From: Lytechinus pictus | Lineage: Eukaryota | NCBI RefSeq assembly: GCF_037042905.1 | Contig: NC_087251.1 | Coordinates: forward strand, 40,922,001-40,986,000 | Length of the DNA stretch: 64,000 bases | Reading direction: 5' to 3' | Shown: positions 1-64,000 of the stretch, piece after piece | How the letters are laid out: every line of letters begins with the position of its first letter | How positions within the stretch are numbered: the stretch's first letter is position 1 | Translations under genes and position numbers: made by a program | The notes under the pieces: generated by a model | The model's input: the letters and a program-made list of their open reading frames with translations, nothing else | The model's database searches: none | What the model was told of the DNA's origin: nothing

Positions 1-244
1 GATTAGAATATTTTATATAATAATTTACAAAAGAAATTGTGAGAGAGTGACGGGTGACATCATCAGTCCCTTCATTTGCATACAGACCAAGATGTGCATA
101 TAACTGTTTTGTTAAATAAAGCGAAATTTTTAAATTTCATAACTTAATTTTACATCCGATTTTGATGAAATTTTCAGTGTTATGCTTGTCGGATTTTTCT
201 CTTTTAATTCAAATCAACTTTTTGTTGGGGTGGACTTGTCCTTT
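1..244. mobile_element. right end of an abundant TTAA-flanked (Kolobok-like) MITE family
   Basis: Matches the 47320-47832 element (…ttttgttggggtggacttgtcc); further partial copies at ~23060-23500 and ~25077-25193. Confidence 0.75.
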
Positions 245-496
245 CTGGGGGTAAGAATATGTACAAAAAATAAACAAAAATGTTCAAAAGTGAGGAAGCG
301 AAGCGGCCGAGTTGATCAATGGGGCGTATTTAGATTGAAGTTCAGGATTTTGTATACACTGTGTGTACATTGTTGTGACAAATTGAAATATAGGAAGATT
401 ATTCCTGCTCCCTTATAAATACACTTAGTAAGAAAACTATGGGTATATGTGTGAAACAAACGGGAGGTAGGATGTAAAATTGCATTGGGAATGGTG

Positions 497-705
497 TAGT
501 CTGCTACGCAGACTCTGAATGGCTCGTGAGGTGGGATCTCAGCGCGCGAAGCGCGCTGCTGCTGGTTTGCGAAGTAAACTAGCCCGAAAGGGCGATCGAA
601 GCGAGCCATTTCAGAAGACCTAGTCTGCTTTGCAAAAAGCTTTACAGACTCCTTGAATCAGCTGTGATACACACACTGCAGACGTGGGTCTACATTTGTA
701 GACTA
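497..705. mobile_element. small hairpin-rich TAG-ended DNA element (AcademH-like MITE)
   Basis: TAGTCT...AGACTA termini; 9-bp TSD ggaatggtg/gaaatggtg (1 mismatch). Confidence 0.5.
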
Positions 706-3700
706 GAAATGGTGGGTAGTAGGTGCTTGTAAGATTGTTTAGAAAGCAATTTTTAAGGATGTTGAAATTCGCATGAATTTCAAAGGATTAGGGAGTTCCT
801 TTTACTGCTAGTATCTTCACTTTACCTCTTCAATGTCTTCGACTTTTAATTATTTTGAATGCGATTCGACGGGGAGGTGCCCCTGGCCCCGTGCCCCCGT
901 TTAGGAAAAACACAACCATCCCAGCTTCCGATCACTGCAAACATCCAAAGCTGACGTAGACTCTGAATCGGATTTATGATGGGAATCATCAGGGGCTTCT
1001 CTCTATTTTCGTAAAATTCGATTGAGCCAGAGACGTACCGGAAATCCGACAAAGGAAAATATTCTTCGGCGGTTCTTTGAATATTGATCAATCCTTTGAG
1101 AAATCAATGTCATGGACATTGCCCCACATATCAGACTTCATTCAGAGGAAATGCAAAATTATCCCGACTTTGCACAAATTACTTTATTGGTGCATTGCCC
1201 TGTACGTATAGACCTAAATGTCTTGGCATTGGGCTTCGAGTTTCATCGGTTTATGGCTTAAGTGGTTTGGATAATGTTGATTGATGCTTGCCTGTCTCAT
1301 GCGGTGTATATTATTTATGACCGATCTTCCTTCAAATGAGACCTGATTGGTTATAATATCACCATTGATAGTAACATTACAGGGATGTTGATCACTGCCA
1401 CTAGTCCTTGTGCGACCTGACACCCTCTCCTGGTGGTAGTTTTCCTGGAAGTTGCACTTTTGCCCAAACATTGACGGCAACATTGCGCGCCGTGACGTTA
1501 AATGAATATTTAAATCTGGTTATATCCGGAAAGAGAGTGCTGACAAACTCTTGGTCTTCTGTCTTACCAGGTTGTAAACACCAGTTATGATTTATTCGAT
1601 TCGGAACTCGATGTTGAAAATATTTTATTTATATCAAGAAATCTGAATCCACTAATATGGATCGTGCGATAATGAAACAACAAAATAAAGTTTGATAATA
1701 TACTTTTCAAGATTTGTTATCAGTCGAAGCAAAAGATGTCTCACTTTTTAAATGAAAAAAGTCATATCTAGTAAAGATGGTAAAGAATACCGGTTCATTA
1801 TTTTTTAAGTCCTTATAGCGGTGTTATTATTAGCCATTAACATTGAATAATAACATTTATAAACATATATTTAAGGATTAGTAACATAGGCCCATGATTA
1901 AAAATATGTTTTTGTATTTTAGATGATTAATAGATATATGAAATAAAGTACAAATCTTCGTTAATAGATCTTTACATCCATGCAGTGGCGTATAATGAGC
2001 CAAGATATTTGAGGGGGCACACCATAAAGTATGGGGTAACATTTCTATTTCAAAAAGTCTCTAGTGAGCGAGCGAAAAAAAAAATTACAAATGAAAATGT
2101 AGTTTTGTGACAGATTTTGATATAATTAGAAAATAGTATCACTCTCTCGATCCCTTTTCTTTTATTTTATTCCCCTTTTCATGGTTGTGGAAAATTTGGG
2201 GAGTCTAGTGCCCCTAACCCACCCATTATACGTCAGTGTTACTAGCACCACCCACTTCTAATTTAAAAGATATAAGATAAATTCAGATCGACTCTGAATA
2301 GTTTTCAGCTAAACATATAATTCATTTTCAATCCAAACATTTGACTTTCAAATCTCAAAAATAATAAATATGTTAATCCTTTTTGCTTTAAATTTAAATC
2401 AGCAAGGTCAAATCTAAATCTAAATGTTCGGCTGGACACTATTAACAGTCGCTCTTGATTTATTTTAAATCCTTGACGTTTAGAGTTCTCCATCATTCTA
2501 CCCACGCAGCGATCCTGATAATATAATATCATTATCCAAAATTAGATGTTGATTTTTCATGAAAAGGAGACAATTTAACAATGGAGCGCTACTCCATGAT
2601 TTAACCCACTTTTTATCTCTAATCACGCCGGATATCCTTGTAATGTTACCTGAGGAAATATTTCACGCGTTCGATGGCTATAGCGATAACTGAAAACAAC
2701 AATATTTATGTTTTATTTCCTTTATCATGATTACATGTAGACACTGCACCGTCTGCTTTGCTTAAGTGGTAAAAGTACCATAATATTCACATTGGTCCAA
2801 TCATCTCTAAAAACATTATTATAATGTCAAAGGAATTGAAAGAAATGTAGCAAATATTTAGAAAATATTTCCATTCACAGCTTTATTTAGAAAAGTAGAA
2901 AATATTAACGGTATTTTTTTCTTTGGTAGCTCATTGTCCTAGCACGAAACTTGAAGTTTTCCAGGGGCGGAGCCATATATTGGGGTAGGGGTGACCCCTC
3001 CTCCATCTTAATTATCAAGTAAAAAAGGAAATACGGGAGGGAAAAGGGAGAGGAAGGGAGAGAACAGAAAGAAGGGAATAAACAAAGCGAAAGATTGGCT
3101 GTAAAACTCCTGTAAATACCCAAGAGGAAAAAATTGGTCTTGACCCCCCCCCCCCCCCCCCCCCCATCAAAACGCCCCTGCAGCGCCCGAAGTTGTCTAT
3201 AATATGACTGGAAGAGAGGGTTTACCCAAATAGCAGCCAATATTTCTCGACATCCAAATGAGATAATTAGATTTCAGACGAGGAGAAACATAACCAAATC
3301 ACAGGAGAAAACCAAAACCAATGTTATTGGGTCAAACCTGAAATAGATTTCTTACTCGGAAAAGCAAACTTCTTACCCCCCCCCCCCGCCCTCTTGATTA
3401 TTTTCAGTAAAAAAAAATCGCCGCGGGCTATGTGTGTCAAGATGATTCGTCATCGTGTTTACCATGTAAACGTTGAAGAAGGCAATTCACCACGATTAGT
3501 TTGTTTATATTAGTTGTTTGTCATATGAAGCTACTAAACGCATTTATATTCACTATCCACAATATTTGTCACAGAGATATTGAACATTATCCTCTCACCT
3601 AATTAAAAAAATGATAACTCGTGTATTCAACTCGCCTGATTTTTGTTGCGGTTAATATTGCGGGACACACCTTTAACGTGTTGAATCCACTTATTAAACC

Positions 3701-6700
3701 GAAGACCAATGATCTAAATGGCGTATATAGCGGATCTTGGGAATGAAAATGTCCATTTCATAAAGAGACTATATATAGAGGAAATAAGAGATTTCCGTCA
3801 TCATGATTGTCAGCAGTACTGCCCAAAAAATTTCAAATGAGAGGAGGCTGTCCCTGTAAAATTATTCACCCCCCCCCAAAAAAAAAAAAAGAATAAAAAG
3901 AATATTTGGAGAAATCTTTCGGGGTGTGGTCTAGCTTCACGGGGTCCGACATTTTTTAAACATGTTTTATTGTCTTCTCTCAAAATCAAATATACAATAA
4001 CAATATAAGTTTCATGAGCAAATTGTACAATAACTGAAACAAGTATTATCACATAATTATATATATTTATTTTGTACAAACGATAATTAGTAAAGGAAAT
4101 ATACATAATAATGATAATGGAGAACATGTAACTTGTCTCTAATACAGATTGAAGTTCATTAGAATCTGAAATAAGAGAGTAAAGCAAAGATAAAAATTGA
4201 TAGATACTTTTACGTATCGATTCATTTAGTTCACAGTTAAATGCAATTAAAGAACAAACTAACAATGAAAAAATGTAGTCTATATAAACGAATATATGCG
4301 GGGCTTTTCAATGGAAGTTGTGGTCAAACAACAAAAACTTATCACAAACATCATATCATCATGTCCATTCTATTTTTTTTTTTAATTAAGAGTTTGAGAC
4401 ATCATATTAACACATTTTATGTATTGTCTTCACCAATATCAAATAGGCTCGAAATTCAAACATCTAATTGTTTCAATCTGTCTGGCAGGTAATATAAATT
4501 AAACCACGCCTAAGAATGAAATTTGGTGGTATAACCTAGTCAAGATTGATACCAAAAATCCTGCTAAAGTATAAATTTGCAGCCAAGAAAATTATTTGCT
4601 GAAGTTGGAAACTGGAACATTTCTGTAATTGCGTTGGTGGATTATGTTTTACATTTACATGAGTAAGCCTTAATATATACATCCTGTATCTTCCTGCGAT
4701 ACCAAATTCCCTCCAAAATTGGGTTATTTGATTTCATTGACGTTCTCCATGCTTGATCACGATAACCAGGAGTTCGACTCCCTGTTAAAAAACTGCACAC
4801 TTTAACCTATCAAGTCACCGGTGGTTTTACTACGAGGTTATCTTGCGGTAAACCGTCAAAACCGAACACGGGGAGGAGAGCTTTCAAGTTCGTGTACCGT
4901 TCTTGAAATAGCTCGAGTATTTGTGGTATAGGTGGTTTGTTGTTTCATGATCTTTGAGTGAAATAGGTGTAGGATAACAGGTTGTTAGCTGACAGATCAT
5001 CGGGCTTTCATGTAACAGATTAGCCTGCACGCGATCTCTACAGAATAAAAGCATTAAATGATCGAGTCAGTGCATGCCGTTTCAACAAGAACTCTACTCC
5101 GGGTGAAAAGCAATTAATTCGAGGCACAGCTTCATTTCAAGGAAGAATTTCAAATATGCCTGCGGAGAAATGAGAATCTAACATTCATAATTTCATTAAT
5201 TTCAAAGAACCTAATAAAGATCTTAAGAATGACACGTTAGAAGTGGTCAGTGAGAGAGAGACACAGAGAGAGAGACGAACATACAAAGAGAAAAAAAGAA
5301 AGAAAGAAAGAGAAAGAGACCGACAGACAGAGAGATGAAGGGGCGGAGGAAGGGGGAACGAGCTCTCATTTTGCGATATACTCTCTTATTAGATTAATAT
5401 TTAAAAAGACTGTGATATACTTGCAATATACTCTCTTATTAGATTAATATTTAAAAAGACTAAATCAATTTTAAAGTTTCTAATATAAATTTTAAATTAT
5501 GCCAGTATTATATAATGAAACGTTTCATACAATTACGCTTAAAAACCGCATCCGAAAGGGTCATTGTGAATAAGTAAAAAGTTGAAAAGTCACATATTTC
5601 AGGGCGATACGCTTGTCGATTTCGCTTGGAGGTTGAACAAATAACAAACATCAAAATCTGACACCTGCGTTTTCTTTGTGGGTCTAACGTTTGTTCAGTT
5701 CTTTGTGTTCTTATCCGATATTTTAAAAGGCAATTCAACGATTTATCATTGTTAAATGATCATAATATCAGAGATTGACACATTTTTTGGTCTTAGTCAT
5801 CGTCTATAATGTAAGTTGCATACAAGCATTTTGCAGTCAGGTGCACTGGCCTACAGATGGGGGGGGGGTTGACTTGGGTCTCTGCAATCCCCCCCCCAAA
5901 AAAAAAAGTTCCATGCCTCTAGATGAAATATGATACCACCAGTCGAATAGTTGGTAAAAATCTATAACAAAGTTAGTTTCATTTCTAAAAGGCAAAATTT
6001 CGCTCGCACGCATGCATCTTTTACGAAATTTTCAAAAAATCGCTATGTCGCGCCCCCTCAAAACTGTTGACTCATCATGCCACTGGTCATGTTAATACCG
6101 TATGAAAAAAAAATGTAATAGAGTAAAATGATCTTTATCGGCGGTCATTTAAATGGAAAGCAAATATAATATTGAGTCTAACTATTAATATACTTTAGTG
6201 GTTCATTGTTTATGTGAGTCACTTCATGATCCAGGAATTTTTCGTAAACCATACTTGCTCTATATCTGAAGTATATCTGAAATATAACTTATCTGAAATA
6301 TAACTTATTTGAATTAGATCATATTGAAAGAAGGATTAATAAGGAAAAATACCAATCAAAAGGCTATACAGTCCTACGAATTTATAGTGACACAAATTAC
6401 AATATATTTATAATAATGATAATGATAATAACTAAAATAATAATAATAATAATAACAATAATGATAATAATAATAATTAATTAAAAAAATAATAATAAAG
6501 ATTAATTTATTGAGCGCATAATAGATAAAGCCATTTTCAGAGTATATATAAAACAAAGAATTTTTAAGAATCACAAATTTAATATGTTTAAGGGTGGAGA
6601 TTACTCATACAGCTTGCATAGATAATAAGATAAGATAATTAGGTCAAATTCAGGCTTATCAATAATTTGTAAAATCACAAGAAACTAGCTATAAGGTCCT

Positions 6701-9444
6701 CACTTTCAAAAGGGGGCACACTTGGGTAAAAAACGATATGTTTACATTATAAGTTTTCATTATGGCTCTCAAGGGGGGGCACGGGCCGGTTATGCCCCCC
6801 CCCCCCTTGGATCTGCCAGTGCGTCAGACAGGGTGCTTATTCGCTTTGTCACCCTTATAAAGAATATTTCAAAATTGCCAACGCAATTTGTTACTACTCT
6901 TTTTCAAGGTTAGACAATTTTCCTCTTTGTATGAAATAGATCATATACATCCATCTCAACTCTCACAGTTGTTATCGGTGACTGATTCCCGTTGGTGGAA
7001 CCGTTTATTAAGTCAATTCTCAATGACTACGTTTCTTTTATGGAAAGTCAATGGAGAGTGTCTGAACATATCGAAAAGGCGGAAACTGAAGAATGTTTTT
7101 GGTAGTCTTTGTGCCATATTTGGTTAGAATCTTGTTTGATATGTTCATAATAAAGGGAATCGGTTGGTGCATAGTTATGTAGCGGCGGTGTTCGGGATTA
7201 TGGGGGGGGGGGGGTGCGCGCGTCTGTGAGTGCGTGGGGGGGGGGGGTTACTGCAGAAAGAGTGGGCAGTAAGGACTAGTAACCCATTGCATGTTTTTAT
7301 GTTGTCATTAATAGGAAATTACTTTGTTCTATATACGACAGAAAATACTGATGATAGTAGCTACTAGTCGAAAGAGAACGTGGAAACGAAGTAATAGAAT
7401 ACATAATGTTTTATAACACCACGAACTTGATATCATTTATTGCTTTGATTTTTATCAGTTTTGTATCAATAATTTTACAGTATAAGATTAAATTAAAGAA
7501 GGAAATATGTCATTTAATACTTGATTGAATAATTGTATGGAGTCTTATCAGGTTCTTGACTTCCGAGTGCATGAACATATTTGATTATCTGTCAGTATAT
7601 GGAATCAATAAAATACTTCAACGCGGAAGCTGACCTGTTCTTGGTCTGTAACCTTAGACAAATTTTTTAATAAATCTTCATTCGAAGTGCTATATCATGT
7701 GAACCTTGTTATATACTGGTCTATACCTGGCTATACACCGGCCGTGATACGAAGACGGTGGGGGGGGGGGGGGCATTCCCGATATTTCAGTGGAAATTAA
7801 GAGAAATTATAATTTTGCTCTAAACTACGATGCTATATGGGGAACCATATAACTTAATGAGAAGAAATGTAATGGATGTGAAAACGAATAGGCTACCATT
7901 TGAGAGGGAATTGAAGGACAGCCATAACAATAATAAATATGAATTTGATTGTAAGCAAATGGTATTATAAATGACCTGGCAGCTCTTTGAGGACAAAAGA
8001 CATCAAAACGACTTCGATTGATTGTCCAACATCTTCAGAATATTATTGAACGGGAACGGCATAGATGAGTCATTGTTATTTCTTCTCATTAATAAGACTA
8101 ACCTCTATCAAGATTCAAGAGTCATGAAGTAAAGAACTAAGGAAACCCCCAAACTTTGATAAGAGCCCTCATAAATTATAAGAGTCATCATAAAGCTATG
8201 CTATAATCCGACGCCGAACGGAAACATCATATCGGAGTATGTTTATGATTGAAGGGAGAGAGAGAGAGTTGATAGACAGGAACGACTGATAGAGAGTAGA
8301 CATTCTTTAACATAACTGTCATCGTTCAAAGGGGGCATCCCCAAACTCCAGTAGACAAAGCACAGACCAAACGTAATGTCCGACTCGTGCCCACGCATTC
8401 CCTTGGTTTAGTCATCGAATCAACCAGTAATGGCTTGATCGCCGGTAAACAGTTGAAAAGGAAAGTTTTCAAGAAACGCGTGTCCGTCTGTGTGAACACC
8501 TGCGAAAACAAATCTGCCACCATGTTTACCTGCACGTTTGCCAAAAAGTTTGACACCCACTAACACCTGCCTAAAGGGAGCCGAAATCAAACAACGGAAA
8601 TTGTAAGATGGCCTATCAAAAAAAAAAAAGGTCTTCACCAAAAATTTGAGGTCGTTTAGTACCCCCCAAAAAAATTGACAAGCCAAAAAAAACAATGTCT
8701 GCAACAAAAATTTAGGGGGAGTTAATTTTTAAGGGGGGGGGGTTGGATATCAAAAAATTAAAGGGGGGTTGAGCACCTGTAACACCCCCCCCCCCTGCGT
8801 ACGCTACTGGGGGTGTTTCCCATTAAAAACATAATAGCGAACAAAGGATTGGATCATAGTTAGGTCAACTTTACTTTCTAGAGTTGTCTTCTTTCAATGG
8901 AAAGTGTAATATTAAATGAGTGCAACGGTTGTTTCCAATAAATTCATCTGACTGCAACTGACAATCACCACGTGATGTTTCGACATTATTCAAATAAAAT
9001 TATTTGAAATTTTAGCCTACTCTAATTTCTGAGAACCATTTCAAGAATATTCCAGAGGTTATACATGTATATCACGTCTTCGTGACAGTGTTCAGAGTCC
9101 ATCGAATGCCGTGCAAAAACTTTTAATTATCTACCACTAGATGGGGACATTGCATTCAGTGTCAAATGAAAGAGACAGGGGAATTCAAATAATTGTATGA
9201 AGAGAAACATGGGTTTGAAAGATTTTTTTCATGATAAATATTGTATTCATAATTATCACTGTGAGTCTCTATGATGAAAAATATAAATATGGCTAAATTG
9301 AATCGAATTGTTAAATGTGATTGTGCAATATTTTATATTTAATATTATGACGTAAAATAATACGAAGAAAGGCAGAGGTTTTTGTGTCAACAATGCATGA
9401 AGAGGGGATAGGGGAGAGAGGGTTGAGAACAGATACATATTTAA

Positions 9445-10554
9445 AGGGGAATGAAACCTTTGGAACAAGTTCAGGGGCCGCGGAACGGTTTTCAAAGTGG
9501 GGGGGCTGACCATGCAAAAAATCACAATCATATGGTAATTTTTACGTTTTTGTACACGGTTTTGGAAAAAAGTGGGGGGGGGGGCTGAAGCCCCCCAGCC
9601 CCCCGCTTCCGCGGCCCCTGAAGTTGGCTTTTGTGGAAACAAATCAAAGAATGAGATCAAAACAAGTTTGAGAAAAATCGGACAAATAATGAGACAATTA
9701 TGAGCATTTGAATATTACGATCAGTAATGCTATGGAGATTTTTACGTTTTTGTACACGGTTTTGGAAAAAAGTGGGGGGGCTGAAGCCCCCCAGCCCCCC
9801 GCTTCCGCGGCCCCTGAAGTTGGCTATTGTGGAAACAAATCAAAGAATGAGATCAAAACAAGTTTGAGAAAAATCGGACAAATAATGAGACAGTTATGAG
9901 CATTTGAATATTACGATCAGTAATGCTATGGAGATCCTCCCATTCATGGGCGGAAATCCCAGGGGGACGCTTCCCCCCTACCAAAAAAAGTAAGGGGGAC
10001 ACAATATCAAATGTCCCCCCTGCTATTTTTGGTATTTTATGATGGAGAAAAATGCATCATTCACAATCGAAATAATACATGTATTTTGGACTAAATTACC
10101 TTTGGGGACAGACTTCTGCCCATGCTCCCATTGGCAATGTGGCAAATATTTGTGATGTCAGATGTGAACCACTTTCCCTTTGATGGACAATAAAATACCC
10201 TAAAAATGTATCTTATTCTTTCTTAGGGTGATACAAACTCTTTATCCATAATGTATTCTTTGAAAATCTGTATTACATGCCCTCCTATAGAAAGAACACA
10301 TGATCTACTGATAGATGTGAAAAAAAGGCATTTTAAGTGAAATATACAGAAAAGTAATGGGAAAGTTGTTCACATGTGGCATCACACAACTTTGTCGCAT
10401 TGCCAGTGGGAGGATCTACATAACAATAAAGATCTAAACTTCAAATGATCTTATCTTTCTTATTATTCCTTCAACATTTCTCAAACTGTATCTGTTTCAT
10501 TGATTTTTTTTTTGCACAAGTCAAGCTATCCTGTTTCAAGGATTTCATTTTCCT
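9445..10554. mobile_element. Kolobok-like MITE carrying two nested MITEs (9472-9620; 9945-10124) and a ~200-bp tandem duplication
   Basis: TTAA-flanked host; nested CAGGGGCCGCGGAA element with TSD aagtt; nested CATGGGCGGAA element with 8-bp TSD ctcccatt. Confidence 0.75.
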
Positions 10555-12250
10555 TTAAGTTTACCCCTGCCCTGAAAATAAAAATACCCATGCCAAAAAT
10601 CAATTCAACACGGGAGTAAGAATGATCAAAATATTTGCTCACTTATTCCACCATGCACTATCTTTCTTTTTGTATAAACATTGTATAGGTGGCTGCAAAG
10701 TGTATCTACACAAGGGTTTATGCCCCCTACCCATCTTCAATTTTGTCAATTGCAAACAATATAGTGTAGCAAAATATTATTTACCATGCTATACTTTTAC
10801 AATTATTTTCTGTTTGCTCCGTCAGTCTCACTGTTGCTCTCTCAATTCCCTTTCTCATACAAGCAATCAAAGTTTTGTTTGAAGTCTGACGTTATCAATT
10901 ATTTTCACTGCAATACCCAATATTACAGGCCCTACTCAGTTTTGAAGGCTCAAAAGACCAAAGTTTCTATCTGGCAAATATAACTTTTTAATGATCTGTA
11001 GCTAAGTACCCTTCGCTTACAAATATTGAAACTTATTCAAGTGAGTGATGTCACAGACCCCAGTCATAATTTTGAATACTAGTATTACCACCAAAGAAAA
11101 AGGCACTTAGATGACACACTCCACTCACCACAATTTCCATTTCCACATTGATATTCACCTGCAATATATTTTCTCAAATATCAATAACTTCCTAATTTGA
11201 TTTCATTTAAACTTTCACCAATCTGCTTTGCTTATATTTCTGATTCCATGCAAATGATCATATCGGTGATGATCCTTTTAAATCCGACATCTCAACCCTT
11301 ATTTTACCTGCCATTCCAATCTCATACATTTAACTGGACCTTCTTGTTTGAATAAAAATTATAGCAGTTTGAAAAAACAACAACAAAGAATCACTAATAT
11401 AATAATTTATGTTTCCGAAACATTTATTCGCAATTTTACAATTGCTAACCTGTATTCTGCCATTCTCATTAAAATACAAACAATAACTTTTCAACAGAAA
11501 CCCTTAAGATTTAATTTTCAAGAGTTACATATGGAAATAGGATCCTATAACATTCATGGAACTTTCACAAGAAAAAATTTTTTAGCATCGTATTCATTCT
11601 CTTCTTTCCAACGTACATTTAACAATTCTGTTAAAATGTGAAAAATATAGAACTTTTTCTTTGAAAGAAAAAATACATTTAATTCTTACTTCATAAGGCA
11701 TGTGTGCAGCATAAGCGAAAATACATGTCATGGTATTCAAGTTTCTTTTTAATAGGGATTTTCCCTGAGCCTTGAGTTGAGGCTTTGTGAATCAATTTTG
11801 GTCTTTTCGTTGAATATTGAGAACTGTTACAGTAGTGAGCGACAATCAAGTGTGATATATTTTTTTGAATGGCTTGTGAATATCAATTGTGAATATTAAA
11901 TTATTATTGTCAAGCTTGTTGTGATAATTGAATAATCACTGGCTTCACCCATTGGCATATCTAAGTGGGGAAGGGAGGGCATGTGCCATGGGCACTACTT
12001 CAGTGGGGGGGGGGGGCACACAAAAAGGAAAGGTAAACCAAAAAAAGGAAAAAAGGCAAAGAAAAGACACAGGTAAGAAACAAAGTAAGAAAACTGAATT
12101 TGAACTTGCGTAAATCATGCTCGCCTTAAAGAGTACTTGTTCTCAAGAGGGTGCTCACGACTTTACTGCATAATTTAACAAGTCGACGACTATCAACAAA
12201 TCAATGAAGGGGTAGAACTGAGCCTGAAAGAATTGAACTACAGACACATG

Positions 12251-12524
12251 GGCCCGTATTCTGAAGTCGGGTTCAACTTAAACTCAGGTTTAAAGTTGTG
12301 GTTTAAGTATGGATAGCCAAATGTTACATTTGGCTCTCAAATCATTCATAATTGTCTAGGAAGTATAAATACACGATTGTCTTCACCAAAGATGAATCAT
12401 GAAAGCGCACAGTAAACATAAGAAACATACAACTTAATAAAAATTTTGACACTTTTGGCGTCCCATAATTTTAGCACAGAGTTAGACCATGGTCTAAGTT
12501 AAACCTGACTTCAGAATACGGACC
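12251..12524. mobile_element. PIF/Harbinger-like MITE (also at 57366-57742 and 58761-58854)
   Basis: GGCCCGTATTCTGAAGTC TIR, 3-bp TSD atg (att at the 58761 copy). Confidence 0.75.
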
Positions 12525-12639
12525 ATGAGGTTAAACTGAGCTGTGAAACACCAGTCAATGTATGTTAGTGCATTTATCATCAAAACTTCATCATGGCTGT
12601 GGATGTTTTACGCAAGTTTCTGCCGGGTGTCCCCGGTGT

Positions 12640-13660
12640 ATACCGGAGCCCTCCATTCCCTTCACCATGATCTTGCAAATGGTGCGATACTTCCCAACCA
12701 AGCAGGTGACTGTCTTGGTGTCATCATGCAGGACTTCTTGATATCCAATCCACTCTTTAATTCTACGAATGAATCAGCCGACCAACAAGGATTTCGGAGA
12801 CAACCAAACAAATCCCTGGATCAAATGAGAAAAAAATAAAAACTCTCTCCGGAAGGCCTTTGGCGAAAATTCAACCCCCGATGGCAGATCGAAAATCTAC
12901 AATGCGCTTCACACTTACAACCACCTACGCAGGATTCATTCTACAAAGATGAGAGAACGATCAACAAAACACGAGGAATCACGCTTCAGAAAGAATTTTG
13001 GAGTTTTAGCAAGAACGCAGTCAATGGCACTCTCTACTCAGGAACCCGGACCCTTTCCGTTACTCCTTTGACACCACAAATGAACACTTTTCATCAAAAT
13101 ATGACGCGGAGCCACCCACCATTGATGAACGCGACTTAGATTGGGTGACAAGAACAGCTAGTGAGATTGAATTTCGTTTTGATCGTAGACCCATCAGGCC
13201 ACAGGATGTTAAAGCTACACTATGTGAGCAAGATTGGTGATTCAGATGATAGATTTAAATTTCTCAATTCACTGATTTCTTCTCAAAACACTTCTATATC
13301 AGTGAACGATTTGAAGGACATCCTTATGAAAGGATTTTATAACACAGATGCGTTACAAGTACGGCCAGAGTATAAACTTAAGACGTATGCCCAATATTTC
13401 TTGCCCTTAATGAAATATCATTTAACTGTCAATGATCTTTGTCACACAGGGTTAAAGGATCTTAATGCTCTTTGTCCATCCCGCAACCTTAGCTATTCTA
13501 CACATGCCAGAAGGGCTTAATAATCCTTGTATTTCTAATTTATATGTCGAATGCCATTCCCATGTGAGGATGTGATCACTTGGAGATGTGAAAGTAAATG
13601 CTTGTCCTGGCTCTTAACTCGAGCGCGAGCATAATTGGACTCAGAAAAAACATGCACAAA
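12640..13660 (+). mobile_element. degenerate R2/HERO-like (RLE-type) non-LTR retrotransposon fragment lacking the RT core
   Basis: Frameshifted peptides: RFRKNFWSFSK, PIRPQDVKATL (pre-RT), then FKFL, EYKLKTYAQYFLPLMKYHLTVND, ATLAILHMPEGL, LEREHNW (post-RT). Confidence 0.6.
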
Positions 13661-13720
13661 CAAGACAGTTTGGATTGATGTTTACGGCGCTACTCCTGCC
13701 AAACAGAAGAAGCATGCCAA

Positions 13721-13880
13721 GAGAATTACACGCTTCAGTCAAGACGAAGTCCAGTCCAACCATTGGAATCAGGCACAAATAACTCTCTACACATCAGTAA
13801 TGTGTTCCTAGGGGAAAATAAAATCACTTCATCATCAGTGATTACATGCCCCATGATAAAACAGCAGTGGTGGTTCTTGT
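13721..13880 (+). mobile_element. Sola(2)-like transposase relic
   Basis: Frameshifted ENYT / QDEVQSNHWNQAQITLYTSV / IISDYMPHDKTAVV motif series; family name from recall. Confidence 0.45.
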
Positions 13881-14653
13881 GGAACTACAAAACTCTCTTG
13901 AAGAAGAACATGGAAACATAAACATTTATGACTTTCAATTAAAGCACAAGCAGAAGAAAGATTTTGGACTTTAAGTAATTCAGAATAAATATTTGTATCT
14001 GTGTTGTTTGAAGGCTGTCTACCAAAATTAAAGTTAAACAAGCTTCAAGAATATTATATTGTGTTAATAGTAAAGGCGCAAGATGAAATCATACTTTTTT
14101 GAAACTTTATCTTTAAAAAAATTTGGAGATGTATCGGTATTAGGTCTAAAAGACAAAACTATGCTTATGATATTACATTAAAGGTATCATGAATGCTTCA
14201 GCATTTATTCTCATCATCAAGAATTAATCAAACCAATAGTCCACTCAAAGTTATAATCCATCCAACTCAAGTCTCCTGTGTCAAGTACCCAACAACACAT
14301 ATGGAGACAACACATACAGTTTCTCTTGAATGTGGAGTAAAGGCATGGATTCTCGTAGGATCCATGGTAAAGGTGAGGGAAACCTTTAGCTACACCATAT
14401 ATCCAAAACCTGTTGAATTGATAACATTTGTATTAGTCTTTACAACATGGAATCCCTTTATGCAATTCTCTCTGATCTTTTTGTTGGTTCAAAGTGCAAA
14501 CCATGTTTGAATCTGAATAATATTCAACAACTTTATCGAGCTCAATACGTTAACTCGAATGTCTACAACAGGTGCTGGCGTCTAGAGGTAGAGCTTGGGA
14601 GGATGCAGACATTTTGTGTCTGATTTCCTTTATGGAAGGAATACAATATCAAC

Positions 14654-14943
14654 AAGATGGATGGTATCATAAGAAATGGTACTGTTCTCTGAAAAGCATT
14701 TGCAAGATGGTATCGAGCGTAACGCAGAACAGGTATGGCGTAAAATGAAAGGACTCAAGGAAGGTTTCAAAAGAGTAGAGCTCTGCCCCCTTGCCCAAGA
14801 AGATGGATGGTATCATAAGAAATGGTACTGTTCTCTGAAAAGCATTTGCAAGATGGTATCGAGCGTAACGCAGAACAGGTACGCCGTAAAATTAAAGGAC
14901 GCAAGGAAGGTTTCAAAAGAGTAGAGCTCTGCCCCCTTGCCCC
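14654..14943. repeat. 146-bp direct tandem duplication
   Basis: aagatggatggtatcataagaaatgg... starts at 14654 and at 14800. Confidence 0.9.
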
Positions 14944-15061
14944 CCCCCCCCACCCCCACCATGAACATCCCCCTCCTCAATACTTCAATCAATCCTGTGT
15001 TGGATATTGGAGCAGTCCAGATTCTCAACAAGAAATGTGGAGCTCCAGCAATTTAAGTCAT

Positions 15062-15261
15062 GGGCAATTCCATAAAATATGTACGTCCGACCCCCTATAT
15101 GTGGGACCTTCATGAAATTTTCTGTCTCTGATTTCTTGATCTTTTGACTGTCTGTAATGCTCTCAAATGACCACGACTTGGTCAGTTTATGAAGTGAAGT
15201 AAAACTTGAGAAAAATGGGGGTCGGACGTACAAAAGGGTTGATCATTTCATGGAATTGCCC
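15062..15261. mobile_element. Harbinger-like MITE
   Basis: GGGCAATTCCAT...ATGGAATTGCCC termini plus an internal inverted GTACGTCCGACCCC; TSD not clean. Confidence 0.55.
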
Positions 15262-15868
15262 TAATTGAGAATGGATGGTGTATAGTGTTACACACAATAG
15301 GGCATTAATCAAAATTTGTACGAGAATTAAAGAGATGGTCCGGGCTGAAAATATTTATATCTAAATAAGTAGAGTAAAATTCACAAAGCATTAATCAAAA
15401 TTTGTAAGAGAATGAAGTACTCGTCATCATCGATAAAGGTGATCTTCTTTTTTTTTTTTACTTTGGGATCATGGGTATATGGTGTGATTATGTACATGAA
15501 CGAAAGTACAAAAACTTAAAGTCAGATACCAGATGAAAGTAAGATGGTCCAATCAGGTATCACGCTGAAAGTACTGTCTCCTCACAGATGACTTGACTTC
15601 CTCAATCTTTTGTGCTTTACATGGATTCAATAACCAGCTGTCTGTATACTCTTAACAGCTGATGCTGACTGGAGAACCATCCAAAGCACCAGATATACTC
15701 TCAATATTCATCCAAGTTTGATGTTTTACCCCGTCTGCATCTGGCTCATATATCACCTTTCGTCCATCGGTATTCAATGAAAGTAAGGCATCGATACAGT
15801 GTCAAATTACACAGCAGCCCGTACTTATGTCATATCAAGCCATCTTCCATTGTATATATATATATATA

Positions 15869-16012
15869 TCAGTCTGATTCTGATGATAATCTATTGTCAT
15901 CATCACTCTCCTCTTCCTCATCATCATCTTTATCCCAGTCCTTCATCCCTGCACCAAGCATGAAGTCATCTCGCAACACTCCCCATGATGGCTCGGCCCC
16001 AACTGATGTATT
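15869..16012 (-). CDS. RRP15: RRP15 last coding exon (…WGVLRDDFMLGAGMKDWDK…SESD*)
   Basis: tttacccag acceptor; conserved C-terminal motif; TGA at 15871-15869. Confidence 0.9.
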   Translation of the reverse strand, partial: NTSVGAEPSWGVLRDDFMLGAGMKDWDKDDDEEEESDDDNRLSSESD

Positions 16013-19000
16013 CTGGGTAAATCAGGACAAACCATGAAGAAAAAAAAAATGAAGAAATAAAACAGGGAAATGATTAGAATAAGGTACCTTGTCAAAATTT
16101 GGAGCAGGGACTTTCTTGTGGGAATTCCGCAAGTGGCCTTTCGTTTCCAATTCTTACACTTCATCATAGACAAAGGGGAATGCATCAAAGCCGCTATGGA
16201 GAGACTCATAGGCCCGAATTCACAAAGGTGGTTTTGAAAACCCACGGTTGAGTCCATGGTTTATGCAGATTTCCTGTATAAATTACGTTTATTTTAGCGC
16301 TTATTGGCGCGTGTATAAAAAACGTCCAATGCTGATGCGCACTTTTGTCACAGTGCGCCAAATTGACGCCTGTTACCATGGTAAGATACGCTTTTTTATT
16401 CATGAGTCCACTGTTTCAAGAGTGGACTCGTGAATAAAATAGCGTGGATAACCACGGCAACAGGCGTCAATTTAGCACACTGTGACAGAAGCGCGCATTA
16501 GCATTGGACATTTTTTAATATACGCGGTAAAATAAGCATAATTTATACAGGAAATCTGCATAAACCATGGACTCAACCGTGGGTTTTCAAAACCACCTTT
16601 GTGAATTCAGGCCATAGTGCCTTCATGGCACAGACATTTGACAAGTTACCCAAGAGGATAATATTTCTTTAATGATCAAATGTCTGCAAGGGTCACCTGT
16701 CTACATTCTCAGTGTCCCTTTCTCATGTCATTTCTCAGAGTTGGAGCATGTACTTGATAACCATCTAATTGATCAATGAAGAAATACATGTACCTTTTTT
16801 ACGAGGCTGCCATCATTATCAAGCCTAATCGCTCATGATGGCGGTCTCCTGCATTCTTTTAAAACTGTCATTTTCTTTAATGAGTAATACATTTTTTTTC
16901 AAAAATAATATTGATCCAATGCTTATACTGTAACTATAATATCAATTTGTAATATATTACATTTGTACATATTACCTTGTAAACTTACATCTGATATATT
17001 GAATGCAGAAATATAAGCAATCAATCAATCATTAACACATTTTCGTTTCAGGACCATTTCTTATATCAGGGTGACTCTTTCAGCAATATGCTTGTTATCT
17101 CCATGAGAAGTAGATTTCACACTATAATGCATTGTTGATGTCACCCACAACTCATCATCCAGAAAGAAAACATTCCATGAAATTTGACCCCCCAAAAATG
17201 GAAAAGACCGAGAGTGCAAGTACGCCTGGGTCGGAACGGACGGAATCCCAGAATCCGTCCGATGTGTGCGGGTTCCGGTTTTGTTTTTTACATTACGGTA
17301 TTCCGATAAAACACCGGCGGATTCCGGAACAAAAAATTTCGACATGACTCGGGCCTAAGTGCAAGAATTCATCCATGATTGAAACTTACCTTTGATGATG
17401 TGATGCTCTCTTTCTTCTTTGATGAAGGGTCTACTTTTGAAGGGGCCGGTGTGCCTTTCAACATGTCCAGGAAATTGCCTTTTGTTAGCGATGCCTCTAC
17501 TTTAGCCCTCTTTCGTGTTGAACCTCCGACTTCTTTGAGTCTTTCTTCTCTGGTTTTTTGTTGCTTCTTCACTGCATTGAAAAGCTGCACAACACCTCTG
17601 TGGAAAGGAAAAGAAAAGGGCAATCAATCATACAAATGATTTCGAATTAAATACTAAGATTTTTTTTCAAAAGGTGACTACATTAACAACATCACAAATT
17701 GTAACAACTGACTATTGATATCCCCCCCCAAAAAAAAAATCACCCTAATATGAAAACTTCAACAAGTTTGAAGTTGACCCATCAAACAATTATGCAATTA
17801 TCGCAAGAACTCAAATAGGACAGACGGATGACCTGAAAATGAGATGCGTCCGTCCAATAAACACGGTGATTTACAATCTTTTGAATGGCTTTGGTGATCT
17901 GACATCCCAAATACCTATTAGTTCTTCATTCCTTGCCCCAATTTATTTCAAATTTATTATTGTTTCATTACTTCTCTTGCATCTGCTCTGTTGAATTTAA
18001 GTGGTAGATAGTCATTTCAGGCACAACTATTACGCAATAACAAATGTTAAACACTATTTTATCATCATAGCTGTTGCATGGGCATGGGAACAATTTTCAA
18101 AGAGAGGGTGCTAGTTTGTTATTAAACGAAAAGTCTTTTTGTCCCCAAAATGAAGTGGCTTCCGGTGAGAAAAAAATTGACAAGGCATAAAAAAAAAAAT
18201 TCATTCCAAAATGAAGTGCATTTTGCTCAGGAAAAATATTGACAAGCCCCCCCCCCCCCCTCAAAAAAAGAGTGTTTTTGTTCCAAGTGATGTGGGTCAA
18301 ATCTCAACATTTTAGCATACTAACCACATTTGAAGGGGGTGCTGCATGTGGGGTAACACAGGGGTGCTTCAGCACGGAGACACATCATATGCTCCTAAGA
18401 CAATTGCTCCTGTCTTAATATCTCAGAGGGCATAGAGTTAGAGTTAGGATTGTGATAGAGTTTTAGGTTCAGAAAAATGTACATATAAGGATTAGGGTTT
18501 ATTTAGTTTTGGAGGTTAATTCTTAGGTTTGGCTTAATGTGTAGATTTTCCATGAGAGCAATTGTCGCCAGAACAAATCATGTCATGGAACCTTCAGGAC
18601 ACCTGCTTCCCAAGGCCATGAGCTGTTGGTGCTACATGTACATACTTTCATCCTTAAAGTACAACATAATCACTTTAAACTTTAAGATTTACACAATGAC
18701 AGAGAAGTCATGACTCACTTTGTTGCTATTCGTTGGAGAGATCTTTCAAACTCCTTGTCAGTTACTTTGGGCATCACCTTGGCCATGTTTTCCCATTTCT
18801 TTCTGCTTTGTTTCTGAAAACATAACAAAGACTTAAAATAGAATTATTCATAATAACAAATGAATAAATGATAAGTTTTCAGGAGCCTAGACAAAAAAAA
18901 GGAATGCATACAAAGATCATGTCTAAACTTACCACACATCTATAATTCAAACCCATCTATAAAAATATATTATTTTTGTTGATTCTATTTAGGAGTCTGC

Positions 19001-21717
19001 ATGTCACATACGACAAATTATTTTGATAGAGTAGTTGTTTTAGTAAAAAAATGAAATTCTACCAATAGCTCCATCTATATATTTACAATAGGTTTCCATG
19101 ATTTTCAAGATGAATTCTACAGTAATTATAACACACAGTTGAAACTAACTGCTTTTAATTAATATTATTGGTGTTTAAAAGAAATATGAACATGAAAAGG
19201 CTTGTTTCATCACATCTTCACTAAATTAGATGAAACCATTCCTAAATTCAGGAAAGTGTGTTTCTAACAGATTCTGCCATCTTGTTGGATTGTTTGCAAT
19301 TGAAGTATACAACAGTGATATGAATGAAGCAACCAGTATTCTATCTAGAAAGTGTTCTGAGGCCCATTATCCATATTACCCAAACTTTAGATTGGGCTGC
19401 TACCAGTGCTAAGTTCATTCACGGAATTAATCCTACCAATTACTAAATTCAACTAACCTGGGACGAGTGCAGCACAAACAAATAATAATAATAAAAATAA
19501 TTCTGAGAGACGCATAACACCATATAAATAGTCTCTATTCGTGTGGAAGAATGATTGTTTTGTATAGGGCTAATACAGGTGCTTCTTAAAAAGGTATGTT
19601 TTTAACACAGATTTGAATCTGTTGATATCTGTTTTTGAATTTATGTGGTAGGTTGTTCCACAATTTCTTGTGCCATTTTCCCAACAGCTCTATCACCAAA
19701 AGTCTAGGACTTAACTTGTATTTCAGAGAGAAGATCCTTTGATTGTGAACAAAGATTTCGACTGGGTTGATACTTCTAAATTAGATCACCGAGGTAAGCA
19801 GGGCATTCTCATTAATGCACTTGAAAAACAAGAGCAAAAGGACTTTAAACACAATTGCAAGCCTGTATCGGAAGCAAGTGAGGACTACATAAGATCGGTG
19901 TCACATGTTCAAATTTCTTTTTACAAACTAGCAGCCGTACAGCTGAATTTAGTATGCGCAGGAGTTTAGAAAGCCGAGTATCTGATACTCCTAGAAGCAT
20001 TTCATGATCAAAGTCTAAGCGACTGAATATAAATGCATGAATAAGCCTTTCTGTGGTTGACTTATCCAGAAAATGCCTTATATTTCCAATCCTATACAGT
20101 CCAATGGCCGCTGATTTACAAATATTATTAACATGAGTTTTCTTCCCTAGATCATCCTCAACAATTACTCCTTTGAAATGCGAGAATCCGAACCACCATA
20201 AGACCATGCTGGTACCACACTTAAATGAAATCAATCAAATTTACTCCTACATATTCTAATGTTGTGTTCAAATACCTCTTTTACTCTTTCCATGAATTCC
20301 TTCTTCTCTATTTCCTTTGCTTTAGCATAGTCTTTTGATTTAGCAAGTACAGCCGAGGCATCTTCTGGTGTTTCTTTCCTGAGGATGCTTGCCATAGCAT
20401 CAGCCCAGCCTCCTCCTGGTATCTCTTCATCTTCGTTCTCAACATCATCTTCTTCACTGTCATTATTTAGCTTCTCTTTTGATTGTTGTTTTGGGGGTGA
20501 AATCGGTAAAGCCTTCATCTTCCTTTTTGAGATAGTACCGGTACCTAAAAAGACAAAAATGCCAGTGGTTAGAAGAGAAGCTTTCATTCTAAAAAAATAT
20601 TCTTAAACTATAACAAGCATCAATAGTCTGTAGCCTCAATAATCTCATCATTTACAACCATCTGTTGAATCAACTTGTATCATTAATGTGCCTACATTAA
20701 GGTTGCAATGCATTGTGGGGCAGAATTTTAGTACACAGTGAAGTGGACGCAATGATCAAAACATGTACAGCTTTTTGCAATAGTGCATTTGAGAGGTTTG
20801 GCAAGTGCTTTGGCACAACCACTGTAAATACCCCTGCATAGCCAATAACAATTAACATTGCAACTTAAACATGCGCATTATCTGTTTTATAAACAGGTCA
20901 ACAATATGGCAGAAAAAATGTCTGCAAATAAGTGCAACTTGGTCAAATAATGTCCATTTCATTGGAAGGCCTTGAATTTCCTATTATGACATAACCACTG
21001 CTAGTGCTACAGCAAAAAGATGGATTGTGTGACTTGTCTGTGCAGATCGATTGCAGCATCATTGATGATAAACCGATAGCTTCCTTTTCTGTTTCTTTGG
21101 TTTGGCTTTGCTCTGATGATGGACTATGAGTATGACTTGCTTCACTAGTACAAGTACAACTACTTCAACTACTACTAAGTAGTACTACTACTGCCAGTAC
21201 CAGTACCACTACACTACCACTACCAGTACCAGTACCAGGACTACAAAAAGTACAACTAGTACAGTACAAGTACAACCAACATTTTAAAGAAAATGTTTAA
21301 AAACTCCTCCAAACAGAGAGGTTTGGGATTTCAGCTGTGCACAGGTTTGCCAATAACATGGAATTTAAGGTTTATTTTAATGTGATGCCATGTTGCTTGT
21401 CGTCAAGCGACTTCCCCGGCCCCGGCTGGACCGAGCCACTCCTCTCAGGCTCAGCCGACGGGTGGCGGCCGGTATACCGGTACGCGGTATAGCGGTAGCT
21501 TCAAGCAACAACTACAGTCCCATGTATGTTACGTGGTGTTAGTTTTACATTCCACCCGGTTACTGTTTCACAAAGTAGACCTATATAAAGACTATATTCA
21601 TTTATTTAAAGTACCTGTGTTAAGTTCTTCATCGCTCTCGATGTCTCCATCACTTCCAGAATTATATGATACTTCTACACGAGCAATTTTTCTTTTAATT
21701 CCCTTTAAAGCAGACAT
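15869..21717 (-). CDS. RRP15: RRP15-like ribosomal RNA processing protein, complete 5-exon gene: join(21717-21615,20544-20276,18813-18719,17597-17390,16012-15869), 272 aa
   Basis: All introns are GT-AG and phases are consistent (1,0,2,0); total 819 nt. The spliced product has the Rrp15 motifs GWADAMASIL, ERSLQRIATKGVVQLFNAV and WGVLRDDFMLGAGMKDWD, followed by an acidic tail and TGA. Confidence 0.93.
16211..16613. mobile_element. palindromic Harbinger-like MITE in RRP15 intron 4
   Basis: Whole element is a foldback (GGCCCGAATTCACAAAGG...CCTTTGTGAATTCAGGCC), TSD ata. Confidence 0.8.
17390..17597 (-). CDS. RRP15: RRP15 coding exon 4 (GVVQLFNAVKKQQK...)
   Basis: ttccacag acceptor, AAG|gtaagt donor; Rrp15 core motif. 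Confidence 0.92.
18077..18620. mobile_element. hAT-like MITE with a nested GG..CC-ended element (18376-18592)
   Basis: 8-bp TSD agctgttg on both sides; nested insert has TSD ttcagcac/ttcaggac and degenerate TTAGGG-like repeats. Confidence 0.7.
18719..18813 (-). CDS. RRP15: RRP15 coding exon 3 (KQSRKKWENMAKVMPKVTDKEFERSLQRIATK)
   Basis: ttttcag acceptor, AA|gtgagt donor; not in the ORF track, read manually. Confidence 0.9.
19480..20234 (-). mobile_element. L2-clade LINE 3' fragment
   Basis: NNICKSA...RIGNIRHFL...RLIHAFIFSRLD...HVTPIL; (TTA)n-like tail. Confidence 0.8.
20276..20544 (-). CDS. RRP15: RRP15 coding exon 2
   Basis: tttttag acceptor, GAG|gtattt donor; encodes an acidic stretch and GGGWADAMASILRK. 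Confidence 0.9.
21615..21717 (-). CDS. RRP15: RRP15 coding exon 1 (MSALKGIKRKIARVEVSYNSGSDGDIESDEELNT)
   Basis: ATG in aaaatcATG context; ends ACAG|gtac, phase 1, matching the next exon. An in-frame ATG at 21747 is an alternative start. Confidence 0.75.
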
Positions 21718-21753
21718 GATTTTTGCATGGACATTGATATCATGCATCGGCAG

Positions 21754-21759
21754 CACGTG
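21754..21759. promoter_or_regulatory. canonical E-box CACGTG 37 bp upstream of the RRP15 ATG (candidate Myc/Max site)
   Basis: Sequence gCACGTGg; TSS-proximal E-boxes are typical of animal ribosome-biogenesis genes. Confidence 0.5.
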
Positions 21760-21959
21760 GGTAAAAGTTCGTTGACCTTGCTTATTTTGATTACTATTTA
21801 ATAGTAGTAGTACTTGGAGCTCCAGGCCAGTCTGAGCGAGAGTAGCCGCCAGGCCGGGTTTTCAATTAATGGGGTTTGATTCCTCCTTCTCTTTTCCCTT
21901 TCCCCTATTTTCCTGCTTTTGAACATTTTAGGGGTTCGATTATTGAACCCCCCCCCCCT

Positions 21960-22930
21960 CTCTCCCAAAAAAGGAGCAGAAGAAGATCGAAGAAGAAGAA
22001 GAAGGAGGGGGAGACACAGGAGGAGACTGGAGGATCGAGGAGGAGGAGAAGGAGGAAAGAAATATATGATGATGGTGATCGATGGCCGATGGAAGAGGAA
22101 GAATATATCCAAAGATGAGCATATTCAAATAATTATATGTTTTTTAACATTATGTAATCACCAAGGATTAGGACATTTATGTTATTGAACTTCCCCTAAA
22201 AAAGCAAAAGAATAAGAAGAAAGAATTGAAGAAGAAAGGAGAAAGGAGAAAAAGGGAAGGAAGAAGGAGAAGAAGAAGATGAAGGAGAAGGTGAAGAAGA
22301 AGAAGAATTAAAGAAGAAGGAGATACAGGAGGAGACTGAATGATCGAGGAGGAGGAAAGAAAAAATATGATGATGATAATGATCGATGGCCGATGGAACA
22401 GGAAGTGAGCATATTATATATATATATCTCTTAAACATTATGTAATCACCAAGGATTAGGACATTCATGTTATTGAACCACCCCCCCCCCAAAAAAAAAA
22501 AAAAAAAGCAGAAGAAGAATGAGTCTTTTGTTCACAGAAGCATAGGCGGAAGCGGGGGGGGGGGGAACTGTCCCCCCTAAATTTGAAGAAGAAGAAGGAA
22601 TAAAAAGGATGAGATACAGGAGGAGACTGAAGGATCGAGGAGGAGGAGGAAATATGATGATGGTCGATCAGGGCCGTCGCTAAAGGGGGGTGGTGGGTGT
22701 GCGACACTCCCACTAATTTGAATATCGTCGGTTAATCAGCGCTGCCGTCGGGAAGAATGGAAGAAAAAAAAAGAGAGAGAAGGAAAAAAAGAAGGGAGAA
22801 AGAGGAAGGAAAAAGGAAAAGAAGAGAAAGAGAAAAAAGGAAGGAAGGAAAAAAGGAAGAAAGAAAGAAAGGGACAAACAGGAAGAGGAAAACAAAAGGA
22901 AGGAGAAAAGTATTTAAAAAAAGAGAAATG
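21960..22930. repeat. purine-rich low-complexity region with three ~300-bp diverged repeats
   Basis: gagatacaggaggagactg..gatcgaggaggagga at ~22011, ~22320, ~22611. Confidence 0.8.
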
Positions 22931-24249
22931 AATGGGGTAGATCAGGACTTGATTATATATAGCTAGGTAAACCTGTGCGTCGATGTAAGAAACGGAGTCT
23001 GAGATGTTAGAAAATTTATAAATTGTCTGTTATGCAAGCGCAGGGCTATATAAGGCCTGCTGAAAATTTAATTAAAATCGGATGTAAAATAAGGAAGTTA
23101 TGACATTTTAAAGTTTCGCTTATTTTTCACAAAACAGTTATATGAACAACTCAATGACATGCAAATGAGAGAGTCGATGATGTCCCTCACTCACTATTTC
23201 TTTTGTTTTTTATTGTTTGAAATATAGAATATTTCAATTTTTACAGATTTGACAATAAGGACCAACTTGACTAAACCATAAAATGTTAAGGAGATGGTAA
23301 TTCCACGTGTTCAGGGACGAATGAAACTTTTGTTCAAGGACAATGAGGAGATAATGGAAATAAATCATATTTCATATAATGAAATACAAAAGAAATAGTG
23401 AGTGAGTGATGTCATCAGTCCCCCCCCCCCCATTTGCATATACCGACCAGGATGTGCATAGAACTGTTTTGTGAAACTATAAGCGAAACTTTGAAATTTT
23501 ATGTCATTTCATTTCATTTATTTTCCATTTCCAACAATCATTTACAATAAGTTTTGTTACATACATCTTGATATAATTATAATCAATAAAACAAGGAAAC
23601 ATTATTTATAATAATCAAGTTAACCATGTATCAGGTCGGAAACGGAGGAAGCTGCTAAAAAGCGAAGCTTGTAGAATGCAGCCTTCTATTACATATTCGT
23701 TGAACAATATAAACAAAACACAAATACAACATGGTAGAAATTTGAGCATGAAACCATTTCTGCTTTTTCTTCTGTCTATTGCGCAGCATATCCTTCACAG
23801 CGAAGACCTCTTTGTGTGAATAACTTTGCACTTGTTCTGTAATTATGCTTACATCAATATGATTTCGACCTTTTTGGTCATTCTCTTTTTTCTTTCCTGT
23901 ATATAAACGCATGTATGAATAAGTCGATTATATTTTCTTCATTTCCAAGGGGGATCCACACTTTACAAGCTTTGCTTTGTAGTGGACCCCCCTCATTTCC
24001 ATTTATGCTCAATATTATACTGTTTTTTGTTTTACGAAGTAAGAATGCTCGTCTGTAAAATTGCATTTGATTTGTAGTACTTTATATTACTGTGTATTAT
24101 GTTTTGAATGGAAATGGAATAAAGAATTCAATTGAATGAATTGAATTGAATGTATATATTTAAAAAAAGAAAGAAAGAAGGAAATAGAAAATGAAAAAAA
24201 AAACGAGATAAATAGTCTCCAGATTCTTGCCCCGGCACTCACAGCGAAT

Positions 24250-25075
24250 ATTACGGATCAACAGGAAAACGAAAAATATCAAAAGTCACGGTTCGTAATG
24301 CTGAGTATTATGAAAAAATATAATGTATAAGTGATGAAGAGATAAACTAACGAGTATCTTGGAGAAACTTTTTTAACTTAAATTTAAAAGAATTTAGGCT
24401 TGTGGAATCTTTGATAGTATTATTAAGAGTGCCCCAAAGTCGAGGGTCTTCGAAAGTAAAAATTGATTTGGCAAGAATAATGTCCGGGGTAGAGGTAAAC
24501 GAAATTTATCGGATTGACGTGTATATATAGGGTATTAATGGATAGCTTTGTTTTTGTTAAATCAAAGATTGATGGTATAGCATATTATTGTTTAATTGAT
24601 ACATGAATTGACCCAAGTTATATTGATATAATGTTTTTACTTTTACAATTTTATTGTCAATAAACAATGGGTCTGTATGAGATCTCCAAGACATATTAAA
24701 AATAACACGCAATGCCTTTTTCTATAAAAGTAATATTCTTTCTAGATATGATGTATGTGTATTTCCCCAGACAATTATCCCGTAGTTTAGATAGGGTAAA
24801 ATTAATGTTGAATAAAGCATTTTTAGGGAGGAAGTTGGTAGAAAAAACTTGACCTTATTAATAACACCAATATTACGTAAAATTGTACGGCATAAAGAGT
24901 CAATGCGTGTTTTCCAAGATAAATTGTTGTCTACTATCAGACCTAAAATTTTTGTTGAAGCAACCACTTTAATGTCAGTATTGTCCAATTTAATATCGTA
25001 AGGTAATTTATCTAAAGAATTGCTGAAAAACATACATTTCGTTTTTTGTACATTGATTGACAATTTATTAGATCT
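24250..25075 (-). mobile_element. CR1/L2-group LINE 3' RT fragment
   Basis: INVQKTKCMFF...KILGLIVDNNLSWK...LYSTLILPYLNYGIIVWG. Confidence 0.8.
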
Positions 25076-25784
25076 TATGTCATAACTTTCTTATTTTACA
25101 TCCGATTTTTATGAAATTGTCAGTGTTATGCTCATTGGATTTTTCTCTTTTTATTCAAATAAACTTTTTGTTGGGGATGGACTTGTCCTTTAATCGCTTG
25201 AAGAGAACATAAACATATTAGGGGCCAGCATAATCACGGGAAAACTAAGATGGAGAGGGGTCTTAATATTTTTCTCCCCCCCCCCCTCCCCCGCGCCAGT
25301 TCACTCTAAGGAGGGACTCCAAAATGCCTATAAGTGCTTAATTTCAAATCATGTTTAAAAAAATAAACAGTCAAAAACTACAATTTTGGCGGGCTCTTTG
25401 AGTGAAGATATTTTGTCCGGCCAAGAAAGCATGCAGAAATCGGCGATTAATGTCGAAATATGGATCCGCCCTCGGCGAGGCATTTCTCACATGAATCGTG
25501 ACTGGGGTATCAAGAGAAAAAAAAACCTCCCCCGAATGAGCATAGTGCTTTGGAGCTAATTAATAATATAGGCCCTTCATTACAATGAAATAATGCAAAA
25601 TGACAACAAAAAGGCAGTTTAAAGAATTGCTAACATTATTTTGAATATATCAGACACTATCACAAAGAACGAATTTCCAGTAAATTATGTCACATTTCAT
25701 GTATAAATTTTGTGAAATACAATCTGCAGGGCTAAGATTTTTCTTCGAAAGACCATTTCCAAATATTCGGGACCCGCCCCGCCC

Positions 25785-28700
25785 GCGAAATTATTTTTCC
25801 CACCGAGTTCTGGACCAACATATGAATATTCATGAGTTGCGTCTTCGGATTAAGAGTACGCATGCGCGTGGACTTGGCCTCGACCAGTGCCGGTCGTAAG
25901 CATTCACGTTGCTCAGAATTAATTAGCATCGTCATATTACCGGTACCCTTACATAGTTACATAGGCCTTATAGGCTTAGATCTATATATATATAAACTCC
26001 TCAAAAAAAAGTTTGGAAATCTGACTTTGATCGATAATCCCTCCTCGGATTTAATAAATAACAATGTTTAATTAATATCAACGAATAGAACATTTAATTT
26101 TCTTGCAGTCAGATGTCATCAAAGCACTATTATCTTGATCATGACCCCTTTTGCCTAATAATTTTGACAACATTTTTCAAACCAATAGAGATATACATAC
26201 ATATAATACTAGAAACTCAGCTGATACTCGTGCAATATATGGCCATTATTCTTTCTCAAACAACATATTTTTATGTAGGGGACCCATTATTTGGAATAAG
26301 ATCCCTCAAAATATCAAGCAGTGCAAAACCCTTCAAAGCATTAAAAGACATTTAAAAATACATTTCATGCAGAAAGTCTAATACTAATAGTAATACTGAT
26401 ATAGATAAATTGTATACTTTTGTTATGTTTGTTGTTCTGTATTTCCTGACTGCATTTGTTTTTTAATTGTGTTGTTTTGTGTTAATTTCAGGATCACTAA
26501 CTTATAAGTTCCTTGTAACTTCTCAGTGATCCTTCCACTATTCTTAAATATACTCACTTTTGTTATAATGTATTTCATTGAAATATTTATACTTTTTGAT
26601 TTGTATGTTTTTTATGAAGACTGTGGTAAATAAAGTTTCAATTTTAATTTCAATTAATCATTGTTAAAAGGGCATCCTTGCGCAATGTTGCCAGCGCGAA
26701 CCACCAGCTCAAACTTCTTGACATGTCGTGTAATAAGACATGGAAATTAAATATTTTGAGCTGGTTTTGTAATCATGAAAAAGATGTCTATCTAACTAAA
26801 AAACAACTTTACGCTCGCTAAATTTTTTGTATATACTGACCAGTAAAGGAAGCAGTTAATTACTGCATTTTAAATAGGATACATAACTCACCAATAAAAA
26901 TAATGCGAGTGCAAAGCGCGAGCTCAAAAATTTGTGATATTCCAACCTGAACACTGGACATTCTAAGCATTTTTTTTTGTGAACGGGAAGAGAACGAGTA
27001 CAATAATTGATGCGAGTGCAGGAAGCGAGACAAAAATTTGTGATATTCTAACCATAAAACAACATTTTATACATTTTTGTAACCATGAGCAGGATTAGTA
27101 CTGTACTAAACAATAATTGATGCAAGCACGATTCAAAATCTGTGATTTTCGAACCTAAAATGTATTATGTTTTATTATTAAAGAAGGTATATTTCTCTTT
27201 TAAAAAGGGCATATTTCATTTGGAAAAAAAAAATCCTACAGGGATTTTTTTTTTTTGGGGGGGGGGGGGGCAAGAGAGCACAAAGCGCAAGCTAAAATTT
27301 TCACATGCTTAAACTGAAAATGAGTCAATTTTAGGACTCTTGTCAGTTTTCATATTTTTTTCTGCTTACAACCACCTTTAAATTTCAATTCTCATTTCTT
27401 GTATCTTCTACACTTATTTTACCTAAAAAAACAGAATAAAGAATACTAACAAAATAAAGTTATATTCAAAAGGATATAAAACAAACAGGGCGCACCCCAT
27501 ACCCTTAGTTGGGAGAGGGTAAATCTTAATTATTTCTTTAAACAGTTAATCAATCATTAATTATTAATATTTATTGATAATATTAATAATTTTTAATTAT
27601 TCAATTATTATTTTTTTATTATTATTTCTTGAAACCATATTGACACAAAAACAAATACGTTGTTTATTTCCTTGAAACTGTAGAGAAATGAAATTCACTG
27701 TTGAACGATATATGATTAAAAAAGAAGTAAACATTTCTTCCCCTTTGTTTTGTCAATCTGACCCAAAACATATATACAATTTAGAAAAGAGATAGAGAGA
27801 AGAAGAAGTTCCACCACCAAGAATAAACTTAGACAAGGGGGGGGGGGGAGGGAAAGGAAAAGATGGAGTAAATGTGATATTATTTTTTAAACAATCTATC
27901 GCAAAATTAGCTTTTCCTATAGAAAGAGGGGGACAAATTTTGTTCACTCGCTCGCTTCAATCGCTTTCTTCTTTTTTTTTGACAGAAATTTTGCTTTGTA
28001 TGCCATGTTTGGCCCCTCAAAGTTTCTGGCTCATCATGCCATTGACATAACCCATTTGAATATGACAAAATTGAAGACTGTGTTCAAGTTTACCAAATCT
28101 TTTCAGAATATCATTAAGACTTAAAACATTCTTGTTGGCCAAAGAAAATAATACAAGGAAAATCCTAATGGAATAGAAATCAACCTTGTTATCGTTCTTT
28201 AGAGTTAGCTATGTTTAAAGTATGAAAATTGTTGTCAAAATTGCAGTCAGATGTAAAAATTATTCTTGTCATCAAAGCACTATTATCTTGATCATGACCA
28301 TTATTATTTACTGTCATTATCATCATATGATTACAACATATTACCAATACATAATGCTATTTTTCATAACTGATGTATTCTTTGTTTGAATTTCTTGATA
28401 ATGGTGACAATTACAATTGATGACACTGCTAGTACACTTACTACTGCTGCTGCTACTGTTACTGGTGATTGGTAGTATTGACCATTAGTGTTATTAAATA
28501 TATTTTAAAAAAACAATTGAAACATTTATAATTACTTATTTCAAACAAATGAAAGTACAAAATACAAAATGCCTTGAAATTTCAATGCTCAAAATCCTCA
28601 AGGCCAAGGCCCTCTCAACGCCAAGGCTTTGAAAAAGTAGGCATTAAGGCGCCTTAAGGCCAAGGCCGAGCATCAAGGCACTACAACACCGATTATATAC

Positions 28701-29042
28701 AGTAGTACTAGGCATTAATTAGACAGGTCCAGATTTGAGGTAAAGTTAATGCGCTAGCCTAAGCTAGCCCTACCCTAGCACATGTCTTGCCATTAATGGC
28801 AGCTAGTTTATTAAGTGTTTAAGAATTGGATATATATATAAGCCTATCTAAGCCTATAAGACCTATGTAACTATGTAAGGGTACCGGTAATTTGACGATG
28901 CTAATTCATTCTGAGCAACGTGAATGCTTACGATCGGCACTGGTGGAGGCCTAGTCCACGCGCATGCGTACTCTCAATCCGAAGACGCAGGTCATGAATA
29001 TTCATATGTTGGTCCAGAACTCGGTGGGAAAAATAATTTCGC
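25785..29042. mobile_element. non-autonomous Mutator-like element (MULE), ~200-bp TIRs
   Basis: 25785-~25980 is the inverted complement of ~28847-29042; G...C termini; exact 9-bp TSD GCCCCGCCC (25776-25784; 29043-29051). Confidence 0.8.
26148..26660 (+). mobile_element. LINE 3' end inside the MULE
   Basis: HTYNTRN...RGPIIWNKIPQNIKQCKTLQSIKRHLK, then AATAAA-like tail. Confidence 0.7.
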
Positions 29043-29271
29043 GCCCCGCCCCCTCGATCGCTTGTCGAGTTATGTCGCGAATTAGCGCTTTTGCTTTTTT
29101 GTAATTGCACTTCTGTTGCAGTCAAAATGGTTTACAGTGGTTACGGCGGTTTGCGCGATCAAAATTTTCTCCAAGAATCGTGAGAGAAATTTCTTAATTG
29201 TTGTAATGTTGGAATAACTTCTACATCATATTATCAGACAAGAAGATATCAGTATTATGGTTGACACATAG
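29043..29271 (+). promoter_or_regulatory. candidate betaH-spectrin promoter (GC box) and non-coding first exon ending at AG|GTGAGA (29271)
   Basis: CpG-rich unique sequence with GCCCCGCCC, followed by a good donor; the first coding exon has an upstream acceptor and so needs a 5' exon. TSS not proven. Confidence 0.4.
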
Positions 29272-29379
29272 GTGAGATGATTCAGTAAATAAATCGAATG
29301 TTTCGTATGATTATTGATTCTTAATTTTTGTAATAAGCCGAGTCACTCAGCTCAGGCTCTCAGTCTCAGCTCAGCTTAA

Positions 29380-29987
29380 CCCAGAGAGCTCCAGCCCGCG
29401 TAGCGGGCTGGAGCCCAGACGCTCAGTGTGCAAACGGGCATTAAGGTGAGAGTACCGTGAAGTTTGGTCAAAATAATTTTGATAATACATAATTAAAACA
29501 GAAATTAAGCACTTACCACGATTGTAGGGATGATAGTCTAACGAGTGGCAGTTTCCTGACATCGAGGCACAGACTGGAACCTCAAAAAACGATCAGTTCT
29601 GTCGCGGTGGCTCTCCTTCTTTCAAAATTCATAGCAAAATGGCCGTTCGAGAGGGTGTAGGGCGCATGCGCGAATTTGACAAAGTCTATATGCGCTAGTG
29701 CTATACTAGCCTCGGTCTCGATCGGCCATTTTGTGTTGAATTCTGAAAGAGGAGAGCTACCGCGACAGAACTGATCGTTTTTTGAGGTTCCAGTCTGTGC
29801 CTCGATGTCAGGAAACTGCCACTCGTTAGACTATCATCCATACAATCGTGGTAAGTGCTTAATTTCTGTTTTAATTATGTATTATCAAAATTATTTTGAC
29901 CAAACTTCACGGTACTCTCACCTTAATGCCCGTTTGCACACTGAGCGTCTGGGCTCCAGCCCGCTACGCGGGCTGGAGCTCTCTGGG
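29380..29987. mobile_element. piggyBac-like foldback MITE, ~265-bp near-perfect arms
   Basis: TTAA|CCCAGAG...CTCTGGG|TTAA; explains the mirrored identical ORFs at 29371-29562(-) and 29805-(+). Confidence 0.85.
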
Positions 29988-30077
29988 TTAAGCTCAGCTC
30001 AGAGAGGCGCGCGTGAATGTTACGAAAATTGGTGGTGTCCAACGGGACACCTGCGGCCGCTCAGTGGTCGGGCGGCG

Positions 30078-31491
30078 CACAGTGGGCCAGAATGAGTTGA
30101 AAGTGCGCCAAAATTATATTCCGTGTTATATTTTTACTTGAACATGTTGATTACGGGTAATTTTGGGCGTAGAATCGACTGAACATAATTTAAAGCCGAT
30201 ATGACGTCACTTTGATACAAAATTTTGATTGGCTAGGGCCTACTTAAGTCTTAAAGTTAAATTAAAACCTAGGGCTAGGGCCTGGCCCTATCTGCATGAT
30301 CTGTGATTGTGAAAAGACAAATTACGCTAAACAATGTGCAGTACCTGAAGCTGTAACTTTGTGTTATGACTTTTGTGTTACTTTAAGATTGACCAAAGTG
30401 AATGTTGATTTATGCTTCTCACATGCCTAAAAAGTGTGTATGAGATCCTGAAAATAATTGTATGGCATCAAAATGATCATTAGATCTAAAAAAAAATACT
30501 TACAAATCTGAAAAATATTAACCATGCTTTATCAAGCGGTGTAGACTTGGGTAAAACGCAGAGTATATAACACCACGAATGTTTTACTATGAGGAGGGCT
30601 TTTGGCTGAAATTATTCTACAAGTAATTTTTATCTCTGGAAGAGGGGGTGGGTAGCCTTTACCTTTACTCGAGATTCTGGAAGAGTGCTGTGGATCCCAG
30701 CAGTCGGGCTTCCAGTTCTGTGCCATTTTCATCCGTCTCAATGATTGGTGTGGTGTCTGCTCAGTGTCGTTTTGGCTCTTATATGCATTATCAACCTTTA
30801 TTTTGTTTGCATTATGCCCGGAATTCATGTCATTTTCATGGAATTGAAGGAGAATCGTCCTCGCCGTGCAAAAATGAACGGCAATGTACACCCCAAACGC
30901 TGCGCTGCGATGACTGCGCGGTATAAAAATGACAGTTTTTAACAGGTTTTGGGGGTGTTGTGTCAAGTAAAATCGGCTCTAACATAAAAACGTGCAAAAA
31001 CGGGCAGCTAAATTTGGTATCTTCTTAAAGCTTAGACATCTGGCAAAATGGTGATGATCGAATTTCAACGGAAATCCACGGAAATCGAAACGTTTCTAAT
31101 GTAAATGCAAATAACATGGATTACCAGCATATTTCGAGGAATTATTATCCTATAAACATCCTGAAATGTGTCTTTTATCTACTTTGAACCCTTTCACTTA
31201 AAAAAGAATATATCAGGATTATGTGGGTGCCATTTCAGATTCCTACATGAAAAACCTCATGTGAAATTGCTTGTTTTTCAACTAAGTTGTCATATACGCG
31301 GCATTTCGCAAAATGTCACATTTTACGTTTTGAGGTATGAAATTAACATCCTTTATGCAAATTCCCGAATGAAATATTTTGCTGAAGTATTCTTCAAAGT
31401 GTTGTCTTTCAGCTGGGCATGACAAAATCAAAAATCTAAAATTGCCCAAAATGACTTTTGGCGCACTTTTGTTTCGCCCCGGCCCATTGTG
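30078..31491. mobile_element. non-autonomous Transib/RAG-like DNA transposon with RSS-like termini
   Basis: Ends CACAGTGGGCC...GGCCCATTGTG, shared subterminal AAAGTGCGCCAAAA, exact 5-bp TSD CGGCG (30073-30077; 31492-31496). Confidence 0.8.
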
Positions 31492-32157
31492 CGGCGGGGC
31501 GATGATGCGTGTGAGGGGCCGGTGTAGTGGCGTATTTCATAGTACTGTATATGGTTCCACCGCCGGCAGATATGGCCGCGCCGGCAGATATCGTTTATAC
31601 TTTATAGTCATACTATAAACGAGTTAGTATAGGCAAGTTCCCCTAACTTAAGTCTGCGCATGCAGTCCCCCTTCCTTGTCTGCGCATACCGGTACGTGTA
31701 TCTGCGTGATTCTAATTTCTAGTAAAATATGATACGCAACGAACACAAATTTTACACATCTAAATTAAATGTAATGCATAGAATGATACACAGATATTAA
31801 TTACAAAGTCCGACTCACAATGCCGGGTTGAGAAATTTGGGCATTTCTTGTCATGCTTGTGACGGCCTCAAAATGCAGCCTTAAAGTTTCTCATCAAAAT
31901 CCCCGAATTGCGTGCAAAGTGAATGGGTGCGCAGACATGGGGCACCATTTTTTTGTTCAATCTGAAAATGACTGCCCAAGGTTTTTTCCAAGAAAATCAT
32001 TTATTTTCTTTCAAATTTTTATAAGATATTTTGCACACTAACTCATAATGATGTAAGGAACATTATCAACTGAAAGATTTTGTGAAATAAAAAGAAATTC
32101 ATGTTAAATCTTAACTCAAATCGTTAGGTGCACAGACTTGGGGACCACCATCATACT

Positions 32158-32800
32158 ACTAGCCTTGACTTCGTGATGATATTTTTTAATATTTTGATAT
32201 ACCGCCCGGTATACTTCTTCATCACGAAGCCTTGAAACTCTTCCCATAGACGCATTTAAACGAGATCTTCAGTAGGCCTACAGTGCACACCCGGATGGAT
32301 TTCCCTAGGAAATCCATATTTAGAGGGTGATTATAAATAATATAATAATCATTTTTAATCAAGTTTAAAATTTCATTATTTGTTAAATAATAATTTGTAT
32401 CTATAAATTGTTCTTCAAAATGGCATTTTGTAACATCGCTTATCGAAGGTACGTACGTCATAACGCAGTGGTTCAAGGGTCAAGCCTATTGTATTTGCTT
32501 TGTTGACAAACTTATCGAGGGATCTGCACGAGATCGGTCTTGTAAGAAACCTATAATTTTTCACATTCATAGTGAAATAATTTTTATCCCTTCATACGCA
32601 TTAGGTGAACAAAGGTTCATAGATAAATAAAATAAATACATACAAACTGATTTCGCCCTCTAAATATGGATTTCCTAGGGAAATCCATCCGGGTGTGTAG
32701 GTCTCGCTTATGCGTCTATGGGAAGAGTTTCAAGGCTTCATGGTGAAGAAGTATATGTCAAAATATTAAAAACTATCATCACAAAGTCCTCAAGGCTAAG
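32158..32800. mobile_element. foldback element with ~170-bp imperfect arms
   Basis: gaagccttgaaactcttcccatagacgca...cccggatggatttccctaggaaatccatatttagaggg is mirrored at 32655-32800. Confidence 0.7.
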
Positions 32801-33306
32801 TTAGTACATTGATTGGTAATTAGGGTCAATGAACTTAGACCATGTTTGGGAAATCAACATCAAAATCTTTACCTTAGGTTTTGTGAATAGGGTCTTATTT
32901 AATAGTAGTTTTCAAAGTCAGCACTGCTAATGCAGGCGAGACTGCCAGAGGCGCTCCACTTGTTTCATCCTAAATTATTTTTAGTGTCAATGAAACTGAA
33001 AGTTACTCTGTAGTCTGTACCCCCTGCTAAAATTGAATAAAAATATATATCCATATGGCATGGAAAATGATATATTTATTATATTGAGTACCGGTATGAC
33101 AAAGTTTGATATATATAGAAATATTGTATCACTTTTCCATGCTCAGTATTATACATGTATCTGATTTTGTAAGCCATATTAATACTGATTATCATCGTTG
33201 CACAAGGGTGGATATACAATGTAAGTGCTTGATAAATGCATAATGATTATTATTCATTTTGTTGGCGATTTGTGTTATTTACTAGGTTTGCTTACCCTAA
33301 ATTATC

Positions 33307-33435
33307 ATGGCCTCTGTCGGGTCAGGCCAAGGCGCTAGTCACTTTGAGAAGGGGCGTATCCATGCACTACAGGAGGAACGCATCGCCATTCAAAAGAAGA
33401 CTTTCACTAAATGGATCAACTCACATTTGTCAAAG
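33307..33435 (+). CDS. SPTBN5: betaH-spectrin coding exon 1 ([43 protein letters not shown])
   Basis: Acceptor at 33285 implies an upstream non-coding exon; donor AAG|gtacag. Confidence 0.9.
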
Positions 33436-36400
33436 GTACAGTACAACCCCCTTCAATTATCCAACTAACACACAGTCAAATAACCTTTATTTAGATCTAT
33501 TTTTGTAATCACTGTAATGCACAAAACATCCCATTGTGCCCTTTATCATTATCATCGATATCGTTATCGTCACCATCATCATCTTCATCATGATCATCAC
33601 CACCGTCATCAACATCTCATGATTATCATGAACATCATTATCCTCCTCTTCCTCATCATCATTGTACATGTATATACCCCATGAATAATATTCAAACAAT
33701 GATCGCATCATGTTTTATGCTGCATTTGCAAGCATAGTGTACATTATTAGAAAGGCCTTTAATAGGGAAATTGTATGTTACAGTTGACCTATGTGTGAAA
33801 TTGATATCTTCATCTGGTAATAATGTTTAAAGACGTCTTTCCGATGTAATAAGCGCTCCTCAAAGGGGAATATTATTATTGCAAAAAAGGGATTCTTTCA
33901 CTTGGACCCTGGTGAAAATTAGATGAGGACTTTGGGCAGGGGGGGGGGGGTGTCCTGCATTCAATGATAATTTTATATATTGTAATCTGAGCTTGATTTG
34001 ATCTCTGAAGCATACTGAAACCTGCATTTTATATCCATAAGAAAAGTTCAATGTCACAATATTTCAAGAGTATTTTTCAGGATTCTGCAGTCTTATTCCG
34101 CCATCTTCTGGGGCCGATTGCACGAAAGGGTCTTTTCAAGGACCGTCTTTCGTGTCGCCCATCTTTTATGATGCGCTATAAGCGGGGTGTTTCTGAAATT
34201 TATGATAAACAGATAAAATTCGTTAGCTTGCTTTTAAATCAAATTTTATACAATTTAATGAGATATCACATCATTTTATAAACATATATTTTGTTTATTT
34301 TAACGGACAAATAAAATATATTTGCAGATAATTTATTTGAAATGCGTTTCACATGGCGTATCATAAAAGATGGGCGACACGAAAGACGGTCCTTGGAAAG
34401 ACCCTTTCGTGCAATCGGCCCCTGAATGACCTTCCTTAGCAGACAAACCGTCACTTTGCATTGTATATACCCATGTACTCCATCACTCTCTTTTAATTCT
34501 TTCTTTGCAGGCAAACCTGCACATTGAGAACCTGTTTGAAGACCTCCATGATGGGAAAGCACTGATGCGTCTTCTTGAGGTTATATCGGGTGAGTCGGTA
34601 GGAAGACCCAATCATGGCAAGTTACGGGTGCAGAAGATGGAGAACATTAACAAGGCCCTCCGGTTCCTCTCATCTAAGGTTAGTCTTTTCAACTTTGTCT
34701 GTTGAAATTCATTGTTGTTTGTCTGTTGTAGATAGATGTAGACGTAAGATTGAGACAAGATTAATTAAAAGCATACCTTTTTAATTTTTTGACTAGGTCA
34801 TGTAGAAATGATGGGGTGTTTCAGAAAGATTTTAATCTGACTAAACGTTGAAGAACTTTACTGTGTGTGGTACAAAACAATACTGAATTGGTTAGGTCAC
34901 ACTCATGGGATGCGTGCTACCACGTACATGAGATTGTGTTAAAAAGCATGTGCATGTTAGCACTTATGTATGGCTTTAAGTGTGAAAACACTTCCTGTGT
35001 TTTTATTGCTTCTCGTAATTGATGAACGCAGTAAGATACATGGAGAAAACTTGAATATAGCCTGATTATAGGTAAATTGTTTTGTCTCAATTCACAATTT
35101 TATAGTGGAATTAGGTTCTGTTCAATCACCACATTCAATTCAGGTCAAAAGCTAAGGGAATGTGGAGAAATATGAATAATCTTTTATGAAATTTGTGAAG
35201 AGGCCATATCCAGTAATGTACTTTACATTTTTTTCATTGTAGTCTTTTCTATTATCGTGTTGGATTGTGCAGTGGTAACATTAAATAACTCACAAAGAAC
35301 ATGTGAATATTACATGTAATATGCATTGTTTGATTCAGTCTGTTGTAAAACAGAACTTTAGATGAGTACAATTTATTCTGCCTACCTGCCTTCAAGTTCA
35401 TCTTTATGCCAGTACAAGAATACCATGCACATGTAGATATGTCCTATATATCGTTGAGATTTTAATGTTTGTTTTGAAACGATAAAACATGAAGAAAAGT
35501 CACTCAGTATAAGTGACAGTACAGGTTGAAACAATTGAAATGTAATTTTTTTCAGAGATCACTCCAGCAGATACTTAAGCTTTCCCTTTTTGTGGAATTT
35601 AATATTTTTTTATTATTCTACATCCAAGTGAATAAAATTTTGTATGTGAGCTACATCTAGCCACTATCACATCTTTGTTTATCAATTTGATGACTAGGGT
35701 TGAAAATTATATTGCGAGACCTATGCCAAGTAGGAATGTGTACTTTGGAGTGACAGGAGTGATTTTCTATGCAAATATTGAGAGTATTAACTGCTGTGTC
35801 GTCAACATTGAAATCTTAACCAAAGTTGAGTGCTTGAAATATCCCCATAAATAGACATATTTCTTGAAACTTGGACACAATAGTAACCAAGTATCAATGG
35901 ATATGCTCCCTGAGTTGAAGGTCATGGAGGGTCATTGAATTGAACTTAGAGTATGTTGAGAGAATCATCTTCGAAATCTTAATCAAGATTAAGTTTTCAA
36001 AATGTCATTATAACTTTAAAAGTAGATGGATCTAGTTCATGAAACTTGGACATTAGAGTAATCAAGTATCACTGGACATTTTGCCTGAGTTTCAGGTGAC
36101 TCAGGTCACATGACGAGGGTCAAAAGTCATTAACGGTCAGTGAACTTAAACCATGTTGAATTATTTGTTGAAATACCTTCATAAGTTAATTTTATGGATC
36201 CTGTTTATGAAACGTGGACATAAGGGTAATTGAATATCACATATCATATTGCACAAGTCTTAGGTCACACGATCAAGGTCAAAGGTCATTTATGGTAAAG
36301 AAATGTAGTATTTCATTATCATATGAAAATGGCGCGTTTTAAACGGTGTGTTTTAAAACATGTTTTAAAACGCGTTTTAAAACACCCGTTTTTTTTACAA

Positions 36401-39400
36401 AAAAAACGTGTTTTAAAACACTGCATAGACTTGTGTGTTATAAATTTGCATTGATGTGATTTTAGATGAATGTTGTTTTTTTAATTCCGTTTTTTATTAA
36501 GTGGTGTATTATTTCCTTCCAACTACAACTCTTTTTCAACACCACTCCTTTTCTCCTCTTTCTCTTTCCCCCTTTATTCTTTCTTTCTCCATTGCTTTGT
36601 CTTGTTCCTCTTCTCCCTGTTCAATTGTGCACATCAATGATCCAATCCACATTAAGAATATTATCATTTTAACAAACATTTGAGTGTTGTGCTCACTTTT
36701 TGGACAGGGAAAGAAACACTATTTTTAAATGAGCTCAAATACATGTTAAAGAAGTACTTGAATGAAATGGAAGTGTTGCACAAGCACAATAATATTTTAC
36801 AAAAAGACTGTAAACCTGACATCATACTCTTGAGGTACACCGTACACACAAAAGCGGTAAAACTTTGTGCTTTGTAAAGATGAAGAAAAGTACTTTAAAC
36901 AGTGTAAGATAATCAGCTAGCAAACCTTAACCCTAACAATTCCAGGGGACCTTAATGGCCCCCTAAAACTTTCTATGATAAATCCATAAACACGACAGGG
37001 CCACGACATATCGTTCTAGACTATTTTTGGGATGCATGCATGGGTGTGCAGTTATGATATACACCACAAGTGCATATTATCAGATCCCAAATTGCTCAAA
37101 AATGTGATTTCATGTATAAACCCAATGTGAGTTCTTGCCAAAATTTGTATCTTTATCATTATTTGTACTTATTGTTAATGATTGGAAAATTATTGCCAAA
37201 ATTTCTATTAGTAATAAAAAAAAGTTTTAAAAATCTATACATAAGAAATATAAAAAAGTTAAAAAAACATTACCGGTAACCTAAATAGACTGGGCTATTT
37301 CATAATTATCTAAGAAGACTGAAGGCCCCCCTCCCCCTTATGATTTGGGCCCTTCGATCGCGGGATCACAACGAAAATTGGCACGCGCATTACCCATGGC
37401 ATAATCTAAAAATAGGAAATAGGGAATATATTTTGACCATAAACAAGGTGAAATTAATTGTTTTAATTGGTAAAAGGAAAAATAATGACACATTTATGAA
37501 TTTTGGCTAAAAACAGTATTTGCATTGGATTTGTACACGAATTGACGTTTTTGAGCAATTTTGGGTCTGCATGCACTTACAAAATGTTGCGTGATTTCGG
37601 AACCGCATACCAGGGGGTCGCGATTTTGGTCTCATAAGTTGCGTTAGACTAAAAAAAGGAAAGGCTTTGAGTGACGCATTAACAAAAAATTGCGCAGTGG
37701 ATTTATCGCAAAAAAATTACGAGGTGGGGGGCTGAATCAGCCCCCACGTCTCATTAGGGTTTAAAAAACATTCTATAGGCCTACTGATTTTTTCTAATAC
37801 TTTTACATTTGATCAGAATTCCTGAATTAAAAAGATAAGTAGTTCAAGGGCTTTATTTATAGATTTGAATTGAGTTTGTATTTCATGCACTAAAATTTGT
37901 ATAATTGATTCAAATGAAATAAAGTATATTGATTTACCGGTAATGAAATTAAGCTTTGAAACCCCATGTACGTCAATTTCTTCCATTGTGTGAATTCTTC
38001 TCCTCCCCCCCCCCCCCCCCCCCCCCGATTGACAAGACTCAATATACCTTGGGACTACATGTATACATGTATTAGGAATAAAGTGTCAACTTACTAAGTG
38101 TTTTTTTTTTGTAGGCATTCAATTTCCATGATTTAGTAATTTTGGGGGAAAAATGAACTTTTCATTTGGAAATTCATTAACAAAATAGTGGTCATCTCTT
38201 ATTTAAAACATCAAGAGCTTAAATCATACTGTATTTTGTGTCAGTAGTGTATAGTTTCATCGATTTACAGAAAATTGCATCATTCGTTGAAAAAAACGTT
38301 TTAAAACGATTTAAAACGTTTTAAAACAATAAAAAACGTTTTATTTGTTTTTTTTAATAAAAAACGTTTTTTATTATGAATGTTTTTTTTGTGAATAATT
38401 ATTCATGTTAATTGTTTTCAAAATCAGCACTGATGCTATGTACTGTATATATATTGAATCGCGTAATGCAGGTGAGACTGCCAGAGGTCTTGTTGTACTA
38501 CTACCTCTATTGATCGGGTCTTTTAGGAACATGTGTTGTTATGTGTGAGAGGACTGATTTGCTGTGCAAATATGGAGATTAATCACTATCTGCATGAAAA
38601 ACAAAGACTTATTACACAGTCAGTTTCATTATACTATTAACTCTATTGATCAGGTCTCTTAGAACATGTGTTGTAATGTACATAGGAAGATGTTGATATT
38701 GCCTTTTGAAGTCCTTAGAGCTACAAAGTGGCCGTAATTATGATTTTAGATTTGAAATTGCTACTGGAGAACTCTAGGAAACTCAAATAATTTTTTCCAC
38801 CAGTAGTAAAGATTGTTGATTGCATGCTTATTTTTGTCTATGGTAGTTTGATATTGGATAACACACATTGACTTTATGATGTAAAACTATGATATAATCA
38901 TGTAAATCAAGGTAGTTAATGTCATAAATTTGTTATGATTTTGGGGGTTATACATGTGTATACATGTACCATTAATATCATACTGTATGTTATTATATTT
39001 TTTATTACTGTGTTATATTCATTTATTCAAGAGGTACATGATATTCATGAAGTATCAGTTTCTGCATTATTATGGAATGTGGATTGACAAGCCAATCTGA
39101 ATTTAAGTAATATTGATCATTTTGATAATTGTGAATGGTTTGCTCCTGTTGCTCTCTCATCAATAGGCCTACATGTACATGTACTTACGTTCCTCTCTCA
39201 CATGGGACCTACATTTAGATCAGTTGTCGTGATATGGTCACCCAAGTAATCACCAGATTTCTCAAACTCAGATAATATATATAACTTGCACAAATCACAC
39301 TGAAAACCAAAGCAGGATACAACAGATTTTAGTAATACATGTAGGTGATGTTATACCCTAAAAAATAATTATCGTCACAGTCTCAAACAGATGGGCACCT

Positions 39401-42400
39401 TGAGTTACTCAGGAGTACACGGCAGTACGTCCTTTTGTCAGGCCTTCCTTGCACCAACCGACCATACCTTTGTGCATACGTGTATATGATGACAAATACC
39501 TAATTTGAATAATTATTTGATTACAGAAAGTACGTCTAGAGAGCATTGGTGCAGAAGACATTGCTGATGGAAACACTCGACTGATCTTAGGTTTAATCTG
39601 GACTGTCATTCTTAGATTTCAGATTCAAGACATTCAGGTTGAAGTAAGTATTTCTATTTTATGTGTTTTTAAAGGATAATACATTTATAAAATGAATGCC
39701 AATTTGATGTTGGTTGTTAAGACATGTGACTTCAGCATTAAGGAGGAAGTTAACCCTGACAAAAGGTTTATTGTAAAAATAGCAGAAAAGAATGACAAGA
39801 AAATATTGGTGAAGGTTTGAGGAAAATCTGTTCAAGAATGAAAAAAATATTATAATTTTGTTTATTTGTCATATGCGAGCAGCTTTCCCACACATTGTAT
39901 GGTGAAAAATCAATGAAATGTCATTTTCTCAGAAAATTGAAAATAGTTTGTATTGAACTTTCAGTATATCATTAGACAAGTCATTTTAATTAGTCTTCAC
40001 GAGCCATTAAAAATTGGAAATTTATGCAATTTATATTTATACATAAAATATGGGGAAGCTGTTTTTACATGTACATGTATATGATGTCACAAATAAAAAA
40101 AAATAAATTCCAATAACTTTTCTATTCTTTGATGGATTTTCCTCAAACTTTCACCAATATTTTTCTTTTTTTTCCTGCTACTTTTACAAGAAACTTTTAT
40201 CAGGGTGACCAATTTATTAGCCGGATTATGGAAGCTGTCTCAGATGCATTTAGGTTATGCCAAAATTTTTCAAATTTGAAAAGTCTTTTAGCTGCATTGA
40301 CTGCCCTCTGTTGTTAACTTGTTCCTATGCACAAAGTATTTATAGCTACAATGTACATTCAGGGTACATTGTAACAATAGCATAGTTCATAGGTCATGCT
40401 AGGGTCATTCAGAATTCATGTATTCCAGTAGTACAGATCTGGACTATCCTGTGGTCATTAAAACCGACCCTCATTCATTTCCAAACTTTGGTTTACATAT
40501 CTAGTATTTTAAAACAGTTCCTGATTTGATATGATACTTTAAAAACCTTTGGGCTGGTATTTTTACATGATAAGCCTTATGTTTAGCCCATTTCTAAAAA
40601 TCAATATTACTTTATTTTTTATCAGTACAAAGCAGAACCTTTTCCTTTAAATTGTGTCTTCTTTTTTTCCAATAGGATGATGGATCAACTGAAACGAAAT
40701 CTGCAAAGGAGGCATTGTTGCTATGGTGTCAAAGAAAGACAGCAGGGTAAATATCATATTGGCTTAGATCATTGTTTAATCATTTTGAAAACAAAATAGT
40801 GTCAAAGGGTTGATCTCAAATTTTGAGGAAAATCAATGTTTTGTTCAAATGGATAGATTCAAATAACACTGAATTAGATGGGGCTACAGAAATCTACTGT
40901 ACTAGGGGTAATTCTATTTGCACTCACACGTATTGCGAGGTTAGTATTAGTATACTAGCCTCGCACCATGAACCGCGTTTGGCAGTGGATTTCTAACTAG
41001 TCAGGTTCAGATCCAGGAATTACAAAAAAGTGGGGCAAACATTTTCTGACAATTACGGGGAAAAAATAATTTGGTAAAATCAATGTTACTACCATCAGAG
41101 GCACTTTCTTGCCTAGAATTTCAGATAAGCAAAAAAGAAATGTCCTCAAAAAGAGGGAGAGGGGGCACATACCTCTAAATGGATTTGCAAGTGTTCTACA
41201 TGTATATGAATCCCTATTATGCCTTGCCAGAGGGACGACATGGCCATTCCATTCGGTACATGTTAAAGGTAGCTAGGTTTTTTTTTTCTTTTAACCTCTT
41301 TATTTTCATGAGATACAAGGTGTTCTCACACCTACCGATGGTTGAAAATTATCGATTTATTTTAATGAATCAGTTTTATGATTTGCTAGTATACCATACA
41401 AGCTTCTAATGCTGATTCATATGTGGTATCACAGTTTAACACTTGGTGAGTTTATTGATGGTGGTAGTAAATGGAGGGGTGAGAGTTGAATGATGAATGT
41501 TTTTCTAATAAATTGAAGTATGCACCCCTAATTGCTTTTGACTTGTTTGGGTTGGAAGAGCTGTGGTGTACTGATGGGTGTTTCATGAAAGTTGCCGGCA
41601 CTGACTTAATTATCAGTGCTGGCAATTTCAGTGAAATCCTTGGTTTTGATTGGCTGAAAAGCACTGGCCTCTGACTGTTACTATGGTAACTGTCGGAGAA
41701 AGACAACTTGTCAGTGCTGACAACTTTCATGAAACGGTCCCCTGGTTGTGCCTCTCTCCATGTTAGCAGAGGGTCATGAGTTCAAATCCAACCGCGTCCT
41801 AGCGTCCCTAGGCAAAGCATTAATCCACACTTTGCCATGCTCCACCCAGCTGCTAAATGGGTACAATGTGAAAGTCATTTTAGCTTGTCCAGTACTGTGT
41901 GTTTCAATGGCGATTAGCTAAAATACTCCCCAGGGAGTGGAGGATGTGCATACATTGTGTGTGGGAATGACCGATTGAATCTGATGACAGGAGCAATGAT
42001 AAATCTGTAAGTGCTTAAATATTTACAATGTATGTCTTGGGTACATAAGAAATGCCAGATTCTTATTGTTGCTGTTATTTTTCTTTGATTTAGTTATCCT
42101 GGAGTGGATGTACGTAACTTCACTAGCAGCTGGCGATCTGGTTTAGCCTTCAATGCACTTCTTCATGCTCACAGGTAAAGTACACATTCATACATCATTA
42201 AATGGTCTAAACTAGCTAGCAAATAATCTGTACTGACCGCAAAGAAACGTTGCTAGCGCTAACAGAGGCCCTGTTACAACCAGTTATGTGGCAGTGATGG
42301 CAAATGTTACAACGATACATTACTTACACATTGAAATAAATGTTTTGACTTCACAATCCGAAAGATGTGACTGGGCTTACTGTTAGTGCTCTGTTAGGCT

Positions 42401-45400
42401 AACAACGTTTCTGTGTGGCCGACATTGGTATTTAGATTGTCCGACTAGGTTCTACCTACTGTGCCGTTATCGCTCTCCATATCTCCCTATCTCTCATTTA
42501 CTTTAGTTTTGGAGAATCTAGTGCTTAACCCCTAAAACCATCAGGTATCCCTCAGAGGATCCTTTGGGTTGAGCAATAATAAATGGTTTTTGGAGTCTTT
42601 TTGAGGATAACATCACAGGAAGGATACCTAATTGAGTTGTCTTATCGAGGGTACTTTCATACAAACAATATTTTTAGGATACTTTCACATTTGGAGTATC
42701 TTGACGATATTTTGGACTTGAATGTTTTAAAAATACTTTCACATGGGAGTCTCTGTCAAGGAGTAATTTATTGGAAATATGTCGATGTAAAAAATTATTA
42801 CTCTCCATTTTAGTATTTGCTATCATTTTGTGAGAATTCTTTACCAGTTTTTTAATGTAAACTTCTTTTTTTTTTTTTACCTACAGACCAGAGCTATTGA
42901 ACTTTGAAGTATTGAAACATCAGAGTAATATAGACAATCTCAACAATGCTTTTAAGTTGGCTCATGAGAGGCTTGGTATAGCACGACTGCTCGATGCTGA
43001 AGGTAATCATACAGGCCCTTTTTCTCGAGAGGGGGGGGGGGCTCACTTATGAAAAAAAAAATTGTTCTTGTCAACAAAAATAGTTGACCATGGAGATAAA
43101 AGGAGATAGAATGAGTCACCATTGTCCTCATTCACAAAAAATAAAATTGTCAACAGTAAGACGGTCATTAGCCTCCTCAAAAAATTGACAAGCAAAAGAA
43201 TTATCAACTAAATTACTTTTCACCAGAGGGGGGGGGGGTGTTTCATGCAAGCTCCCTGTTTGTATGATCCAGTCGTACTACGCCTTCTCGAAAAGTTTGT
43301 GTGCGTTTGTAAAAAGCGGACACTAACTAAGGAGCTTTCATGTTGGACAATGGATGCTTCTTCAACGATGGTCAATCGATATCTGTGTCCCATTGGATGT
43401 TCAGTGTTTCTCTCTTACGAATAAATCATTCTGATTTTCAGGACGTGAAAAAGTTTCATGTTGGCATTTTAAGCAAAAGTCTAATTCACAAAAAAGTCAT
43501 AAAAATTGAAGGACTGATGCAACCCCAGGATTGACGTATATACGCAGATGGTTCAATTTCAATTTCTTCATTGAAAAGCAATGCTGTTAGTAATGAAAGC
43601 TCCTCATTGTTTACACTATGGAAACTATGCAATTTAAAGATACTTGTTAACATATTGGAGAATTCCTTTACCATATGATTCATTTGCCATTTATTTTAGT
43701 TGTGCAAGATTTGAAATATAGTAATAATCCCATTCATTCTAGAGTCTTCTGCAGTGTCAAGTATTACTGCACCATGATTTGTATTGTATTAAAAGACATC
43801 AATGAGACTATTATTTATACTTTCACAGATTTAGATGTAGAGAGACCAGATGAGAAATCAGTGATGACATACGTTGCTGCCTATTATCACTATTTTGCTA
43901 AAATGAAGACGGAGAAAACAGGTGGCAAAAGAATTGCAAAGGTATACTATTTCACATTTGAAGGAAAACAACTTGTAGGTTTTTTAAATCCCGAACAAGA
44001 CACTTTGAGCTCCAGGTCAAGTCTGATGTGTAAAAGCTCAATCATTTTTGTCTCGCCTGCATAGCAAAGTGAGACTATAGGCACTGCTTTTCTGACGGTA
44101 GCGGCGGCGTCGTGAACATTGAAATCTTAACCAAGGTTAAGTTTTTGAAATGTTATCATAACTTAAAAAGAATGTGGACCTAGTTCATGAAACTTAGACA
44201 TAAGGGTAATCAAGTATTACTGAATACCTTGCTTGAGTTTCAGGTCACATGACCAAGGTCAAAGGTCATTTAGGGTCAATGAACTTTGGCAATGTTGGGG
44301 GTATTTGTGGAGTTGTCATCATAACTTTGAAATTTTGTGGATCTAGTTTATGAAACTTAGACATAAGAGCAATGAAGTATCCCTGAAGATCCTGTGCAAG
44401 TTTTAGGTCACATGAACAAGGTCAGAGGTCATTTAGGGTCAACAAACTTTGGTAATTTTGGGGGTATTTGTGGATTTTGTCATAACTTCAAAAGTTTGTA
44501 GATTTATTTCATGAAACTTGGACATAAGAGCAACCATGTATCCTTGAACATCCTGTGTGTTTCAGGTCACATGATGAAGATCAAAGGTCTTTTAAGGTCA
44601 ATGAACTTTGGCCGTGGTAGGGGTATTTGTTGAATTGGCATCATAACTTAAAATGTTTATGGATTTAGTTCATGAAACATAGACATGAGGGTAATCAAGT
44701 ATGAATGATTGCTTGCACACGTCTTAGATCACATGATCATGGTCAAAGGCGATTTTGGGTGACCGGACATAGTATTTTATTATCTTTTCATTTGTGAATA
44801 ATTATTCAATAGCTGTTTTCAATGTCCGCACTGCTGCTATATCAAATCGCTTAATGCAGGCGAGACTGCCAGAGGTGTTCCACTTGTTAGTTACACATAC
44901 ATGATAACATGGGCTGCAAGGGAGAATTGAAAAATGTAAGAAATATTTACTTGAACAAAGTTTCCCAAGAAGAATAAGGATTGATTGAATAGTGATATTC
45001 CACGTAAACTGAAATTCTTAAATAAACTGAAATTGTTAAATAGAGCTTTAAATCACTTTGCAAGAGAAACATTGTGATCAATGCCTGATGTTGAGTATAC
45101 TTCAAATGGTTGATTTATCTATCAGAATTCACGTGAAGGGGTTAAATCAAGATAACGGCGCAACCTGCCTACATGAATCATGAAACATACAGATTGGTCA
45201 ATACAATGTATACCCTACACTGAAAAAAAATCCCATGATAGAATTAGCATTGCATATGATTTCTATTCCCATATTTTGATTATTTCATCTCATATATAGA
45301 TTATCAGTCAAATCAAGGAGATAGATAATCTTCAGGATGAATATGAGAGATTGGTAAGTGATCTATTAGAATGGATACAGAGTACAACAAGAAAGCTGAG

Positions 45401-46559
45401 TAATAGAGATCTACCAAACCTACTAGCCGGGATTCAAGAAGAGATGGCTAGATTCAAAACATACAGGATGGTAGAGAAACCTCCAAAGTAAGTTGATAAT
45501 TTCATTCACTCACCGTCATCGTCATCATCATTTATCTATTCATTCATTTATTTACATATTTTTGAAAAATGAATTGAATTCATTTATTTTCCATTGAAAA
45601 AAACATGCAAAATCAAGAATATACAAACATTACATAGTTTAAAAATGAGACATTATACAAATGACGTATCATACTTTGAAAATAAATGCAAAATACTTTG
45701 TTTTATATATACATATTGGGAAAATTGGATGCCCATGGGAGCAGTATTCTTGTTGGGTTGGGTCACCCAGAAAATATATGAATCAGTAAATGTTCGAATA
45801 CATAATACATTTATATGGAATACTAAATGGATAAAACTTCTATCAACAATATTGATATATTACATATTTATACGATACTTTATAACTAATAACCCGACCC
45901 ACCCACCAAACATCCATTGGCAAAGAATGCCAAATGTCTGGACCTGTGTGGCGAATAGACTTTCTGATAGTTATACAGGTTGGTACAGAATTGGTGGTCT
46001 TACATGAGGCCCTGTTCACAAATAAAACATTTTTAGTAAGAATAAAACAAGATATAACATATGTACAGACAAGTATACAAATGTGTATATTGAACTTAAT
46101 TGGTATCTTTGTGTATTATATTTATTTGATAATCTTCCTTTACGTTTTCAATCAGACTGATGGATTTAATTTTAAATTGTCAATATAATTTAATGATACT
46201 GAAGCAAAATTTGATTGAAGAAACTGAAACCACATATCAAGTGTGTTAGAGAGTGATTGTCACTCATCACAGGATACATCCAATTCTACAGTGTATGCAT
46301 GTCTCAACCCATATGGTTTGAAATTATGTCTTTTTCTTAAAATGTGGTAATGCTTTCATATATCATCATCATCATCATCACAATCATCATCATCAAGATC
46401 ATCACCATAATCATCATCACTATCATCATCCTCATCATCCTCATCATCATTATCATCATCATCATTACCATCATCATTATAATCACCATCATCATTATCA
46501 GCATCACCATCGTCAACATCATCGTCACCATCATTATCATCTTCATCATTATCTTCAAT

Positions 46560-46591
<32 letters not shown>

Positions 46592-49500
46592 CATCACCAT
46601 CAATATAACAACAACATCATCAACATCATCATCACCATCATTATCATCATCACTTTCATCATCTTAATCATCATCTTCAATATCATCATCATCACCATCA
46701 TCATCAATATAACAACAACATCATCATCACCATCATTATCATCATCATCATCATCACCATCAATATAACAACAACATCACCACCACCATCATCACCATCA
46801 TCATCATCATCAATAATAACATCATCATCATCACCATATTCATCAATATAACAACATCATCATTAATATCATCATTACCATCATCATATATTGCATTTAC
46901 AATATCACCATGAATATCACAATCGTCTCTGTGTTCTCTATTTATCTTCTTCATTTTAAAAGTCCCTTATCAATATTCATTATTTGATGTACGATAGGTA
47001 TGCTGAGAGGGGGAACATAGAAGCCACATTATTCAGTATTCAGACCAAGATACGAGTGTGCAGACGCAAGATATATGTTCCTCCTGAGGGCAAACTCATC
47101 AATGACATAGAGAAGAAATGGGCTCTTTTAGAAGAAGCAGAGCACAAGAGGGAGACTGCACTCCGAGAAGAACTAGCCCGGCAAGAAAAACTTGAGAGGC
47201 TTGCCGAGAAGTTTGAGAGAAAGGTAGGGTAAATCTTCAAAATACCGTTGATTGATGACACTTTTGAAATAAGAATCTAACTTTCTTTGTACCATTGGTT
47301 GCATTCATAGTATCATTAAAGGTCAATTCCACCCCAGTAAAATGTTGATTTGAATCGATAGAGAAAAATCAAACAAGCATAATATTACAAATTTCATTGA
47401 AATCGGATGTAAAATAAGAAAGTCATGAACATTTTGAAGTTTCGCTTATTAAAAAAAAAAACAGTTCTACTCACAACTTAGTGACTTTAAATGAGAGAGT
47501 CAATGATGTCCATTACTCACTATTTCTTTTGTTTTTTATTGTTTGACTTATACAATATTTCATTTTTTTACCAATTTGACATTAAGGACCAACTTAACTG
47601 AACCATAAAATGTTACAACAATGGTAATAATAGTGAGTCAGAGATGTCATCAGTTCCCTCATTTGCATACCGACCAGGATGTGCATATTACTGTTTTGTG
47701 AAATAAAGCGAAACTTAAAAATGTCATAACTTTCTTATTTTACATCCGATTTTGATGATATTTTCAGTGTTATGCTTGATGGATTTTTCTCTTTTTCTTC
47801 AAATCAACTTTTTGTTGGGGTGGGCTTGTCCTTTAAAGCTTTAGTTCATGAGTTCCCAGTGGATGTTTGGAAGTACTTCTTTATCATTTTTATGTAACAT
47901 TTATCTGTTTCCTTCAAATACACTGCCTCATTAATTGAACCAATGATCAATGATCATAAAAATTTTTTTATCATGATAACTTTTAATAATTTGTTTGCAA
48001 AGAAAAAAAAATAATAATATGGGTATATTTACCCAGGGAAGCCACTTCAGTTCTGAAAACTGTTCTCCCAGCGGGCCCTGCTATTATTATTACCCCGGCT
48101 TTAGCTGGGCTGCCTAGGCGCTCAAAGCATTCAAAAAAAAATTTCCTACCGGGTACCCATTCACCTCACCTGGGTTGAGTGCAGCACAGTGTGGATAAAT
48201 TTCTTGCTGAAGGAAATTACGCCATGGCTGGGATTCGAACCCACGACCCTCTGTTTTAAAGTCAGAAGACTAATCCACTGGGCCACAACATAACAAAAAA
48301 AAAAACCCAACTTACAGTAGTAGCTACCTGTATGTAGCGTCTTGTTTTATCACAAATTTCTATTCTGCTTCAAGTTTGATGCAGTACTGAAGTATTGTTC
48401 TTGATCATTTAAGCTGGCTCAAATTCTTGTCCTGGAGAAACTTTGGAGGTAAAATTCAAAGAAATTACTTTCATTTTAATAGATAGATAGATAGATAGAT
48501 AAATGGTATTTATTGTGATAAAAATTCAATTAGCAGCCAAAGGCTGAATTACATGAATTTGTACAGAGTAAAATTTCAGTAAACAAACAAGCGAAACAGT
48601 AAAAAAAAAATGATAACAAAGTATACTAATGTATAATATTGGAAAGGGGATACAAAGAGAAAAGTATACAGAGGGAGAAATAATAGAGTCTGTTTCATCA
48701 TCCTTGTTGTTCATGTAGACTGACTGGCCATCATATTGTTTGTTTTTTATTTCCATATAAAAAGTCATAAATAAAATACATGAAAATCATAGAAATATCT
48801 ACAATGGAGGATAGCCCATTTCACTGATATTTACAAAATATCACTGTTCTTCCATGGGGTCCTAATTAAACAAAAATAACTCAAACAGATGTAAGATTGA
48901 AAATTAAAACAAAGCATAAAACACAAAACAATAACTAAATCAGTATTGAACAAAAATAAGATGAATAAAAGAAAACCTAGCTAACTCAAAATCATGTATA
49001 ATGCAACAAATAATCAAGGTTGCAACAGATAATCAAAATAATCAAGATCATGTGTTATATATCTTTGATGCTTTTCTCTTTTTTTGTCAGGTTCTGTTGA
49101 GAGAATCGTGGTTAGAAGACATGATGAGTGTATTGATTGAGAGTGTAACGCCTAGTAGTGATGTACATGCAGTAGATGCAGCCACTAAAAGACACGAAGC
49201 CATAACAGCTGATGTCATGGCCAGGGTAAGTATTTCAAAAATGAGCTAGGAATATAGAAACATTTCCTTGGAATAATTTATTTCTACCCATGAATGATAT
49301 GTAAGGTGAATGAAGAGCACATATTTTCATGAATAACTTATATGCTTTTCTCACTGCATTTCCTTAACCCCATACTATCCTTAACCCGGACTATCCTTAA
49401 CCCCATACTTTCTTTTTTTTTCGATTCACACTGTCTTTCTTAACCCCGTACTATTTGCTTAGCCGGGGTTAACGCCTTAACCCCAGGCAATCACACAGCT

Positions 49501-52500
49501 CAAAAATATTGATGATTTTACCATACAGAGCGCAATTAATGTGCAATTTCGACTTCTGTGATTGGCTAATGCTTAGCCCCACTTTTGCTTAGCCCTGTTT
49601 CGTTTCACACTGCATCTCTTAGCACCGCTAGCACCACAATAAGCTGGCTAACCCTGCTTTTTTGCAGGGCCAGATAGTACCGTACTATTTACCGTGCTAG
49701 CCCACTTTGCTAAAACGTAGTGTGAAAACGAAGTGGGCTAAGCTTCACCCCGGGAAATTGGTGGGGCTAAGACCCCCCCGCCAATTTCCTGGGGTTAAGG
49801 GAAAAAAGTGCAGTGTGAGAAGCATATTAGATGTATTCCATTTCTTAAAGGAGAATGAAACCCTTGAAACCAGCTGAATCCATATCAAAGAGAAAAATCA
49901 AAGAAACATATTGGTGAAAGTTTGAGGAAGATTGAATGAATAATAAGAAAGTGATGAGCATTTGAATATTGAGATCACTAATGCCATGTAGATCCTCCAT
50001 TGGCAATGCGACCAAGATCTGTGATGTCACACACGTACAACTCCCTCATTACTATAGTACTTATTTCACTTATATTCTCACTTTTATAGAGTCTATCACA
50101 AGGTGAGGTGTTCTCTTTATGAGAGGACAAGAACAGAGGTTTCACAACATTATATCATTGATGAATCGTTTGTCTTATGATTAGAATGAGCAAAAAGAGA
50201 TGTTTTGGGGTATATTTTCAGCATCCAAAAGGGGAGAGTTGTTCATCTGTGACATCATAGATCTTGGTCGCATTGCCAATGGGAGGATCTCCATAGCATT
50301 AGTGATCTCGACATTCAAATGCTCATATTGCTAGTCCTATTTTACTCAAACTTTTGTTGATCTTATTCTTTGATTTTTCTGCTTTTACAAAAGCTAACTT
50401 GCTCCAAGAGTTTCATTCTCCTTTAAATAGAAACTTTCTTGCATTTTTTAGAGATACTTATCTGTAGACCAGAAAATTCGTATTTATATATATTTTATGT
50501 TCATAATGTATCAACCATGGAGTGAAATTGATATATGACCTTTGTGTTGCCTTTTTATTTGTGTTACTTTGTAACTTTTGAAAAAGCGCTTAATAAGAAG
50601 TAATTATTATTATTATTATCATTATTATTATTATTATTACATTTATTTGTATTCATTGACATAGAAATGAAATACTTATACAATGACTGAATGTGGCAAT
50701 GAGTTTGTAATTTACCATATAATCCCAATTCTTGCTTTGAAAAATCCTTCATATAGAAAGAAAGATTTGCCGACTTAGAATCCATGGCACTGGAGCTAGC
50801 CAAAGAGGGCTACCATCGAGAGAGGGAGATCACTAAAAGGTCAGGGGAGGTCAGTCGAAAATGGAAGGAACTACTTACACTGTTAGACAAGAGGAAGACT
50901 ATATTGAAAGGGGTCAATGAACTTATGGACATGTTTCGAGAAGTGGATGGTATCATGGCAGAAATGGAAGAAATACAGGTATGTTATTTATTTTGTTTTA
51001 TTAAATTTCTGTTACAATTACTATATATGAGTGTGTGAAGATCATCATCGTTTGGTTTGCAAGGATTTGAAACAAAAGTCTACACAATTTGGGACAGTTA
51101 TGAATGTATCGATGAAGAGTAAATTGTGTATTGATTAGCAGAAGTCAGGATGTTTTTTACCTGAAATGTTTTTAAAGCATTATTATTTTTTTTATACTGT
51201 CATCAAACGAAGTAGTATAAACGAATCACAGTATACTATAGTTGGGTGGGCAAGCGGTCGGCTCGTAAGTTTTTGCTGAGTGCTCATGAGACTTGGCACA
51301 TACATTGTTCTTGGGAAAGGATATGCAAACACACATTTCATATGCATTAGGCCCTGCATTTTCATGGTAATCGCATATTATGGCAATAAATGGGGGAAAT
51401 GTAATCTTCATTTATATAATGTTCCCACTCAAGGCATCCATCAATCGGTGATATTTCTGGTTTAGATATAGATATATATATAATTTTTTGTAGGGATCAT
51501 TCATTTCGATGGATTCACAATATGGTGTGCCACCTATCAGTTGCAGTGGACAGGCTAAAATTCGCAATGCCCCGTGGGAAATAGTCTACATCTGTTGCAC
51601 GTGCTAGTGCATGCATGCGATTATGCCGCGCTGGCCGACGCTGCTCGGCCGGCTTGAATAAAGTTATGCTGTCTACCAGGGTCCAGGAGGTGGGAGAGAA
51701 ATTTGCCGCATATTTTTTGGTGAAATTTAGACCGTTTCCAGTGAATTCTTCCTCTGCCTGTGCCATATGGTTATTATTTTTGAAGCATCACAGTCACATT
51801 ACAGCAAACTAGCACTGCGCGCTGCCTGTGCCTGAGCTCGATGTCGAAGTTAGAAATTGTCCTGTCCGCTGCAACCGATAGATGGCGCGCCATATTGTGA
51901 ATCCACCGAATTACAAGTATATCATGAATGGCATGAAATAATTTTGAAACTCTTTTTAGGGAGTCTAATTTCCTAATTCATTTAACTGTTCCAGGTAACT
52001 TTACATTCCGACGAGAGAGGGAAACATCTTCAAGCTGTTGAAGATCTTCTTCAGAAACAGAGTCTAGTTGATACCCAGATCGCAACACAAGGAGAGAGGA
52101 TCAATCAAGTTAATATCATTGCCGATAGATGTCTTCAACAAGATCATCCAGAGAGTCCAACAATTAAAAGGAGAACAGTCGACCTCAATGTCACTTACAA
52201 CGCGTAAGAGTCGTAGTCCACGCTTCTATGAAATGAAAAATAATATCGGATTTGTATAGTGCACTTTTCCACCTTGTTAGGTGCTCTAGGTGCTCCAATA
52301 TTAACCTTGTCTAAACCAGTTATGGAATGTTAAGTTTCAGCTTGTTATTCATGACAGAGATAATGTATCAAATAATTCAAGTGAATTTATTGTCTCAATG
52401 ACAAATGCAACCAGTTCATAGCTGATTTCGATGTCGCCAAGGGTGATATTTTGATAATGAAACCCATACTCAAACTACACAAGAAATTTACTCTGCACTT

Positions 52501-55500
52501 CAATGAAAGGATAATTTTCATCTTACTTCCTTGTTATTCATGATAGAGGTAATGATTTATAATTAAAAATTTATTTTATTTCAAGTTCCAATAATAAAAA
52601 TTACAAAGCAATGCAAAATATCATGCGACTAGAAAAAAAAGATGATGTACCAGGTAAGTCAATGAAATTTATTGTATGTTCATATTCCCTATTTCTCGTT
52701 TAATAACAAAATAATATTTTTTCTAAACAACTTTTCACCATATGATTAAAATTGTTTTTCTCTGTGAATGAGTTGTCTAGTGGCATTCCATGAGAATTTT
52801 CTAGTGGCACTCCAAAGTTAGCCCTAGTTTTAACGAAACCATTTTTAAAAATGAGAATACCACCCCTGGTGTTAAAACAATTTGTATATATCCAGGTGTG
52901 AATTTCTAGTTAAGATTATGTACTATTACTGCTACTTGATAATTTCCTTTTTGTTGTAGAATCAAAGAGATGAGTCATATCAGGAAGTCTTGCCTGGAGG
53001 ATTCCTTGAAGTTCTTTCAGTTTATGAGAGACAGTGAAGAGGAAGAGTCTTGGTTGATGGAGAAACAGCGCATAGCCAAGTCAGCCGTAACTGGACGTGA
53101 TCTACGCAGTGTGCTTAGTATGAAACAGAAACATGCAGTGAGTACAACTTCATGTAACCAAATTTATCAAAGAAAGAGATGAATACTTATCTTTTTATGG
53201 TGATTGGATTAGCATTGATAATTATTTTGTGATATTTAAAAGTAAAGTATATTAGTCTGTTATAGTGCAACATTGAGTGTTGATTTAAACTACAGAACAT
53301 GGATCATTTAAGCCTGTATTATAATGAATTTGCTTAATATATCAAAGTACATACATAAGTCATTTGTGCTCAGTTTACTCCTCTAAATACAGTGTTACTT
53401 TTTAATAGAATTTATGTATTTAGAGTTTAAGAGTAGCTTTAAAGAATCTTGAGTATCTAAGAGTAGTGAGATTAAAAATAGAAACCTTCCTTAACCATGT
53501 TCTTGCTTTCTCAGGTGCTTGAAGCAGAAGTAATGGCCAGACAACGGACGGTCCAAGGAGTACTGGACACCGGTCAAGAGTTAATTGATACCGGTCATCC
53601 ATCTAAGCGTAAGATCAAGACACGGATGGAGAGCGTTGGAGAGAAGATGGAGCATTTGAAGGAGTATGCAGAAGGAAGGAAGCTCAGGCTACAGATGGCT
53701 GTACAATCTCATGAGGTAGGTCACCTAGACCGCTTTACACAAAGAACTGTAATTGATAGAAGATATCAAACAGTGATTAAGGGATTTCAGATGGCTGTAC
53801 AATCTCATCAGGTAGGTCACCTAGACCGCTTTACACAAAGAACTGTAATTGATTGAAGATATCAAACAGTGATTAAGGGACTTCAGATGGCTGTACAAAC
53901 TCATCAGGTAGGTCACCTAGTCCGCTTTACACAAAGAACTGTAATTGATTGAAGATATCAAACAATGATTAAGGGACTTCAGATGGCTGTACAATCTCAT
54001 CAGGTAGGTCACCTAGACCGTTTTACACAAAGAACTGTAATTGATTGAAGATATCAAACAGTGATTAAGGGACTTCAGATGGCTGTACAATCTCATCAGG
54101 TAGGTCACCTAGACCGTTTTACACAAAGAACTGTAATTGATAGAAGATATCAAACAGTGATTAAGGGACTTCAGATGGCTGTACATTCTCATCAGGTAGG
54201 TCACCTAGACCGCTTTACACAACAAACTGTAATTGATTGAAGATATCAAACAATGATTAAGGGACTTCAGATGGCTGTACAATCCCATCAAGTAGGTCAC
54301 CTAGACCGCTTTACTCAAAGAACTGTAATTGATTGAAGATATCAAACAATGATTCAGGGACTACAAATGGCTGTACAATCTCATCAGGTAGGTCACCTAG
54401 ACCGCTTTACACAAAGAATTGTAATTGATTGAAGATATCAAACAATGATTAAGGGACTTCAGATGGCTGTCCAATCTCATCAGGTAGGTCACCTAGACCG
54501 CTTTACACAAAGAACTGTAATTGATTGAAGATATCAAACAATGATTAAGGGACTTCAGATGGCTGTACAAACTCATCAGGTAGGTCACCTAGACCGCTTT
54601 ACACAAAGAACTGTAATTGATTGAAGATATCAAACAATGATTAAGGGACTTCAGATGGCTGTACAAACTCATCAGGTAGGTCACCTAGACCGCTTTACAC
54701 AAAGAACTGTAATTGATTGAAGATATCAAACAATGATTAAGGGACTTCAGATGGCTGTACAATCTCATCAGGTAGGTCACCTAGACTGCTTTACACAAGG
54801 AAACTGTAATTGATTGAAGATATCAAACAATGATTAAGGGACTTCAGATGGCTGTACAATCTCATCAGGTAGGTCACCTAGACTGCTTTACACAAGGAAA
54901 CTGTAATTGATTGAAGATATCAAACAATTATTAAGGGACTTCAGATGGCTGTACAATCTCATCAGGTAGGTCACCTAGACTGCTTTACACAAAGAACTGT
55001 AATTGATTGAAGATATCAAACAATGATTAAGGGACTTCAGATGGCTGTCCAATCTCATCAGGTAGGTCACCTAGACCGCTTTACACAAAGAACTGTAATT
55101 GATTGAAGATATCAAACAATGATTAAGGGACTTCAGATGGCTGTACAAACTCATCAGGTAGGTCACCTAGACCGCTTTACACAAAGAACTGTAATTGATT
55201 GAAGATATCAAACAATGATTAAGGGACTTCAGATGGCTGTACAAACTCATCAGGTAGGTCACCTAGACCGCTTTACACAAAGAACTGTAATTGATTGAAG
55301 ATATCAAACAATGATTAAGGGACTTCAGATGGCTGTACAATCTCATCAGGTAGGTCACCTAGACTGCTTTACACAAGGAAACTGTAATTGATTGAAGATA
55401 TCAAACAATGATTAAGGGACTTCAGATGGCTGTACAATCTCATCAGGTAGGTCACCTAGACTGCTTTACACAAGGAAACTGTAATTGATTGAAGATATCA

Positions 55501-58500
55501 AACAATTATTAAGGGACTTCAGATGGCTGTACAATCTCATCAGGTAGGTCACCTAGACTGCTTTACACAAAGAACTGTAATTGATTGCAGATATCAAACA
55601 ATGATTAAGGGACTTCAGATGGCTGTACAATCTCTTCATATAGGTCAACTTTGCCCTATCCATGACACAAAGAATTATCAAACAAGGATCAATATTTTTT
55701 ATGATGGTTTTCTTAGTAAACAACCAAACAACTGTTTTTTGCCTTATGGTGATGATCTTGATTGGTCATTTCCATTTTATGATTGATATCGATGCTACAT
55801 GGCCCTGGGTCCTGTTGAATAACAGTTACTATTATGGTAGTGTTGGAATCGATTGGTAACTACGATCATCAGCCAATCAAAATCAAGGATTCCATTAAAG
55901 ATACCATTGGATGGTAAAGTTGCTATTATAGTAAATTTTATGCAAAGGATCTTGTCAAGATTAGGGTAGTGACTATCATTCTTATTCTATCTCATTCAAA
56001 AATGAGAACCAAAATTCTTTAAACATGGTTATTGTCAAAAACTTTTTGCAAACAATATTTTTTCATCACTTGTACAAGGCAATAGATGAAATACATTATA
56101 GGTTATTTTCGCATTATAGGGGGTCTAGAATGTAAGGTTATACACCGCTATTTTAATTGTCAAAGATGCTTTCCTGTTATATTTCTACATTATTTAAATT
56201 TAAAGTTTCACTCACGACTAGTGATTCTTTCATATTGATGACAATTTTGCCTCATCCAACATTTATCATGAAATATTTCCTGAAGCATTCTTTTTTTTTT
56301 CCTATATTACTTTTTTTTTAAATGATCAATTGTATACCTGGTTTAAAGATAAATACCAGTTGCGGTAACAATCCCAAAATGAGTTCAAACAGAATTTAAT
56401 AAAATTACCACCCAAGTATTTGTATGTATAAGTAAAAAAATATATGTGCCAAAATGGCTGTGGAAGAAAATGTGTAATTTCTTAGAAATGAGCAAAATAA
56501 GCACAGAGTCCCATCGAATGTTGGGTATTTTCCCCAAGAAATATTAATACACTGTCCCATATATTCTTTTCTGTGTTAGTGATCAACAGAATTATCGGTT
56601 TTGAGCTAAGATTTCATGATTTCACAAAGTTTGCATTAATGTTCCAGTTCTACATATATGATAATATGGTGACAATTAACCTTGATTTAAAAGACTTTCT
56701 CATGAAATAATTGTTTGCTGCAAGTACTTTCTTTTTTATACCTTTGATATTTAGTACTACATTGATGCTAATGAAGCTGAATCGTGGATGAGAGAGAAGA
56801 TGCCATTGGTCTGCAGTGATGACTATGGGAAGGATGCGGATTCAGCTAAGACTATGCTGCAGAAGCACACAATACTGCATGAAGAGATACAGGCTTATGA
56901 GAATGAGGTGGTACAACTCAGAGAAAATGGAGAGAAGATGATGACCACCATCAAATCTAATCAAGTAAGTTGAAGATGAGGATCCAGGGCCCTGTTCAGA
57001 AATTATTATAATGAAACGGAACACAAAAAATTGAACCACTGTATTTGCACTTGAATCTTTTACTTGCATTCAAACCCTTGTATCTTTTTGCATTGGGCCC
57101 TGATGTAGCGGAAGATGCATGAAGAAAGGCTGAAATATAAACTGGCATTACGGTATTGGAGCACTAATGAGCTTTCAGAATACCACCCCTTGTCAGGTTG
57201 GTTTATGTGGGTTGGAACAAAGCCTTGAAAGTGGTGGGGGACAAATTCCTATAATCCAGCAGTATGAGGAACTTAAAGAATTGATTCAGTGGTCCTGGAT
57301 TTATGCGCAGCGTCATGCCTTGCCAATGATGACATTAAAAATGGGCATTTTGATTTGAACTAATAGGCCTGTATTCTGAAGTCGGGTTTAACTTAAACTC
57401 AGGTTTAAAGTTGCGGTTAAAGTATGGATAGCCAATTGTTACATAAATCACTAACAGTAGAGATATAATATTCCACCTCATTTGGCTCTCAAATCCTTAA
57501 CTGTGTAGGAAGTATGAAAAGATGATTGTCTTCACCATCGATGAATCAGGAATGAGTACAGTAAACATAAGAAACATACAACTTCAAGCGCCATGAGCGC
57601 CCAGCTGAGGCGGATACCGGCGCTATACAAGAACCCATCATCATCATCAACTTAATACAAATTTTGACACTTTTGGCTTCCCGTAAGTTTAGCACAGAGT
57701 TAGACCATGGTCTAAGTTAAACCTGACTTCAGAATACGGGCCATTGTGTCTGATTGATATGCTTCTGCAAAAACCCAAGCACAAATACGCACACATACAT
57801 GAATTAGCGATTTGATTTTAATGACAGGTCGGTATGATATTGTACATTGTTCCTTTCAACAGACAAAGATGCAAGGGAGATCATCACCCCTGATGGATGA
57901 GGAATCCTTTACAACGGAGACGGTCGATGTTTCTTATGAGGTGGAGGAGGAAGAGACCGTTGAACGAGAGGTCATCAAGGAAGTGATTGAAGAGAGGAAG
58001 TATCCTCAGGTCAAAGCCTTGTATAACTACAAAGGAGAAGACATGAAGATAGCCAAGGGAGAGGTGAGAATGATTTATATTACATAGGTTATGTAGATTC
58101 GAATCAGTGATAGGTCAATACGCCATCACGTGACCATAGCTGCGAGGATCGCATTTGTTATATTCTAGGTTTTGACGTCACCTCAGTGAATATAACTGCG
58201 TTGTATTGTCATTTGCGGCGTTATATTCACTAAGGTGACGTCACTCGCTGCTTACAAGTTGCGTAATCAGGTAGTTTATTAGATGTACACGCTAGTGTTA
58301 ATGCGTCGATTGCATGAAGAACGCGCTTGATTTAATTTCCAAAATTTGTCCATTATGACGTAAATGGATCAGAGCTGCAGCGAGAATTTCAAGTTAATCA
58401 GAGAGCCAGATGATGGATGTAATCTCTGATGGCGAATCTACATAGACTATATAATATAACAGATATTGCTTGGTCTATCTTTTTGATAAATAAAATTTCT

Positions 58501-61500
58501 ACTCCCCTCCGAAGCTATATTATTCCCTCGGGAGAATATTTTCCCTCAGCTCTCGGGCAAAATATAGTCCCTTGGGTAAAATATAACTCCGTTGGGGAGA
58601 GGAAATGTTTTATTCAAACTCTAGGTAGGCAATATCTGTATAATATCCACTTGGATTACTTCTCAGGTAGTCTAATACCACATGGACTGGACTCTTTTGG
58701 CCAGGTCTACTTTCAATTTGGTCTACTTGCCGTTTTGTCTTCCGTGCACCAATTCTCATTGGCCCGTATTCTGGACTCGGGTTCTAATTAAACTCTGGTT
58801 TAAAGTTGTTTAAAGACCATGGTCTAATTTAAACGTGACTTCAGAATACAGGCCATTGAGTCTTCTACTCAACTTGTTGAATTTCCACTTTGTTCGCTGA
58901 CTCAGTTAATAAACAGTTCACCTAACCATGGAGACAAAGTGGTGTCAGTCTGTCAGATCAAGCAGATATTAGGAAAAATGTTTTTTTAACTGGAAATTAG
59001 ACTGGTGATTGGGAATTAGATTAAATGATCAGTAGAAGAACTGGATATAGACGATCTAGGAGGAGACCATGTGCGATTGACCAAGGGAAAGTAGATATAG
59101 TAAGTGTAGAACAATCATCAATTCAGTCTGAGACCTACAGTTGATTGGACATTGTCGTGCAGGTATCATACAGTTAGTTCCTTGCTTCAGACTTCCTCAA
59201 TCATCAGTTTTGGATTCATATCATTCTTTTACCTACTTCCCTCATTCCCAGATACATCATGCCATCTGATCTCTCATCAATGATTGAGGAGAGAAGGAAA
59301 ATTGTTAAAATTCATCTCTGCTGTGTTTAAAGTTAGACAGGAAATTGATTTTGCCATGAGGTATATTCCTATCTATATGACAGCTGTATGCCTGTATGGG
59401 AGGCATGTCTGTACTTTAGCAGGTGTTATTTCTTGCAATTACCCACAAACCAAATCGAGGCCATGCACAGTAGGGCAGTGCATTTTGTTACAGGTGACTA
59501 CTTCACGTTTAGCAATGTCTTTACCTTGAAGGAAAACCTTGACTTGGAACCACTGCATCTATGCCATAAACTTAGCAGCTTAACAACAGTTTTGGAGGCA
59601 CATGGGAGTCTTCTATCCATCCCAGTATAAGAAGTCCTGTATCCGGTCTAAAAATGCCTCCAGAAATCTTCCTCCTTAAACTGCATTCCAATCTCCTTCA
59701 ACAAATACTGCTAAAATTATTCATTCATACTATCAACCAGACCTCTCAACCATTCTGAATTTGGGGGACAAAGAAAATTCTTGACAATTTTTGTGCTCTT
59801 CTTTCATTAAGATTTTTCGATATAAAAGAAAACATTTTACTGCCCAGCCATAAGGAACATAATGCTCCGCTTTTTTGAGCAAAATCCTCCCTTAAATCCC
59901 GAACCATCTAAATCAAGAACATTTAATAAAAAACAGTACTTAAAACCTTCAGAATGCAAAACAAAAACTAATGCACATCTTCTCTCCTTAAACCATGATT
60001 ATCGATGCACCTCCTGCCGAGATGGCTCCAACCCTGAGTCGGTAATCAGTACCCAAGAAGAAAAGTATCTATGAAACTGTCATGTCTGCTTCCGAGATGG
60101 ATGTCTCCTGAGGTATACTTCTCTCTTTTTCTGTAGATAATGATCTTGATTGAGAAGAGCAACACTGATTGGTGGAGTGTGAGGAGAGGAAACGCCCAAG
60201 AGGGCTTCATCCCAGCAAACTATGTCAAAGAGGTCACTCCAAAGGTTGTGAAGAAGAAGGTCAAGAGAAAGGTCAAAGTTCCCGAGAAGGTCATGGTGAA
60301 GAAGACAAAGATCAGACAGGAGATAATCAAGAAGAAGAAACCAAAGGATAGGAAGAGTGTGCTATCAAGGTCTGGCAGTGGTAAGGCTCTTGATTGTCTC
60401 TTCTACCCCATTAATGCATAAACACAAAACAACCCCTGAATACCTTTGCACTCTAATTCCCTAAATAAAGCTTCGGTCAATTACAAACCTTGATTAAGTA
60501 CATTCCTCAAGTATATTTTGAAGAAGATTATGCTAATTTCAAATATGGCAGCCACAAAACATGGATCTATTTATAAGCACATTCACGTTTATGTTCTTGT
60601 AGAATCCTCTATGCAGAATGTATATATTTCCTGATTTCTGTTGTAAATGTGTATTCTTGTAGAGTTGTATGTGAAGCATGTATGCATTGATTTGTTTTAT
60701 GCTCTAGAAATATCAGTTTATTATTATTTAATGTTTTTATAATCATTGATGTGAGTATGGTTATGATGTACATGTAAGAGAGAAATACTACTTTCTCATG
60801 TTACAATAAACTAATATGGATTGTTATCAATGAATTCATTGACTTTTAAACTCCTTTCTGTGAATCAAAGCAGAAATGAATTTTGTAATGTTTTGTTAAT
60901 CAAATGTGTCTGAGGGGAACCTGCATTGAACAAGGCATACCAGTTTTCAGTCTAAGGGGATGTTGCAATTTTACAATTGATTGATCAATTACAGCTTTAG
61001 CAGATCAGATTACACTCCTTGTCGCAAGAAGCAGATCAGCTCCCAATCTCAAATTTGCAATTAATTGCAAGAATTGTGATCGATTTAAGGACTGATAAGA
61101 GACTTGAGATTGGTTACAGGTTTCTTGCACCCCCCCCCCTATAATTCTCAATCTACGCCTTGACAGTGGATTTGCAGACCTTATAATCATAGCCACAGTA
61201 GATCATGATCTATTGTGGATGAAATCCTTGATCCCCGATATATGATAACTTAACTTGACTTTAAAGCTCTCATTGGTATTCAAATATTTGATAAAAGTTA
61301 ACTTGGCTATTCAATTTGAGAGCATTTTTTATTATTAAATAATTAATGGATAGGATTCCCCTAAAGCTTATCCCATTACATTTATTTTCATGTAGTCAGG
61401 AGACAGAGCCATCATTTTGATGAAGACAACATTGAGTTAAGACTAGCCTCCATCAACGGCACATACAAGAGACTACGCAAACTGAGTGAGGCTAGGTCTA

Positions 61501-61577
61501 GGTACTTGGAGGATGCCATCAAATTGTTCACATTCTACCATGATTGTGATGAATTCCAAGATTGGATGAGGGAGAAG
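33307..61577 (+). CDS. SPTBN5: beta-heavy spectrin (betaH/karst/SMA-1, SPTBN5 family), 5' portion, 18 coding exons, continues beyond the window
   Basis: 18 GT-AG exons join in phase (2991 nt, 997 codons). CH1 ([43 protein letters not shown]), CH2 ([40 protein letters not shown]), then spectrin repeats with an SH3 inserted in an early repeat, which is characteristic of betaH. An in-frame TAA lies just upstream of the ATG. Confidence 0.92.
33545..33662. repeat. (CAT)n degenerate microsatellite
   Basis: Direct inspection. Confidence 0.85.
34111..34421. mobile_element. Harbinger-like MITE
   Basis: ~65-bp TIRs GGGCCGATTGCACGAAAGGG, TSD ctg. Confidence 0.8.
34511..34678 (+). CDS. SPTBN5: betaH-spectrin coding exon 2 (CH1)
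   Basis: ttgcag acceptor, AAG|gttagt donor; [16 protein letters not shown]. Confidence 0.92.
36931..37760. mobile_element. degenerate piggyBac-like non-autonomous element
   Basis: TTAA CCCTAA ... TTAGGG TTTAA termini. Confidence 0.45.
39527..39643 (+). CDS. SPTBN5: betaH-spectrin coding exon 3 (CH1 end)
   Basis: [39 protein letters not shown]; ttacag / gtaagt. Confidence 0.92.
40676..40746 (+). CDS. SPTBN5: betaH-spectrin coding exon 4
   Basis: [24 protein letters not shown]; aatag / gtaaat. Confidence 0.9.
41560..42050 (+). mobile_element. tRNA-derived SINE interrupted by a Harbinger-like MITE (41574-41741, TSD ctg)
   Basis: A-box TGGTGTACTGG is split by the MITE; B-box GAGTTCAAATCC; core TCCACCCAGCTGCTAAATGGGTAC. 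Confidence 0.65.
42094..42174 (+). CDS. SPTBN5: betaH-spectrin coding exon 5 (CH2)
   Basis: [26 protein letters not shown]; tttag / gtaaag. Confidence 0.92.
42887..43002 (+). CDS. SPTBN5: betaH-spectrin coding exon 6 (CH2)
   Basis: [38 protein letters not shown]; ctacag / gtaatc. Confidence 0.92.
43829..43941 (+). CDS. SPTBN5: betaH-spectrin coding exon 7
   Basis: [26 protein letters not shown]...GKRIAK; tcacag / gtatac. Confidence 0.92.
44045..44888 (+). mobile_element. Helentron-associated (HINE/DINE-like) element with internal ~162-bp tandem repeats
   Basis: T-run start, subTIRs GTCTCGCCTGCAT / ATGCAGGCGAGAC, 3' end CTTGTT; related copies at ~35710-38495 (interrupted) and ~32810-32964. 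Confidence 0.6.
45300..45487 (+). CDS. SPTBN5: betaH-spectrin coding exon 8 (spectrin repeat 1)
   Basis: [27 protein letters not shown]...[11 protein letters not shown]; atatag / gtaagt. Confidence 0.88.
45570..46330 (-). mobile_element. degenerate LINE 3' end
   Basis: (ATTCA)n-like tail and a decayed ORF2 C-terminus. Confidence 0.45.
46362..46920. repeat. (CAT)n-type degenerate microsatellite
   Basis: Direct inspection; source of the poly-Met/poly-Ile ORFs. Confidence 0.95.
46998..47223 (+). CDS. SPTBN5: betaH-spectrin coding exon 9
   Basis: [12 protein letters not shown]...[24 protein letters not shown]...FERK; gatag / gtaggg. Confidence 0.92.
47320..47832. mobile_element. Kolobok-like MITE, complete
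   Basis: TTAA|AGGTCAATTCCACCCC...GGGGTGGGCTTGTCCT|TTAA, long imperfect TIRs. Confidence 0.8.
48010..48288 (-). mobile_element. tRNA-derived SINE
   Basis: A-box TGGCCCAGTGG, B-box GGTTCGAATCC, core CAACCCAGGTGAGGTGAATGGGTACC, (ATT)n tail. Confidence 0.75.
49091..49225 (+). CDS. SPTBN5: betaH-spectrin coding exon 10
   Basis: [11 protein letters not shown]...[13 protein letters not shown]; tgtcag / gtaagt. Confidence 0.9.
49341..49826. mobile_element. Harbinger-like MITE with CTTAACCCC subterminal repeats
   Basis: TATGCTTTTCTCACTGCA / TGCAGTGTGAGAAGCATA termini, TSD tta. Confidence 0.7.
49849..50422. mobile_element. Kolobok-like MITE (second family), complete
   Basis: TTAA|AGGAGAATGAAAC...GTTTCATTCTCCT|TTAA; same family as 9445-10554. 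Confidence 0.8.
50757..50978 (+). CDS. SPTBN5: betaH-spectrin coding exon 11
   Basis: [14 protein letters not shown]...[13 protein letters not shown]...MEEIQ; atatag / gtatgt. Confidence 0.9.
51506..51911. mobile_element. MITE with ~55-bp TIRs
   Basis: ttcgatggattcacaatatgg...ccatattgtgaatccaccgaa. Confidence 0.65.
51995..52203 (+). CDS. SPTBN5: betaH-spectrin coding exon 12
   Basis: [29 protein letters not shown]...; ttccag / gtaaga. Confidence 0.9.
52960..53137 (+). CDS. SPTBN5: betaH-spectrin coding exon 13
   Basis: ...[24 protein letters not shown]...[15 protein letters not shown]; ttgtag / gtgagt. Confidence 0.92.
53515..53715 (+). CDS. SPTBN5: betaH-spectrin coding exon 14
   Basis: VLEAEVMAR...[10 protein letters not shown]...[13 protein letters not shown]; tctcag / gtaggt; its 3' end seeds the downstream tandem array. 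Confidence 0.9.
53689..55648 (+). repeat. 96-bp tandem array (~20.4 units) derived from the spectrin exon 14 3' end plus its donor
   Basis: Unit cttcagATGGCTGTACAATCTCATCAGgtaggtcacctagaccgctttacacaaagaactgtaattgattgaagatatcaaacaatgattaaggga; donors at 53716, 53812 ... 55544. Confidence 0.97.
56755..56964 (+). CDS. SPTBN5: betaH-spectrin coding exon 15
   Basis: [31 protein letters not shown]...; atttag / gtaagt. Confidence 0.93.
57863..58063 (+). CDS. SPTBN5: betaH-spectrin coding exon 16 (acidic linker + SH3 N-half)
   Basis: ...[20 protein letters not shown]; caacag / gtgaga. Confidence 0.9.
59150..59750 (+). mobile_element. degenerate LINE RT C-terminal fragment
   Basis: [16 protein letters not shown]...L..LDLEPL motif. 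Confidence 0.5.
60137..60380 (+). CDS. SPTBN5: betaH-spectrin coding exon 17 (SH3 C-half + basic linker)
   Basis: [32 protein letters not shown]; ctgtag / gtaagg. Confidence 0.92.
61396..61577 (+). CDS. SPTBN5: betaH-spectrin coding exon 18
   Basis: ...[38 protein letters not shown]; atgtag / gttagt. Confidence 0.9.
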
Positions 61578-64000
61578 GTTAGTGTTATTTCAAGATTCCA
61601 AGTATTGATTTAAAATAGTACTACAGGCTGACTTGTTTTAAAAGATAAATAAATATACTGTCGTACTTTTGCAAAAGGAAGCAAGTTACATAAGTATCAT
61701 TTGTTGTAAATGAGCAATGTGTGTTCGTCATTTACATTGGCGTCAATGCAATTTAATAGCCTATTTTCTTCAATATCTTTCCATAGAACAATCATTTCTT
61801 CCCCAAAGTTTGCATGAACGTGCAAGATACAAAGGGCGTTTCAGAAACAACAATAACTCAAATTTGACTGATGGGTCACTTGCTTCCTTTTGCCAAAGTT
61901 GGGCAGTATAATATCAGTGAACATTGATTCCTTGAGAAAGTGTGTAAAACCAAGGTTAGTTGTCACCATATCAATGTAGATCTAGGTCTGATACAGTTAC
62001 TTTAACTGAACTGTATTAAATTCTGAAATCTGAGCTGAAAAACAATCATGCTGAAAGATCACCTACACAGATACGCACATGTGGGTCCAAGCCTTGAAAT
62101 AAGCACCTGTGAGCCGGGGGCAATTTTTTTTTTAAATTGACCCCGGCTCACGGGCTTTTTACAGGAACCGGGGCAATTTTTAAAAAATATATAACGGTGA
62201 ACCACACCGCAAATTTGTTTATAGTAAGCGCAGCTCCTGCAATTTTTTAATTAGTACATGAATAGCATATGCTAAGTATTAGGCTTATTCAAACATTTAA
62301 GAAATCAGATTTAAATGTTAAGTGTGTTTGGACACCCTCACTCCACATCCCCTTTACAACCACACACACATGGGCTTATTTATTTTTCATCTTTAATGAA
62401 CCACGATCAATGAACCCCCCCCCCACAAAAAAAAAAATCTAAATAAATGAATAAAATAAAAATATAAAAAAAGAGAGAGAGATGGAGAAAGAGAGAATTC
62501 AGATCAAATAATAATAAATTTAGAAAAAAAAATAATTTTTAAGGTTTTTTTTCATGGTTAGAATCACGGTGTGGGTGAGTGTTTGTGTGTGATTGTGACT
62601 GTGAGGTGCACTTGGATTGCATATAAATTATGTTAAAGAAATGAAGAAATGAAATCAACATCTAACTCAGTCTATTCAAATTCCAGCACATAGCCACAGG
62701 CAAGCTATGTACATGTATTGTAGGTTCATGAACCTTAAGTTTTTCACAAGTTATTTGAAAACGCAGATCTCCACAGAAGATGCCTTTCATTCTGGGAGAG
62801 TCTAAATTCGGTGAAAATGTATTCATTAATAACTTAAATATTCATCACAATGAAGAAATCATAAAGTTTTTTGACAGTTTTCAAAAATTAACATGAAATC
62901 TAAACTATATCTGAAACGGAAAATCACCATCACTTAGGCCATTACTGATAGAATTCTCACCCAGAGCTCTGGCAGAGAACATGAGCTCAAACTGGCTAGC
63001 TCTAACACCACACTCAAGTGTGGTGTTAGATGGAGCCTTGTTTGATGATTTATTGTCTGATATTTACCCCTCTCCAAGAAAGAAATTAAAAAGCTACAAT
63101 TCACAACTATAAGCTAAGTGATTTTGGATTATTAAGGCTCCGTTTTGACAAGCAAAGTCGGAGACTGTGAGGATAAAAGACTCGCACATCGTATGTGCTG
63201 TGAACAGGGATTTATCTCCTGTGCAATTCGAATTACTATATAGCAGAATAGTGATATCCCAACTGGAAATGTGTCCATTAGAAATTGCACATGGTGAAGT
63301 ATGGAAAAACCGCTACCGGAAGCACGCGCACATGTATTACAGAAGAAAAAAAAGACGGACGTAGCTCACTTTTTATGGTACAGAAAAAAAGACGCACTTA
63401 CGTGTTTATCGTAAATTGAAAGTTACTTGATTTTGGCTTTTCAGATATTTAAATTATATGTATGATATGGCTTCACTGCTCACTCACGGCGGGCGCAATT
63501 ACCTGGAAAATATTTGCGCCCGGTCGTCAAAATTTTGATGATTTGGGGGCTTTATGGGCGCAATTGATGGCTTTATAAGCGCGAATTTGCACTCAGCGCC
63601 CGCTTATTTCAAGGCTTGTGTGGGTCAGTGTATTGATATTGCTTGGATAAAGACCAGTTTGCTGGCATCACATCCTTACTTTGCCAATTTCTTCCTAAAT
63701 CCTATGGCACATATTTCTATTTATACAGACAGGCACTTTCATGGTCATTTGATTCTGTACAAACTCCTTTTGAACTTGTTACCACAAATGGCATTTATCT
63801 TTATACTGAAGATTTATTACAAGAACCAAATTAATTGATTTTTCAGTAAGCCTTGAAAATTGATGCAAAGTCTGTGTTAATGTCTTACAAATACAAGACA
63901 CATAAATAAGGAATTTGTTACAAATCCAATGTTACATCATCTCTGATTCTGTAGTATAAAAGTTGATAATTTTATAATTTCCCTAGTACTTGATTGAATA

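Follow-up and report, generated by a model that had tools for sequence, protein, structure and literature searches.

What kind of mobile element carries V(D)J RSS-like ends near the 5′ end of a spectrin gene in Lytechinus pictus, and which transposase could have moved it? The window analyzed here, a stretch of 64,000 nucleotides on contig C7 of the genome (G000), holds at positions 30078 to 31491 an element of 1414 bp with no assigned strand, flanked by exact copies of the 5-bp target-site duplication CGGCG (30073 to 30077 and 31492 to 31496, both + strand). The left terminal inverted repeat (TIR) of 36 nt (30078 to 30113, + strand) consists of CACAGTG, GGCC, 11 variable nucleotides, and the box AAAGTGCGCCAAAA; the right TIR, also 36 nt (31456 to 31491, − strand), consists of CACAATG, GGCC, 11 variable nucleotides, and the same box at the same distance. 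The first-pass annotation had described a recently inserted, non-autonomous Transib/RAG-like element with 12/23-like asymmetric ends, possibly served by a surviving autonomous partner, and the letters that it had cited are all present. The left end reads CACAGTG, 23 nt, and CCAAAATTA, with TTGAAAGTG at the 12-nt spacing, and the right end, in reverse complement, reads CACAATG, GGCCGGGGCGAA, and ACAAAAGTG, with CCAAAAGTC at 23 nt. The two ends of this copy align without gaps over 36 nt (27/36 identical) and have the box at positions 23 to 36 in common. Within the window the end frame is confined to the two ends of the element, against an expectation of 0.00 from 100 shuffles. The longest reading frame of the element had no match in a Pfam search, and a RAG1L profile search of 40 loci and the window found no remnant (best i-E, 1.6); as far as found, the element is without coding capacity. 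An Rfam search of the window gave 0 matches.

The element belongs to a large family. A DNA search of the 812-Mb genome with the element returned 677 candidates, the best 40 of which were scored. The left 36-mer matched the genome 339 times and the usual right 36-mer 270 times, both at ≤2 mismatches and with a control of 0, so there are roughly 300 copies. The 30 loci described below are the best-scoring copies, and the whole family may be older; they are usually about 1.22 kb long, with a mean pairwise identity of 94.5%. The 5-bp duplication recurs in these copies, being exact in 27 of 30 and matching at 4 of 5 positions in the remaining 3, while re-pairing the flanks 2000 times gave 7.9 exact duplications on average and at most 16 of 30. 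The target is CGNCG in 26/30 copies, and the six flanking bases are 67% G+C, compared with about 36% in the window. A CAC start is found at 30/30 left and 29/30 right ends, and AA occupies nonamer places 5 and 6, 23 nt behind the heptamer, at all 30 left and all 30 right ends. The right-end CACAATG is a variant shared by 3/30 copies (the window copy, L002, and L003), most copies having CACAGTG. Some copies lie back to back, with a few bases between them, or nested (G000:C7:6570976-6571052, C2:29474422-29474499, L016, L007, and L026), as if the CG-rich insertion site of an earlier copy attracted further insertions.

The generic frame, CACAGTGGGCC-N11-AAAGTGCGCCAAAA, has 709 exact matches in the genome, with several spacer types (control, 0); its invariance among these matches is built into the search pattern, and the independent instances are the two ends in the window and one published end. 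Among the 709 matches is a 2-kb sister family that has the same frame, with CCCAAAGTG and GCAAAAGTG at 12 nt. This sister Transib family (L066, G000:C1:35539742-35541758, plus about 100 more ends) has a CGCCG duplication, other spacers, and little internal likeness to the window family. With a pattern written for other spacer types 108 matches were obtained, and among the 100 listed nearly all belonged to the 2-kb sister family. One odd end (L072) marks an older relative that is 76% alike across 480 nt and lacks a coding frame. The family also occurs outside this genome, since all of it is covered by contigs of another organism from public runs (three studies), most often at 90 to 95% identity. 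Two single ends, both from related families, came from metagenome contigs, and no family end was found in the prokaryote genomes searched.

The closest published counterpart is TransibN1_SP, a non-autonomous element of the purple sea urchin whose end is printed in Fig. S4g of Kapitonov and Jurka 2005 (PMC1131882), where copies are flanked by CGGCG, CGCCG, and CGACG duplications. Compared with that end, the left end in the window is identical at 28/36 positions, the right end at 31/36, and the usual right end of the family at 32/36. The likeness comprises the 36-nt frame, the same three duplications, the absence of coding sequence, and a size near 1 kb, and is known from ends, target, size, and lack of coding alone. 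In contrast to the ends of TransibN1_SP, which are perfect inverted copies, those of the window family have different 11-nt spacers on the left and the right, so that the left end and the usual right end agree at 28/36 positions. The autonomous Transib1_SP, described in the same paper as a 4132-bp element whose two exons encode a 676-aa transposase and whose duplication is CGGCG, was compared by this published description alone; it shares the CGGCG duplication with the window element and, unlike that gene-less element, encodes a transposase. The copies and the TransibN1_SP match thus bear out the annotation's view of a non-autonomous Transib-type family with CAC ends and GC-rich 5-bp duplications. 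We consider it very probable that the element is a non-autonomous Transib of the TransibN1_SP type and that a Transib1_SP-type DDE transposase supplied in trans moved it. Membership in Transib is suggested by the ends and the target; according to a passage in a 2026 preprint (10.64898/2026.08.26.747230), ends and duplications support such membership and do not decide it.

Are the two ends asymmetric in the 12/23 sense? The annotation's observation of a left/right sequence difference holds across the family and is not drift in this copy: TTGAAAGTG is present in 28/30 left ends and ACAAAAGTG in 30/30 right ends. The difference does not extend to an offset in length between the ends. The best gap-free match between them lies at offset 0 (13/13), and offsets of +11 and −11 both give 8/13, which reflects a periodicity inside each end and not a left/right difference. 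The box start is at 26 in 26/30 left ends (4 are mutated) and in 30/30 right ends. In a 12/23-asymmetric element, one end would have the conserved A-box about 11 nt closer to the heptamer than the other end has; the box of the window family is equidistant on both ends, and this family is therefore not a true 12/23 element. As described in parts of PMC1131882, Transib ends comprise a heptamer, 23 nt, and an A-rich nonamer, and 12/23-like ends have been reported for Transib5, Transib2_AG, and TransibN1-3_AG (PMC1131882 and PMC8355894). The window family resembles these elements in its RSS-like heptamer, A-tract, and 5-bp duplication; their 5′ ends are RSS12-like and their 3′ ends RSS23-like, whereas the window family has equal spacing at both ends.

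A functional asymmetry could nevertheless be imagined, in which the transposase would require one end of each kind, a right end recognized by its 12-spaced ACAAAAGTG and a left end recognized by its 23-spaced CCAAAATTA. The family-wide difference (28/30 and 30/30) fits such a rule, as do the two similar words, ACAAAAGTG and CCAAAAGTC, that lie one helical turn apart on the right end. The 12-spaced word is the best nonamer match in the right-end profile and is kept in 30/30 copies, and HzTransib is described in PMC4840297 as sensitive to nonamer position in vitro and as preferring 12RSS substrates. Each of the 30 paired copies combines a left end with a right end, although the pairing rule itself demanded this. 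Against it stand the zero offset and the scores of the words themselves: the right end resembles the 12-nt and the 23-nt form equally well, matching the RSS nonamer at 6.0 of 9 places at 12 nt and 5.9 at 23 nt, and the left end, whose scores for these spacings are 3.0 and 5.0, retains AA at the 12-spaced places 5 and 6. Indeed, all 30 copies have AA at these places on either end, for the 12-nt as well as the 23-nt spacing. On the right end, three spacer bases followed by the initial six letters of the common box make up ACAAAAGTG. The symmetric TransibN1_SP carries ACCAAAGTG, almost the same word as in the window family, at the 12-nt place on both ends, which leaves the 12/23 asymmetry unsupported, and the sister family has other letters there. 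At a divergence of about 3%, selection and descent are indistinguishable as reasons for the preservation of the 12-spaced word. We regard a functional 12/23-like asymmetry as improbable. The simplest reading of the sequences is that the left/right difference lies in a free spacer and may have been fixed in the founder copy.

No autonomous Transib with these ends was found with RAG1-based queries and the long end pairs listed, and such queries barely reach Transib (HzTransib was hit at an E value of 3.7e-5 in the PDB set). A search of the genome with PF12940 gave 22 matches, all of the RAG1L type; a RAG1L protein query at E values up to 10 gave 52, of which two weak ones on C8 are short RAG1L-like fragments; and a homologue search returned 40 proteins, all RAG1-like, with no Transib among them. 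Six long end pairs (L063-L065 and L075-L077), picked by eye among the matches listed, contain nested insertions or a duplication only. From their reading frames, we take the inserts to include a LINE, a Penelope-like element, and a Tc1-like element. The other long end pairs have inserts without long frames, and one has a duplicated left part.

The search for RAG-like partners detected two RAG1L/RAG2L-like pairs in the genome. The first is a RAG1L-RAG2L transposon of 13.6 kb (G000:C182:10626-24199; L053, L031, and L054) flanked on both sides by CGGAG, with the ends CACAATGGCAAATC at 10626 and CACAGTGGCAAATG at 24199. Its RAG1L gene has three exons that encode 828 aa with no internal stop and with the catalytic and zinc-knuckle motifs; the product is identical to a database protein (P0001), and its best match among solved structures is BbeRAG1L (6b40; E value, 1e-149). 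The convergent RAG2L gene, also in three exons, encodes 472 aa with kelch and PHD matches, and all four introns of the element are GT-AG. An empty site, with a single CGGAG and flanks that are 100% identical, is found on C10 (L080, near 2.976 Mb) and on C292 (L078); the insertion is haplotype polymorphic. A motif common to both ends of this element (10/13) lies 12 nt behind the heptamer on one and 23 nt behind it on the other, an offset of 11 nt; of 2000 shuffles, 50 reached such a match at any offset and 9 at offsets of 10 to 12.

A further copy on C233 (L067, L032, and L068) is 99.7 to 100% alike in the three pieces compared. It has other flanks, no duplication (CCTCG on the left and CGCAA on the right), and one base missing in its 3′ end, and it may join the flanks of two further insertions. 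The second RAG1L/RAG2L-like pair (G000:C4:15673407-15683400; L033 and L056) is 49% identical to the C182 protein and has an open core frame; a host repeat seems to break up its first RAG2L exon, and no matching ends were found within 6 to 7 kb of it. Degenerate RAG1L copies lie on C10, C13, C2, and C5, and a tandem run lies on C9. According to Martin et al. 2023 (PMC10629977) and Yakovenko et al. 2023 (PMC9885083), neither an intact RAGL nor one with its ends was known from echinoderms or sea urchins. Our literature search returned no paper on a RAG1 transposon in Lytechinus pictus, and among the matches listed since 2021 no title reported an intact echinoderm RAGL.

Could this RAG1L-RAG2L transposase mobilize the window family, which would then be a RAG-like miniature element? 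An intact pair (828 and 472 aa) does exist, with its own ends, an empty allele, and a CGGAG duplication; its ends and those of the window family begin with identical heptamers, and it too inserted at a CG-containing 5-mer. However, over the first 16 bases its ends agree with the window ends at only 9 positions in all four comparisons, and for this reason it is probably not the partner; the difference in ends leaves a RAG1/RAG2 partnership unsupported. No family end lies ≤1.5 kb from any of the 22 RAG1-family matches or within 6 to 7 kb of the two intact RAG1L frames, the 40 loci and the window yielded no RAG1L-like remnant, and the family ends match a published Transib family, TransibN1_SP, instead. 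Taken together, these points make mobilization by the RAG1L-RAG2L transposase extremely unlikely. The published RAGL transposons ProtoRAG/BbeRAGL-B, PflRAGL-A, and TransibSU resemble the window family in their CAC ends and GC-rich 5-bp duplication; as described in parts of PMC10629977, PMC7204232, PMC4411706, and 10.1101/100735, they carry genes for RAG1L and RAG2L and are A-rich directly behind the heptamer, whereas the window family is gene-less and has GGCC at that place. (We also drew on parts of PMC9435367.)

We return to the Transib reading, under which a DDE transposase of the Transib1_SP type, the kind most likely to move the window family, would be supplied in trans. It would bind two equivalent 36-nt ends, each composed of the heptamer and GGCC, an 11-nt free spacer, and the box, and would cut at the CAC border by nick and hairpin. 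The ends would then be joined 5 bp apart, with a 5-bp stagger, into a CGNCG site in GC-rich DNA, and it is this spacing that would produce the 5-bp duplication. The two ends would differ in the free spacer only, as fixed in the founder copy. This scheme builds on the observed ends, copy number, 5-bp duplication, target preference, and equal box spacing; which transposase acted, and that it cuts by nick and hairpin, we infer, the latter from the description of HzTransib in PMC4840297.

The age of the window copy bears on its relation to the neighboring gene. The element does lie near the 5′ end of a spectrin gene, 1.8 kb upstream of an ATG at 33307. The first recognizable coding stretch of this beta-type spectrin (33307 to 33435, + strand) is a 42-aa piece from the start of the first CH domain that has no Pfam match of its own; the exon after it matches Pfam CH, and a later exon matches Pfam Spectrin. 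The gene, with CH domains and spectrin repeats, occupies 33307 to 61600 (+ strand) of the window. Near 58000 we read what we take to be the start of an SH3-like domain, with no Pfam SH3 match, suggesting that the gene may encode a beta-heavy spectrin.

A recent or still polymorphic insertion that affects this gene would be consistent with the intact duplication and ends and with a position upstream of the start codon. The intact features are no sign of recency, though, because they are usual in the copies examined (27/30). The annotation's proposal of a recent insertion conflicts with the divergence of the window copy from the family majority, which is 4.3% (mean, 3.1%; range, 2.5 to 4.5%), and with the LINE fragment and other small insertions that it contains. 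The copy is 97% like its nearest listed relatives. With hundreds of copies in the genome, a position near some gene is to be expected. The right flank is single copy in the genome, and there is therefore no paralogous empty site. No public run contained as much as one-fifth of the words of an empty site; in four runs that hardly covered the right flank, none of the 15 joints listed of 126 skipped the element, which argues neither for nor against an empty allele. We judge a recent insertion with an effect on spectrin to be very unlikely; the insertion is middle-aged and shows no sign of function.

Two stretches set this copy apart from the usual length. Positions 30236 to 30307 (no strand assigned) hold about 72 nt, through later insertions in this copy, where the alignment of other copies has about 13 nt, and the contigs of the related organism skip the stretch. 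Positions 30656 to 30778 (− strand) come from a LINE retrotransposon that inserted in this copy; they form its 3′ end, which has a (GGTAAA)n tail and is 98% like other copies of that LINE. This extra piece of about 120 nt had been considered as a transposase remnant, a reading rejected once it was recognized as a LINE 3′ end. The LINE family itself (L058-L062) is young, with copies 99% alike, variable 5′ truncation, and the same tail, and its 3′ end has 135 candidates in the genome. A longer copy (L058) has an open frame of 490 aa in which we recognize what are presumably reverse-transcriptase motifs.

The window holds other elements as well. A foldback element at 29364 to 30003, whose arms of 254 nt are 98% complementary and 132 nt apart, ends 70 nt to the left of the Transib copy. 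Further long inverted-repeat elements, MITE-like or foldback, lie at 32167 to 32788, 16211 to 16613, 25784 to 29043, and 34106 to 34426; the one at 16211 to 16613 has CACAGTG/CACTGTG within its arms.

RSS-like Transib ends, GC-rich 5-bp duplications, near-identical sea urchin ends, and 12/23-like ends were all published in 2005. The window family is a further family of this published Transib kind, and the element therefore matters little as it stands. It would matter more if the right end had two transposase boxes, at 12 and 23 nt, and the left end one at 23 nt, and if a Transib transposase or the intact RAG1L-RAG2L paired a 12-read end with a 23-read end. That would place a deuterostome Transib between symmetric ends of the TransibN1_SP type and the 12/23 rule, as a testable intermediate, a prospect that we count as a long shot. 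The family is also a usable natural data set on a strong CGNCG target preference. The more valuable object lies outside the window: the RAGL transposon on C182 is intact and polymorphic, has a real 11-nt offset, and is of a kind that, according to a 2023 paper, had not been found in echinoderms.

Follow-up and report, generated by a model that had tools for sequence, protein, structure and literature searches.

An exon-boundary minisatellite repeats a splice donor behind an exon of a putative betaH-spectrin gene in Lytechinus pictus, and the spliced RNA seen uses the first copy

When the end of a coding exon and its splice donor are repeated some 20 times into the following intron, do the copies serve as exons and donors, or do they leave with the intron? 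The question is raised by a gene in a 64,000-nucleotide stretch of Lytechinus pictus DNA (NC_087251.1:40922001-40986000; hereafter the window). An original prediction, made from the sequence, described an array of in-frame 21-nt cassettes flanked by AG and GT and proposed that it yields variable-length spectrin isoforms or products for nonsense-mediated decay, or else that 19 near-perfect decoy donors must be suppressed.

Exons of the host gene were matched between 34511 and 61577 (CH, spectrin repeats, and SH3; Table 1). All four N-terminal exons tested match the Pfam CH family, five exons match Pfam Spectrin, and among solved structures a CH exon finds its best match in a beta-spectrin. BetaH-spectrins combine CH domains, spectrin repeats, and an SH3 domain (PMC11361641, accessible part); their repeats number about 30, and a PH domain stands at the C terminus. 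The host gene, with its two CH domains, its spectrin repeats, and an SH3 domain inside, fits this layout, in line with the predicted identity, and the SH3 exon alongside CH domains and repeats would mark the gene as betaH-type. The gene extends past the window edge, and a PH domain would fall beyond the window. The region is covered by one sea-cucumber protein and one snail protein, and the reading frame across eight joined exons (45300 to 56964) is free of stops. The exon bearing the array ends at the position of P0032 residue 718, and its junction with the next exon is contiguous in both orthologues (P0031 residues 99 and 100; P0032 residues 718 and 719), which argues that the donor at 53716 yields the conserved exon length. 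The intron behind it is 3039 nt long and ends at a normal, pyrimidine-rich acceptor at 56755 (score 3.9). In metagenome contigs, the exon protein found two related loci, with the match confined to residues 12-32, and the exact 30-letter exon-end/donor pattern had no match.

Table 1. Features of the host gene and the array (positions in the window)
Feature	Position	Strand	Evidence or remark
Exons of two N-terminal CH domains	34511..43001	+	Pfam CH; tblastn with P0032
Upstream coding exon, spectrin repeat	52960..53137	+	Pfam Spectrin; spliced to 53515 in RNA
Coding exon, 67 codons, 201 nt	53515..53715	+	X1 contig, 0 differences; P0031 residues 33-99
Minisatellite	53692..55647	+	96/97-bp unit, 20.3 copies
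Authentic donor GAG/GTAGGT, GT at 53716	53713..53721	+	U1 match 7/9; RNA loose ends at 53715
19 pseudo-donors	53812..55544	+	18 CAG/GTAGGT, one CAA/GTAGGT
Six-unit block duplication, recent	54463-55040 and 55041-55618	+	two 578-bp blocks, one letter apart
Degenerate terminal (21st) unit, dead donor (AT for GT)	55619..55692	+	58/67 aligned letters match, 3 gaps
Downstream coding exon, next spectrin repeat	56755..56964	+	Pfam Spectrin; RNA loose-end letters
Exon with part of SH3 domain	60137..60385	+	Pfam SH3_1, E 4.2e-06

The array has the overall form originally described, an exon end and donor amplified about 20-fold. Tandem Repeats Finder gives a period of 96, 96% matches, and a score of 3568 over the tabulated span, and a script counted 21 unit starts. 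Twenty GTAGGTCA donors run from 53716 to 55544; the donor 8-mer is absent elsewhere in the window, which holds no copies of the unit beyond the terminal one. Unit 1 bridges the exon/intron boundary, with the array starting at 53692 and the final 24 nt of the exon, which ends at 53715, forming the beginning of the unit. The predicted unit length of 96 bp holds for 16 of the 20 units; the other four are 97 bp long and shift the frame. Phase-0 cassettes of 21 nt, with 75-nt GT..AG spacers between them, were likewise found as described, except at unit 7, whose donor reads CAA/GT and whose end reads AA, which leaves the cassette after it without an AG. The cassette peptide, given as MAVQSHQ, is not uniform: the real exon has MAVQSHE, and six downstream cassettes change a residue, five of them reading MAVQTHQ and one MAVHSHQ. 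Counted as the letters of nine that agree with the U1 donor consensus, 18 of the 19 pseudo-donors score 8/9 versus 7/9 for the authentic donor.

Variation among the units points to the processes that shaped the array. Fourteen of the 20 unit sequences are distinct, with a mean pairwise difference of 4.1%, and variant columns are spread over cassette (6/21) and spacer (16/76) alike (p=0.56). Units 9-14 and 15-20 form the block pair, in which the frame-shifting 97-bp units were copied along. The terminal unit is related to the others even beyond its first 17 letters, where its similarity was equalled in 11 of 2000 shuffles. It was left out of homogenisation: the inner units are homogenised, and the boundary unit has diverged. 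The pattern of variation, the block duplication, and the decayed end unit would together reflect minisatellite turnover. The array likely began when the exon end was duplicated in tandem along with the first 72 intron bases, and may have grown by unequal exchange or slippage as its inner units were homogenised.

Which donor is used can be read from RNA. Four of the 24 listed runs (X1, X6, X22, and X23) were placed, on 52900-53845 only, and the junction to 56755 was therefore read from the letters of loose ends; among the 24, none contains half of the words of the region 52950-57000. Of X22 and X23, about 6% each was examined, and the raw RNA reads number 13. The neighbouring intron, 53138-53514, is spliced out in all three RNA-type runs, with the joint from 53137 to 53515 (GT..AG) present in three X22 reads, two X23 reads, and the X1 contig. 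The six X22 reads do not extend as far as 53715. Three of the seven X23 reads cross that position, and in each of them the letters past it equal the opening 30 bases of exon 56755. X1 yielded a single contig (depth 20.8), which has no differences over both exons and likewise runs from 53715 to 56755. The original prediction had named this junction, seen alone at depth, as the outcome that would count against it; it is the sole junction seen from 53715, in three of three reads and one contig, though at a depth that is low.

The same runs gave no trace of the repeats. A read derived from any spacer copy, of which there are 20, would be expected to align to 53732-53845, where RNA depth is zero in all three RNA-type runs. 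At this low depth, and with three reads or a contig needed for listing, neither a joint from 53715 to 53791 nor a loose end at 53811 is listed, and a 21-nt insert is absent from all three junction reads and the X1 contig. The donor at 53716, the most upstream, is the one used in the RNA seen. A minor leak is compatible with these data: zero of three alternative junctions is compatible with an alternative share of up to 63%, contigs drop rare forms so that the RNA shows the main form only, and the RNA comes from other individuals, which may not carry the array.

Most probably, the array is an ordinary intronic minisatellite, of which the spliced RNA seen uses the first donor only while the other 19 copies leave with the intron and the protein stays unchanged. 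The exon would be defined between the acceptor at 53514 and the donor at 53716, with the donor copies lacking an acceptor partner and the whole intron being removed. The first donor may win because it has the sole good acceptor as its partner across the 201-nt exon and because it is transcribed first, as suggested by the 5'-to-3' selection of donors in human F7. There, a 37-bp VNTR in intron 7 has its first unit across the exon/intron boundary, and only the most upstream donor was seen used; upon sequential mutation, the most upstream intact donor was taken over better pseudo-sites with consensus values of up to 91, and perfect sites did compete (Borensztajn et al. 2006, PMC1557585, accessible part). 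The present array resembles F7 in its boundary-spanning first unit, in the donor repeated down the intron, and in splicing from the most upstream donor. It is larger (96 bp by 20 versus 37 bp by 5-9) and carries more exon bases per unit (24 versus 4), and its donor copies, unlike those of F7, depart from the authentic site at -3 and have the better U1 match.

Closer to the array in both unit size and copy number are the repeats of LMNB2 (100 bp by 10-15) and PDGF intron 4 (81 bp by 16-18), for which the same source, as far as it was available, reports the authentic donor only (PMC1557585). Repeated donors are thus silent in F7, LMNB2, and PDGF, so no special suppression is required here. Of the alternatives originally proposed, that of 19 strong decoy donors fits the evidence, in that the copies are ignored in the RNA (three of three reads, one contig).

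It is unlikely that the donors form a leaky series in which a minority of transcripts splice from the site at 53812, adding 32 residues between two spectrin repeats, while later donors give stop-carrying RNA, so that betaH-spectrin output is slightly tuned. The reading frame agrees with what was originally proposed for these donors. Joined to exon 56755, the donor at 53812 adds 96 nt (32 amino acids) without a stop, the only stop-free product among the 19 pseudo-donors, and the products of donors 3-20 (18 sites) all run into the stop of unit 2. Rare use of donor 2 would therefore add the 32 residues, and rare use of donors 3-20 would lead through the stop to nonsense-mediated decay. Unit 1 is indeed stop-free in the exon frame, as are units 5 and 20. 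Selection for this state was considered and rejected, because it is common to three of the 20 units anyway. The 32-residue extension matched no family in a Pfam search, and the zero depth on spacer 1 and the lack of a loose end at 53811 also argue against use of donor 2, albeit at low depth.

Precedents exist on both sides. Donor 2 matches U1 better than the authentic donor, and in the human genes 6-16 (25 pseudo-sites) and CBS (intron 13, 15-20 copies) one or two pseudo-sites, those nearest, are also used (PMC1557585, accessible part), both of which are observations against use of the first donor only. These genes differ from the array, in which no pseudo-site use was seen (at low depth). In F7, by contrast, pseudo-sites with a raised U1 match, of consensus value up to 91, did not compete, as the same source states in its accessible part (PMC1557585).

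A broader reading, and a decidedly improbable one, is that in an unsampled tissue or stage the array is a splicing substrate. Its units would then contribute cassettes of seven residues or the extension of 32 residues at the helical linker between two spectrin repeats, and a mutable minisatellite would set betaH-spectrin length as a young exon array in the making. The narrower idea of the original prediction, that in-frame 21-nt microexons produce spectrin of variable length, is highly improbable and is not borne out by the data. It draws on the form of the 20 downstream cassettes, which are all in phase 0, with an AG before 19 and a GT donor behind 19. By the Pfam positions, their seven residues would fall at the linker between two repeats and might amount to about two helical turns. 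With microexons limited to 27 nt in size, the cassettes could be counted among them by length.

The acceptors speak against this. Cassette acceptors score -3.7 to -6.9 versus -1.3 to 9.6 for 15 real acceptors (leave-one-out), in a crude model trained on 15 sites of the host gene, most of whose exon ends are homology-placed; among 1105 random intronic AGs, 59% outscore the array median. They are at the background level of random intronic AGs. The pyrimidine share at -24 to -4 is 0.38-0.43 versus 0.52-0.86 at real acceptors, which bears out the weak tracts noted at the outset, and the nearest upstream AG lies 9 nt away versus at least 22 nt at real ones. The spacer is 75 nt long, whereas the shortest intron among 13 measured has 377 nt. 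SRRM3/4 microexons have a strong upstream pyrimidine tract and a UGC near the acceptor, the latter usual but not obligatory, according to the accessible part of a recent report (10.1101/2024.09.17.613571). The cassettes resemble them in form only (21 nt, frame-keeping, and AG/GT-flanked) and differ in lacking both a strong pyrimidine tract at -24 to -4 and the UGC, which occurs within 25 nt of none of the 20 cassette acceptors. Moreover, the cassettes vary as freely as the spacers and thus appear unconstrained, they were not found beside the donor in a second organism (see below), and the three junction reads and the contig carry no insert. Of 16 exon ends in the host gene, 7 contain an internal YAG at a multiple of three before the donor; duplication of an exon end can thus be expected to produce a phase-0 "cassette" by chance.

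It is similarly hard to credit that the intron is removed by recursive splicing, with each CAG/GT acting as a zero-length exon, the array being taken out stepwise, and the mature RNA left unchanged. Eighteen of the 19 pseudo-donors read YAG/GT, and their AGs, preceded by a 21-nt AG-free zone, score -0.8 to -4.1, above the cassette acceptors; these scores are nevertheless exceeded by at least 14 of the 15 real acceptors, the intron measures just 3039 nt, and no intermediate was seen in the RNA (low depth). Least credible is an array inflated or invented by the assembler: the spacer was found in no independent run and the 578-bp blocks are one letter apart, but 14 distinct units, ordered shared variants, and a decayed end unit are unlike a mis-assembly, which answers for the existence of the array, while its copy number could still be off. 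The array as observed is a real feature.

The age of the minisatellite was approached through run X6, a DNA run from a related organism (organism B), which differs from the window at 29 of 377 letters of the neighbouring intron. Organism B is identical over 53692-53721, GAG/GT included, and from 6-7 bases into the intron its contigs carry unlike sequence, on two branch contigs; there is no depth on the spacer in these contigs. Because unlike sequence follows directly behind the donor, the array is not adjacent to it in the X6 sample, and the gap in the contigs says nothing of sequence further along. Short contigs of organism B starting at 53692 were set aside, since they are likely no more than an overlap, 30-31 letters long, between contigs branching at 53722. 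Judging from these sequences, the C at -3 in the donor copies is likely the derived state. The terminal unit differs at 9 of 67 letters, compared with 29 of 377 in the neighbouring intron of organism B (p=0.15), so the first duplication is placeable neither before nor after the split from organism B.

Beyond the human genes, the closest parallels are the "mirages" of amphioxus, tandem repeats of exon/intron boundaries in Adh3, troponin C, the globins BflGb6/9, and PGBD5 (PMC3087553, PMC3902484), in which, in the accessible part of the first report, splicing is undisturbed, evolution is concerted inside the repeat, and boundary units are excluded or diverged (PMC3087553). The array shares with them an invertebrate deuterostome host, AG/GT signals, normal splicing, a concertedly evolving interior, and diverged boundary units; it has more copies than the globin and PGBD5 mirages (2-7) and resides in another animal group and another gene. 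Human boundary repeats that do alter splicing have also been reported (PMC2812944, accessible part). Duplicated AG/GT sites are likewise the raw material of the Rogers model of intron gain by tandem duplication (cited in the accessible parts of PMC3087553 and PMC2812944), from which the array differs in that no new intron or exon was seen and in that it lies wholly inside an existing intron. A search by title or abstract start, largely outside the subscription literature, found no sea-urchin case on the host gene. With its boundary-spanning unit, intact repeated donors, use of the first donor, and homogenised interior, the array belongs to the exon-boundary minisatellites of the F7 intron 7 and mirage type.

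Rather than a bank of mini-exons, the array is thus likely a further member of a class described before in human and lancelet genes. It gives another natural example of good donors lined up behind the authentic one and passed over, in this instance with decoys whose U1 match exceeds that of the authentic site. For gene predictors and read mappers, it is a warning against calling the array copies exons. Should donor 2 or the cassettes be used after all, the locus would present a minisatellite that alters a structural protein, and thereby a testable early stage of exon birth.

Tandem repeats occur in the window both within the introns of the βH-spectrin-type gene and upstream of it, where the two duplications listed below lie. 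A check of positions 1–40000 of the window for open reading frames revealed no notable long one. The second intronic tandem repeat, with a unit of 163 bp, is located in intron 43942–45299 without overlapping any exon boundary. The long ATC repeat ends about 110 bases upstream of the acceptor at 46997, and this acceptor received the lowest score (−1.3) among the real acceptors scored with a crude model.

Tandem repeats in the window identified with Tandem Repeats Finder
Feature	Position	Unit (bp)	Copies	Matches
Tandem duplication	9531–9935	196	2	96%
Tandem duplication	14650–14942	146	2	96%
Intronic tandem repeat	44155–44702	163	3.4	79%
ATC trinucleotide repeat	46362–46887	3	~177	72%

Every read from the RNA run X22 that spans exon position 53526 (3/3) or 53550 (4/4) has the letter found there in the related species, organism B; at these two positions the RNA run X23 and the single contig of the RNA-type run X1 carry the letters of the window. 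The letters in X22 may reflect either a polymorphism common to both species or a sample that was labelled differently.

In DNA contigs of organism B (run X6), the intron diverges from the window 6–7 bases past the donor at 53716, that is, behind 53721–53722. The unlike sequence gives the impression of being the end of a small transposon, and three short motifs from it had no match anywhere in the window. If this impression is correct, two separate events would have struck the same intron start, one producing the array in the window and the other the sequence in organism B.
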